From Takakia lepidozioides (lineage: Eukaryota > Plantae > Bryophyta): a stretch of 64,000 bases of DNA. Below, in pieces: positions 1 through 64,000 of the stretch (positions within the stretch are counted from its first letter, which is position 1; every line of letters starts with the position of its first letter). Position numbers and translations under genes: made by a program. The stretch is from contig CM060732.1 of assembly GCA_030704615.1 (NCBI GenBank), positions 32,550,001 to 32,614,000 on the forward strand, given 5' to 3'. The notes below the pieces were generated by a model that worked only from the letters and a program-made list of their open reading frames with translations, did no database searches and was not told where the DNA came from.

Positions 1-927
1 GTTTGTGTGGACAGGTGTTTCGCTTTTTGACAAGACTGTCCCCTTCAGCAGCTGCAACATTTCGAGAGATGAAGCGGCACTAGAGGCAGTTCTTACCAAT
101 TTTGGCTCATTCTCACTCTGAAATGGTGGAGTCATTGGCCAAGTTTAGGAGGAAATGTAACATTACTTTTGCTTGCCAAAATTGAATTTGACCCTTCATG
201 GGAGTGCACATTCTCAACAGCAACTGACCTGCTTCACTTTCTCATAGCTTAGCTTGTATGTGTTTTTTTCAGGCTCCGAAATTTCCTGGCATGGCAATCT
301 GGGAAATTCTCGCCCCATGCATTGTTCTCATAGGGATGTTGGTACAGGAGGTAGCTTCTGTATCAATCAATAGCCAGCAGATATTGGTTCTCAGCTTGAC
401 AATCTCAAGCCGATGTACCCGGGCTTCAGAAAGTTTCCTGCTGAGAGGTGATCAGGTCTAAATCAGCCTAAAGCATCACCCGGCAACATGCAGCAAGGAG
501 CATCTCTGACTTCGGTTTTCAACAGCTGAAAACTCCCAAGGTAGCCGCTGTTCTGTGGCAAAGAGTCAGACATGCTCTCTTTGAATGTGAGGTGACCATG
601 GAGCCAGTCAACCAAGAGGGCCCCAGGCATTGGACTTGTGCAGGACCCTGGGGCCTTGTGCCTTGTGCAGGCTCCACTGTAATGCCACCCCTGTTTTACG
701 GAATAGGATGGCTTTTCTTGGTTTCTGTTTTGAGACTGGGTCTAGAGGTCGAAATTGGCTGGCGTTACAAGGAGGGTACTGCATTACATTACATGGGTGT
801 TCAATGTAAATTGATCCGGTAGAAGGTGGGTTGAGACACATCAAGATGTGGGAAACAGTGGAAGAAGCTGTGAAAATAAATCCATTGCGGACCATCTATG
901 ATTATACCGCATGAGCCACAACAATTT

Positions 928-1500
928 GGTGGCCGCTTTTTGTGGGCGGAAAACAATGACTTCCTACACAAAGTCGTGAATTAAAGTGCTCCGCATTGGG
1001 TTTCATGCGCATGATTACTCCCGAGGTAGGATGTAGGATGTTGTCATGGATTTATGTACTACGGTAAATTACATTCTGCCCGGTGAGCTGCCGGTGAGGA
1101 ATATTTACCTTGATATATACAATTTGAGGGATTTGTCGGTATGGGTCAATCACATCTCTGCATGGAGGAGGTGGAAAGCAAAAGCCAAACCCAAAGCCAC
1201 TTCACCTTCCGGCTACTAGCCTTTATTGTTGTGGCCGCCTTTTGTGGGCGGAAAACAGTGACTTCCTACACAAAGTCGTGAATTAAATTGCTCCACATTG
1301 GGTTTCATGCGCAACGAGGTAGGATGTTTTCATGGATTTATGTACTACGAACGGTCCGGGTAAATTACATTCTGCCTGGTGAGCTGCCGGTGAGGAATAT
1401 TGTTTTGAGGGATTTGTCGGTATCAGTCAATCACATCTCTGCAGGCGGGGTCGAAAGCAAAAGCCAAAGCCACTTCACCTTTCGGCTACCAGCCTTTTGA
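928..1500. repeat. Tandem duplication, two diverged copies of ~300 bp
   Basis: GTGGCCGC(T/C)TTTTGTGGGCGGAAAACA.TGACTTCCTACACAAAGTCGTGAATTAAA starts at ~928 and ~1231. Both copies end in AAAGCCACTTCACCTT.CGGCTAC.AGCCTTT. Confidence 0.9.
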
Positions 1501-1922
1501 CCCCTACTGTGAGTTTCTGATTGGATGAACAGCACCAACAGTACCTACGTTTTGAAAATCTAGTCTATGCCGAGGTGCTTTCAACCCCAAGGAACATGGC
1601 AGGGCCCGCAAATATCCGCAAAGCTCCTTCAAGCCATGTTTTAGGTGGACATTCTCACAAATTTCCAGAAAAATGAAGTAACCGGTCCAATTAAGAGCCA
1701 GCGGAGAGGCTGGGGATCAAAATAAGCGGCCTCGGAACCTTTAGAAGAACTGTCCATTATTTAAAGTTATCTAGTAACTTTTACTAGATTTTTTACTAGA
1801 CTGGTTGCACTTAAGAATGCCTAGAGCGAAGAAACTGAAAACTCGAATTATGCTACTCGCTCTATAGAATCCATAAATTTAAAAATCGATTTTTTCTATT
1901 CGCTCTACAGATAGATGCTTAC

Positions 1923-2150
1923 CGGCACTCCCTTCACCACGGTTGAAACGCCATCGGGGAGTAGGCGCCAGCCTTGACAGACCAAAATCAGCAACCTTAG
2001 CATCGTATTTTTCATCCAGAAGTATGTTGTTAGCTTTGATGTCTCGGTGGTAAATGGGAGGGTCTGTCTCTGTGTGCAGATAGACAAGTCCTCGGGCTGT
2101 CCCTAAAGCAATGCGAAGACGCCTTTGAAAGTCCAGCAACTCGGTTGCTG
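1923..2150 (-). pseudogene. Isolated receptor-like kinase exon (subdomains VIa-VIII, LRR-VIII-1-like) with a frameshift
   Basis: [54 protein letters not shown], a frameshift, then [11 protein letters not shown] followed by a GTAAGC donor. No other kinase exons were found nearby. Confidence 0.85.
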
Positions 2151-2401
2151 CCAGATCATCCAAGTTGACAGGGTCATGTCGTCATGTGCCAGTCCTTGCC
2201 AAAAAGAAAAAATCATCACTACGCTTTTGCTCTCCCTTTCAAACCCATGAATGCCCCTTCTTGGTCTGTCTCTCTCCAAGAAACTAAGAGGATAATATTT
2301 ATTGATTAATAGTTAAATATTAATGACTGATAATTAATAGAAAATGGTTAGCATAAGAAAATTGAATATTCAAATTATTCATATCTTAATAATGTAATAA
2401 A

Positions 2402-2520
2402 CTTTTTTTTATTTTTTTTATTTTTTTCCAGAACAGGGGTTATAACCCTGGAAATATATTAATAGGGAAAAGGAGGTACAAGAGGAAAAAATAACCTCTG
2501 GGGGCGTGAAGGCGTGAGAC
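2402..2520 (-). mobile_element. Very short 5'-truncated LINE 3' end
   Basis: The reverse complement AATATATTTCCAGGGTTATAACCCCTGTTCTGG plus an A-rich tail matches the LINE tail at 33171-33222. Confidence 0.6.
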
Positions 2521-3319
2521 TAGTAATTAATAAGTAATAAAAGAATGCTTAGCATGAAGAAATTAAAATAATCAAATTATTCTTAGTTGCTAGAGCTGCT
2601 ATGATATAAGGAATGCTTAGAGCAGAAAAGAAAAGAAAATCAAAAATCGAACTGTTAATGCTCACTCTTAAAATTTCTTAGATGCTCTAAGGATCCTTAA
2701 AGCAAAGAAATTACAAATCAAGTTATTTGTATTGGGTCTAAGGATTTCTTTGACGAAGAAATACTTATTAGTTAGAGCGAAGACTTTAATAATTAAAACC
2801 TATCAACATGGTTTTTATGCCTAAAATGATATCGAGGTTAGTATCCCAATAGGAGAGTGCACTCAATGCCACCCATATAAGTATGGGGTCAAATCCTGCT
2901 ACCTTGACGGGTGCGGTATGTTCTTCTCCCCCTTCCCTTGGGCGGTGTCCCCTACAAAAGCCTTCACGGCGAGGTTACTCTGAAAGAGGTTATTTTTTCC
3001 TCTCACTATATTGAATTAAGGGACCTGATTTGTGAGCTAGGTAAAGAAAAAAGGGAAACAAGGTGTAGCCAAAACCTATTGATGTGGTCATTTGTCAACA
3101 AAGTTTGGCATCCTAAGGATCATCACTACAACATGACAATCTCTGCGGATCCATGGTGACTTGATCTACAATTTGGTGAGTGCCTATGGGAACGAGTACC
3201 CATCCGGGTGGGTGTACCGATGAAGTTTCCTATATTGATGCAAGTTGGTAGGTGGGCCAACCATTTTGTGATTACATTAGTATTTTCTTTTTTAAATAGA
3301 TGTCAAACAAAAGGGATAC

Positions 3320-4030
3320 CGTACTGACCTAGCATATTAGAAATAATTAATTCAAAATCAAGTGCCTAACTAAATTTAGAATATTTTTGAAGAATGTGCC
3401 TAAAACTTGGAAAATTTTCCTGAGAAGTGCCTAATTGCTCAAAAATTGTGAAAAACACCAAAATGTCCAAATATGTGGAGAAAAAAAGTCTAAATTGTAT
3501 TATTTAAAGTCCCAAAAAATGGAAAAATAACCTGCAATTTATAATTTCATGTCCACACAATTTCCAAAGGGCCCTGCATTGATGCAACTACATCTTCATA
3601 AAGTCTGATCACCTATCTCATGTGAATCTTCTGAATCTGAGTAATGTTAAGGTCAGGAACATCATCATCCTCGATATGCATGTTTGCAAGACATCGGCTC
3701 ATGCTCTCAATCACATATCAAAACATTATTCTTTTTTTAAGAGAAAATTATCTCAATAATAATTTTTGAGGGAGGTCAAAAATAATTGTTGAGGTAATAT
3801 CCATTTCCAAGACCATTATGTTTCTTTACAAGAAAATTACCTCAACAATAGTTTTTGAGGGAAGTCAAAAATAATTGGTCATTATTATCCACGGTCGACC
3901 ATAATACATGCCTAATGTTTGGAAATCACCTAGGTGCGGTGCCTAAACAATAAAAACGAATCTGCCTAATAATATTCCATTTTTTATTAATTATTAGGCA
4001 CAGAAGTGCCTAATAAGCTAGGTCAGTATG
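3320..4030. mobile_element. Non-autonomous TIR element (MITE, possibly hAT-like)
   Basis: 21-bp TIRs CGTACTGACCTAGCATATTAG and CTAATAAGCTAGGTCAGTATG (2 mismatches), with repeated subterminal GTGCCTAA motifs. No clear TSD. Confidence 0.6.
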
Positions 4031-5330
4031 ATATGCCAGAACTTAGTTATTGAAGGGTTAAAATTATTATTAAAAAAAAATTGTCAAACATTAGATCGAT
4101 AATATTTTGACCTGCATGTATCATTTCAACAACCTCAATTTCGTATACTCACTAAAATAAGCATAGCAAGGCTGTAGCCTAGTATGAGGCACTCTAGCAT
4201 TGTCATGGGGATCTGGGTTCAAATCCCCGTAATTAGTCTCTCTGCCTTCGGCCTAGGGCTTGTCATGGTTTTATTTGTGATTAGTTAGAAATAGTTATTT
4301 CTAACTAATTAGAACATTATACATTTATATTTATATTTTGTTGGCATTGGGATTTCATTTGGTTCCATGTGCCAAGTGAGGTGGCGAAACTCACTTGAGG
4401 TTATTTCCACGTGAGACGTAGGCAGACTCGTCTTCTTCTAGTTGAGCCTTCCGAGGCCTCTCTCGCTGCCATAGCTCTAGTATTTGAGATGGAGAGTGGG
4501 TAAAGTCTGTATGATGGAGTCATTTAGCAAAGGTGCCATTGGCTTTACTTATATAACGTGATAGAGTGATTTCTCCTCTTTTCACCATTTCCATATCACT
4601 AGAAGAAGACCTGTTTATATCTATGAGTGCAAGGTATTAGCATAGTTAGCACTTGTGTGTGGAAGAGAGCTTGATAGATAGCTCTTAAGTTACAAGGTGT
4701 TGCAAGGTTTGCAAGAAGAAAGCCTTGTGGTGTTTATGTACAAGAGGAGGTCTTCAAGGAGAGCCCCATTGAAAAGTTTGAGAGCTTGTGAAAAAGCTCT
4801 TGTTCTGCAAGTGTTGCAGAGTTTGAGGAGTTTAAGAAGAGCTCGGGTGTTAAGGAAGCAAGCGGTGCATGTGTGGAGCATGGTTTCAGCTTGTGGGAGT
4901 CTTCAACTTCAAGCTTAGGAGAGCTATGAGTGGAGGTAGACATCTGATTTCTCTTTGGGGCAGAATAGTGTATTTGTAGAGCATGTTTTGAGTTGGGGTT
5001 TCAATCCCAAGCTTGGGAAGAGCATGTCCATGGAAGTGGCAAGTGCAGGGCTGGATTAGGAGCTCTAGGAGGTGCACTATGGCCATAGAAGGAAGCACTA
5101 TAAGTGCATACGATGGCTAGAAGAAGGTATGTCATAGAAGCTCAATAGCTTGTTCTATGCTTGTTTCAATAAGTTCCATAGAAAAAGAGAGCTTGTTGTG
5201 TGGCAAATAGTTAGAGGCACTCTTGGTGGTCTATTGATGCTCAAGAAACCAAGAACGGCACCTTTGGTTGCTCCATAGAAGCCATAGCTCGTTGCAGCAA
5301 TCGCAGAGGCAAAGCGGCACAAACCCTAGC

Positions 5331-5412
5331 TTGGGAACGTATGGGAACGCGTGTGAACTCATTGGGAACTCCTTGGGAACTCATGGGAACGCATGGGAAC
5401 ACGTGGGAACAT
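5331..5412 (+). repeat. ~10-bp TGGGAAC-core tandem repeat
   Basis: About 8 copies of (T/A)TGGGAAC at 10-11 bp spacing. Confidence 0.85.
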
Positions 5413-5445
5413 TGCCCCAGAGTTGGGAGCACCACCATTGTCCCA

Positions 5446-5920
5446 TCGGATGAAGTACTGAGCCAGTGGATGAAAATTGGCGCTCCTGGATGAGAATCAG
5501 TTGTAGTGGATGCAACTAGGCCAGCGGATGAAATCGCGTCAGCGGATGAACTATCGCGCTATCGGATTAAACATCACGGCGACGGATGAAACTGCATCAG
5601 CGGATGAACTATCGCGCTATCGGATGAAAAATTGATGCAACGGATGAAACTGCGTCAGTGGATGAACTATCGCGCTATCGGATGAAAAATCACAGCGATG
5701 GATGAAACTGTGTCAGCGGATGAACTATCGTGCCATCGGATGAAAAATCATGGCGATGGATGAAACTGCGCCAGTGGATGAAATCGTGCCAGCGGATGAA
5801 ATATCGTGCCAGTGGATGAAATATCGTTGCGGATAAAATATCAGACCTGCGGATGAGAAATCTTGGTTTTGGATGAGATTTGGTCAGTGACGGATGAAAA
5901 ATTGACTGACTGTGGATACT
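5446..5920 (+). repeat. GGATGAA-core minisatellite (~20-bp monomers) with a 58-bp higher-order unit
   Basis: CAG(C/T)GGATGAA recurs at 5540, 5598, 5656, 5714 and 5772 (period 58 = 20+20+18). Confidence 0.9.
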
Positions 5921-5972
5921 TTTGGAACCTATTGGGGGCTTGTTTGAGGATTATTTGGGGTCTATTGAGGCC

Positions 5973-6735
5973 CGAGAAGTAGTGCGGTGATCTATCAAGG
6001 CTTGCTCACACAAAGCCTGAAACTCCCCCAAGAACTCTCTCCCCTGGTCCGTGAGTACCTCGGCTGGAGCACCAAAATGACTAAGCACTCGATCTAAGAA
6101 TGCATACGCAACCCCCTCATTTGCTTTGTCAGGCAATGCCACCAGTTCAATCCATTTGGAGAAGTGTTCCACCATCACTAGCACATACTTGTTGTGGCGA
6201 ATTGTCAATGGCAATGGGCCTACGAAGTCAAGACTCCAACGATAGCCCAAACCTATAATGGGTAAATGATGCAATTGTGGAGTAGGTGCGTTGAAAGAAG
6301 CCCGCACTCTATCACACACCATGCACCTTGCCACTAACTGTTGCACATCCGTATGCATGCCCCGCCACCAATACTGTCCTTGCAGCAAACTATGAGTGCG
6401 CCGAACCCCAAAATGTCTCAACTCCTCATGGCATGGCGTACCAATCGCGCTCGTTGTGTTGGATGAGGCACAATCCTCACTCGTCCATCCTCCCATACCC
6501 GGAGTAGGTGTGTCCCCTCCCACTTGAACCTCTTGGCTCGTTGTAGGACCCGATCCCTCTCCTTAGCAGTCACACTGGCTGTTGTCTCTCCGGTACGAAG
6601 GTATGTCAACACTGCTGTTAGTGAGGAGTTTGGTGGTACTAAGGATGTGCATGAAGATGGATCATCATGCACGCTATCTACATGACCAATCGCATGGGAT
6701 GGACCAGCTTGAGCTCCCATTGCTAGAATGCACAA
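5973..6735 (-). pseudogene. Gypsy integrase N-terminal half (HHCC zinc finger and first two catalytic Asp), cut by the inversion
   Basis: HEELRHFG...CMVC, WSLDFVGPLP, VLTDQGREF, ending at DHRTTSR. One frameshift near 6430. Confidence 0.92.
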
Positions 6736-6750
6736 AAAGACCGATGCATG

Positions 6751-7233
6751 TCATCCTGGCACCATCTCCTCATCCGTCTCACTATGCCACCGAGCTCCAA
6801 TATCATCATGCTCACTTGTGCATGGATTACGACTCAATCTATCTGCATCCCGATTAACAATACCGGCTCGATGCACCACCTGGAAGTCGTACTCTTGAAG
6901 CATAAGTGCCCACCGTGCAAGCTTCCCGGTAAGCTTGTCTGACTCCATCGACCACTTCAATGGTTGGTGATATGTGACAAGGGTGAAGAGATTGTCATAG
7001 AGGTAGCATCTGAAATGTGTCACTGCCCATACCCCAGCTAGACACTCCCCTTCATATGAACTATACTTCGCCTCGGCATCATTGTTCGAGCGGCTAGCAT
7101 ATGCCACTACGAACTCTCTTCCCTCATCATCTACCTGTGTGAGCACTGCTCCAATCCCCAGCATACTCCAATCCGTATGTAGCTGGAAATGCCGCTCCCG
7201 AATAGGCCGCCTCAGAATAGGTGCAGAAGTCAA
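6751..7233 (-). pseudogene. Gypsy RNase H domain
   Basis: FQLHTDWSMLGIGAVLTQ...VVAYASRS...YSSYEGECLA...HQPLKW...LARWALMLQEYDF. In frame with RT across a TGA at 7234-7236. Confidence 0.93.
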
Positions 7234-8200
7234 TCAAGCCTTGAGTTCCTCAAAGGCTTCCTCCTGCTCCTCCTCCCACTGCCACTCCTGACCTACCTTG
7301 GTTAACTTGGTAAAAGCCTTTGCAATGCTACTAAATCCCTTGACAAACCGTCGATAGTAGTTTGCTAATCCCATGAAAGCACGAACTCTGCTCACATCTA
7401 TGGGGCGTGGAATGCATGCAATGGCCTCCACCTTTGTCTGTTGAACACCCAATCCTCCAGGGTATATCATGTGGCCCAGATATTCAATCTGATTGTGGAA
7501 GAACTTGCACTTTCTGGGGTGCAGTTTCAACCCGTGCGCTCTCAAGCGCTCAAACACCACCTGAAGGTGTCTCTCATGCTCCTCAACCGTAGCACTAAAG
7601 ACGATGATGTCATCAATATAGCACCGGGCGAAGTCTAGCCCCGCGAGAATCCTATCCATGACCCTCTGAAACTCTGTAGGAGCATTCTTCAACCCAAACG
7701 GTAAGAACCGCCATTGGTACAAACAATCTTTCCCATGTTGGTCAATCCCCCAGAATGCCGTCTTTTGCTTGTCAGCCTCTTTGATTGGCAACTGGTGGTA
7801 ACTGGATCGCAAGTCCAATGTCCTAAACACCTTTGCATGCCCAATGGCATCAAAGATCTCTTCTGGAGTTGGCATGGCATATCTATCGGACTTAGTCTGA
7901 CGGTTCACAGGACGATAATCCCCACACATCATTCTTTCTGTCCAATTGCCATAGATATCCTTCTTAGCTGACATCACCGTTGCCGAGGCATACTCCCCGC
8001 CTGACAACTCCACCAATCCAGCTTTGAACAACTCCATATGACTGGATCAATGACCTCTTCATGTCATTATTTCGGTAGGGCCTTCGAAAGATTGGCGTGT
8101 CACTTGCCAAATCAATACGAATCTCCTAACCCTTCAAACTCCCCAAATCTTTCAATCCGAAGGCAAAGCAATTCCTATAAGCCCTTAGAAATCGCTGTAT
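7234..8200 (-). pseudogene. Gypsy reverse transcriptase domain
   Basis: CGDYRPVN, LDLRSSYHQ, PFGLKNAP, CYIDDIIVFS, YLGH. The N-terminal FAFGLKDLG...DTPIFRRPYR lies in the DNMT frame, joined by a frameshift near 8038. Confidence 0.95.
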
Positions 8201-8699
8201 CCTCCGTCTCTCTCCTCCGGTGACTGTAGGTCCAACATCTGGTTCCCAATTGTCCTCAGTGACTGCAACCTTGGGTACACCAGGCTTGGAGGTAGGAGAC
8301 GAATCCTTTGGTTGCTAGATAGCAACCTCTTGGGCCTTGTCCGCCCAATCTGACTGTGGCGTAGCCTCCACTTGCTCCGCCATAGCCACCTTGAGAACAT
8401 CCTCTGAGCAAGAAACATTCTCAACCTCTTCAAAAACCTTGGCCACCTTGGCCTCCAACTGATCCTCAGTCCATGGCTCTCCCCACTCCTCATACTGCTG
8501 CTTGAGAGATCCAATGACTCTCTCTTTGCGCATCTCATCACACATCTGCCATGGGTGTTTACAACCCACGATCCTGTACTCGCCCCCACTCACTGCCTCA
8601 ACCGTCTTGGTTGGCAGGGAGGATGCACTATCCAATGGGAGTGCAGAAGTAGCCATCAATGCTTGCAATCTCCGTTGTTTAGCCATGCACAAGCTAATT

Positions 8700-9532
8700 A
8701 TCTATGTCAAGCAATTTAGATCCATTGCTTGACCCAACACTTGGCGGCGTGATGCCTCTGACGGACCATTGTCTCGAAAAGCATGAGACGAGGGAAAGCT
8801 CATGAGCGTAGGCAAGGCCGCACGTGGCTACCCCACTCGATTGACCACTGCAAGAGGTGGACGGTCATCATGTCGCACCCTCTGTGGTTGTCTCCCTTGG
8901 TCCAAAATGCCCTCAACCGTGAGATTGGGTGGCCGATGAATGGAATCGTATGCTCTCTTGAGCAGCTCTGGTGGTGCAAGATTGGTCCACCACAATCGAG
9001 GTCGATGCGCGCGTGATTCCACCGCTGCTGCATCCAATAACACCGCCGATCCAATCCAAGACCGCACATGATGCACACTGGCCATTACCCTGGCCCGAGA
9101 ATCCCCCATAAGAGGAACATTCTCCAAGATATAGCCTAGAGGTTGCACTTGCCTCGTCTGCAAGTCCCGCAACACTCACAACATCTCCCAAAACAAATGC
9201 AATCGTGCATCATGCAAGCCATTCCCATGACCTGCGGGAGAGTGTCCTTGGTAAGGCCATCCAGCTATCACCAAGTTAATGGAACCATACCGGTCCAAAT
9301 CATCCGCCCCTAGCAAGGTAATGTCTACTGGCAAGGCCTTTTGATACCCTTGAATTGCTGAGAGATGCAACAACTCAGGATATCGGTGTGCGAGCAAGGC
9401 GATGTGGCGCATAGAAATATGCCGAGCTATCTTATCCTTCTCCACATATAAGTACTTGCGTACTTTAATCCATGCTTGCAACACTCCTACAAGCCTAGTG
9501 CTCATGCCTCCAAACAGCTCTAGCAAACAAAT
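8700..9532 (-). pseudogene. C5 cytosine-specific DNA methyltransferase domain (DNMT3/Dcm-like) embedded in the pol polyprotein
   Basis: Ordered motifs: I LLELFGGMS, II YVEKD, III DIT, IV LVIAGWPYQGHS (PCQ expected), V GLHDARLHLF, VI YILENV, VIII AHRPRLWWTN, X RRQVLGQAMD. One frame, with stops at 9176-9178, 8828-8830 and 8702-8704. Confidence 0.88.
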
Positions 9533-9929
9533 CCCTGAGTCAGATGGTTGCCAGGTAATGGGCACCGTGTCCAAAGGAGCTAACTCAGGAGGTCCAGGTG
9601 ATGTCACTGAACTCCCCTCACTCATCAATGGAAAGGCCTCCTGCCATGCTTGGTGCACACACTCGCCTGCTACTCGATGCAAATTCCCAACCGTACCCCA
9701 CAGTGGAATATGCACAGGCACATGAGGAAGCAAATCAGCCTTGTATGCCAATTGTTTGTCCTCATCAGGTGATGGCCTATCATCTGTATGGCTATTGCCC
9801 TCCAAGAGCTCACCACCCTAAGCCACCACCCCTGAAAATGCAGCCAATGTGGGCATCATGTTCCTATGATCCACCGCTACATTCCCAATAAACCACACTG
9901 GGAGTAGTGCACGTCGGCCATCTCCTGAC

Positions 9930-10330
9930 TGCCATTCCGGCCTATAGGATGTCGTTTCCTCCCAAAAGTCCAAAATAAAGCCCATGGGGTATAACACAGC
10001 CCCACCATTTACATCATAGGTCATCGAGTCCGTAACAATGGCTTTAGCTCTCATGACTGAGCCATCCGTAGGATGATCTGGCTGCAATCGAATGAAGAGC
10101 TCATGGCGTGTAATCCCTCGTGTCTTCTCTGAACCACCCAAAGATGTTTGAATTTGGAAAGGTCAAGGCTCCAAATCCGCCTCTGTAAGGCCCAAGCCTG
10201 CAATTGCTGCTCTTCCCAACATCAATGGATGTGCTCCCGAGTCCAACAAGACCCATAGTGGCCTATACCTCCTCCCGGCTGGGCCACCCAACTGAAACAC
10301 ACCATCCTGATTGTCCACCAGGACTACCCC
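9930..10330 (-). pseudogene. Retropepsin-type aspartic protease
   Basis: VLLDSGAHPLMLG active site and a YDV..GGAVL..MGFILDF C-terminal signature. In frame with the DNMT domain. Confidence 0.8.
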
Positions 10331-11194
10331 AGGAGTCACCATACTACGCTCAATGGCTGGTCTAGCTGATAACTCCTGCAACCTTGCAGTTGCCGCTTGC
10401 CATGGTGCAGCTGTGGCTGTCTTCACCCTTGAATCCAGGGCATTCATGCATTACACCTTATCCGCTATCCCCACAGATAGTGCCGATACATCACCACTCT
10501 CACAGAGTGCAGCTGCCAGTCTAAACACTGCAGCTAGCCGCATCCCCGGCATTGCAATTGTCGTGGCAGAAAACAATGGAGCTTGGCAAAACGTCGTAGC
10601 CACCCCCAACAATGTACTGGCTGCACCTTGCTTTGCAACACCACCCACTGGCATTTCCCGAGCCATACCAACTCTCCCCACTGGCACTCGTGGCTCTACC
10701 TCTGACACACTTGGGTGAGCGGGTACCATCGATGGCGTAGTTGGCACTGTCTCAGCCAATGTGAAAGACTATGGAAGCCTTGTCTGTCGACTTGCTTCCC
10801 CCCTTTGTGGATCAAAATCCACATCTGCTCCTCTTGGCTCATGAGCACGCATTGCTGCTCGAATGATAGCAGCTGTAGAGTCCACATGCAATGGTCCAGC
10901 AAGTGCGGCTCCACACATGAAGCCCATACCAATCTGGTCTTCCTTAGGCATAGGAGGTTGTGCAGGTGGGGCTTGAACCTCAGGCCTTGGAGTTGACGCC
11001 ACATTAGTGGCCATGGCAACAAGACGTTGCTCTAGCTGGGCAAGCCTATCCACCATGCCTTGGTCATGACCTTGACCTTGACCTTGTGCTCCTTGGTTTT
11101 GGTTACGACCTCCACCCGACCTCTACCTCCTCTACCTCTCTAGACTACATTGCCTCGTCCTCGGCCACCATTGTTCCCTTGGAACTGGCCTGGC

Positions 11195-12372
11195 CGTAGC
11201 TCAGGATGCAAGTCATAACAATGGGCCTCTTCATGCCCATACTTGCCACAATGCCCACACTATAGTTGTGTAGGTTGTGCATGTGCCGGCCCTTTGCCTC
11301 TCTCCGGGTAATCTCTCTTAACATAGGGTCCTCCACAATCCCAACATGTCACACCTGACTGTTGTTGGCCTGAGAATGAAGGAAGTGACCTCTACAATTG
11401 AGATCCTCTCTGTCCTTCCCTGGGCTTCGCCTGAGCCCCCTTGTTGCCTTGAGCACGTTGGGGTAGTGGTTGTTGTTGGCTAGGAGCCCCACTTCGTTGT
11501 GTCTCCTTACCAAACCCCACCATGACCACTCGCTCCTCCACCACATTGAGCTCTATCCGCTCTGCCAGCAAAAACACGTTTGCTAAGGTGGGTTGGTCCA
11601 CTTGTAGGAGAGTTGCATCCCGCACCCTTCTCCTCAGCTCCTTGTCCAATATCCCATACCAGAATTGGACTACTTGAGCTTCCGTAACCCATTGGATTAC
11701 ATTTATCAATCGCCTCATGCGCGCGTAAGCCTCCCTCAAACTCTTAGTAGGCTTGCGCTGGAACTCTTGCAAGCTCCACAATTTCTCCGTCCTTATCCCC
11801 TGGTAGTTTCTCCCCAACTCCTCGAAGAACTCCACAACTGGGTTAAAGGCAGGCACGGGAGCTGGTGCTGCAGCAAGAGCTTGAGTGGATTTCCCAGCTC
11901 CATCTTTACTTGTCCCACTACTAGTGCTTGCAGTTGGGGATGTTGGTGTAGCTACTGGTATCGCCGCTGCCATTGTGCCTCTAGTGATGGAGACATAGTC
12001 AGGTGACCAATATTGCCGCCACTCCTCAATCTCCACCTCATTTCCCCGCCTAAACTCATGGTAGTCATCCATAGGCGGCCCCTCAAGGTGCTGAAACAGC
12101 CCCTTCCACGCCATAAAAGGCGTAAACAGTTGTGGATTGCGCATCTGCTGCAAATCACACCAACTATCAAACTCCTGTATGAAATCATCAAGCTCGATGG
12201 TGCCCACAGCTCCCGAGTACCGACGTGGCCCCTTGGTAGCTCCATACATTTCCTCCATCGTATCCCACAACAATGGCACGGAAATGGCTTGCACCCTCGG
12301 CGAGAATCCTCCTAACTCTGAGTCTGAACCTTCCTCAGAAGACACTGAAGCTGAAGGTGGCCTAAACCGCAC
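11195..12372 (-). pseudogene. Gag with two CCHC zinc knuckles
   Basis: 326-aa ORF with LQEFQRKPTKSLREAYARMRRL...FWYGILDKELR (retrotransposon gag-like). Knuckles are CWDCGGPYVKRDY (degenerate) and CGHCGKYGHEEAHC. Confidence 0.85.
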
Positions 12373-12494
12373 ACCTCATCTTGTATACCCACTAGTATCC
12401 GGTAGATGGTGTTGTCACCTGACTGGAGAAATATGAATTGGGGACAGTGATGGGGAACTTTTCAGGATTGAGTAACTGTGTAGAGTGAAGGCCT

Positions 12495-13194
12495 CAGAAG
12501 GGACACCTAAGAGATTGGGACCTTCAACTGCCTTGGCTAGCTATGGGCTATAGATTCAGCAAACAAGCTTCACTTGCCTCCTTCTCACCTTACTTTCTTC
12601 TCTTCGGCCGAGAGCCGGATTTGCCTGCATCTATTCGCAGGGAGGTTGCAATAGTTCTCAACCTTGATGATCCGGATGTGTGGACACAAGCATGTGCCCA
12701 ACGGGCAGAGTTTTTCAAGAGAATCATGCCTATGGCTTTTGAGAACCTTGCTATTGCCCAACACCGAGACACATTGAGGTACGTCACTATACGTGGAGGG
12801 GGATATCGGCCAAATGTTCGGCGTTTCCACCCTGGGGACTATGTGTATCTGCAGCAGACAGCACCTACGACCTTGGAGGTCACCGCAGGACGTGTGATTC
12901 TAAGGGTCAGGGAGATGTTGCCTTCAAGAGTGTTGATTCTGGAGGGTCGAGATGGCATGGTATGGAAGGACCATGTGCGCAATTGTGCGCCATGTCACCT
13001 TCTACATATGGATGGGAGGATAGATCCTAACCTTGCAGTGGTACCTGCAGGGTTGCGTTGCATGCTATGACGCCACAACCATGTTGGTGTGTGACAAATG
13101 CTCAAGGGGGTGGCACATGGGATGCTTGACACCGCCACTTGAGGAGGTTCCTATCGGGGAATGGTTGTGTCCACGATGCCTTGGACAGAGGTAG
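12495..13194 (+). pseudogene. Integrase C-terminal half followed by a PHD finger
   Basis: QKGHLRDWDLQLPWLAMGYRFS...FSPYFLLFGREP...FHPGDYVYL...RCML, a small deletion/frameshift, then TMLVCDKCSRGWHMGCLTPPLEEVPIGEWLCPRC; stop at 13192-13194. Confidence 0.9.
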
Positions 13195-14094
13195 TGGGCA
13201 TGACAATGGTGAGGCGGACAAGTGACCCAAGGTCTAGCTAGTGGGGCTTCAATGTCATGGATACTCAACTGAAGATCATGGATTGTATGAAGGCGACTAA
13301 CGATGGGGCTACGTTTGCACCCGGCCTCTTGATCTATGGACTTCAGGTGTTGGGACTTGTGCGATTGAAGACCAAGCGATGATCTTATTGGGGTGGATAC
13401 TTGCAAGCTATCCGGTGTTAGAAGGACCTAATCACCAGCTAGGGGGGCGATTATGGCGTGGCTTTCTAGGACTATATGCTAGGAAGTGTGGTTGGACAGC
13501 GATGTATGTTGTGGCACAATGCTTAGGTGCACAACAGGCTCTACCCTTGTAGTGCATCATGCTTCTCCTATAGAAGAGAGCCCACGCAAAGGTATCAAAC
13601 AAATTGAAGATCATGCTCATATGTTGCACGTTCCCAGTTCATTGGTCATATCAATCCATATAAATATCCACCCACTGTATCAATCTAGAAAAAAGGTCCA
13701 ATGCAGGGTTAACACCTCTCCTTCCATCAATAGTATCAATATCAATATCTTATCATCTTGGTTACCTTAAATAGTGCTTGACCAATTAAGATAACTGGAT
13801 TTATCAATCCACAAGCCATCATTAGCCTTGCCTAGTATATCATTGGTTATATCACCCCTAGTCAATGTAAGCCACTCACCTAAGATGAAACATTAAATCA
13901 ACCACCACCCATCTTTAGCACTGCTAAATTAAATACCATGGTCTAAAATCATTATATCCAACAGGTAAAGATAGAGGTATTTGGTATCCTTCGACTCGTT
14001 ATAAGATAAGTATAATATCACCTTGAGAGCCTCACAGCGTCTGTCTTTTCAGTCAGCGTCAGTGTAGTTGTGATTTTTTGTGAATTAACTCATC

Positions 14095-14650
14095 ATGGCA
14101 ACTGTGATGAAAAAAGAACTGTGGCATTTGCTTACTGTAGATGATTTGGATATGAGCGTTACAGATGCAGCATTTCAGAGTCATGTTTTGTGTCGTTACG
14201 GCAACCGGTACAAAACCAACAGTGTCTTTGATTCCCCAAGTGCATTTTCATATTTGCATTGTCATGTTACAGACATCTATAGATTTACTACGGTGACCAT
14301 CACAGTCTCTGATTCTCTTGTGCAGACTCACTCTTACAAGCTCACACAAGGAGCTTTCATACGTTTGGAGAACTTTTCAATCCATAATAAGCAAAAGTTC
14401 GAAAGAGGACTTGGATATCGTGGTCAAGATCAGGTGAGCCACCAAAGTGGAGATCATTGTTTCATTCGTTTCATTTTATCTTCACTTTCTCGCTAGTGAT
14501 ACTGTTATGACTATCGTCAAAAAAAGTGCTGAAAAAATTGTTATGGCTATTATTGTGATGGTGATCATCGCCGTACGTGGAGAAGTCGACAACAAATTTG
14601 AGCTTACCATTTGTGGATGGAAACACACAGTCCGATATCTAGATAGTACG
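14095..14650 (+). pseudogene. RPA1-like OB-fold protein relic (type carried by plant Helitrons)
   Basis: YLHCHVTD...VTITVSDSLVQTHSYKLTQGAFIRLENFSI...IVVKI..ATKVEII fits an OB-fold pattern. Frameshift near 14405. No Rep/helicase was seen. Confidence 0.5.
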
Positions 14651-14847
14651 TGCTCTCTGAAAAGTTATCAATCATTTCCATCTTGTGTGAATGAAATTGT
14701 CGGTCAACACAAATCGAAGAACTATCTCAATTTTTTCATGGATTCTAGTGTTTTGTCTTTTTTGTTAATGATAACTAATACTCTAATCTGTACTACTCTA
14801 TACCCTATAGATTAGAGTATAACTAAATACTCAAGTAACTATTAGAT

Positions 14848-15895
14848 TTTATTTTATTTTATATTTTGTTTTATTTGGTTAACAGGGGGAGTGCCCTGGT
14901 TAACTTTATTATAAAATATTTTGGGGGGCAAGCCCTAACTTATTATTTAGGATTATTTGGGGAAAAAAATTAAAACCTCTTAATGCCATAAGGCACACAC
15001 ACCGTGATCAGTGGATGGAGAAGTAGGCTAATCCGACCAGGAAGTACCCTAGGGATTAGCAACCAACCAATCCCACAGGCTTATTATTGTTTCAACGGTA
15101 ATTGAGCCTAGATGTTGTCACTGAGGATTTTATGTGTTTCCAGTTAACCTCCCAGTCGAATTCCGGGGATGCTGTGGATTGTCGAGCGCCTGTTTCGCCA
15201 TTGTAAGGGCGGAAGCTCCGGCCAGGTGCAAGAGTCCTCCAAGGAGGTGACACAGATGAGGTCGTGGCGAGCCCAGGTGTTCCTGAATGCCTCGTAGATG
15301 GCAGCCGCTCCTCGTGAATTTGCGTCGGATGTATGTACAAAGTTTAGCCTAGGCCTTACGAGATATTTAATTTATGCATATTAGTTTAAAATCTATTCGG
15401 TTACATTAGTTGTATACTTTAAATGATCCTACGGTGCAGAATTGGCGAGCCGACGATGAGCACTCTAGGCACGATAGTTGCGAGGCGTAGGCCGTATTCA
15501 TTTCTCCCGTTTGTAGGTTTCGATGAGGCTGTGCTTTGCGGGTTTTCAGGAGGCGGTGGTTTGGGGGAGTTATTCCGTTATTTGAGGGTAGCCTTGTGGG
15601 GTTATGGCTATCAACTTGAACCAAGTTTACCTTGTGGAAATCATGATTCCACCGGTTATGAATAACTCTTCTCCTCTGAAGGCTGCTCCCCTTCCTGACC
15701 CTTTGCACATTGTGGATGTTGTGGCATCCACAAGGGCTATTAGGAGCATTCGTAGGCATTTCTGCGATATGATGCAATAGCCAGAATTGTAGTTATGTTG
15801 CTTGGAACGTCACACCCACAACAAGCGCATTGTTTTGTACAATGCTTGGGTACCATGCGCCTTCCCCACCAGCCCAGGCATGAGATATCATGGAG
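14848..15895 (-). mobile_element. 5'-truncated L1-type LINE fragment (degraded ORF2 C-terminus, 3' UTR, A-rich tail)
   Basis: Translation RKA*AKLC...AAIYEAFRNTWARHDLIC is homologous to 32560-32760. A CAGGG..CCCTG hairpin (14883-14898) precedes the tail. Confidence 0.7.
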
Positions 15896-15899
15896 TCAT

Positions 15900-16130
15900 G
15901 CAGAGAGCACATAATAATTTGTTATCGACTTCTCCACATACGGCGATGATTACCACTACAATAGTCGCCATACCAAATCTTTTTAAATAGTATTACCAGC
16001 GAGAAAGTGAAGAGAAAATGAAACGAATGGAGTGATGATTTCCACTTTGGTGGCTGAGCTAATCTTGACCACGACATCCAAGTCCCATCTTTTGAACTTT
16101 TGCTTATTACGGAGTGAAAGGTTCTCCAAT
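15900..16130 (-). pseudogene. Second, inverted partial copy of the RPA-like sequence
   Basis: The reverse complement aligns with 14365-14650 (e.g. AATAAGCAAAAGTTC...GTGGTCAAGAT...GCCACCAAAGTGGA). Confidence 0.75.
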
Positions 16131-19100
16131 ATAGACATATGTTATATGTAAAATAACAAAAAATTCAAAGATATTTTCTTATATTTGGAACTTACTCTTG
16201 GTATCCTTTTCGGTTGGAAGATACAATTAGATTTCATCTTTGCAAAAGTAGAAAAATACATTCTAAGAACATCAATCTTTGATTTTATTTTTTTGTGCAA
16301 CATCATTTTCATTGTCAATGTAACCGAAAACCAACCCCCACAATGTTTGTAAACTCTAGCATATCCTTGCCAATCTAACCTAACAATCTCAAACTTGAAG
16401 GCGATTTTGTGATCAGTTGATTGTCGATTGTCCGCCATGATTCCTGCAACGGTAAGACAAAAAAGCTGATTTGGTCGACACACGTGCATTTTTCAAGTGC
16501 TTGAGGGTTGTCGGTACTCCATGTTAATCTCAAACAGGTACATAGGTACATAGTGTGTTGTTGTCGACCGAGCAATGGAAAGGTGAAGGAAGTGGAATAT
16601 ATCAATACCTTTTATCAACATGACCCACCCAAAGTCACTTAGGGTCCCATTTTAATGTATATGTTTTGGTTGGCATACCACGAAAATCCCATTTATTCCA
16701 AGGACAATAACAACTACCGCAAACCTGTAAGGTGATTTCATGACAATCTTGATTTCTCAAATGTTTTGAGCTACATGACAGACATCCATATAAGCATCTA
16801 TGGGGGCCTGATATTCACCTCGCGAATCATCACTAACATGTCACTCTCTGTTGGATGTTTTTAGAGAATATTTTATTGGGAGGATTTTGCCTTCAATCAA
16901 CGTTGCAAGTGTTCTTCACTTTGTTTACAATATTTTGATCACATCCCTCCCACCTCTACCCCATTTACAATCCTCCACACGGTGGCCAAATACTTAAGAT
17001 AAAGTGTAACTCGCTCACATGAGACTTCATACTCAATGTAAGTGTAATATGACTAGAAGATCATATCATATTCGCATTGTCTCGTATCCCAAAAACTTGG
17101 CAGTGAGGTTATCAATAACTATGCTTTTAATTTTCCCTTGGAACATATAGGTGAAAGACATTATCACTTACTTACCCATAGGTAGTACCCTCTAAATATC
17201 TAATGTCTTTTGTACCATGATTTCAACTTGCAAGATTTTGCCAAATGTTAGCATAAACAACCATGACCGTATGTCATTGTCTATGGATCGTTACATAGCA
17301 TTTCTATTGAACATCTTATTTGTAGGGGAAATCACACGAAGAATTAAATCTAATATGCAAGAATGTCTTACTATCAATTAGCCACCCAGGGTATTCCGTT
17401 CTTTCACATCTAGAATAAATTGGCAAAACACTAGTAAGATCTTTGAAATTGGAACATTCATAACTTGCTTGAGCAATATATTTGTAACCATTATGGCAAT
17501 CAACAAACTCATTTTTGGATTTCCATATATCTCATCCCAAAATGTTATCCCTATGACGAAGATCTTCAACACATATATACAAAATAGTAAGGGGACTGTG
17601 AGGCAACAGGCTTGGCTGCAGCCTATCCTGAATTCAAGGAGCACTCTTTTCTCTAAGTGGAGAGATGTCATAACACAATCTTCCTTCACAGAACAGGGTA
17701 CCTTGACATCCACATATTCACTGATGTGACGCAAATATTCCTGACACTGTTGTTCTCTGTTTGCCTGTGATCCCATTCAAAGACTTTCCAGCTTTGTCTT
17801 GTTTGGTGTCTGCGAAGAGATACCATCAGGTATGGCTTCGATTTCATCTTCCCATCCACTTCAATCCTCCCGCACTCCGACATACTCACCTCTGACACAC
17901 GAAGCTTCCGCACGGTTCCTTTCACAGTAGATTCCACAAGAATCACAGCGGACGATCGACACGATATTTTTGATTGGGTAGCTCTAGCTGTAGTGTCCGC
18001 ATTCTTAGTTTGGGGCAGTGAGGGAGATGGTGAGGGAGAGAGGTGCGTTCAGGAGGGAGGCGGTGAGAGAGAATAGGGGGTTCAGGAGCGAGGTTCTGAG
18101 GGAGAGTAGGGCATTTAGGGATTTGACACTTGCCTATGATCTATAAGGTTTGCAAAGTGTGATGTAAAAGTTAGTAAGAGACAAAGCCCAGAAAGCAATA
18201 AAATAAGTGAACAGGTGCACTCATGTGGTCGCCGGACGTCATAGCATTTTGTTCTTGCCTGTAATATCTTCAACAAAGACATGGTTGTGGTATTTTCTAC
18301 CAAATGGCCACCGCAGATATCCAAATTTGTTTCCACTGTAACATCCATATGAGATAAAAGAGCAAGCAAATAGCAGCTTACGTTTCGACAAGAGGCATCC
18401 GCCATATCTTCCTCACACCAGCTATTTGGGCTGTCACCCCCAAGCTCCTCAGCCAACCTGTCACATGGTGTGAAAGCCTTGAACACCATCACAGTGATTA
18501 CATCAAGATGTTAGCTAACTTGCCAATGAGTGACCATGGATTCAAAAGAGAATTCTCAATCCTTATATTCTAGCTCAAATGACACAATTATTTTATCATA
18601 TGGTCCGAAAAAAATCTTATACTGACAGTCAATAAACATCTAGCAGAATCTCAAACACATATGTTAATGGATCGTAGATTCTGCAAGTTCATGCATTCCG
18701 GATGTCATTAATAAGTAAGAATATGTCATAAGTTACCTCTAACCCAACATCCATCATTTCTTTAACAAACAAACAATACACTTTTCAAGCATTTGGATAT
18801 CAACCCTGAAGACTTAACCCTGATGGATAAATCTGACTTGGGAGGCTTAAATATCTAATGTATGTTGCCCTGAGACTGTCCAATTCAGAGAATTTTTTTG
18901 GCATAAAACTACCCCATGATCGTGACAATAACCATACATAACAACCACTATACAAATTCCTGCAGATGCGAAGTCGTGATGAGTTATCAAATTTCAAGAG
19001 TGTCAAACAGGAAACAACCTTTCCTCCGGACAATAGCCTCAGTGCCACTATCCTCGCACCATAAATTCACTGTTGCTTCTTCATGGTGGATACACATCAT

Positions 19101-20954
19101 GGAGGTTGTGAGCACAAAATTTCATGAAGATAATAGACTTGCAAAGAGACATCATGCCCAGATAGTAGAAATAACAAGAAACACCAGAGCTGCCAATAGA
19201 AAACAATCTGCCACTATGGATCCAAAAGCCTGGAAATGACACAGAATGCACAATATTGCCAAACATTTTGTTCCTCCACAGTTAGCTATGATGATGTCCA
19301 GATAGCTTATACACAGACACCGCCTTAGCGTGAGCATACACATCATCATCATACATCATCATCATCATCGTCATACACATAATTGTAGAGCCATTACACA
19401 TCCCGCAGAGCCATACACACCATAAACCTCCTTTATCGGAGATTTTAATATCAATCTTCACAAATCCAACAGAGAATCTGACTCACTTCACTCATTCATG
19501 AAAAACTACAACTTTCACCTTACATTCAATGAACCTACGACAAACTAAAATTCTCAATTAGATCATATATGGATTAGCTCACCTACGCAACATTGTTTGT
19601 CTGAAACAAAATAAGCATATTGGACCGACCACAAACCCATTTATTAGCATTCAAACTTTCAGATTACGTCAGTCACTTTACAACCGACTTGTAACTACAA
19701 TAAGGCAGGGCTCGCATTTATTCTATGCGTTTGTTTTAGATTCCAATCAAATCTTAATCAGATTGTATTTATATACTTTATAAGTTTTAATTTAAATAAT
19801 ATATTTATATACAGAAAATAATTATAGAAATCCAAGAATTATCTCAGTGTTTTTCATGATTCTAGTGTTTTTGTCTTTTTTTTATGATAACTAATCTATA
19901 GTAGAATAACAATGAGATGTCAATAATTCTAAGATTATAACTTCATTGTCTTGTCCAGCATATGGCCCACGATATTACAAATGATACTAAAATAGAAAGG
20001 AAACATCAACAAATTAATCATAATATGACTAAAAATGAAGATAAGAAATCCAAACAAATGTGTTTCATGTAGCTCATGATCAACTTGTTCATATGTCTGC
20101 GTGTTCCCGGTTCATTGGTCATATCAACCCATACCTAAATATCCACCCACATATATCACAATAGTTAAATTTAGATGAACATTTCTTAACAAATATGGAA
20201 ATTCATATTGCCAACGATATCATATACGCCATCTGAGTACTATTGTGCACTTTCAGCTAACGTACGGAAACACAATCATTTTTTTATTTTTTATTTTTTT
20301 GTCATTTTTGTATCTTTGCCACATGGGAAGCTACTGTTGCATTGTTCTTAAAACATCATTTAATTCGGACTACAAATCCAAAGATATGTCCGAAATAAAT
20401 TATGTTGGCTTCCCATAATATTGTTAATATTTCATTATATAGAGAAGCACAAATTAGTCATATTTGCTGGTTCTCGACAGATGCAGCAATGTATGATCTA
20501 ATGAAAAACTTATGCAAATGCAACATGTATCTAATGAAGAACACAATCATGATTTTTTTTTGAAGATGTAAAAGAAAATATAAATAATTTTCATATGAAA
20601 TTTCAATTTTATGAGGCTACAGTCTGCCCTGGATAAATGTTACCTCTATAAACGTTAAACTACCATAAATGTTAAGAAATTTTTACTTCCCTACTTGTGC
20701 ACACTAGCAAATGTTAAGTGTTATTTGTTAACAATTGTTTACTCCCCTCTTTATTTATTTGCCCTCAATAAATATTAAGTGCACCATAAAGGCTTCACCT
20801 AACACGAATAACTTGAGGTTACTGCATTGTTGAGGCAACTTTCCTTGGTCTCTAAGAATACTACTAATATGGACGCCCAAAAGTTTGTCAATTATGAGGT
20901 TGAGTTTGATCTTAACAATCATCTTTCTCAAGTTGAGCCTCACCGCGCCTAGCT

Positions 20955-23585
20955 ATGGCGCTGTAGTGTGGATTCCCCATGGCGTGGGGTGCACTTGGCT
21001 TGACTTGTATTTGAGTGATGAGGTTATATATGCATGAGTTTATGCTTCAGCTTTGTGAGCTCGCATGAGCTTGTGCTTGTATTCTTCTTCTTTATCACTT
21101 GAGAAAGATGAGCTCGTATCTGTGAGTGCCAGATACGAGTTAGTTGTAGCACTTGTGGTTTTTGCTTGAGAATGAGAGAAACTAGGTTGTTATGCAAGGA
21201 GCACCGTGGAGCTCTTAGTTGTTAGAAGCGGAGGCGATGTGGGTACGAGGTGGTAGACCTTGACATTCGATCTTCAGCTTCAGAGATGAAAGCACCATAC
21301 TGCAGGTAATTCCAGAGCACCTTGATGGTTTCAGATTGTGTACATGCATGAGCAAGCACGATTGAGAAGAGGACCAGTCAAGAGCAGGTTATAGTGGCTT
21401 TGGTGGCAAAGCTGAGAACTGGACTTGGGAATGCGAGCTTTCATTGTGTGAAGGATTGCAAGACCAAGCGAAAGGGTTGATTTGGCTTGGGGCAAATCAG
21501 TGCACTTTGTGGAGTATGTTGAGAGTGGGTTTCAATCTCGAGCTTCAGCATTGAGAGGGCTCTTGTCATGGCAAGAGTAGGGCTGGAACAAGAGCTAAGA
21601 GGTGCGGCAAGGCCATGGAATGTGCACCTAGGGTTTCAGAGCTTGGAAGAAGAGCTCTTGCATCACAAGAGGAGTGTCTTGTGGCTGGAAATGTAAACCT
21701 TAGGGTTTCAGGAGCTTGGCAAAGGCCATGGAGTGCTTAGTCTTGTCTTAGAGAGCATCAAGGAGCCAAGGAGCCAAGATAGGGGGCTGATACCTCTTGT
21801 GTGAAGAGGTTGCATGTGTGGAGCATATATTCAGCTCATTGAAGCTTCTATCTTCAAGCTTGGAGGGCAAGCAAGGAATTGGGAAGGGCTTACTTCCCTT
21901 ATGTGAGGGCAATGCATGTGTGGAGCATGCTTTCGGCCTGTTGAAAGCTTGTACTTTCAAGTTTGGGAGTGCAAGAAAGGAAGGAAGGGGCTGATTTCCC
22001 TGTAGGGCATGTGTGAAGCATGCTTCCAGCCCGCTGAAGCTTGTATTTTCAGGTTGGTGGGTGCAAGAAATGAAGCAAAGGGGCTGATTCTCTTGTGGTG
22101 AAAGTGGGGCATGTGTGGAGCATGCCTTCAGTCCATTGGGCTTTTGTTTTCAAGCTTTAGAGAACTAGAAGAGAAGGTAAGGGGCTGATCTGCTCTTATG
22201 TGACAGTCCGACACTTGTACAGCGTGTTCTTAGTTGGGTTTCAACCTCAAGCCTAGATAGAGCATGGCTCTTGAAGTGGCAGATGTAGGGGGTTGGAATA
22301 GGCTCTAAAACAGATGCTATGGCCAAGGAAAACGCTTGAATGAGTGTTCACAAGGGCTGGAAACTAGCAAGGCTTGGTTGTTTGCCATTGAGTTTAGTGG
22401 CGTGTTTGGGGAGTCTAAGTGAGAAAGAAGACTTGGTTTGTGGCAACCATCTTCCTCATGGCTTAGGGCTACTATTGGTGGTGTGTGGGAGCCGAAAGAG
22501 CAAGAATACCTTGCTGATTTTTTCACAGCCGCCATACCGGTGCAAAGAAGCCTAGAGTCCAAGAGACACAAACCCTAGCTTGGCGTGGCTAAACCCCTTG
22601 GAGAAATGGCTAAACTGCCATGAGTGGCCATGGATGGGGCTGTGATGGGCTGTGACAGGCTGTGGCCTTTGGGGCTGTGACCCTGTGACCTTTGTAGGGC
22701 TGTGACAGGCTGTGCCTGTGGCCTTTGGGGTTGTGATGGGCTGTGACATGCTGTGACATGCTGTGACCTGTGGCCGTGGGGGCTGTGATAGGCTGTGACA
22801 TGTGGCCTTTGGGGCTGTGACGGGCTGCGGCCTGTGGGGCGATGACCCTGTGACCTGTGTAGGGCTGTGACAGGCTGTGGCCTGTGTGGGGCTGTGACGG
22901 CTGTGACCAGTGAGCTGTGTGGGCCTGTGCTGGTCTGTGGTGGCCCGTGTTGACCTGTGGACGGCCTGTGCTGACTCGTGGAGGCACTGGTGGACTGCCT
23001 AAGGACTGGCATGTGGTCTTGAAGGCCGAATTTGGAAGCTCGTGGAGGGCGGGTTGAGGAGTATCTTTATGATATTCCCATGGTCATGCAAGTGAGGGAA
23101 GAGAGGAGAGGAAGAGTGTTGGGATGAGGGCATGCTGGGGTTAGGCATTGCTTTAGCTTCTCTTCCTCGTAGTTTCCACCATCTCATTAGGCCAAGACCT
23201 TTCCGTAGGTGGAGGCAAGAGTCAGTCCGGGTTTGGGCTGGGATGTCCTTGTAGGAGCAACACCGTGGAGTTGTTTTTGGGGTGGGGGAGTTGTCGTTCT
23301 GATTTCTTGTGTTTGGATCCCCTCCATACCTGCATGCTTGATTGTGCGCCATGCTAGTTTTGTGTGGGCGCTTGTTTTTATAGGTGATTGGTCCGGATTT
23401 GATCACCGGCCAGTCCTAGAGCATGTTGTCGATGGTGAGGCTGGGGTGATGACCAGCCAGACCATCATTGTTTCTCCTGTGGTGAGGTTGGAGGTGATGA
23501 CCAGCCAACCATAGGAGTGCTTGCGGTGGATGCAGGTACAAGTATAGGCTATGTTAGGAACCTAGTATTATTTGAAGTTATACAC
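20955..23585 (+). mobile_element. Non-coding LTR/leader-like relic related to 4800-5335
   Basis: 22105-22330 aligns with 4865-5090 (GCATGTGTGGAGCATG...TTCAAGCTT...GGGTTTCAA...AGAGCATG...GAAGTGGCA). Both regions contain ACAAACCCTAGCTTGG followed by a tandem array. Limits are approximate. Confidence 0.55.
22635..22990 (+). repeat. GGCTGTGA/CCTGTG-rich degenerate minisatellite
   Basis: Dozens of CTGTG(A/G) units at ~7-10 bp spacing. Confidence 0.9.
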
Positions 23586-23949
23586 ATGCCCAAGTTTTCT
23601 TTGTTTAGAATGGACATTAGCAGTAATTTTGTGAAAATTCCACATCCACGTGGGTGTAACTCCCTTGACACCTATCAGTGGAGGGGACGATAGGGTGACA
23701 CGAGCCAGGAAATGCTGTGCAAATCTCACAGAGCCCTCTTGAGGAACTTAAAAGGTCACAGTGTACTTTATTTGTGGATGAGTACAGCTGTAACAGAGGC
23801 AGATCTATATCATTATTCATATCCATCTTGGTAAAGGTTTCTCGGAAGCTCAGAGCCAACTTAAGGGGAACACCCGGAATTGGTTTGAGCTGTGACCAAA
23901 TGTTGACCCATTTTGCATTCCCACGAACTGGGATAAGTCCCCAAGGCTA

Positions 23950-25560
<1,611 letters not shown>

Positions 25561-25805
25561 CCTGTAAGACCTAGGGTTTGCAACAGTAACTGAAATCCTA
25601 AGTGTGAGTAGAACAACTAAACGAGCCATCCTTTACTTGTATAGACAACTTAACTTATCAGAAATGAAATGAATGAATGAATGAAATGCCTTGTATCTGT
25701 ATATTAGAAGCCATGAGCATACAAAGGTCCAAAAAGAGCACGTGACCCCATCTTCCATCCAGGCAAGCATGTCCTCCATGGCTAGAACTGCCACCTGGAC
25801 ATTGT

Positions 25806-26260
25806 ATAGGAAACACCCAACTCAACTTATCACACTAGTTCCTATGCTCAATTGCATCTGCTACTCTCTGTAATCCAACAGGCATTCATCTTTCTGCCTC
25901 TATTGTCCCACCATTAACTGGGGTCAGAAAAGTATTCATTCCACAACTTCTCCTCGAGTCTCTGTTACCTGTTTTTGGATACTTTCATGTTGTCACATTG
26001 GCAATATCATGTTGAAGTCACTCCAAACTATCAATAGGAAACACCCAACTCAACTTATCACACTAGTTCCTATGCTCAATTGCATTTGCTACTCTCTGTA
26101 ATCCAACAGACATTCACCTTTTTGTCTCGATTGTCCCACCATTGACTGGGGTGAGAAAAGTATTCATTCCACAGCTTCTCCTCGTCTCTGTTATCTGTTT
26201 CTAGATACTTTCATGTTGTCACAATGGCACTATCATGTCAAAGTCACTCCAAACTATCAA
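25806..26260. repeat. Tandem duplication, 2 x ~228 bp
   Basis: ATAGGAAACACCCAACTCAACTTATCACACTAGTTCCTATGCTCAATTGCAT at 25806 and 26034. Confidence 0.92.
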
Positions 26261-26809
26261 AGATTCACTCAACCAGCTAACTTGCAGAATTCAACATGGA
26301 AATGTAGGGCCGATTCTGATAAGAGGGAAAACAGGGTGAAATGTGTTGAAGAAGGTCCTTCATTAGCAGTGCTTGATTTTATCAATTGTGTTGTTGCTGC
26401 TGCGCCTTCCAGTCGACCATCTACCCATGGATGTTTCTTGTAGCTATCCTTCCACATGTAATCATACGCAAGCTTGTGCTTGATATCTGACCCCCTTCGA
26501 TGAATCTGGACCCACACTCTATCCCTGATCCTTCAGCTATCCATGCCTCTACACAAATCCTGCGTACATCAGGGATGCCTCGACGTGAGCCTGGTCACGT
26601 GAGCGTGTGAGCGCAACTGCGCTCACGCCACGTCACCTTGCGCCAATGCCACATCACGGGGCTCACTCCACGTCATCACACTTGAAGACCGCGTCACCAC
26701 GCGCCCAGGAAGAAGTGGAGTGTATTCCCGCGGATTGGCACCCTTTACCGCGGAAACAAGCTGGACGACATAATAAAAGGCAGTGGTCATTCCCACCTGA
26801 AAGCAACAG

Positions 26810-27165
26810 ATGAATAAAGGATGGATGAATGTACAGTTGGATGATAAACAGATGGATGAGTGTGAAAAATGAATGTAGATGGATGAATGAGGGATGGATA
26901 AGAGTCAAATGGATGAATGTATAATGGATGTTGAGCAATGAAAAACATTCATGACAGGAAGATGCATGACTAAAACTTTAGACGAATGCACAACGTATAT
27001 GACATGAGTGTGGTAGGTTTGTGGGGTGGATTAAAGAGTACAGAGGATGAATGTACAATGGATGTTGAACAAAGGAAAACATTCATGAATGGAGCACGCA
27101 TGAATACACTGTAGATGAAAGCACAATGGATATGACAAGAGTGAGGGAGGTTTGTGAGATGGATT
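26810..27165 (+). repeat. GGATGAA-rich low-complexity tract with a ~135-bp duplication
   Basis: GGATGAATGTA.AATGGATGTTGA.CAA.G.AAAACATTCATGA at 26911 and 27046. Confidence 0.7.
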
Positions 27166-28369
27166 CATACATATTGCAATTTAAATGGTAGTTGCTTCTT
27201 TGATTATTTTTCTTTCCAAAGGAACAACTACGGTGGAAGAAGGGGATTCAACGTTTTCCAAAGAGGATGAAACAGAATATTAAAAGAACATAGTTCAGTC
27301 TGACTCAGAGTCAGTACAATGTATCCCCGCAATGGAACGATTTTCGATTGATCTCGTATTACACTGGGACGTATCAGAGGGTACATTGAACACACTGGCC
27401 AAGGTTTAACCCTTAACAGAGGAGTAGAAAGCAAATCACCGTTGTTTCATGGTGATGGTCGGTCGCACTCCCTTTCTGGGACATTCCACTCAATCTCTAC
27501 GCTGATCTTCAACAATGAAATGTAAGTTAGAGAAAACTTACTGGCGCCTTCTTAGGTTTTGAAATTGGATCCCCTTCTGCAGCTTTCCTCTTCCCTCTCA
27601 CATCTGCTGGAATTTCTGTCTGCTTTAGGGTTTCTGGACCTTCTCCCGGTTTAGCGTTCCTCGTACTTCCACCTCCTTCAGTTTCCCTGCGAGTCATCTC
27701 TGCATCCACAGGCTGGTTTCCAACACGCACTGTTATCGCCGACTGTGTCACAGCCGCTGCCTCAGTCTCGGTCTGCTCTTGTGAATCAGTCTCCGCGTTC
27801 ACCTGCTGCCTTGGCCCTGTGTTCTCCAACAAACGACGCCTCGTCATTTGCTCTCTTGCTCTGCGTCTCTCTCTAAGGGAAGTAAAATAAAGAGACTTTC
27901 TTCTCTTTTGTATTGTAGAAGGAACCCTCTCCAGCTTGACTACCACTCTCCCTCTAAGCGCGAAAAGTAGAAAAACGAAGTGACTCCCGATTTCTTGCGG
28001 GATTGCGAGCGTTGTTGTTTGTCTCTAGAAACATCGGCTCTCGCGTGACCGTTACACATAGTCGTTCCCTTATTAGTGCACATGCCAGCAATTAGTGTAT
28101 AGCTGTTCGTATTCAGTTATCGATGTCTGACGTGTGTCGCCCAAAATAAACGGCGTGTTCTTCATTAGAACGGTTTCAATATTTAAAAATAACAGCGAAT
28201 CCCATAAATCTTGGCGCACAGTCTTAGACAAATATATGTAAATGAACGAGAGTTTGATGACAAATTTTAGGATATCATACACGGTCATCCTTGTTAGCCA
28301 ACCCCACGTTCGTTCACATTTTGAACTTTCCAGGTGCGCATGATCATTGGTAGTAGTATAAAGATACAT

Positions 28370-31356
28370 TTACTTAATCTGCAATCCCACCCTCAGATCC
28401 TGTGGCATGCTTCCAGGAAGTCGGCTTGTTATTGTGTTTATTGATGAGGTTCTGATTAACGGTTTAACAACTGCCGACATTGCTCCTAGGGATACTCTGA
28501 CCACTGGGCCCACAAGAAAAGGGAGCCCTAACCCCGGATTTGCATTGAGCTTGCCACCTTGCACAATTCATCTTAACGAGTGAGACCATTTGTCACTAGT
28601 ACTTGATGTCGCTGCCAAAAGATGTTGCCTGACCAGCCTGCTCCAAGGGCAGGGTAGGTGGGTAAGCGAACGGGGAACCCACTTAGTAAGCAACGCAGTA
28701 ATCTGCGATTGAGGATCAAGCACCCCCCAGCCCCCCATTCTTCTTACTCTAACAAAGCTGCTCCCAGCTGACCAAAGCTCTCTTATTCGCTAAGGATGGA
28801 GTTGCGCCCCAAATAAAATTCATCATCAATGATTTAACTTTCTTTAATAATCAGTGCTCCAGGCGACCACACTGAGGCTAGGAACCATAGGGAGGCCAGA
28901 AGGACTTGGTTAACAATCAAAGCTCTTCCAATGACAGAAAGATGTAGGGAACTCCAATAAGAGAGCTTTTTTTTCAACTTGCAGAGGACAGCATCAAACC
29001 TTATCTCATCATTCAAATCAGTGCCAACCAATTGACCTAGCAGCTCATGCGATTCTCCATCCAAGAGCCATCGCAAGCCTAGCTCAATTCCCCACGGAGA
29101 AGCTGTAGTGGGGTCTGACAGTTGACTCAACAAGCCGACCGACTTTCCCCAATTAATTTTAAGACCAGAGGCTGCACAGAAGGATTTCAACAAACTGAGA
29201 GCAGCATTGACATTGGAAAGAGAGGAATTGTTGATAAACAATGAGGTATCATCGGCATAAAGAGAAGATTTTATGGAGGAAGCAGGGGAGATATCAAGAG
29301 AATTAGGAATAACCAAGCCCAACGAATCTTGTCTCTTATCCATCAAGTGGCCTAGACCATCCGCAGCTATCAGAAATAGAAAGGGAGCCAGTGGGCATCC
29401 CTGTCTAACAGATTTGGATAGGGGAAAGGCTTTAGAGATCACACCATTAATCAAGACTCTGCTAGAGGCTGAAGAAAGTAGAATACGAATCCACTTCAGG
29501 AAGTTCCCATTAATACCAGCCGCTTCCAAAGCACCCCACAAGTAGCACCAGTTGATGTTATCGAAAGTTTTTTCAAAATTTAACATGAGGAGGGCCAACG
29601 GTTGGTTATCAGATCGAGCAAGATGCATCACCTCATTGGTCAAGAGTATGTTATCCAGAATCATTCTCTTTTTCAAGAAACCTGACTGTTCTGGTCTAAT
29701 CAACTTGGACAACAAAAGTTGAAGACGCCTCGCTAGAGCCTTGGCTATGATTTTGTAGGTAGAGTTTAACAAGGTGATCGGCCTGTAGTTAGACAACAAA
29801 TCACGATCCCCTTTTTTGAACACTAGGGTGATGACTCCCTGTGATAACTGCGAGGACATTATCCCTTTGTCCAAAATATCATTGGCCATTTTCAAGTTCA
29901 GTCATTCCCAACCACCCCCCATAGGGCAATGAAAAATTCAACTGGCAAACCATCCAAACCAGGAGTCTTCATCACACTTAGGGCTTCAAGGGGCAGACAA
30001 ACCAATCCGCTCAGCTGAAGAAAGAATTTTGGGAAAGGAATGAAGAACCTCATATCTTGATTCTAAGTGACGAGAGACCTCAACACTTGAAGAGAAGAGC
30101 TTAGCAAAATGCATAGCGGCTGCAGCAGCAATTTCCTTTGGTTTGGAGATGGAACAACCATTGGAATCTGTAATGGAATGGAGATGAGTAGCCTCCCTTC
30201 TTTGCTTTGCCTTCTGGAAAAAATAACCAGTCATTTTTTCACCCTTCAATGACCAGTTCACCCCGGCCCTTATGCGTTGGAATTTTTTTTTTTTAGCATC
30301 AACCTCAGCCAGGTTCCTTTTGGCAGAAAGATAGGATTCCATTGTCACCGCACCATGACTCCCTTCTTCAATCCTCCTTTGACAGTGAGCCAAGCATTTA
30401 GTGAGAGCTTTATGTCGTTGAGCTCTTTCAAGAGCAATAGAGCGAGAAAGGGATTGCGCCAACCTCCTAGTGGCCTGAAGCTTATGAAGGAAGGATATAG
30501 ATGGGGACTGGAATCCAGAGCCAGCAGCGGTCCATTCGCTTTTCAACTGCTGCAAACATTCCACCCGCTTCAAAATGCCAGGGTTTAGTTTGAAATAGCC
30601 TTGGCCTCTAGAATGTAAGCAAGGAGGTCTAAATTCAGCAGATACCACTGCATGGTCAAAGTCTGCAAGGATGGGGGTCTGAGCCATACCTCTAGCCCAA
30701 GACAGAGGGGAATGAGAACAGTAAACCCGGTCCAAACGAGCCATACACAAATTTGGTGGAGCTCTCAGATTGGACCATGTGAATCTCAATCCTTGAGAGG
30801 ATTATGAGTAAATGTCCACCAAACCCACTGAAAAGCAAAGCATGTCCCATGCCACTTGTTCCACATCGGATAATGATTGAGAGGCATGCACCAACCTATC
30901 ATTGAAATTATCAACCATATTGAAATCACCAGCAAGTGTCCAATTCAAGATATCAGGGAAACTTGTGATCTTATCTCTGATTATGTCCCAAAGAGCAGCC
31001 CGATCTAGGGATAGGTTGGGTGCGTAGACGTTGATAAAGGCTGCCTGGCCAAAAGAGGAGGAGGGTTCCGTGAAGGTCTGCACACTTTTTATTGAAGTAG
31101 CCAACGATGGGGATGCCAAAATCGCCATCCCCCCACGGGAGGAGGAGATAGTGGGGTTCCAGCAGGGCACCTGTGCTGGCCAGAAGCTATTTCCAATAGA
31201 TCTTATTTTGTTGTCATCTAACTTAGTCTCTTGCAGAAATATGATCGCTGAGGAGGAAAGAAAGGAAGAAGCCCAAAGTTTGACACGTCTTCTTTTAGGC
31301 ATGGTGGTATCTGAACCTATACCATGAATGTTCCAAGAGTGAAGTGACCAAGTCAT
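28370..31356 (-). mobile_element. L1/Tx1-type LINE ORF2 (APE endonuclease + RT), disrupted and lacking its 3' end
   Basis: SWNIHGI, IFLQETK, INVYAPN, LAGDFN, ARLDRVY; then KTPGLDG, NYRPITLLN, VRQGCPLAP, LYADD. In-frame stops and frameshifts are present. Sequence up to ~32180 may be degraded ORF1. Confidence 0.93.
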
Positions 31357-32189
31357 GTAGGAAATAGCATACAGCCCACAGAGAAGGCTCCACGATTTGA
31401 TGGCTAAAGGAGCATAGCAACAAATAAATGAAGATGGAGGAAGGGAAGCTGGAGGTTTGGACTAGACAACCAATTACATAAACTGAACTTGCCATCCTCC
31501 CAGCAGCAGGTACAAGTCTCAGACTTATGTAGCATCAACTGCCATTTAGCATAAAAGGCCTTACCAATGAAAGAGAGATCACATCCTCTGCCATATCCCA
31601 AAGACTGCCAGTCCATGCCACTAGTGATCCTTATACACACCAAGTGATCCTCAACAAGGAGATTTAGATCAACAGAGGAGAAGAGAGGGAGAAGGGCTTG
31701 AGAGCAGGAGTAAGGGAGCTCACCGGAGGAGGGAAGTGATAGCAAGGTCCATCAACGTGAAAAACTTGTCTTTGATGGGGGATCATCCTCGGAGGGCATG
31801 TTCCGTTGTGCATAGTGGAATTCTTCCACGATCTTCATACCCGCATCGAACACTGCAGACACAAACTTCCTGTTTCCAATTTTCCCAAACTCCACTGGAA
31901 TCCGATCCCCAGGCAGCCAAGTCAGCAAAGAGGAGGAGCTTTCAAGCTCAAGTCTGAGAGACGTATAGTAGGCAGTAGCTGAATACTATAATCTCCAGAA
32001 GAACATTGATTTTGGAAAGCACCAAAGAAGATAGGAGTGTCAGTGTTAAGAATGAGATGAGGAAGAAAATGCAGAAAGATGCTATGGATCTTAGAGAGTA
32101 TCACATCCATTTCTTTCCCCTGAGAGAGAGAATGGACATCTTCCGGGAAGATCCAGGAGCCCACAAAGGTATCCTTGCCAGTTACCAAA

Positions 32190-33482
32190 AGGCCCATTTT
32201 GCTATTTTTGCAATCTCCTCTGTCGAGGTTTCATATATTAAAATATCCACTTTGCTATTTTTCGTGAATTTCCAGCAACCAAAAGTACTAATTAATTTTG
32301 AATCCCAAGGCTCTACAAAAGGTATGCAAAGTATGCCCTGCCTGTTCCAAGTTCTCCGGCGTCGCTTATAGCTTATCTCTTGAACTATGATCCAGCCTCT
32401 AAGACCAGAGCCCTCAACTGCCCTGTTGTTGAAACCTTGAGAGCATAAGCTTTATGGCACCTATGAAAACTAAGATGCAATAATACCTTTCTAGGACACA
32501 CTACTACGATATCTGCCCTCCTTGCCACTGTATTTCTTGATTTACAAACTAAGGCTAGAAAGGCGTGGGCCAAAATATGTGTAGTCATACAACGAGATGC
32601 CACAAACGCAGCGGCCATCCACAGAAACTTTCAGCACACCTGGGGTAGATAGGGGCTCATATGCAGCAGCCCTGTGCAGAATCAATGCTTCTGGAGCGAG
32701 TTTCCCCCAGCAGCCTGGCGAGATCTCCGTTTGCCGCTCCACTCTTTTCCCCGAGTTTGAAAGAGACATTAACTGGAAGCACCGGAAGCCTTCATCGACA
32801 GCTTCCAAGCTTCATTACAGATAGATCCCCATCTCTGATTTTGGAAAGGTCAATGGCTTATTTACTCTCAACGTGCGAGTCCTCCCCTGCTCTTTTGGGT
32901 TGTCTTGGAAAGTCCAACAAGACAGATGTCTCACTTAAGCTTCCTTTCAGATCTTGGACAGAGTGCCCTGTTTTTTGGTCTCCTGGATTAGTCCCCCGTA
33001 AGGCTGTTTGGTTCGTAGAAACAATATTAGATCTTTTAGCACTTACTGTAGAGACAGAGAAGAATATTTTTTTGTGTCTTCGACTTTATCTCCATTCCGA
33101 GAGGCTTGGCTCGTATTATCTCATGGTGTAACATGGGTTTTAATTGTTTTCCCCTCTAAAATAATTTATAATAAATATATCAGGGATATAACCCCTCGTT
33201 CTTAAAAAAATAAAAATAAAAACTTGAAATTTCAAATCTCCCACATGAACGGCCAATCACTGCTCCAAGAAAGCCCACTTTGCTATTTTTCCCGAATTTC
33301 CAACGGCCCAAAGTACTTGAAATTCCACATCTCCCACCCGTAAGTCCAAAAATCATGAGACCAAGCCCCTGCACCCCTCCTCGTCAAGGGCTTTCCAACG
33401 GTAGCAAGCAACAGGCTGGGCCTGCGGTTCGGGACATTTCAATGTGACAAAACAAACAAACTGGCTTCCTTCATATATTGAT
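32190..33482 (+). mobile_element. Non-autonomous repeat (possibly Helitron/Helentron-like) split by the LINE
   Basis: Internal unit CCACTTTGCTATTTTT..GAATTTCCA at 32247 and 33275. It ends in GTGACAAAACAAACAAAC...CTTCATATATTGAT. Confidence 0.4.
32295..33222 (+). mobile_element. 5'-truncated LINE (ORF2 C-terminus, 3' UTR, A-rich tail) inserted in another repeat
   Basis: ALWHL*KLRCNNTF matches the L1 W..W..RN...F motif; the tail is AAAAAAATAAAAATAAAAA. The two flanks rejoin into the unit CCAAA(A)GTACTTGAAATT seen intact at 33308. Confidence 0.8.
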
Positions 33483-35690
33483 ATATGATGAACGCCCGAA
33501 CAAATATGCATTAAATAAAAAACAACCAAGTTTTTTCGAGAAACCGCGGCATTAAATCAAAATCCAAACACATGGCTTTGCTGTAAACAGAGTGCCCTTT
33601 TCCACCAGAATGGCCCCACTGTGATGTCTGCTGCTCGGACCGCTCTTGTGTACCAACTCTTTATTATTTGCTTCTCCTTTCTTCCCTCCCTTTGAGTCCG
33701 ACCGAACCTCCAGTAAGTTCCTCTAGTGATACAAGTATCTTGTGGTTTTCTTTCAATAAAGCTCTCCAGTATTTTGTTGCACAGTTTTGTCCAGACGTCC
33801 ACACTAACGGGTTCACAATGTTCTAAACATGTACAAGTATGCATATGGATCCAACTGTCATGAGTTGTTGATCATATTTCTTCAGGCTGCTTGTCTTCTT
33901 TTTTCTTCCATTTTTCATCATGTTTATCACTGGTTGTCATTGGACACTCTAGTTTTCTAAAAGACGGCTAAACCCATGTTATAGTATATCTTGGACAGCT
34001 TCATTAAAAGAAAACCCAGTCAAGGGACAATTGTCACTACCCAGAGGAAAGGGGGGGCGAAAAAAGGGCACCGGGTCCTCTTGACTTCAATGGCAGCAGA
34101 CTTTTAGTAGCAGTTGCTGTACGTCTAGCAAGTGTGACAGAGTTTAGTTTGCAAATTCAGCAAAGAGCGGGTTCGCCTGTTTGTTGGTTTGCAGAAATTG
34201 GCTGAGCACACGAGGGAGTGAAGACGGAAGCCAAGACGACGACTTTGAGGGGTCTCGGTTCTTTGCTGGGTAAGAAGATGGGGTCGGCGAGGTTCCGGCG
34301 ATGGACATGTGAAGCTGCCTGCTCCGTCTTCACCAAACGTTCTGCACGGTCATTCTTTGGGCGTTGGCTCTTGGTCGTGGGGTGATAAGTTAGTCCCTTT
34401 TCACAGTTCCTTGGTTGATTTGACAGTTCAAGCCCCTTTCTATGTAATCGCTGTCGATTCTGTTACCAAATATTCTCCATTGATTCCTTGGCTCTGTCGT
34501 GAATGCTTATATGTGAGAAGCTCTTAGTCTTAGTGGAGAAGGCACAAAGGACACCAAGTCAATGGATTATGAAGTCGTATCACACTTTCGCTTCATTGGG
34601 TATATCATTTCGCAAAGCTAATTTCTCGTATGCCAAATTAAAACCTAGAGGTGGGTTTTCGCTATGGGTAGCTGCTGTCTTTGAAAAAAATCTAGTGTTG
34701 CTATGGAAAACGTCAGCTTGAATACTGGTATGTAGTGGAGGTACCTCGTCGAAAGTTCCTCTTTCCTGTCAAAGTCACCGATTGCATTGCGATACATTCA
34801 CTGAATTGTTAATCAGGTCGAATAGATGTCTTGGGATCATTCATGGACTAATGAGACCCTGTGAAAGGTTTCCCTGCGTGCATATTATGGAAATTGTGGG
34901 GTTCCTCAGAGTTCCTTCACCTATTACAGAGATGAGGGTCAGAGGATTAATGGAGAGAATTATTGGAGTAAGGAATTGCAGGGGTCAGGAAACGTGAACC
35001 TTCTGTAAAAGTTGGATTCAAATCTTAGCTCCATTGCAAATATTTGTAGCAGGCAATGTGAGGACAGGGCATGGGAGTATGTAGGGAGTTGCGATCATTC
35101 CACTATGAATCAGTTCAGACTAAGAGCAGGATTGTTGGGTGGGACAGACAGCTGTGGGGGTATGGAGATGCGGCTTTTAATGAGGCTGCTGTAGAAATGG
35201 TATGTGAGTCCCTGGACACAAGTCTCTGGACATTATGAGTTTCTCTTTCTTTTTTATCTTTGTTTGTGGCCCCTCTATCTTTCTTGTTTCTTTCTTCCTC
35301 TTGTGCCATAAGCTCTTTGAGCTTCCCGTGGATGCTGTAAAGTATCATTTCAATTCATTTCTTTCTTTCCAGCCAATCTTACAACAAAACTGCAGTTCTA
35401 TGGGGAGATCTTCATGATGATAGAATCTTGTGGCCCAATTACCAGCTGTCTGCAGCTCTATCTCCTCTCTTCTAAGGGCATTGGGGAGGTTTAGGATGGG
35501 CTCCCATGCAGACTGGCAGGTGGGACAACCTGCAACATGAGGACTGCCTGTGCCCTGCTTGCGATGGATACGGGAGATTCTCTTGTCTATCCTGGGGTCT
35601 TCTTCAGCAAAGGACCATTCTCACACAGTTACAGTGGCCAACTGCTCTTCAAGAGAAGAAGAGTCACGATCTTCCGGCCCTCCACCCACT

Positions 35691-35901
35691 TTGTCAACTG
35701 AAGGACCTTTGGAAACCCCCTCCGTCCCATCGGCTTGGAAGAGGCCCCTCGGGTGCGTGACCCCATAATCCACATTGGACTTTATTCAACTGTCAAACTA
35801 AGTTGTTGCCGAACCCAAAGGTTGGGAAATTGTATCAGATGGCGTGAAGAGATTTTGTCCATCATTAAGTTCTTGGGCTTCTTGTATTCCAAATTTTTCT
35901 T
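35691..35901 (+). repeat. Dispersed repeat, inverted copy at 48007-48216
   Basis: TTGTCAACTGAAGGACCTTTGGAAACCCCCTCCGTCCCATCGGCTTGGAA...AAATTTTTCTT is the reverse complement of 48007-48216 with scattered mismatches. Confidence 0.9.
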
Positions 35902-37044
35902 ATGGCTCTTGGCAGAAGTGGTTGTCTGTGCAAACTCGCGGCTGCAAAGTCTTGACTTGATACTGAACTGGCTACTGGAACATCTGCTAGCACTGGCCAT
36001 AGTATGCTTGTGAAACATGAGATGAGTGGTGGTCTGATGAGCTGTATATCGACATTTAACGAAGCATGCTATTTAGTGTACATGTACTGTTAGCCCATCA
36101 CATGTTACTACAGAAAAATCCCCATGTCTTGATGTGATCATGCAGGTGCTGGAGGGAAACCAGCTCGAAGAGAGGTCACTGTTACTTGGTGGAACAAAGT
36201 TGATAATCAAAGTCTAGTACAGGTATTCTCATCACTGCAGTCATGCACTTTGTTGGTCTTTATCTCGTGAGACTTCTCTCCCTGGTATAGTTGGAACCTC
36301 TGTTCTTTAGTCTTCTGTGATTTTCAGCTTAACGTCTTCTGATTTGATAAGGGGCAGGTGTACTCCTCTGTCAAGAAACAGAAGATGGTTGTGAGGTAGT
36401 GATATTCAGCAACGACTTTACGATCAATACAATACTGCAAAGCTTGTTTCTCGAGTGCCTCACTGCCAGTGGAACTTCCAGGTTCATGTACACCTAAAAA
36501 TTAAGTCCCACATCTATCTTCATAGATTCCTCAGAATTGGGTTCTCTAGCTTCAGGCAAGAATACATGTCCTCTTTTAGGTGCAGCCTGAACATAGGTTG
36601 GTTTTGCTTATTAGGCAGCGAAGCTCAACATACCAAGTGGGTTGTGGAAGATATATGTGTGGCTTAAATATGTTCTCACACCATCCAATGTGCTGGTGTG
36701 CAGGTGCAACCCTTCATAGGGCAGCCACATCAGATACATATACACCTGGCGGCACTTGTACATCCCCTAGTGGGTGGGTGTACTCACCTTGGGATCTCAT
36801 TCTATGAGAGATGGTCATGACCTGTCCAGTGATTGCAATCTTGGGTTGTGGATTCGTCGTATAAGTTTTTAAATGTGGCATCTTAATGGTCCATTCTGAA
36901 ACCATTAGGGGTGGACATTGAGCCGAGTGTTTGTACATCCGGTACGGTTAATATATGGTGGATGCATTTAAGGTGATAGTACAAGGGGTACATTACACTA
37001 AACAAACTTTGCGCTAACAAATGAGGATGGTTCATTGTAAACAG

Positions 37045-40000
37045 GTGACCCTCTGTATGTTGTCGGGGGCAGATGGCGAGCAGATTTTACTACTGGGGTC
37101 AGCAGCCTTCAGAAGGAGCTCGATCCTGCCGAGGTTGGGCAAGTTTCTGGCACGGGTGGGGATGTTAGGACATTATGTAAGGCAGGGCAACTAAAAGAGG
37201 CGATTCAGATTTTAAACCAACAAGGCATTTGGTCAGACTCCAATACTTGTGTCTTTATCTTGCAGCAGTGCATCAACATGAAAGCCCTAGCAGAGGGAAA
37301 GCAGGTGCATGCCCACATTGTCCAAAGTGACGTCAAGCCTAACATCATTGTACTTAACGCACTTATTAACATGTATGCCAAGTGTGGGAGTGTAGTGGAT
37401 GCACGCCAAGTGTTCAACAAAATGCCTGCACGAGATGTGTTTACGTGGACTTCAATGATTGGTGGGTATGCGAAGCATGGGTATGGTAGGGAGGCTTTGG
37501 AAATCTATGAGCAAATGAGATGGGAATCCATCGCTCCTAACAAAGTCACTTTCATTTGCATTCTCAAGGCATGTGCCAACTTAGGGACCCTCAAAAAGGG
37601 CAAGAAGGTCCATGGTGACCTCATTCAAGCTGGAATACTGCCAGATATCATTCTGGAAACCGTCCTTGTGGACATGTATGCAAAATGCAGAAGCATGAAG
37701 AATGCCCGTGAAGTGTTTGATAACATGGCTAAACGAGATGTAGTCTCATGGAATTGTATGATCACAGGATATTCTCAGCATGGATGCAGTAGGAAGGCTT
37801 TTGACATCTATGAGCAAATGATGCGGGAAGGGGTAACACCCACCAAGGTCACGTTCATTTCTGTTCTCAATGCAGGTGCCGCCCTGGGGGGCCTCGAAAA
37901 GGTGAAAGAGGTCCATGCCAACATCATCAAAGCTGGAGTTGTGCCAGATACCATTCTGGACACTGCCCTTGTTTATGTGTATTCTGAATGCAGGAGCATG
38001 AAGGATGCGCGTCAAGTTTTTGAGAGTATGACTCAACGAAATGTGGTCTCATGGAGTGCCATGATTGCAGGTTATGCCCGTCATGGGTGTGGAGGTGAAG
38101 CTTTAAAGATGTATGAGGAAATGCAACAGGAAGGGGTGACACCCAACAGGGTGACATTCATTTCCGTTCTCAAGGCGTGTGCCAGCCTAGAAACCCTGGA
38201 AAATGGCAAAGAAGTCCATGCTGACATTGTCAATGCTGGAATCAAACCCGATGTCATGCTGGAGACTGCCCTTGCTGACATGTATGCCAAATGTGGGAGT
38301 ATAAAGGATGCATGTCAAGTGTTCAACAATATGGCTCAACGAAATGTGATCTCATGGAGTGCAATGATTGCAGGATATGCTCAGCATGGGTTCGGCAGGG
38401 AGGCTTTGGAGATGTATGAGCAAATGATATGGGAAGGAGTGACACCTGACAAGGTCACTTTCATTTCCGTTCTCAAGACGTGTGCCAGCCTAGAAGCCCT
38501 GGGAAAGGGCAAAGAGGTCCATGCTGACATTGTCAAAGCTGGAATTGTGCCAGATAGCATTCTGGAAACTGCCCTTGCTAACATGTATGCCAGATGTGGG
38601 AGTGTGAAGGATGCACGTCAGGTGTTCGACAATATGTCTATACGAGATACAGTCTCATGGAACATGATGATCACAGGGTATGCTCAGCATGGGTGTGCTA
38701 GGGAGGCTGTTGGGCTGTATGCGCAAATGCTACGGGAAGGGGTGACTCCCAACAAGGTAACATTCATTTGCGTTCTCCATGCCTGTGCCAGCCTGGCAGA
38801 CCTAGAGAAGGGCCAAGTGGTCCATGCTGACATCATCAGAGCTGGATTCATGCCAGATAACACTGTGGACACTGCCCTTATTGATATGTATGCCAAGTGT
38901 GGGAGCATGAAGGATGCGCATCAAGTGTTCGAAAAAATGACCCAACAAGATGTGATCACATGGACTGCGATGATATCAGGATATGTTCAGCATGGTTGTG
39001 GTAGGGAGGCTTTCAAGATGTATGAGCGAATGATATGTGAAGGGGTGACGCCCAACGAGGTCACATTCATTTGTGTGCTCAATGCGTGTGCAAGTTTAGT
39101 GGCCTTGGAAAAGGGCCGACAGGTCCATGCTGACATCATCAAAGCTGGAATTTCGTCATATGTAAATTTGGAGAATACCCTCGTCAACATGTATGCCAAA
39201 TGTGGGAGCATGAAGGATGCGCGTCAAGTTTTCAACAGTATGTCCGAACGAGATGTCGTCTCATGGAGTGCAATGATCGCAGGATATGGCGAGCATGGGT
39301 GTGATAGAGAGGCTTTGGAGATGTATGAGCAAATGATAGAGGAAGGGGTGAGGCCTGATCAGGTCGCATTCATTTGTGTTCTCAATGTGTGCGTCCGCCT
39401 TGCAGCCCTGGAAAAGGGTAAAGAGGTCCATGCTGACATCCTCAAAACTGATCTTGCAACCTATATTAATTTGGAGAATACCCTTGTCAACATGTATGCA
39501 AAATGTGGGAGCATGAAGGATGCACGTCAATTATTTGATACTATGTCTAGAAAAGATGTGGTGTCATGGAGTGTAGTGATTGCTGGATATGGTCAGAATG
39601 GGTGTGCTAGGGAGGCCCTCCAACTATTTGAACAAATGCATCAAGAAGGCTCAAAGCCAAATGGTGTCACCTATATATCTCTTCTTTCTGCATGTAGCCA
39701 TGTGGGCCTAGTAGATGAAGGCTGTCACTATTTCGATTCCATGAGTCGAGATCAAAGCCTCAATCGGACAGTGGAGCATTTTGGCTGCATGGTGGACCTT
39801 CTTGGCCGTGCAGGGCGGCTGGATGAGGCAGAAGACTTGATTAGCAAAATGCCGATTGAACCAGCTGCTTCAGTGTGGGGGGCCTTGCTTGGTGCCTGCA
39901 GAATTCATGGCAATGTGGAGCTAGCAGAACGTGCGGCAAAATTTCTTCTCAGATGGGATCCACAGGATGCTGCAACTTACGTGTTGCTATCAAACATCTA

Positions 40001-40481
40001 TGCTGCAGCTGGCAGGTGGGAGGATACAGTGAAGGTGAGAAAAATGATGGAGGACAGAGGTGTCAGAAAAGAGGCAGGGCGTAGCTGCATTGAAGTGGAC
40101 AACCAGGTGCATACATTTGTTGTAGAAGACAACTCACACCCACAAATTAAGGAAATCCATTCAGAGCTGAGGAGATTGTATGGACAGATGAAGGAGGCCG
40201 GATATGTGCCTGACACACGCTTTGTATTGCATGACATAGAGGAGGAGCGAAAGGAATTTTCTCTTTGCTACCACAGCGAGAAGCTAGCCATTGGTTTTGG
40301 GCTGATCAGCATGCCCCCTGGGATGCCAATTCGTGTCATCAAGAACCTTCGGGTATGCGGTGACTGCCACACTGCCAGCAAGTTCATCTCGAGAATTGTT
40401 GGGCGAGCAGTTATAGTACGTGATGTCAACCGCTTTCACCACTTCCAAGATGGGGCTTGTTCTTGTGGTGATTACTGGTGA
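37045..40481 (+). CDS. PLS-class pentatricopeptide repeat protein with E1/E2/DYW deaminase domain (organellar C-to-U RNA editing factor); main exon
   Basis: Uninterrupted frame with eight 101-aa L-S-P triplets plus L2/S2, HSEKLA, CGDCH and terminal CSCGDYW. The frame is open back to a CAG acceptor at 37042-37044 (in-frame TAA at 37038), so the start codon probably lies in an upstream exon. Confidence 0.96.
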
Positions 40482-41779
40482 AGATATCCACATTCAAAAA
40501 GGATGGAAGTGTGTTGTTTCAGACGCGACAGTGGAACTGCGTGATTTTTCATTATATCTCCAAGCAACAAGTGAAGTTGAAAGGAAGAATTTGTGCCATT
40601 AAATCCAGCAGGAAGTTATGCACTTTTTGTGAGCTGCCCGTGTTAATCATTAGGTCTTAAGTATGACCTTGGACAGCTGCAATGGAGTGGCAGAAAATCC
40701 CTTTTCAGAAAAGTTATTGACAGATCATAAGGAAGCGGAGGCATGAAGAAACCCTTTTGTATGGGATTACTAAGTCTTGCAAAAAGGAAGGATTGAACAG
40801 GATCCTCAAAACATACAGGACGGCTGGACATTGGGAGGGCAACTTTCTTTGGTAGGATTTCAGAGCATCCCAGTGACTCCATACACGCACACAGCTATAT
40901 TTTTATTTCTTAACTTCTATTCACTGGTATCACATTGGTAGTCCGGCTCTGAAAAATGGGAAAAGGTAAAAAAAAGGGCCCATCTCCGAAAGGAGGCAGG
41001 TGCTATCTGGCGATGTGGCTCTTCCATACCCGGGGTTGGGGCGGAGTCCTCTCTCTTGGCTCCCAATGGTATCAATGAGCTCCTCATTGCACTCCATTCA
41101 GACACATTTGTTGGCTCTTCCTTAAGGCATCAATTGTTTTCTCCTGATGTACCTTCCCCACTTAATCCTACCTATCAAGGTAATACCTTCCCTAATAGAT
41201 AGTCATTTACAGTAGACTCTAGATTTTTATCCGCCTGTTGTTACCCATAACTTGGCCGAGTCACTGTATTCAGTTCCCCTCACTTCTATTATTATATCTG
41301 CAGACATTAAAGTTATCCGTTCAGTGACCAGCCCTTCCGCCCCTAATACATCCCCACTAAAAGTTATATCTCTCCTCGGCACTTTGCAGACACATTATCA
41401 AAACCAAAAACGTGTTCTCCTTAAATCAGCGTGGGCCCCGCCCCAGCCTCATGCCCACAGCAGACCCATGATGAAGAAACTTCAACTTGCAGTCCATCTC
41501 ACTTAAAACAGAGTTTATTTGCTACTGTATGGCAGATTCCAATTCCGTGCAACTTCTTAGAACTTGAAGACATTCATGTCCATGTAGTCTCCTAAACAGG
41601 GTAAGCGATTTAACCTCAATGTTTACATAAATCAACAAGACCCCTGAAGACTCGGGTTGTGTCTGATGAAGCCTCTAAGAATCGTTCCAACTAAACCTGG
41701 ACTACTCAAATTACTAACCCCATAGCACTAATTTACACTCCAAACCTTACCAGGCAAGATGTTGCACCTGGGGAGCACA

Positions 41780-44700
41780 TCAAGTGGGCACAAGTGAGTG
41801 TTCCCGTGGAGCACCAAGAGTCCTAGCCACCACCATGGCTAAGGGGATTGCAAGAATAACACATAGAGTACCACCCAATATGAGCTCTAAATAACAGCAC
41901 ATTTGCTCTTCACAAGGCGAACTACTGCATATTGACTCTCTGTGTCCAACTGAGCCTCCCTTGTTCCCTTGCTACCCCTCTGGCTCTCTCTTTTCAATTC
42001 ATCTACTGTCCACCCTGTCATTGAGCCATCGCTTCCATGGCTGAAAGAGCAACACTCCCCAACTCCTCTTGGCTCTCCTCCAAGAAATGGACTGAACAAG
42101 CTCCTCCTTCGTGCAACTGAGGACTGACTAAATTTCTTCTCGCCAGCCTCTAGGCCGGTGACCCCTGTACAGAGTTGCCACTCCTGCCGCTTGAGCATGG
42201 GCTTTTGATGCTCTATACACGAAGAGCACGTTGGTCCAGTTACCACACTTCCCCCAGAACTAATCAATGATCTAGGAGTCAGTCTGTATGTCCCAATGTC
42301 ACCTCCCCTGCTGCTTCTACAGACAGCCTCTGGAGTTCGCGCAAGGTCCATGTCACTGCCAACTGAACAAACCTTCTGGGGGACTGAGGCAGCAGCACGA
42401 CTCTTGCACGGGCTAAATCAGCTGCAGGAACATTTTGAGGACCGGCAAAAGCTTCAAAGAGACCCCTTTGCGTTTGGTCGGGCTCATCCTCACTGCTATC
42501 CTGTGTCCCAAAAGACTCATCTGAAGCAATAGGATTGTCACGCACACTCCATCCTGCCTCACTTGATGTGTCCAGATCCATATCTGTGATATCCCCAGCC
42601 ATTACCTCCCCATCTCACCTATCTTTCTCTCCTGGTCGACCACCATGCCCCTTGAATCAGGACTTGAAATGTCTGACTGCAGTGAGCGAACAAGTCTTCG
42701 TGGCGTTGTAAACGGGAGAAAATCACTCCGGCATGTTGAGAGAGTCTGAGCCAACCAAGACGGCCAAACCCTCTCAGTAGCACAAACTTTGGTCACAAGG
42801 TTTCAGTATTTTTAAAGTCGCCTCTCAAGAAGTTAAGGGCCTAGTTCGGATTCTGTTCCATCAAAATCCATCACAAATATTTTCTGGTCAGGATGGGCTG
42901 GAATCCTGGAGCTTCTCAGGTCACTTCCTCATGACCTTACATTCAACACCATTTTTACTCCACCCTTAGAGAAAAAGGTCACCGAACCAAGACTATGCAC
43001 ATAAATTTGAACAACTTGGCACCAAAATCCATTGCACCCATAAGGAATCTATCTGTGTCCCCCACATAAGATACAAAACCTGCAAATAGAGGATGGAGAG
43101 AAATGTCCTACCTGGGTACCAAAGGCCTCCTCTGTGTTGTTGGGCAAGTGAGTAAATGACTTAGAATGACTGTGCGAAGTTGCATGGCTGTTGGGGCTCC
43201 CTCCTTTGAAGTCCCCCATCCATGCATTTCCCTTGACTCCTATGCGTGGAAAGTCACTCAAACCATTCACAGCAGATTTGTTGGCAACACTCCCACCCTT
43301 TGCAACCTTCCTCTTCATCATCCCATTTGTGCAATTCACACAACTCTTCTTCATGTAAGAGGCATTTTCATGTCCACTTCCATTTGAATGGGAACACTTA
43401 TTTCTTATGCTTCCTTCTGAATCCCCCCCAGTGGCAGTCCGCAAACTATGCACAACAGACTCCGAGCTCTCACTTCTAGTGCTGCCCAAACTCAGCTGAG
43501 GCACAAACAAGCTCAGTCCCTGACCTTCCACTGCTACAGCAGAAATCTTCCTCCATCCCAATGTCAGCTGTTGGGACCCTAAGCAAAATGTCTTCATCCT
43601 CTGCCAATAAATCCCCCTCTGCTTCTACAAATTTTCTCATAGTGGATGCCTCCAGAGGGCTCAAGTGTGATACAAATCTGCCTTTTGAATATTCTTGAGA
43701 GATTGACACAGCAGGTGTGCTCTCCTTCTCTGATCGAACCACTCCCTGATTCTCTGGGGTACCGGCTGCTGACTGGTCGATTCGATTATTAACCGGGTTT
43801 TGAGAAGGCACATTCTCTTTTGCATCTGCTGCAGGATCCAACCAAAAACGATTTTAATTATGATCCACAACTTCAAAATGTATCATAACAGTCACAAAAA
43901 TCTTACCAGAGAATGACATGTACCCATGGGGCTCCTTGTAGACTTGGGGCTACAGACACCAACGAGACTAGGCTCTGTGGCTTTAGACCCTGCATGAGAT
44001 TGAGATTGAGATTGAGATTGGCATCGACATCAAGAGAGAAAGTTTATTATGTCTGTGGGAGGCCCCAAGGACCCAAAGGACAGAGTAGAAGAGAACCATC
44101 CAACTACTTGAGCAACGTGACAAAACAGAACCAAAGAAGTACTCAAATGTGCTGGAGCCTCATACAGGCAGGAGAGATAGACGTACAGCCATGGGCAAGA
44201 GAGCCGCATCCATCAGTGGAGCTGGAGGGTGATGTCGACAGGGGAGTCAACCTGTGCAAGTGGGTATGGCCCCTTGATGGAAAGAGTGGGGCACGCCTCA
44301 CTTTTCCAGCAGCAACATTGCCACGGAGACAAGCAGAAGGAACTTGGGCTGCTTTTGTTGAGTCAGTGGTGGTGGTGGTGGAAGCTGAAGAGGCACCAGC
44401 TTTCCTGCAATCGCAACAGATTTTTAAGAGTTGGAGAAAACTCTAAACACTTGATTTTAAAGCATGCCATAGGACCATAATCATCGATTAACAAAGGGAA
44501 AGGACTTGTACCTGCAATCATTTCCACTATAGGCTGTGAGATGTCCCTAAGAATCTCCTCTGCCAATGCTGCAGGAGTTTCTGGGTCTACCGAGTAGCGA
44601 GCCATCGCAGTGACCACCTTGGCACATGCCTGGTGCATCTGTGGGGAGCTCCCACTTGCTGACAGAGATTTTGTGACAGTAGTAATCACTCGTGGTATGT

Positions 44701-45491
44701 GGGGTATGATGAGCTTGCCATGCACTCGTGCAACTTCTTCATAGAGAGAGATTGCGTAGGAGCGCGACCCACCTGTTTCTCGTGACTCTGATACCTGTAT
44801 GAAAGGTCATTGCAGCTCAGTGATGCTAAAACACCTGCCCGCTGGAAGCCAGCCCAATGCAAGAACTACAGTCTGCACATGACATCTGGCGTAATAATGA
44901 AGAGGGGACACAAGCAAAGAGCTTGAATCAAGTTCATATCACCATTATAAACAGAAGTAAGCAGTGACGGGGAATCCCCCTTGAGATGGAAGCTAAGTAG
45001 TCCGAGTCTTCCAAAATGATTAAGAACCTCTCTTCGCTGGCTTTCAACCTTAAACTTCCATTGTTTCTGTGTTTGAATATTTTGGGGGAAAGTGGAGACG
45101 CAGAGGGTGAGGTGTACTTATGGTTTCTGTTTTGTGGGGCCATGTGAGCCTGTGTGGGGGAGAGAGAGAGAGAGAGAGATCCCAGTTTAAAGCTCCTGCT
45201 CAGAAACTATGCTCGTAGTCGTACTTCAAAGTGAGCCTTATACAAATTTAGAACTAGCAGATAAGAAACACGCAACCCTGCATTTTCCCGCGTCACGTTT
45301 CGTTAATGAGAAAGGGTAAGCGAATGTACCTGGGCCAGAAAGCGGAGCACTAAGCTGGAGTCAAGCTGCTCCACAAACTGTTTGAGGGACGTCAAGGCAA
45401 TGCGCCGACTTTCTCCATCCTTCTCAAGCTTCGCAAGGTCCTGTTTAACCAGCGGACTTAAGTACCGCGCCGCCCCTTCTTCTTCTGTCAT
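41780..45491 (-). pseudogene. SINE1: SINE1/SINE2-like ARM-repeat KASH outer nuclear envelope protein gene, apparently disrupted
   Basis: Exon 45491-45330: LSPLVKQDLAKLEKDGESRRIALTSLKQFVEQLDS...FLAQ. Exon 44794-44512: ISLYEEVARVHG...QACAKVVTAMARY. Later FTTPRRL, and a C-terminal TM segment ending in EHSLVPT* (plant KASH). The second half of the ARM region is not found, and about 4 frame breaks occur downstream. Confidence 0.75.
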
Positions 45492-47392
45492 TTTCTTGAG
45501 TGGCCTTACTTCAGAAATAGCCAATGAGTGAAGAGGCTATGGGGAGGAGACAGTGATACCCAACATGTGTAAGAGTGGGAGAGAGGATAGAGTGGAACAA
45601 GTAAAATGGTCAGGTTCTTCAAAGACCCCGTCACACATGAAACATAGTGGACGCAAACGATGGTGAAGTACGCATATGACACCGCACTTGTCGAAAACAG
45701 AGGTCACATTCCGCCACTACAGGACGGCAAGAGAGTCACGAGTTCAGTCTAGAACCCCATCCCAATACACTCCATTGCTTTGCATAATAACCAACATAAG
45801 GGGAAGAAAGAGAGCCACAGAGCCTCCGCAAACCACTTTCAATCCAACCCAAAAATCTTTGGTGTCTAATGTAGGGCAGTACTTCAGTCCCGACCTTCCA
45901 TGCTAGAAATTTAGCTTAAACCACCTGGGGCATGTCCTTCCCAGTTTGGGTCTTCGTTTCCTCTATGCTTCTGATACCCAGGACATATGCAGAGGACAAC
46001 CGCGGCACCACTAGATGTGTGTGAGCGACTACAAATAAAAACACAGCGTGCAAGGCCCAAAAGCAAACAGCACGCAGATTCTTCAGACAAGAGCAAAGAC
46101 AGGGAAAACCTCTTCAATGTCGGACTGCCAAGAGTCAGGCACGAGAAACAAGCTGACACTGAACCAGAGCACAAAATGCTGAGCAACCGAAGGGGAGAGT
46201 GAAGGCAGACGATTGTCCGTTTACGGGCTTGACTCGGCCATAGCTCGCATGCCAAGGGGAGATGGAAGGAGCGTTTTTTCTTTCATTTAAGAACTTGAGC
46301 CACGTTGGCTCCTGGCTGGCCTATCAGGAAGATCAATTGGCGACTTTGTGGCATGTGATCTCGAACCGGTGGCTACTGTCAAGAATGTGTGATGAGTTTT
46401 ATGCGAACTCAACTCATGTAGTGTTCGGTTTGTGGGAGCCACAAGGGAGGTAATTTTTTCTAAGAAACAACGACAGTGCATATTGCAAAGCCTAGCACAA
46501 CTCTGTCACATGGATACAATCCATTGGCAAATATGAGTAACCTTGTCCAAGATCAGCAACTGTGCTCAAAGCCTCATGTGCCAGGCGGGTAAGCGAAACC
46601 TAAATGAGAGTTCCCTCCATAACTCGACCCCTTGGTGAAAGCGGGAAGAGTTTGAACCCAAGGCTTTGCTCCTTGAGCTAGTAGGGTGGTAGGGTTTTTA
46701 GAAATCGATACGCAAGATCATTTGGATCTAACGAACCCAAATGGCATGTGGCTCTATTCATGTGCGACAGTTGTACAGGTGGCGTCCTCATGGCAGCGGC
46801 ATGATGGCATTAGGGAGGGCAGTAATGCGAAACAGTGCCATATTTTAATCCATAATTCATTTGTAAATTTCGTGAGGCCAATTTCTGGATCGAAAAGTGG
46901 CGAAATTTCGCGCATTAAAAAAAATGCTGGATGGAAGAGAAGACGATCCCCATAGCCGCGCGTGCTGCCCACTATACGTATTCTCTGCCTATTTTACGTA
47001 TTCGTCGTAATCCTGTGGCTCAGACGAATAATACCATTTATTTTTACTTTTATGTTTTTTTAAATGTTTTTTATACCACTTTCATCCGTGAAAAGTCCAT
47101 GAAATTAGTTTAATAATATTTCTGATGTTTTAAAGAATTTAGGAGGAAACGTTGACCTACAAGGGTCTTTTGCCAGGGGTTATGAATGAGAGACGTACAT
47201 TCAGTCAATGAGAGTCATCCACTCAGCGTCAGGAATAGGATCTGCCAAAGAAGGTATGAAAGCATTGGCGAAGGGCATGTGACTAAAAATAGAGATGTAA
47301 GTTATATGGGATAATGCAAACTTGATGGTCTGAATACGTGCTACATAGTGGGCTACTTATTAGGGTATGTGGGTTTGAATTTGAACGTAAGC

Positions 47393-47395
<3 letters not shown>

Positions 47396-47429
<34 letters not shown>
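47396..47429. repeat. (TC)n microsatellite
   Basis: Direct inspection; a shorter (GA)n lies at 45160-45179. Confidence 0.95.
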
Positions 47430-47432
<3 letters not shown>

Positions 47433-48006
47433 TGGTGTTCGTGAGAAATTTGTTTCTGCGTGAGATTGTAATCGAGGTTCGTTGAAGTTTGCCCTGTTCA
47501 CAGTTTCGATCAAGATGTTGGGGGTATTGAGCTTTGTGGTTTGCACCGTTGTTGGTTTTGGGACCCGTTTGCTCGAGCTCAGTCTACATCTATTACATCA
47601 TCCACCGATGGCTGTTTTTTTTTTTTTTTTTTTTCCTGGGTGTCCCATCATTCTGGCGGATCTGCAATGAATTGCCTGAAAATGAGCAGCTGTACTGCAG
47701 GTCCAAAGCTGCCTCCATGCGGCTGCAAGTTCTGCTTGGAGGGGTCTGGACTGCAACCCTTCTGCCTCCATAATGGATTGTTACCCTGAGACCACATAAC
47801 GTTCTCTCCTCCACCCAATACTTATAGGAATGTAAGACCAGTCGATTGATGCGTTAGTGTGGATTGATGAGTGAAATTGGTATTCTCTTAGTGCAATGGA
47901 TAGGCTGAATTCTTATCAACCACCTTCAGTTGCGAGGCATGAGGGAAATAATTACATGAGGTACTTGAAAATAAAAGTGAGGCACTGACTCCTGTTAGTT
48001 ACTGCA

Positions 48007-48216
48007 AGAAAAATTTGGAATACAAGAAGCCCAATAACTTAATGATGGACAAAATCTCTTCAGGTCATTTGATACAATTTCCCAACCTTTGGGTTCTGCA
48101 ACAACTTAGTTTGATAGTTGAATAAAGTCCAATGTGGATTATGGGGTCACGCACCCGACGGGCCTGTTCCAAGCCGATGGGACGGAGGGGGTTTCCAAAG
48201 GTCCTTCAGTTGACAA
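48007..48216 (-). repeat. Dispersed repeat, inverted copy of 35691-35901
   Basis: Reverse-complement match to 35691-35901. Confidence 0.9.
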
Positions 48217-49235
48217 GCACCCCTCTTGAAAAACAATAGTTTGTTCTAGCTACCGACAAATCTTAAGTATGAATGTCACAAACATTATAGCAATGAACAA
48301 GAATTATGTACATAGTTCATGTAGACTAAGAAGATGAGTTGTATTTATATATCTTTGATATGTATTTAGGAAGAACTTGAAAATAGTTCAAAGTATATGG
48401 TTTTAGACCCCAATCTAGAGTTAACTTATTTTAACACTTAATTTTGAATACTTTTAAATATAGTGATTTTGTTTTAAAAAATAATATAATATAATATTCA
48501 GGGCTACAATCCCTTTTTATTTATTTAAAAATAAATAAATATACAATTGTCTCTTTGTTTTTGTAATTGGGTTATGGTGCATACAAGTTTCTAGACAAGT
48601 ACGTATTAAACCACCATTCTACTTGATGTCAGTATAGTTTATATGAAATTTTATTTGTATCATTGACAAATGGATTCCTAGAGAGATATGGCACACAACA
48701 ACATGCATCTCCATAGTTCCTCAATCATCCTTGAGCTCCACATATATCAGATTGAGTTGTATTGTTACTCCACCTGACATCAACTATTGGCCCGCGAATT
48801 TTCGATAGCCACGTCGTAATGACGTTGGCAGCCTTGTCCCCCCAACCTGCCCCCCTCCTCCCTAGGCCCCACACGCTCCTGGGGCACGTGTAGGCCCGCG
48901 CCACCCTCCACGAGCCAAAATGGCAAAAGTTTGGGGCCAAATTGGCAAAACTCCCAAGCCATGGCGCCAACGGGCCCGCCAACACCTCCCCCGCACCCCA
49001 ACCTACCCGCCCAAACCTACACCCCAGGCTTGGGCCAGCTAGCCTCCCTGCGCAGTGTGTGAGTAGCTCGACGAGCTACTCACTATTTTCTCTATGTCAT
49101 TTTGGCTAGTGGCTATGTCATTTTCTTAGTCTCTTGGCTCTAAGTCACTTTGGCGTGTATAGTTGGCTTTGTGTTGGTTGTTAGGGCTTGGAGAGTGCAA
49201 GATTAAGAAGAGTATTTGGCTTGCATGTTTTCTTT

Positions 49236-52200
49236 ATGGCTAGATTGGAGGTACAAAACCCCGACAAATTAGTCTTCAGGGCTGAGGACTTAAAATGGAC
49301 TCCAAATACACGATGGGGAGGAGGGAATATGGCAACTTGTATGATTGCATATATTCCTATGAATCGAGTGGATGACTTCAAAGAAGGAGAGAATCAATAT
49401 CCGCAAGCACCTACGAAATTCTATTTGATCAAGACACGAAAGCAAAAGCCGCCACAAAATGCAACAATTCAAAGTTACATTACACACAAATGGTGTGTTT
49501 TGTTCTTCCATGTTACTTCAAATTATCTCTATATGTTTAGTATGCAATCTTATTTACATTACATTGCATGTAATATCATCTACTACTTTGTTTTGTCACC
49601 TAGTTGTGGACAAAAAATGGTGCTTTCCATAGAAGAAATGTATGTTGTAAGGAAAACTAGGGTTTCCCAAAACAATCTTACGGAAAGAACTTCTTCAGAT
49701 ATAAAATCCATTAGAACATTACATAACCCTTTGATATAAATGGTAGATTTTACTAAATACATATTTGTCAAATTAAAATATAATTTTGTATAATACATAT
49801 TGATGTGATTGAAGTGTAATATCGTATTATAGGTACCATTGTGGATGGGGTCGAGAGGATGATCGTCCCAATCCAAATGAGCCGATTGCTTCACCACCGC
49901 CACCATCTATGACACTTCAAGTGTCAACAACGTCAGGCCGTAAAATCAGGAAAAAAAAGACGAGACAAGGTGGGACGCGGAGAAACGACATGTCGAGGTT
50001 GTTTATGCATGTTTTCAATGAAACGATTATGTTTATATCCTGATGTTGCACAATTGGCTTATTATCATACGCAACACACGGACGCTATGGGTAAACCTTG
50101 TCATGGAAATTCGGATCCAGAATCCATTGATCGTCGTTCTCAATTTGCTCCCTTCATATTGGAAGAATTGAAGGAATGGATAGGGAAAAAACTTGATTGT
50201 GGAACCACTCCTCGTGCAATTTTGGATGAACACAAGCGGCATTGGCAAGAGAAAAACGAGGCAGAAGGTGCATCTACGAGAGACGATTTTCTAAAAATGT
50301 ATGACATTCTGAACATTGCCAAACGAAAGGCATTTGAATCTTATAAACGTCATGGAGATCCAGCTCGAAGCGTGCAAATGTGGGTGTTGGAACATCCCGA
50401 AAAGGTTTTTTTTCTATCAACAACATGACGAATCACCAGGTTTACCTTTCACTCTCGGTATACAAACTCTATATCAGAAAAAAAGAATGTTGGAGTTGGG
50501 GCATGGAGGACTCGTTGCATGTGATGCTACATTTGGGACAAATGACCAAAAATTCCAGTTATTTACCCTCATGGTTTTCGACAAACATTTTAATGGTGTG
50601 CCTGTTGCGTGGATAATAACGAGTCGAGGTGAAGCGGTGGATCTTGTGTATTGGATGACCGCATTACAAGGCCATATGACGGATGCAAATGCTCATTGGT
50701 TGCCGTCATCATTCATCGTTGATGATGCAGATGCAGAGAACAACGCCATAAGGTATTTTCATGTACTACATATTACACTTCTTTGTATTATGCTATTTCT
50801 TTAAAAATGCTAGGATGGTTCTTCATATCAGTATGTCAGTTGTAGCATTTGCATTGACCCTTGGAGACAATTTACAACACATCGCAGTTTCTTAGATGTG
50901 GACTAGACCTCACAGAAAGATTGTTCTTATAGTGGACAACATGTGGGCTAAACCTCACAGAAGGTTGTTCCTGTCATGATGGATCTGGACTAAACCTCAC
51001 CGAAGGTTGTGCCTGTAGTGGATAACATGTGGACTTACCCTTACAGAAGGTTGTTCCTGTCATGGGTTAGTTTCTAACATCTGGACTAAACCTCGCAGAA
51101 GGTTGTTACAGTCATGGGTCAATCATGTGGTCTGAACCTAACGGAAGGTTGTTCCTGTCATGAGTCAATTTGTAGCATATGGACTGAAACCTCACGGAAG
51201 GTTGTGCCTGTCATTGGTCAATTTTGTGAAATGTGGGCCAAACCGCACGGAAGGTTGTTCATGTCATTAGTAAGGTATATGGAGTTAACCACATGAAAGG
51301 TTGTGCATGTCATGGGTCATGTGGGCTAAACCTTGCACAAGGTATACATCTAATCTAAACTTATGTACCAGTTTGTGTTACAATTTTATTTTGCAGAAGT
51401 GTGTGGGGTCCTGGTATGCCTATTTTTCTTTGTCTATGGCATGTTCGAAAGTCTTGGAGGAAAAATGCAATTACCAAGATTACAGACGCGGAAACTCGAA
51501 GTGTGATATTGGAGGGCATTGGGAATATTATGTATATGGCATCAAAGCCCAATGAGTCATCAAGAGACATTGAGGTTAGAGCCAAGGAGGCTATCAACAA
51601 ATTATTTTCCAAATTTCCGTTAGAGAAGGAGTTTCGGAATTATTTTCGCAAAGAATGGTATCTCAAAACAGCAATGTGGGTGACAAGTGCGAGAAAAGTT
51701 CCACATGCAGGACAAGAGACTAATTCTGCTATTGAGGCTTACCATGGGTTCTTAAAGTCTCGACTGTCAGAATCTAAAAAGACTTTGGCCGGTCGAAGGG
51801 TAGATTGGCTTGTCTATGAGCTAGTTGGTGATGTGATGAGACATTATTCATATATGGAGAACATGAAAGCCCATGGATTTGTGAACAATTCTCGAGCATA
51901 ACGTTTCATTGAAAGTGTTATTGTAAGAGCTAAAAGCATACCGGATTCCAGCGTTATATATCCAACAGAAGATGGTGGATGTTTCCAAGTCGAAGTTCGC
52001 AGTATTCCACCAAGTTCTATGTTGTGCATAATGCATTCAGCGAATGGGCATGTTGCACTTGCGATTGGGCAAAGAGGGGTAACATCTGCAAACATCAGAT
52101 AAAAATTGTGCAATTGACAGGTAACACATCAAACCGTCGTATTCTGCAAGCATGTGGGACGGAGTACGGATCGACACGTGGTGGACTTCAGGCATTGTTT

Positions 52201-52688
52201 GAAATCGACAATGACACACAAGAAACAAATTTACCAGTTCTTGAAGGTAAATATGAATTGTGATCATGATCGTTTATGCAAGAAAAAAATCCATTGTACG
52301 TATTATTTGATTATATGTATGTGTATTTGTAGATTTGGTGAACACAGATGGGAGAACACCTCCTCAACCACGAGTTACGACAACAGTATTGGATGGTATG
52401 AAAGAAATCAAAGAGACCATGCATGATATCATTAAAGTTGCAGAAGGAAGTGACGAACAAGTTTTTCATCACACTTTGGCCATGCTCAAGGTTGTTTATG
52501 GTGAGGTTCGATCAATTCGAGCATTAGTGGAGGAAGACATGATCCATCCAGCCCATGCTTTCCGCAAAGTTGACGATGGACGTGATAATTCAACTCGACG
52601 TTTAAAAGATTTTTTAGAGCGTAGTAAGACATGGAAGCGAAGTAATGTGGGTACAAGTCATCATGAAGTGCAAGATGATAGTCCATAG
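49236..52688 (+). pseudogene. MULE DDE transposase with SWIM zinc finger, multi-exon, lightly disrupted
   Basis: VACDATFGTN, FIVDDADAE, LCLWHVRKSW, TNSAIEAYH, CTCDWAKRGNICKH. Frameshift in the T-run near 50410, stop at 51899-51901 and a frameshift near 51980. Confidence 0.92.
50898..51345 (-). repeat. Intronic array of ~10 units containing GAAGGTTGT (ACAACCTTC on the minus strand)
   Basis: GGACTAAACCTCAC.GAAGGTTGT.CCTGT repeated every ~42-55 bp. Confidence 0.9.
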
Positions 52689-52984
52689 AAATATGGGCAA
52701 ATGACATGTATATGTAAAGTGTTTGTTTACACTAGAGATCGCACTTGGGCCTCAACATAGGAGATGCACTGGGATACATACGACATATGGCTTTTGGTCT
52801 CACATTCCAATTACAGCACATGGGCAAAAGACATAGGCTACCCTAGAGGTTGCACTTGGGCCTCGACAGAGGAGATGCATTGGGATACATAGAAGATCTT
52901 GCACTTGGGCTAAAATGTCACTAGACACTCGGGCCAACGGCACAGACTACCCTAGTATGGATTATTTCTATCTAGAATCTGATA

Positions 52985-54030
52985 CAAACAACCTTCCGGA
53001 GGGTAACGTGAATCGATAAGATAACTACTGTTGTATGGCCAGTATGCGATCTAGTGGTATAACCTTCCGGAGAGTACACCACCATATTGGGTGAATTCAT
53101 ACGAACAACCTTCACAAGGGATATCAATGAAACTTGAACAAAAGAGAACAGCCCTCCGGCAGGAACCCATTAATGCAAAGATATTTTGCAATCTGGAATG
53201 TTGCAGGCACAACCTTCCGGAAGGTACACCTCCATGTTCGATAAAATATAGGATCCTTTGGAGAAGAATTCATACAAACAACCTTTCGGAAGGATACCGA
53301 TACAACTTGAATGGAACAGAAGAACATTCCAAAACAACCTTCTGGTAGGTATCTCAATCACTTAATGGAAGCATCAACCCTCCCGAATGAAACTATTGTT
53401 GCATGGTTTATTTTTGAATCGAGAACGGAACCACCTTCCGGCAGGAAACTAATGTGGCATGTGTATTTGGCCATCTGGTAGAATGTTGCAGGAACAACCT
53501 TACAGAAGGTAAATCTTGGGGAAAATGTAAGATTTCTCCCTTGATATACATCCAACCTTCCGGCGGGTAATCCAAAAAGTTGACAGTGAATGGAACAACC
53601 TTCCCGAATGAAACTATTGGTGCATGTTTTTTGGGCAATCTGGAATGCAAGAACAACCTTCCGGACGCTACTCAAAACATTCAAAGTGAACAAAAACAAC
53701 CTTCCGGAAGAAAACAGTTGGTGCAAGGTTTTTTGGCAATCTGGATTATTGCAGGACCAACCTTCCGACGAGTATCCCAAAAACTTGGAAGTGAATGGAA
53801 CAACCCTCCGGAAGGAAAACAATTAACATGAGCATGTTCTTGGGCAGTCTGGATTGCAGGCACAACCTTCCGACATGTAACTCCTAAACTTAAACATGAA
53901 TTGAATAACCTTCGGAACGGATATTATTGGTGCATGTTTTTTTTGGCAATATCTAATTTTGCAGGAACAACCTTCCAACGGGTAACCCAACAACTTGAAA
54001 TGGATAGAACAACCTTTCGGAAGGTTGGGT
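52985..54030 (+). repeat. Intergenic array of ~20 ACAACCTTCCGGAAGG-like motifs with diverged spacers
   Basis: Motif at ~52989, 53060, 53106, 53209, 53278, 53334, 53430, 53494, 53552, 53596, 53653, 53696, 53757, 53800, 53862, 53906, 53967 and 54009. Confidence 0.9.
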
Positions 54031-54267
54031 TATATTTTTGTCCAATGTGTGCAATGCTATGAAGCACCTTCATAGAGGCAATAGATGGGGATTTGTAGAT
54101 GGAACACTATGTTTTGGCCTCTTCAAAAAATATTTTGGAGAAACGTCAACTCTCATAGGCTTCAACAACAAGACTTGTATTCATCATAGTGTAATCCATA
54201 TCACAAAGTATCAATCCATGAACTATAGTTTATATACCATGTCTTGTTGTTGTAATTAAACCATCAA

Positions 54268-55570
54268 CTAGTGTTGTCTATGTCGTACCAGATTGCGAGA
54301 TGCAATATTGTCACCCAAGCTAGTTCTCCACTGTTCAATTGTAGCATAGCCCATGCTAGCTAATTGTTCACGGGAAGGGGTAACTCCGGTATGAGAATGG
54401 GCGGGACGAGAATGTCGATAAACACGAGTAATAGGCTGCACTACAGGAGTAGGAACTGGAGTCAAAGAAGGTTGAACATGAACCTGCGATGATGGATCAT
54501 CTCTAGTATCCTCTGACACAACCGAGTCATTGATGACCGAGTCAATCACAACATTGACATTCACCATCTCCTCATGGGTAACCTCATCGTCATGAGTATC
54601 CATGTCATCCTCGTCGTCGTTAAGTTCATCCTCTGCAATATCCGCCAAGGTCTCTATGTCATGGTCTAGGCTCAAATGAGGAGCTGGATCACTATCAGTG
54701 GAAGTGACAAGAATGGAACTGCAAGGAAGCGGATGATGGGGACTCTCAGGAAGAGGGTCGGTCTCCTGAGGAGAAGAACCAAGAACTTTCACAAGAGGGG
54801 AACTCTGATCAACATAATGAAAATGGATGTTTTCCTCAGAATTTGGACCAAGAAGAGGAGGGGGATTCCTGGTAGCAAGAGGGTCAATACTCATGGCTTG
54901 CCCATCTGGATCTCCATCACCATGATCCAGGTGATCATTATCTGACAAAGAAAAGATACTGTCACTCCCATCGGAAACTGACAAACCTTTCCTACGCCTG
55001 TACGCTTTTACTGCCTTCTCTCAGTTAGTCTCCATTTGGTCATAGCCTTGGAAACATAAGATTCCACAAACTCATCTTTGTCTTGTTCCCACCTGCAATA
55101 ATATTTCAATACATTATGCATTGAACTTCAAATCAATGGGTACATACATAGATAATATATAAGTTACATCTTGTTGATACACATAAATATAAACATCATT
55201 CAAATATGGAAATCCGGCGGTGGTCCCAAGTCCCTGGTCTCTTTATCATACAGTTTCTTGGCAACAATGGTATGGATACGACGTGTCTTTGCTTCTACTT
55301 GTCGGAGACGTCTAACAGGATCTGCCATTGCACGGATGTTGTTTCTCCGACTCTTCTCAGGTTCTAGAGGTGTGTCAAATCTCACTCTAGGCCTCCCAGA
55401 TTTGCCAACAGGCAAGTGCAACCCATGACCCTCACGAGCAAGATGATAATTGAAACTATCTTTCTTGCTGTAGCCTGTTTTAGGCCCTTTGGCACAAATC
55501 AAACAATGGTACTTCCCTGTCTCATTGTCTTGCTCATAGTGGACACCTTTCTGAGCGATTTGCATGGCCA
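54268..55570 (-). CDS. MULE accessory gene: C2H2/BED-like zinc finger, GRPR basic segment and acidic Ser/Asp/Pro-rich tail
   Basis: YHCLICAKGPKTGYSKKDSFNYHLAREGH...GRPR...RRNNIR, a probable intron (~55093-55200), then a 238-aa acidic ORF. Convergent with the transposase. Exon structure and intactness are uncertain. Confidence 0.6.
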
Positions 55571-56569
55571 TCACTACACATTCCACAAAGCACAATTTTC
55601 TTCAATGAAATTGGTTTCATTTGGTTTCATTTGGGTTTCACTATAGTTTAGGAAATGCATAAAAACATCATGAACACAACCTTCCCGAAGAAAATCCTTA
55701 TAAGTGGATGAAATGAGAGTGCTTAAGAAAAAAAAAAAAAGTAAGAAAGAGATGATCTTAAACTACATTAACTACATGAAACTACATATAGGGTTCAAAA
55801 AATGAACCAAAACCACATGGATATAAGCATTTTGAATATTTAGTTTTTGGAATGGATTATGAAGTCCATAGAAGCTTAGACCTAAGTTTTGTTAATGCGC
55901 AATGAATTCTACTATTCAGCAGCCACATGAAGAACAAACTAATGAAGTGAAGTGAAATGACATAAGACATACATGAAAATGTTGGTAAGTTGATAATTTT
56001 TGTAGTGATTTTGCTCCAGCTTCTGTCCTCCTTAGCTTTGCCTTCATGTAGCACTAACACACAGCTCCCGTCTCCTCGAATCGCACCTTCGGTTTATGAA
56101 ATCTAAACCCTAATCCTCTCTTCTCTCTCACCCTAAACCCTCTCTTCTTCTCTTTGAGCATGAAAGCAGCAACCTCCCGGTGAGTAGCTCGTCGAGCTAC
56201 TCACTGGGTAGGGGAGTAGGGTGGGGGCGGCTAGGGCTGGGACTGGCACGGTCCCCGAGCCTGGGCGGATAGGTTTGGGGGGGGGGGGGTGTTGGCGGGC
56301 CCGTTGGTGCCATGGCTTGGGAGTTTTGCCAATTTGGCCCCAAACTTTTGCCATTTTGGCTTGTGGAGGGTGGCGCGGGCCCACACGTGCCCCAGGAGCA
56401 TGTGGGGCCTCGGGAGGGGGGCAGGTGGGGGGACAAGGCTGCTAGCGTCATTACGACGTGGCTATCGAAAATTCGCAGGCCAACTATTGCATCTTGTATA
56501 CCGAGTCTTTATCACAACATTACAAAGGTTTGTACTTATTATAGACCATAAGCAACTTATGTAGCTTAA

Positions 56570-56899
56570 GAGCATCCCCACCGGTGTCCTTATATGCCAC
56601 GGCAGGGTACTTGAGCCCCCGCCCCTGCTTCCGCACCCCCGGGCCCGTACTTTGGTGCACAATACGGGCCCTCGTCAATCCGGCCGGTACCTGGTGAAGC
56701 AACTAAAAAGCACGCCGGCGTGCATTTATGGCGTGCTAGTAAGGCAGTGTCTGCCAGGTGGTCCCTCTGCAGCAAGGCACGTCATCAAAAATTACATGTG
56801 CAGGGCAGTTTGATGGAGTTGCCGCTGGGGAGGGGAGTGTTGGAGGCCGCGGGACGTTATCGTGCAGTGGTGTTTAGTGTACCCCCGGTGGAGATCCTC
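56570..56899. mobile_element. Tourist-type (PIF/Harbinger) MITE
   Basis: TIRs GAGCATCCCCACCGG and CCGGTGGAGATCCTC; TAA target duplication on both sides (56567-56569 and 56900-56902). Confidence 0.88.
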
Positions 56900-59293
56900 T
56901 AAGAACTTATGCAACTTATTTTACTTCTTAGATGTGGACTTGCCATTTTATGTATCAAATCAGCCACCTTTAAGCAAGGACCATATGAAGTATAAGTAAA
57001 TAATGAATACAACATATGATGATTCAGAGAAGTATGGTAGCGTCATGTCTATCTATAGGATGTCAAATAAGTAGAGAGACCGGAGAGAAACAAGCAATAT
57101 CGAAAGATATCGGTCCACACGCTCTCCAACCTTTTACAATCATACCTAGATGAATCGGTCAACTTGATCAAGTTACAAATAAAATAATGTTAATTGTTAT
57201 CACCTCAAAATAACTATCACCTTATTGATATTCATCGACTTTGTGCAATTAATAGATGTATCTGACTCACGATGGACCCAGTTCAATATAAACTTCATAA
57301 TTGGATTGCCCAATTATGTGATATTGCCCAACAGTTCCAAGAAAAAGAAAAAATTAGCGGGCAAACTTTTGTCCAACTTGTGAGGCTACGGTACAAGATA
57401 ACAAATGGAGAATTTTGTAGAGTTCTTGAAAAAGTTGAAATTGTAGTGATGTAGTCAAATGCTTTCAATCGGTTGCAGAGCATACCCCTTCCATCATGAA
57501 ATCTCTAGTGGGTTGGGAAAGAGAGAAGCATTTGGAGAGGAAGTAATTGTGTGTTTCTTTTGTCAAATACCTATCTAATGAATTAGAAAATAGAGCTGGA
57601 TTCTTAGAGCCATATATTAGACTTGATGTCTAGTTTATTCAACTACTTTGTATGTGTATTCTTTGTCTTCATCTTCTTTTCTTCTATCCCAACTTTGTCA
57701 CTTTTGTTTTACGATTCCAGATTAACAATGATCTGGAGGCGTTTCGACAACTTCAATCCGACACATTTTCTTGCAGCTAATGTTTGTTCAAGTGCTTTCT
57801 GTAATAGCAATTGTTTATCAATTATGTCTTCGCTGAAATTGTGATGTGTATTGCCTTCATGCTATGTAAAGAATCATTGTTCTTGAAGTAAAGGATCTAA
57901 GATGTCTTGTATATGTACCATTCTAGGTTTCTCATCGAGCCTTATAATGTATTCTGAAGCCAAACTTTCTCTGATTGGCTTGTAAATCTACCAAATCCCC
58001 TTAAACAATTTTCGAGGAACAATAGGCAAGGTGACCATTTAGTTTCTAAACATCTTTTGAAAAATCGAACATGAAGTGATGCGAGAAAAGGGAAAAGACC
58101 CGTCATAGAGGGGAAGTCTAAGAGCTTTCCTATTCGAAACAAACATCTCATGAGTACATACAATCTAATTAGGTAGTTCTTGTCTTCAATCAGCTTTACA
58201 TTCTTTGACAATGTGTTGTGCCTTGAGTCACTCTTCCGCCTACCGTATAAGTATTCGGTTCCAAGAGAGTAACTCTCTTGTTTGCCTTCTCCCAAATGAA
58301 TCCACTGTCAATTACTCACAAAATGAGGAGAATATTTTGAGAATTGGAGAAGAATGTAGGCCCGTGTCATGCTCCGGCTCCCCCTTCCGATTGATACCCA
58401 CCTACACCAACCACCAGCCCTTTTTATTTCATTTCTGCCTAGGCATGGACGTGGCGAATTTTTTTTGGGGTTAAGTGCAGAGGTGGTGACTTGTACAATG
58501 TCCACCTGGATCCTACCTGGCTACAAGTATGCAATATGGCGATCGGACGGTGCAATATGGCATGGCTACGATATATAGCACAATATGGCTACATATGTAT
58601 GTGCAATATGGCTACTGCCTGGCGATCGGACGGTGGCGATACAGGTGGCGAATCATGCTGATTCTTGGTCTGATGGGGCGTCAGCCCTGGGATTTAGGGT
58701 CCAGTTCCCAGGCGAAATGTGTGGGTTCCCTGGTGCTTTCTGGCACGAGCTGCCCAAGGGAACCGCCACTATATGGCGAATTTTTTTATTTTGGCCTTTT
58801 TTTCTTGGCATAGGGGTGTGGGGGCCAATTTGTTCTGTAGCTTTCTGGCTTTATTTTGCCTAAAAAGGTAGGGTTGGCAAGCACATGGCGAGCCTTCTCA
58901 GTAACAACCACGCAAAGCTTGCAAGAGGAAACAAGCAGTATTCTCACAGTCCTCGCCTCAGAGCGACATGAGCATTTCATCACGAGGCCGATGCAGCCCA
59001 CAAAATCATCGCTTTACATTTTAACAACACCTCAGGATGCCTGCAATGTTGGAAAATTATAGCCAAATATTTATCCCATATCGATTGCAGAGATCTTGAT
59101 GGATGAGTCCCATATAACCCTTGCCTTCTAAATTGTCTCTCAAGCCGTGTGCTCAGCGCAGAGCGAACTATTCTTTTGCCTTTTACTAAAGAATACCGTG
59201 CGCAGGGTGCAAATAGTGGCATGCCTCAATTTTTATGCTGGCTCCTTCACCGGGACCCTCCAATGAAACCTAAACACGACAGGAGGTCCACAC

Positions 59294-59655
59294 CAGTGTT
59301 GGGCGGTTATTTGATTTTTTTCATAACCGGCGGTTCCGGTTGTTTCAAATTTTAGGAAACTATTAACCGCGGTTGCGGTTATTAAATTTTTTATGGCTAA
59401 ATATAACCTCAGTGGTTACGGTTACTTGCAAAAACCTCAAATAACCGGCGGTTTTCATCAAATAACCGCGGGTATTGGGCTGTTCTTTAAGAGGTTTTTT
59501 GCTCGGTTATTTGAATGCGTGACCTCCGCCGGTTCCTAACTGGACCGGTTACTTCATTTTTTCACCTACGCCGGTCATATATATATATATATATATATAA
59601 CCATATAGGTAACCGCCGGGTATTAGAGAGAAATTCAAATAACCGCCCAACATTG
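59294..59655. mobile_element. hAT-type MITE
   Basis: TIRs CAGTGTTGGGCGGTTATTTGA and TCAAATAACCGCCCAACATTG; perfect 8-bp TSD GTCCACAC; internal TAACCG/CGGTTA motifs. Confidence 0.93.
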
Positions 59656-61413
59656 GTCCACACAAGCTGTTCTCCAATGCCCTTCCGATGAGGATCACCA
59701 AAGACGAATCAAATGTTGACAATACCAGTACCATACTTATATGCAGCCCTAAATACAACTACCTAACTCATACCAGATTCAAAACCCAAGTTGCTCGTAC
59801 CTGTCTAGACACCTATACCAGCCTGGTATGAAACAGGGCTGGGACCCTTCATACCAGGACTAGTCTGGTATTAAAAATGGACATACCAGTCCAACACTGG
59901 TTAACATTACATAGGGACAAATATCAATGAAAATCAACAGTGCATATATGGTGGTATAGAAGCCTACTGGAATGATCACAAACCTTACTCTTGGCCTTCA
60001 AACTAATGTCTCAAAATATTGCCACATCTCACCTATTTTAAATGCTTGATAATATTTTTATATCAATATGAGGAGGAGCCATTATGCGACTAGTCGCTTG
60101 TTTTCCCCCTCAAAGCCCAATTGCTGGGGCTGTGTTTCAAGTCTTCCAAACAAAACAAAACAAAACATGACAAAATTAATCGAGGTCTTTTCTGAAGCTC
60201 GACTCATATATTTAGGGGTTGTTATTGTAAGAAAGATAGACTATAAGTTAGAAGTTGTAAGTTTCCCCGCATGGAGGGGAAAAGTAAAAAGTCTCATGCC
60301 ACTGTTAGCACAACTATTTGTCTCTCAGCGTGTCATCCCATGAACTCAATTTTGTCGGAGAGGAGTCCATCTTAGTCACGAAGCTCAGAATTGTAAACAA
60401 CAAGAATGTATAAATCTGCGTATCGCATATATAAATATGCGATCGCTCTGGCCGCATATCTGCACCCCCATATGCAATCTTGACCGTTGAAAACCATCAG
60501 ATTTGTGTTCTCAGCAATACTCATTTGCAGAGCCCATCATATCGAGTTAGCTATTTATTAACCCCTAACTACATTCGCGTCATTTTTCATCCAGGTCGTA
60601 ACTGAGCCGGATGAACTCTGATGAAAGTGTGCCCGGTGTCCTCTACATGCTCCAGCAAACGCTGCGGAAAACAATCAATTCCCTGCATGTTGGAATTTTT
60701 GACGTGTGAGGGGGTCCAGGAATGTTTTGACTACCCACGTGGCATGACGGAAATCCACTTCGGGCTGGAGAAGGCACCGGTCTGGCACCAGAATGCCTTG
60801 TTTGCCGATGGCCGGAAAATCCAAAAATATTCACATCCACCCGCGAAATTTCCTCCGAATCAATTTTTTTTGGGGCAGTGACCTTTGCCAAACAGTGGTG
60901 CATGCAACTACTCTTCTGGCTTTTCTCATCCCAACTATTTATCATATCTCTATTTCCCTTGAAGGCCTGGCTCAGTGGGATAGTGGCATTTAGTCTCTCG
61001 ACCCTTCAGACCACATGAATCTGCAGTCGGATTTAGGAGCTTTAGGCTGAGTACAGCAACTTCGGATGAATTTTACCCCCATAATTCGCATTCAAAGCAA
61101 CACCCCCCTATTTTTGGTGGATCAGTCTGATATTTGCAGGGAGCACCTGGTATATGCCCCAAATCTAGAATGTGGAGGCCAATTTTTTCTACAAAATTCT
61201 AAAACAAAAATAAAATAAAATCTACATAATGCCAAAAAGCAGTGGTCAAAGGTGAATTTGTCATGGGATAATTGATCTATTGGCTCTCTTGTAGAGAGAG
61301 ACTTTGCGGAGACATGCAAGTCAATGGAGAAAATGTGGTCAAAGGACCTTACACCGTGTCAAGGCGTTGATTGGTAGGTTGTGCTAAGTCATGCTCCCTA
61401 GTCTTACCTTCCC

Positions 61414-62430
61414 TTATGTTGTGCCAAAGCAAAGCAAGAGAGCCAATTGCCGTTTGAGGCTTGTTTTCAATTTGGGGCATTTTCTTTTGCTATAATATCC
61501 CATTTGCAATGGTGAAATCTCCTGAATTTTGTCACACTGTCCATGGTGAGTGTCACTAAATCTGTGAACAAGCGGAATAAAGGGGATCTGGGTAGCTATG
61601 ACTTGATCCATTGGCGTAAGAGTGGTCCTTTTTGAACCGGCAGAGTTAGATTGCACGGGTAAAGCGGCAAAATTATCAGCAACTTCCGTATAGAAGAGGT
61701 CTCGAAGTCGTGAAGAACCGGTGGAGCACTCGTAGAAAATTCGAGCAATGTCGACCATCTCCAATTCTTGCGGCTGCACCATTGCCTTCCAGATAGAACC
61801 AGCTCTACAGAAATCCATTCCACTATTTTTGTAGGGTGCCACCCATGCAGCTGTAGGGTAAAACTGACCGGATTTTAGCATGCTTAGTAACACAGACAGC
61901 AAATTATTGGCTCCACATTTGTGCGCGCTCCAATACATTTTGGTGTGTGAGGCATACACGGTTCTTCGTCGAGGACGCACCGTATCTGATATACAAATCT
62001 AGACCTTCCTACATCTGGTCGGCACTTACATTTATGTGCACAAATGTGAAACGTGGTTTATCGGCATTTTTCAGACAATAACCAACCATGCCCATAAAAG
62101 TATGAAGTCCTTTACCACGAAGTGCTTTACAGTGGACAAGATGTCCAGGTGGTGCAAGCCTCTCGGGTATCCCACCCAAGAGACTTTTTGATAAGCTTGT
62201 TCAACATAATTAAACTTGATACATACAACCTACAGACCATTTGCAAATGCAAATGGAACAAACTGTCACCTCTTTCAAGCGCACATAAGCCAGAAATGCA
62301 ACGGGTAGCAATAAACTCTTCCATTTTCTGTAAGGATGTGACGTCGATATCTGCTCCACCCACGCCAATAGTAACACTTGCCTCTATGAACTTCTCTGCG
62401 CCACCTTGTCTTTCCCTCTTGTAGCCACTT
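61414..62430 (-). mobile_element. Replitron HUH endonuclease pseudogene
   Basis: ASVTIGVGGADID...GLCALERGDSLFHLHLQMV...KSLGWD, a frameshift, GHLVHCKALRGKGLHTFMGMVGYCLKN, then LKSGQFYPTAAWV...SIWKAMVQP. No helicase is attached. Confidence 0.82.
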
Positions 62431-62599
62431 TGATCCTACCTGCCATACCTGGCCCGACCCCCAACATAGCAAACAACTACTCACGCTGGCTCTGGCTCTC
62501 AAACCACTAGTGAGACATGCTACTAGTGCCTGTGCCAGCATGTTGAAGACACAAGTTACAAGCAACTAGTCAGTTGCTTCTCACCGGACCGACATATTA

Positions 62600-62702
62600 G
62601 TAGAAGTATCTAGAAACGAGAACTATGTAGAAAGTCAACTAGAACTAGAACTATCTAGAAAGTAGCTAGAACTAGAACTATCTAGAACGCCCACCTAGAA
62701 AG
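62600..62702 (+). repeat. CTAGAA-based tandem repeat upstream of the Replitron ORF
   Basis: CTAGAACTAGAACTATCTAGAA occurs twice, plus degenerate copies. Confidence 0.75.
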
Positions 62703-64000
62703 TCAATCCTTAATTTTTGGACCCTTCATTTCATTAAATAATACAAGTGGCCTTAATACATTGGCCCCTCTTTTAACTCATGGACCATGCTAGAATTAAC
62801 CGGGTCAAATGAAACTGCTCTACATATTGTCCGGTTCATCCCTGTGGATGTATGGGGGAAGGAAGATACAACAAGGCAATGCATGGTATAAGTATACACT
62901 TTTTGTCCAGAAGTACTGGCCTGTAGGGTTTACTAAGTATCTGACATGCACTCCCTTTTCTTTTAAGATAAAATAGAATAAAAAGTCCATGAAATTAATT
63001 CCTTGAATATCCCCAAAACAGTATACCCATAAACTGCTTTTGGAAAAATTCTCATTTTGTAACCGAGGGCTGATGCTGATTTTTCCTAAGTTGGATCCTA
63101 GAGGCCTTTTATTTCATAGAATGTCCCTCCCCTATGAGAAGTCCTCAGTCTACGCTTCGGAACGGGCCACGCTGAGGCCATTCTGGTGCGGAATTCACAT
63201 GTAGAACAGGGCTCACCGTAATTGTAAAGGTGGCTTCCCCACCAGAATGGCCCAAAAATGTATTGCATGTGGGCACTGAACTTTGTAAGACAGATATTTG
63301 AAACTTTAGTATCTGAAAGGTAACGTTTAAAGTACCTTCATAAAGGTAATCTCTTGAGACACCTATATCCATGGTTGCTCAAAATGAAGAAAACAGAAAT
63401 ACAAAGGCGGCCCACTCTGCACTGTGCAGACATGGAAGGCATGGGCGGCTGGCCAACTCCACATGTTGCTGTCTAGAGCCGCCATGAAAACTTCAGAGGA
63501 AGCACAAACAGGAGCTGTCGATTTTGCGAGTGATCCGAGCCGGGAAGTGGATCACCTATTACCGACTGTTGTTGCACTGTGATCTGTCACTAAGTCAATC
63601 GATGCCTTCCTTTCGATTTCTAGAAACAAACTCCAAATTTTCCAGGATCGTGGGACAGAGATCGTAGTAATAAATGCATTGCTTTCGATTCTTGTGCAAA
63701 CATGCCGATTCAGAACTTCCATGATCGTGATCATCTTACCATGTAAGTGCGTCATCGATCCTATGCAGATGAGGCGATGGTGAGAATCCGGGCAACTATC
63801 GAAGTTGCACACTGGTGACTGAACGAACCCTCCAGTAAAGAAATCTTTGGTGACCACCATCACTACAGTAGTGTCTGGGGTTGACGAACTGTGACGGTGT
63901 TGACAGTCGGCCCCACCCACGCGAGGTTCGTTGGCGGATAGTTGGTGCTAACTGCTAACACACATTCCATATCTCGTAACTAAGAAAATCGCTGGCCGAA

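Follow-up and report, generated by a model that had tools for sequence, protein, structure and literature searches.

The closest described relative of the element considered here is KnitGypsy-Dnmt3 of Klebsormidium nitens, which likewise joins Gypsy domains to a DNMT3-like domain that lacks introns and is under purifying selection (PMC5890265). It gave no DNA methylation in yeast, a result that its authors deem inconclusive, and slowing of transposition was raised as an option by de Mendoza et al. 2018 (PMC5890265). Retrotransposon-encoded cytosine methyltransferases are also found in SymbioDIRS-Dnmt3, which differs by its tyrosine recombinase and whose domains perform de novo CG methylation in yeast (PMC5890265), and in the EpiLTRs (bioRxiv 10.64898/2026.05.21.726589), whose DNMTs are sister to DNMT4 and carry a DAM domain and a chromodomain, unlike the family described below. 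Host plant DNMT3 proteins (PpDNMT3a/b, MpDNMT3b) share the DNMT3-type fold with unpermuted motif order but have a C-terminal DUF3444 (PMC6453930), for which the scanned element proteins gave no match. For the REXdb non-chromovirus clades Phygy and Selgy, excerpts from PMC6317226 mention no methyltransferase or PHD domain. A literature search returned no land-plant description of a DNMT3-carrying Gypsy family and no mention of its conserved stop. DNMT-carrying Gypsy elements being already known (KnitGypsy-Dnmt3), what is new here is the land-plant family and the conserved stop between DNMT and reverse transcriptase (RT).

The Takakia copy

The locus lies in a stretch of 64,000 nucleotides from Takakia lepidozioides (contig CM060732.1), the whole of which is termed the window. 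An earlier note had read there a single minus-strand frame that runs, with no need of an intron, from the protease motif LLDSGA through the DNMT motifs to DTPIFRRPYR in RT, and these landmarks were located between 10249 and 8072. The element consists of the following parts:

11188..12258, minus strand: Gag and zinc-knuckle region (ATG at 12258; tblastn match to residues 1-357 of Marchantia P0122, 55%)
9977..10360, minus strand: aspartic protease, PR (LLDSGA at 10249-10232)
8693..9532, minus strand: DNMT3-like C5 cytosine methyltransferase (PF00145 and DNMT3A matches)
8309..8317, minus strand: conserved in-frame TAG (stop 8317-8315) followed by CAA CCA, end of ORF1 (locus comparison)
6754..8314, minus strand: short linker, RT and RNase H (RH), start of ORF2 (RVT_1 E 9e-33, RT_RNaseH E 4e-33)
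5973..6615, minus strand: integrase (IN), its N-terminal zinc finger with the greater part of the core, broken off at 5973 (Integrase_H2C2 and rve matches)
12465..13185, plus strand: remaining integrase and C-terminal PHD finger (PHD E 7e-11)

The order Gag-PR-RT-RH-IN, with a DDE integrase present, marks the element as Ty3/Gypsy. The Gag region matches the Retrotrans_gag profile weakly (E 0.002, under the cut-off), and Asp_protease_2 matches are found in relatives P0141 and P0151, with only P0151 above the cut-off. Further minus-strand landmarks are motif I (9532-9506), the motif IV region (9280-9245), ENV (9130-9116), RAHRPR (9013-8996), the motif X GQAMD (8737-8720) and DTPIFRRPYR (8101-8072).

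The window element, one copy from a land-plant Ty3/Gypsy family, is dead and rearranged: it has tyrosine at the catalytic site of its DNMT, has lost motif IX and is apparently inverted in part. The earlier description of the frame as broken only by point stops was too simple. Nine in-frame stops fall between 11098 and 8030, three of them in the DNMT, and the one at 8317-8315 is conserved; in addition, the catalytic PC dipeptide reads PY (Tyr at 9253-9251), and near 8760 some 35 residues, motif IX among them, are absent. One frameshift near 11100 cuts Gag off from the remaining ORF1, and a second lies near 8040, in the part with linker, RT and RNase H. The block 5973-12460 seems to have been inverted with respect to 12465..13185; the integrase halves separated in this way are contiguous in loci L003, L005, L009, L015, L023 and others. 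Terminal repeats were sought for the window copy and none was found, nor was a tRNA gene found in the whole window. The window also contains an intact, intronless PLS-DYW PPR gene at 37041-40481, which marks the host as a land plant.

The methyltransferase and its family

As judged by sequence comparison and structure modelling, the domain is a genuine DNMT3-like C5 methyltransferase, with DNMT3A closest in both sequence and fold among solved structures. With its stops read as X, the window DNMT matches PF00145 at 29.9 bits (cut-off 22), and relatives P0122, P0141, P0151 and P0173 do so at 35.6-44.6 bits. Its best PDB sequence match is human DNMT3A (E 5e-6), which phmmer scores at 48 bits, against 24 for DRM2 and 19 for HhaI. 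For the predicted structure of the intact relative P0002, DNMT3A is the top Foldseek match (E 3e-17, TM 0.80 by target length). Four phage enzymes, a selection out of 227 matching records, reach 45-60 bits, about level with DNMT3A; the DNMT tree is a quick IQ-TREE without bootstrap on 81 hand-picked rows, among which there is no host DNMT3 sequence. Across the family alignment, the catalytic PC, ENV, RxR and motifs IX and X are intact, which they are not in the window copy, and of 38 sequences that extend over the site, 37 have the catalytic cysteine, only the window copy lacking it.

Relatives occur across green algae and bryophytes. A first set comprises 121 among 2375 candidates, the named ones coming from Calypogeia, Marchantia, Riccia and Sphagnum, and a second set holds 58 longer relatives among 7990 candidates; in IMG/VR, none of 26 pattern matches was confirmed as a relative. 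The suggestion of a streptophyte lineage in non-seed plants agrees with presence in liverworts and peat mosses and with a relationship to the Klebsormidium elements, the latter judged from RT only: Klebsormidium RTs (two RT-bearing proteins) share about 50% identity with that of the window and group with it in one broad RT clade in a quick IQ-TREE without bootstrap, built on 73 hand-picked rows and subject to long-branch warnings. The hosts differ, the window family residing in a land plant and KnitGypsy-Dnmt3 in Klebsormidium. Repeats in the arrangement A-coding-B-A-B are complete in 2 of 14 long loci (L023 and L033) and match those called 'DIRS-like' for KnitGypsy-Dnmt3 in the legend of Fig. 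4c (PMC5890265). L010 and L037 retain B...B only and L005 A...A only, while the other long loci, many of them shortened or decayed, have no such repeats. By eye, 4-bp target duplications are seen in L033 and L023; L033 has TG...CA ends, and L023 begins with TA.

This Gypsy family carries the DNMT as an integral component, under selection; the earlier note had likewise taken it not to be a nested insertion. Copies were compared by means of sequencing-run contigs and metagenome loci, and the DNMT adjoins RT in 33 of 33 junction-spanning loci, none of which lacks the segment. Between subfamilies, dN/dS indicates purifying selection, at 0.13-0.25 for DNMT, 0.04-0.11 for RT and, where computable, 0.20-0.37 for PR; these values are rough because dS is saturated (DNMT pS 0.63-0.86). 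Inside the Sphagnum-type subfamily, the median DNMT dN/dS is 0.60.

The stop between methyltransferase and reverse transcriptase

Comparison of loci indicates that the family conserves the stop at 8317-8315 and that it is no product of decay. An in-frame TAG or TAA stands at the junction in the window and in all 33 linker-spanning loci (of 44 fetched), with TAG in 26 and TAA in 8 of these 34 sequences; the stops come from an unbiased listing of all those no more than 36 codons away from the WEP anchor. It lies 99, 113, 136, 139 and 147 codons past motif X in the five subfamilies, whose linkers differ in length, and its motif is kept across these subfamilies in spite of saturated synonymous sites. 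By comparison, a stop at any one domain codon is shared by at most 9 of 23 loci. Sister contigs from the host sequencing runs show no alternative letter at 8307-8345 at a threshold of 8%.

The bases behind the stop are conserved as well. CAR-YY follows directly in 32 of 34 junctions, by a pattern written once the motif had been noticed, and the remaining two have T in place of C at +1; L020 and L038 provide two additional cases of TAG CAA CCN. Among 316 decay stops serving as a control, CAR-YY follows five and CAR-YYA none. The exact CAR YYA consensus is found in 4 of 34 sequences, the window among them, and in three of five subfamilies. A single Sphagnum-type subfamily accounts for 29 of the 34 junctions and shows CAA CCC (27) in place of the complete CAR YYA.

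This context resembles the readthrough signal of tobacco mosaic virus (TMV), and readthrough of the element's stop is quite probable. According to passages in PMC2754532, readthrough at UAG CAR YYA amounts to about 10% in TMV and to 6-10% in transgenic Arabidopsis, and a passage in PMC3542737 states that the type I context works on UAA too. Both the TMV-type site and the window have an in-frame amber stop ahead of the polymerase, in the window followed by CAA CCA; here, however, it follows Gag-PR-DNMT in a retrotransposon, the most frequent subfamily carries CAA CCC and readthrough is putative. Readthrough in plant Gypsy elements as such would not be new, because candidates in rice gypsy elements are already mentioned in part of PMC2754532. 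A downstream RNA stem is unsupported: its base lies 14-17 nt past the stop in five of five folded sequences, but z-scores are only -0.5 to -1.3, and synonymous shuffles equalled or beat the stem in 17 to 115 of 300 trials (eight sequences).

The layout of the clade is Gag-PR-DNMT3, stop, RT-RH-IN-PHD. Intact relatives are called as Gag-PR-DNMT proteins of 1228-1437 aa and separate RT-RH-IN-PHD proteins of 1033-1043 aa. The DNMT had been placed inside the Pol polyprotein; because the conserved stop divides Gag-PR-DNMT from RT-RH-IN-PHD, it sits instead in the first, presumably abundant, product. KnitGypsy-Dnmt3 differs on this point, its DNMT sharing a single ORF with RT and RNase H according to a statement in the peer-review file of PMC5890265, whereas a stop intervenes in 34 of 34 junctions here. 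DNMT and RT are also fused in one ORF in several algal relatives, including Closterium gene models.

Expression of the element and its consequences

On the whole, it is reasonably likely that the element encodes Gag-protease-DNMT3, a leaky amber stop and RT-RNaseH-integrase-PHD, with the DNMT made at capsid levels and likely methylating new cDNA. A minority of ribosomes would read through the amber stop, giving mostly Gag-PR-DNMT3 and, by analogy with TMV, roughly a tenth or less of full-length polyprotein. Both synthesis and packaging of the DNMT would run at capsid levels, and the enzyme would presumably be freed by the protease and be active. There is an even chance that its substrate is the element's new cDNA, in which case new copies would land already methylated, and the PHD finger of the integrase may steer insertion by chromatin state. 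CG observed/expected is 0.49 in the element, against 0.42 in the PPR gene, 0.33 in a LINE and 0.50 in the whole window; CG/CHG depletion does not set the element apart and so gives no signature of self-methylation.

The stop might instead be the true end of ORF1, with RT-RH-IN-PHD made separately, either through reinitiation at an AUG of its own or off an internal promoter, and the DNMT still at Gag level. An AUG does follow the stop, at a distance of 3 codons in the Sphagnum-type subfamily and of 5 in L029, the ORF2 proteins P0363, P0365 and P0366 start with Met 16-20 residues ahead of the WE(P) motif, and a passage in PMC2194720 reports for Candida Tca2 a similar gag-stop-pol junction without readthrough and with a promoter inside. 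This is nevertheless unlikely, as the window and L019-type copies have no in-frame AUG ahead of RT (first Met at +85 and +48), and the conserved CAR-YY is left unexplained. Furthermore, Pol without a Gag fusion requires another way into the particle. It is more doubtful still that the TAG serves as a 3' splice acceptor or is intronic, spliced RNA linking ORF1, with or without DNMT, to RT. The Sphagnum-type context is T-rich ahead of the AG, and six gene models (P0095, P0126, P0130, P0132, P0137 and P0150) fuse DNMT to RT without part of the linker, a loss that may reflect predicted or real splicing; yet these models skip differing stretches, P0132 rejoining 7 residues before WEP and not at the stop, and the conserved bases (CAA CC) lie 3' of the AG, whereas the 5' side varies between subfamilies.

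Readthrough could also be real while the plentiful DNMT works in trans, upon chromosomal copies, as self-control of copy number, or binds DNA without methylating cDNA. Capsid-level amounts would exceed the need of one cDNA per particle, the element shows no extra CG loss and slowing of transposition is an option suggested by de Mendoza et al.; this is nonetheless very improbable. Retention of the catalytic cysteine argues against a non-catalytic role. Moreover, element proteins normally reach the particle as fusions with Gag and PR. The reading of the DNMT as a host fragment captured on a single occasion, with nothing but decay stops, which the dead window copy and the higher dN/dS within the Sphagnum-type subfamily might suggest, is refuted by its shared position in all spanning loci, the low dN/dS between subfamilies and the breadth of relatives across green algae and bryophytes.

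Returning to the leaky stop, its widest version has about equal chances of holding and failing: a bryophyte-wide Gypsy lineage with a programmed leaky stop, in which DNMT3 is a cargo at capsid stoichiometry, with many enzyme molecules in each particle, that methylates cDNA before integration, and which, together with a second layout (RT-RH-DNMT-IN-PHD) in chlorophyte algae, belongs to an ancient green-plant DNMT3-Gypsy-PHD clade and includes unrecognised Gag-PR-DNMT3 genes in Marchantia polymorpha. Why a transposon carries a transposon-silencing enzyme has been a puzzle since 2018, and it persists partly because the known hosts, dinoflagellates and Klebsormidium, are hard to handle and the Klebsormidium enzyme was silent in yeast. 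Genes of M. polymorpha annotated as hypothetical, such as Mp4g09160 and Mp8g17980, are open Gag-PR-DNMT frames with the catalytic PC, and in this genetically tractable plant with methylomes the question of the enzyme becomes testable. The conserved stop predicts a definite ratio, with DNMT plentiful and RT scarce, which would imply a bulk job for the enzyme and not that of a passenger in Pol. The family also bears on DNMT counts and on the interpretation of methylation mutants in bryophytes.

The window copy and its surroundings

The Ty3/Gypsy copy in the window is dead. The catalytic position of its DNMT is Tyr, about 35 residues including motif IX are missing, nine stops interrupt the frame from 11098 to 8030, and frameshifts lie near 11100, 8040 and 6430. 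The integrase parts and PHD finger are contiguous in related loci and lie on opposite strands in the window; thus, the element body appears inverted. Just past the inversion break at 5973 is a 58-nt tandem repeat (5522-5811).

Features of the window
Ending at 5973, minus strand: first part of the integrase, broken off
12465-13185, plus strand: remainder of the integrase and PHD finger, separated from the minus-strand body
14365-14598 and 15916-16129: inverted repeat pair, ~230 nt, 78%
28834-31461, minus strand: decayed LINE with endonuclease and RT frames
35691-35901 and 48006-48216: inverted repeat pair flanking the PPR gene, 211 nt, 96%
37041-40481, plus strand: PLS-class PPR gene, intact and intronless, with a frame of 1146 aa and E, E+ and DYW domains
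48787-48997 and 56277-56483: inverted repeats around transposase-like fragments

The PPR gene contains eight regular 303-nt repeats, and its product is likely an organellar RNA-editing factor. Its presence identifies the host as a land plant. The fragments at 49185-51901 (plus strand) appear to resemble a MULE/SWIM-type transposase. The other two inverted pairs are possibly DNA-transposon ends.

Sister copies were compared in one sequencing run containing 55% of the window's words, where 10,068 contigs over 7700-10500 covered all 30 bins; contig depth in that run is not readable as copy number. Because the catalytic codon of sister contigs is not that of the window, and extra letters span the motif IX deletion in two of those listed, both lesions are private to the window copy.

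A DNMT3-like domain in a bryophyte Gypsy family

The methyltransferase domain is real, DNMT3-like and under selection, and it belongs to a bryophyte-distributed Gypsy family. A single minus-strand frame runs from the protease motif LLDSGA (10249-10232) through the C5-methyltransferase motifs (9532 to 8720) to the RT start, DTPIFRRPYR (8101-8072). The earlier note's claim that these share one intronless frame is borne out, as 716 codons connect protease motif and RT start and no intron is required. The Pfam DNA_methylase profile, proposed there as a check, matches 9616-8693 (stops as X) at 29.9 bits, above the cut-off of 22, and the top PDB match of this segment, among 36 at E up to 1, is human DNMT3A. 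The intact relative P0002 scores 48 bits with DNMT3A, 24 with DRM2 and 19 with HhaI; its AlphaFold model (pLDDT 74, pTM 0.81) has DNMT3A as best structural match (E 3e-17). Phage methyltransferases reach 45-60 bits against the element domain, as high as human DNMT3A, so the donor may have been either a phage or a host.

From 2375 candidates the DNMT search retained 121 relatives, 120 of which are listed. Among the matches listed, the named DNMT relatives belong to Calypogeia fissa, Marchantia, Riccia and three Sphagnum species, and none carries the name of Physcomitrium, a fern, a lycophyte or a seed plant; most matches are nameless, and masking of transposon genes is common. A longer-protein search found 58 relatives among 7990 candidates, many of them Gag-PR-DNMT proteins of 1150-1440 aa. 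Additionally, a metagenome scan gave 44 related loci and a profile search 562 clusters at E up to 1e-30. The catalytic Cys is kept in 37 of the 38 sequences that cover the site. The dN/dS analysis, likewise proposed, gave 0.13-0.25 for DNMT, 0.04-0.11 for RT and, where computable, 0.20-0.37 for PR between subfamilies, with synonymous sites near saturation. Among members of the large Sphagnum-type subfamily, DNMT has a median of 0.60, a value expected of decaying copies.

Two full-length relatives, L023 and L033, carry split repeats arranged A-coding-B-A-B and 4-bp target duplications. These direct repeats span 1676-10805 in L033 and 1768-10971 in L023. The inner B/A joint reads GACA-GC-TGTC in L033 and L005, resembling an end-to-end circle junction. 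In an element with a DDE integrase, such a joint suggests an unusual reverse-transcription route.

The DNMT and RT trees recover the same groups. In the DNMT tree, built from 81 picked rows with spliced-looking gene models excluded, the window groups with Marchantia, Calypogeia and Sphagnum-type sequences in a clade of 13 rows (SH-aLRT 100). This is nested in a 33-row clade (97), none of whose chosen rows has an RT fusion; Closterium and other relatives in which DNMT and RT are fused make up a separate clade. A second layout, RT-RH-DNMT-IN-PHD, occupies one side of a branch (99; 25 rows, including Chromochloris and Haematococcus), as it also does in the RT tree, and was not met in the available portions of the literature examined. 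Proteins with DNMT between RNase H and integrase include P0154, P0157, P0169, P0176 and many of P0190-P0320. In the RT tree (73 picked rows), a Coleochaete transcript adjoins the land-plant elements, with Klebsormidium farther out. [quoted passage not shown] This transcript, P0362, has 70% identity to the window RT.

The stop between DNMT and RT

Comparison across loci indicates that the stop between DNMT and RT is not decay. Many relatives terminate at matching points, 90-160 residues past motif X. All 33 of the 44 loci that span the linker, and the window, carry an in-frame stop 17-23 codons ahead of WEP, the motif with which the RT region begins. Of these 34 junctions, 26 have TAG and 8 have TAA, followed by CAACCC (27), CAACCA (2), CAACTA (2), CAACTC (1), TAACCC (1) or TAGCCA (1); L020 and L038, loci whose RT anchor is absent, have TAG CAA CCN as well. 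There are five subfamilies, with 99, 113, 136, 139 or 147 codons from motif X to stop. Three have the exact type I readthrough consensus CAR YYA, one deviates from it by T for C at +1, and CAA CCC follows the stop in the Sphagnum-type subfamily, whose 29 loci are not independent of each other. Among 316 decay stops used as a control, CAR-YY follows 5 and CAR-YYA none, and each domain codon is a stop in at most 9 of 23 loci. Furthermore, no alternative letter occurs at 8307-8345 among sister contigs of the host's runs at an 8% threshold, with 30 differences listed elsewhere in 8105-8345.

In keeping with the conserved stop, gene callers annotate intact relatives as two proteins, Gag-PR-DNMT and RT-RH-IN-PHD, the second 1033-1043 aa long; one cluster has 226 members. 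The stop is not universal in a wider 21-row RT clade, since the fused proteins P0170 and P0330 are placed there. The earlier note had put the DNMT inside the Pol polyprotein: it does lie next to RT in a Gypsy family, but the conserved stop puts it on the Gag side. The record of P0491, an intact RT-RH-IN-PHD protein from the P0366 cluster, names an uncultured cyanobacterium as source; its likely origin is eukaryotic DNA placed in a metagenome bin.

Readthrough and the relation to KnitGypsy-Dnmt3

In the available portions of three papers, UAG CAR YYA is a type I readthrough signal, with readthrough of ~10% in TMV and 6-10% in transgenic Arabidopsis, and UAA also works (PMC2754532, PMC11166343, PMC3542737). 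By analogy, the stop is probably leaky and places the enzyme on the Gag side. On the simplest interpretation, most ribosomes would end after Gag-PR-DNMT3 and a minority continue into RT-RH-IN-PHD. DNMT would enter the particle along with each Gag molecule, the protease would then free it, and the freed enzyme would methylate cDNA during its synthesis; the PHD finger would direct insertion.

Several observations count against this interpretation. In the commonest subfamily the sixth base does not fit the consensus and an AUG lies three codons past the stop, six named gene models skip the linker, and a similar-looking junction in the Candida retrotransposon Tca2 is reported, in the accessible part of PMC2194720, without readthrough. 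An RNA stem downstream of the stop was looked for and is unsupported. The element is no poorer in CG than its neighbours, and the Klebsormidium enzyme showed no activity in yeast, a result regarded as inconclusive (PMC5890265).

In the available text of de Mendoza et al. 2018 (PMC5890265), KnitGypsy-Dnmt3 is described from Klebsormidium only and has DIRS-like repeats; excerpts of its peer-review file place DNMT and RT in one ORF. Later papers from the same group, as far as accessible, refer to 'streptophytes' with a citation of the 2018 paper (PMC12344493, bioRxiv 10.64898/2026.05.21.726589); their supplementary trees might include bryophyte elements. The accessible parts of PMC6317226, PMC6453930, PMC9985172 and bioRxiv 10.1101/2021.02.12.428880 contain no such element. 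Within the partly available literature covered, from which subscription journals are largely absent, a land-plant DNMT-Gypsy description was not found, and five Marchantia gene ids and the stop go unmentioned. The window family is related to KnitGypsy-Dnmt3 and is taken to work like it; its defining difference is a conserved, probably leaky stop, with the enzyme on the Gag side.

Follow-up and report, generated by a model that had tools for sequence, protein, structure and literature searches.

A dead, inverted Gypsy-DNMT3 copy in Takakia lepidozioides and relatives that carry a DNMT3-like methyltransferase and an integrase PHD finger on either side of a conserved in-frame stop

Ty3/Gypsy retrotransposons with a DNMT3-like cytosine methyltransferase (DNMT) have already been described in streptophytes. 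KnitGypsy-Dnmt3 was reported with terminal repeats in the layout A-coding-B-A-B (de Mendoza 2018, PMC5890265), the name 'Gypsy-DNMT3' is used in bioRxiv 10.64898/2026.05.21.726589, and retrotransposon DNMT3 in streptophytes is mentioned in PMC12344493. The DNMT of KnitGypsy-Dnmt3 is under purifying selection, and the DNMT of the Klebsormidium nitens family produced no de novo methylation in yeast, a result that its authors call inconclusive (PMC5890265). Why retrotransposons carry cytosine methyltransferases is posed as an open question in both PMC5890265 and bioRxiv 2026.05.21.726589. The pairing of a histone reader with a cytosine methyltransferase, and with it the reader-plus-writer idea, is in print for the EpiLTRs of Cymbomonas and Euglena, which are LTR elements with a chromodomain, Dam and a DNMT (bioRxiv 10.64898/2026.05.21.726589). 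PHD fingers in retrotransposons have been called widespread (de Mendoza 2019, PMC6673714); the Chlamydomonas element Gypsy-7a_cRei has one in Gag-Pol (PMC9940879), and further fusions are listed in PMC8557442 and bioRxiv 2021.11.30.470311.

We analysed a window of 64,000 nucleotides from Takakia lepidozioides (contig CM060732.1, positions 32,550,001 to 32,614,000) and found a 9,276-bp Ty3/Gypsy copy at 4261-13536 that has an inverted middle and a 4-bp target duplication (Table 1). Judged by its sequence, the family is the already described Gypsy-DNMT3/KnitGypsy-Dnmt3. It shares with KnitGypsy-Dnmt3 the intronless DNMT3-like domain in a Ty3/Gypsy element, the order reverse transcriptase, RNase H, integrase (RT-RH-IN) and the A-coding-B-A-B repeats, which are complete in the relatives L006, L053 and L042, with a polypurine-like tract before the first B; the K. 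nitens proteins P0026, P0047, P0058 and P0099 are among its relatives (best 120 of 165). The published DNMT lies in the Pol ORF (PMC5890265), whereas in the clade of this copy the DNMT ends the Gag-protease (Gag-PR) ORF, before a stop, and a second order, RT-RH-DNMT-IN-PHD, also exists among relatives. The main text and three supplements of PMC5890265 contain no mention of a PHD; the domain cartoon in its Fig. 4c may show one. Compared with the EpiLTRs, which have a chromodomain, a DNMT4-related enzyme and Dam, the pairing here is of PHD and DNMT3 (bioRxiv 10.64898/2026.05.21.726589). Like chromoviruses, the family has a histone-reader domain at the integrase C terminus, but this is a PHD rather than a chromodomain, its predicted mark is H3K4me0 rather than H3K9me, a DNMT is present and the terminal repeats are split; profile searches of the window, L021, L066 and relatives gave no Chromo match. 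An accessory PHD, proposed as an insertion guide, is also common to Gypsy-7a_cRei, REM1, CR1 LINEs, Chlamys PLEs and cnidarian fusions. In REM1 the PHD is said to lie on a separate antisense ORF. For Gypsy-7a_cRei, the figure legend in PMC9940879 lists no DNMT. A literature search, extending to neither figures and bioRxiv supplements nor most subscription papers, returned nothing on elements with both PHD and DNMT3, on the stop or on the two orders. To the described family we add three points: the PHD is near-obligate, the domains occur in two orders, and in the clade of this copy writer and reader are parted by a conserved stop of the readthrough type.

Table 1. Coordinates of the Gypsy-DNMT3 copy and its parts in the window
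Feature	Position	Strand	Remarks
TSD left copy (GGCT)	4257..4260	+	same four bases 3' of element at 13537-13540
5' terminal repeat A, ~338 bp	4261..4598	+	starts TGTCA, ends CA
5' leader with 58-bp tandem array at 5522-5811	4599..5965	+	between repeat A and inversion break (placement inferred)
Left inversion breakpoint	5966..5972	+	7-bp inverted microhomology with 12490-12496
Integrase zinc finger and catalytic core	5972..6750	-	PF17921, PF00665; cut before catalytic Glu; frameshift near 6430
Reverse transcriptase and RNase H	6754..8277	-	PF00078, PF17917, PF17919; stops and frameshift near 8040
In-frame stop TAG CAA CCA, readthrough-type context	8309..8317	-	stop codon 8317-8315, DNMT-RT linker in frame
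DNMT3-like cytosine methyltransferase, dead	8600..9550	-	Tyr at catalytic Cys position (codon at 9253)
Aspartic protease, LLDSGA motif	9821..10330	-	sequence
Gag N-terminal part	11188..12258	-	PF03732 weak, E 0.0023
~90 bp unshared with other copies	12400..12489	.	at right inversion break
Integrase C-terminal half	12490..13067	+	end of core, long helix, beta-rich C-terminal domain
PHD finger	13059..13182	+	frameshift near 13070; codon of second zinc ligand destroyed
Conserved 3' motif ending in polypurine-tract-like run	13417..13450	+	directly before repeat B
3' terminal repeat B	13451..13536	+	ends CACAACA; local match to L006 B
TSD right copy (GGCT)	13537..13540	+	

Self-comparison of the window revealed no ordinary LTR pair. 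We recognised the boundaries of the element because the layout of relatives and joints between reads showed split terminal repeats, an arrangement that likely hides such elements from LTR finders. In same-species contigs of other genomic copies, position 4597 is joined to 13450, forming an A-B junction. The start of repeat A resembles the A of L006, L080 and L053 (342 bp in L006); its sequence likeness to the A of relatives is weak. The 34-bp 3' motif is 85-94% identical in relatives with diverged flanks, and the score of the match between repeat B and that of L006 was reached by none of 200 shuffles. A chance match of the 4-bp target duplication is expected about once in 128, two candidate starts having been inspected, and a duplication of 4 bp (AAGG) flanks the intact relative L006 as well. 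Phygy of REXdb was considered for its size and rejected: its 4-bp duplication is NCGN (PMC6317226, supplement table), a comparison that involves only the two clean duplications of this copy and L006. REXdb, as given in PMC6317226, lists no PHD or methylase. The Takakia copy reads A-coding-B, without the further A-B of some relatives. Tract and B end were both found at 12 loci, of which seven stop at B and five run on into A; copies that end at the first B with host DNA next are L016, L017, L019, L020, L025, L034, L060 and this copy. Recombination of one B repeat with the other may have removed the second A-B.

The family is highly repeated in the source species: in run X1, summed contig depth reached about 1e5-5e5 in most bins of the coding part and about 400 just beyond the element, a depth that does not amount to a copy number. 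The copy itself is dead on all counts. Besides lacking the catalytic Cys, its DNMT has internal stops and a deletion of about 35 amino acids (alignment to Marchantia P0270). The Gag region is 52-56% identical to Marchantia ORF1 proteins, and the protease-homologous region of L021 matched Asp_protease_2 weakly (E 2e-4, below the cut-off). Depletion of CpG and CHG was considered as a sign of self-methylation and proved uninformative, with a CpG observed/expected ratio of 0.49 in the element, 0.42 in a PPR gene and 0.33 in a LINE of the window.

On the minus strand, from 12258 to 5972, the order is Gag, protease, DNMT, RT, RNase H and integrase core, and the rest of the integrase lies on the plus strand, about 25 codons including the catalytic Glu being missing at the inversion break. 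The uninverted relatives carry Gag-PR-DNMT-RT-RH-IN-PHD on a single strand. Of the best 120 of 165 relatives of the integrase tail, 100 have matches to the core on the minus strand as well as to the tail on the plus strand; the core-to-tail gap is 23-26 amino acids in 97 of these 100, and their identities to core and tail correlate with r 0.92. Gag, protease or DNMT opposite to an integrase tail was found in none of 80 loci (best 80 of 496). An alternative is that the plus-strand IN-PHD piece is a different element that landed beside the DNMT element. The halves do lie on opposite strands, and the junction contains about 90 bp that other copies do not share; contig depth in bin 12403-12453 is 67, compared with about 2e5-4e5 in the preceding bins, with loose ends at 12399. 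However, both parts lie within one target duplication and one set of terminal repeats, identity to the relatives rises and falls together in the two halves, and the halves abut within 25 codons. This alternative is largely refuted, and we regard it as extremely improbable. Target duplication, terminal repeats and colinearity agree with the sequence-only reading that IN-PHD and DNMT belong to the same element.

The integrase C-terminal half is 73-79% identical to its closest relatives (among the best 120 of 165). As the sequence-only reading had proposed, a PHD finger follows the integrase tail: the match to Pfam PF00628 has an E value of 4.7e-11 and 43 bits, above the cut-off of 24. The search of PDB matched 75 sequences, and the 60 listed are all PHD-finger proteins or fragments, the top matches including CHD4, KMT2D, PHF12, Lid/KDM5, PHF21A/BHC80, ATXR5 and AIRE. 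In the predicted model of the intact relative P0001 (mean pLDDT 79), which aligns to PFV and Ty3 integrases, the PHD is the last module after the integrase modules; it lies at the end of the ORF, behind the core, the long helix and the beta-rich C-terminal domain, and the proposed position was borne out. The finger was misread in one respect, having been quoted as RCML...CDKC...PRC in a single frame. It spans two frames: the 193-amino-acid frame at 12489-13070 (+) ends in RCML and a stop (frame 1), the rest of the finger up to 13182 is in frame 3, and the finger is broken by the frameshift. Here the distance from the first to the third zinc ligand is 31 nt, against 45 nt in 67 of the 88 relatives that match the full C4HC3 pattern (88 of 120, best 120 of 165). 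This short spacing shows that about 14 nt are missing and that the codon of the second ligand is destroyed.

The residues of the PHD bear on the mark that it might read. The aromatic-cage Trp of PHD fingers that read K4me3 (ING, BPTF) presumably sits two residues before the zinc His; at this position, 122 of 133 PHD relatives have Gly and none has Trp. The Asp after the third Cys, an R2-binding position, is present in 128 of 133, and the positions before the last Trp hold Pro in 116 and Gly in 109 of the 133. Despite its damage, this copy retains the R2-binding Asp and the A1-pocket residues Pro, Gly and Trp. Residues D312, P331, G333 and W335 of KDM5A bind H3 R2 and A1 (bioRxiv 715474), and PMC3471955, which defines two classes of PHD reader, counts BHC80, AIRE and CHD4 among those of K4me0. 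Since the pocket for the H3 N terminus is kept and the K4me3-cage Trp is absent, it is plausible that the PHD of the family is an H3K4me0-type reader. Three positions before the first Cys, 51 of 88 relatives have an acidic residue (Asp or Glu). That K4-pocket position is Gly here and in the closest relatives of this copy, and K4 selectivity may be weak in this clade for that reason. One could suppose that the PHD is a general nucleosome tether or a structural part of the intasome with little K4 selectivity, the DNMT working separately, for instance to mask cDNA or the promoter of the element. A conserved A1/R2 pocket beside a variable acidic position would fit such a role, as would the tolerance of KDM5A PHD1 for lower K4 methylation states (bioRxiv 715474), but the closest solved PHD fingers include known K4me0-preferring readers, and we consider the proposal unlikely.

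The DNMT domain matched 23 PDB sequences, all of them DNMT3A, DNMT3B or DNMT3C, and its catalytic Cys and Glu are kept in 169 and 174 of 176 relatives, respectively. Co-occurrence of PHD and DNMT in uninverted copies, which the sequence-only reading had left to be checked, was found among the metagenome loci (numbered L; best 80 of 496): 31 bear a DNMT, and 25 of these 31 also bear a PHD, all on one strand. Of the remaining six, four are truncated where their contig stops, and the other two are long enough to hold a PHD but gave no match. In a set of 282 proteins, drawn partly from the integrase-tail search and partly from DNMT searches, 71 have both domains, and a PHD is present in 68 of the 69 proteins that have a DNMT and a complete integrase tail. 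These counts suggest that the link between PHD and DNMT is near-obligate in the family. The named relatives are from Marchantia, Calypogeia, Sphagnum, Klebsormidium, Pleodorina and Volvox and from entries labelled Chrzof1; none was found in viral contigs. Six proteins of Marchantia polymorpha (P0270, P0271, P0369, P0370, P0376 and P0377; gene models Mp4g09160, Mp8g17980, MpVg00370, MpVg00540, Mp5g06330 and Mp5g06860) are ORF1 of the family, each an uninterrupted Gag-PR-DNMT with intact PCQ and ENV motifs.

The relatives show two domain orders, with the DNMT either before RT, as in this copy, or between RNase H and integrase. The second, RT-RH-DNMT-IN-PHD, is the largest class of long DNMT matches and includes Pleodorina P0077. 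An apparently intact element of this order lies at L066:1368-11405, with ORFs of 1163 and 2182 amino acids in one frame that are split by a single TAG GCA CAC; this stop is before RT, and the DNMT is on its downstream side. A quick RT tree recovers the second order as a group of 48 rows (SH-aLRT 89) and places this copy with L080, L017 and L006 in an 18-row group (SH-aLRT 98). K. nitens P0099 is outside a 37-row group that holds this copy, in a tree whose root is unsettled. We claim no order of events, because outgroup RTs fell inside one side of the tree.

Algal-type relatives (P0070, P0071, P0076, P0106 and others; L066:10300-11405) have a beta-rich domain and a methyltransferase-like domain after the PHD. 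A tail of at least 200 amino acids follows the PHD in 62 of 133 PHD proteins, and DPFxG and SPP[FW]-like motifs occur together in 14 of the 133 (loose pattern). Matches of the algal-type tail to the Pfam D12 adenine methyltransferase were weak (E about 0.003, below the cut-off), its model has alternating strands and helices with pLDDT mostly above 90, Foldseek matched only integrases, and phmmer gave one match at chance level. The tail is possibly a second methyltransferase, of the amino type (6mA/4mC).

The clade of this copy has a stop codon between DNMT and RT. In the intact relative L021, two ORFs in the same frame, Gag-PR-DNMT (1369 amino acids) and RT-RH-IN-PHD (1047 amino acids), are split by TAG CAG TTA, the only stop of that element. 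The stop of this copy is followed by CAA CCA, a context that none of its 12 other listed stops has. In tobacco mosaic virus and other plant viruses, the consensus for readthrough is UAG-CAR-YYA (PMC3159437). Among 22 close loci (RT at least 55% identical, from the best 80 of 496), 21 have a stop with CAR-YY at the homologous place, 15 of them in frame at the expected distance and six in copies with frameshifts or deletions; L035 is the single one without the motif. Three pairs of these loci are near-duplicates (96-99%), and the stop-bearing loci form three sub-lineages that are mutually 43-51% identical over 260 nt downstream (ungapped). As a control, CAR-YY was found at 10 of 825 decay stops and the strict CAR-YYA at one of 825. 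The strict form is present in this copy and in five of the 21 loci, and the other 16 read CAA-CCY, mostly followed by ATG. Consistent with a boundary at this place, the six Marchantia ORF1 proteins end in the same DNMT-RT linker, and many RT-first ORFs of 1031-1056 amino acids begin just after it. No such stop was found in the scanned interval of 13 more distant loci, and P0024, P0099 and P0367 have DNMT and RT in the same ORF, without a stop from DNMT to PHD in P0024 and P0367 (the latter 2811 amino acids, from protease to PHD); fused and split forms therefore both persist. As in type I readthrough of tobamoviruses and gag-pol readthrough in MuLV, the stop is in frame and precedes the polymerase, and it stands in a CAR-YY context (PMC3159437). 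Here, by contrast, the stop comes after protease and DNMT, and both would be produced at the level of Gag.

Readthrough at this stop is probable. It could instead be a true terminator, with RT-RH-IN-PHD made separately by re-initiation, splicing or a subgenomic RNA, and never as one chain with the DNMT in this clade. Re-initiation is allowed by the ATG that follows CAA-CCY and that most copies of the largest sub-lineage carry two codons past the stop, and six of the 21 loci have TAA (TAA-CAA-TCA in four). However, this copy, L021 and the TAA-CAA-TCA group have no such ATG, and the frame and the CAR-YY context are kept where the flanking amino acids are not; true termination in this clade is thus quite improbable in our view.

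The stop also bears on the sequence-only reading of a chromatin reader and a methylation writer in one polyprotein. The two domains do belong to one element and one frame, but the conserved in-frame stop lies between them. In the clade of this copy, DNMT and PHD are about 1,100 codons apart on two ORFs, and profile searches found no ADD, PWWP or PHD beside the DNMT in ORF1, so that neither the proposed analogy to the ADD reader of DNMT3 nor a single reader-writer polyprotein could be upheld. Writer and reader would mostly be made apart and not as one reader-writer unit. A coupled unit, in which the DNMT remains attached to IN-PHD, either uncleaved or within the intasome, and methylation of the insertion site is licensed by the PHD as by ADD in DNMT3A, would agree with the almost constant presence of the PHD in proteins with a DNMT and complete tail, and it is more plausible in the second order, where the DNMT is directly before the integrase in the same ORF, also in the intact L066. 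The separation by stop and distance in the clade of this copy weighs against coupling, as does the position of the DNMT, which differs between clades. Because the DNMT moved while the PHD stayed on the integrase, a fixed interface between them is argued against, and coupling seems improbable.

Instead, we favour a reading in which this locus is a dead, inverted copy of a Gypsy-DNMT3 element whose active relatives use a leaky stop, methylate their cDNA and tether their integrase through the PHD; as a whole, we give it a probability of roughly 0.5. In active relatives, ribosomes would mostly terminate after Gag-PR-DNMT, and occasional readthrough of the UAG would add RT-RH-IN-PHD. Made at the level of Gag, the DNMT would be abundant in the particle. 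Processing of the polyprotein by the protease is established for Ty3/Gypsy elements generally, and such cleavage would separate the DNMT from IN-PHD. The DNMT could then methylate the new cDNA, a step to which we give slightly less than an even chance. Carried on the integrase, the PHD would anchor it to nucleosomes whose H3 tail is free and unmethylated at K4; the conserved pocket makes binding of H3 rather likely, and the chances that insertion is thereby steered away from H3K4me3 promoters are evenly balanced. One and the same cDNA would be acted on first by one domain and then by the other, not by an allosterically coupled reader and writer. A broader proposal, that one lineage from chlorophytes to bryophytes keeps a DNMT3 together with an H3K4me0-reading PHD on its integrase and tunes their dose by shifting the methyltransferase from one side of a leaky stop to the other, is more doubtful.

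If true, particles of the land-plant clade would be packed with DNMT3, and their cDNA would arrive methylated and land in K4-unmethylated chromatin. In the algal-type clade, DNMT, integrase, PHD and methyltransferase-like tail would all be parts of the readthrough product, which is rare. Families of this kind that are highly repeated would thereby themselves lay down part of the methylome of the host. The PHD link and a stop that sets the dose of DNMT lead to specific predictions of which mark, which product and what ratio. At least six annotated intact Gag-PR-DNMT genes in M. polymorpha make these questions approachable in a model plant, and several Marchantia gene models labelled 'PHD-type' or 'DNA methyltransferase' are pieces of transposons.

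Elsewhere in the window, the stretch 21478-22325, close to tandem arrays, is 68-80% similar to the element leader at 4860-5090; no coding region of the family turned up next to it. Just right of the element, 14365-14598 and 15916-16129 form an inverted pair of about 230 bp with 78% identity. A LINE remnant with endonuclease and RT occupies 28834-31461 (-), and MULE-type transposase fragments at 49185-51901 (+; Pfam match 50313-50801) lie near tandem arrays at 50917-53984. An uninterrupted PPR ORF of 1146 amino acids with E, E+ and DYW domains is at 37041-40481 (+) and is indicative of a land-plant host. A fragment of an MCM helicase P-loop domain is at 23947-24264 (-).
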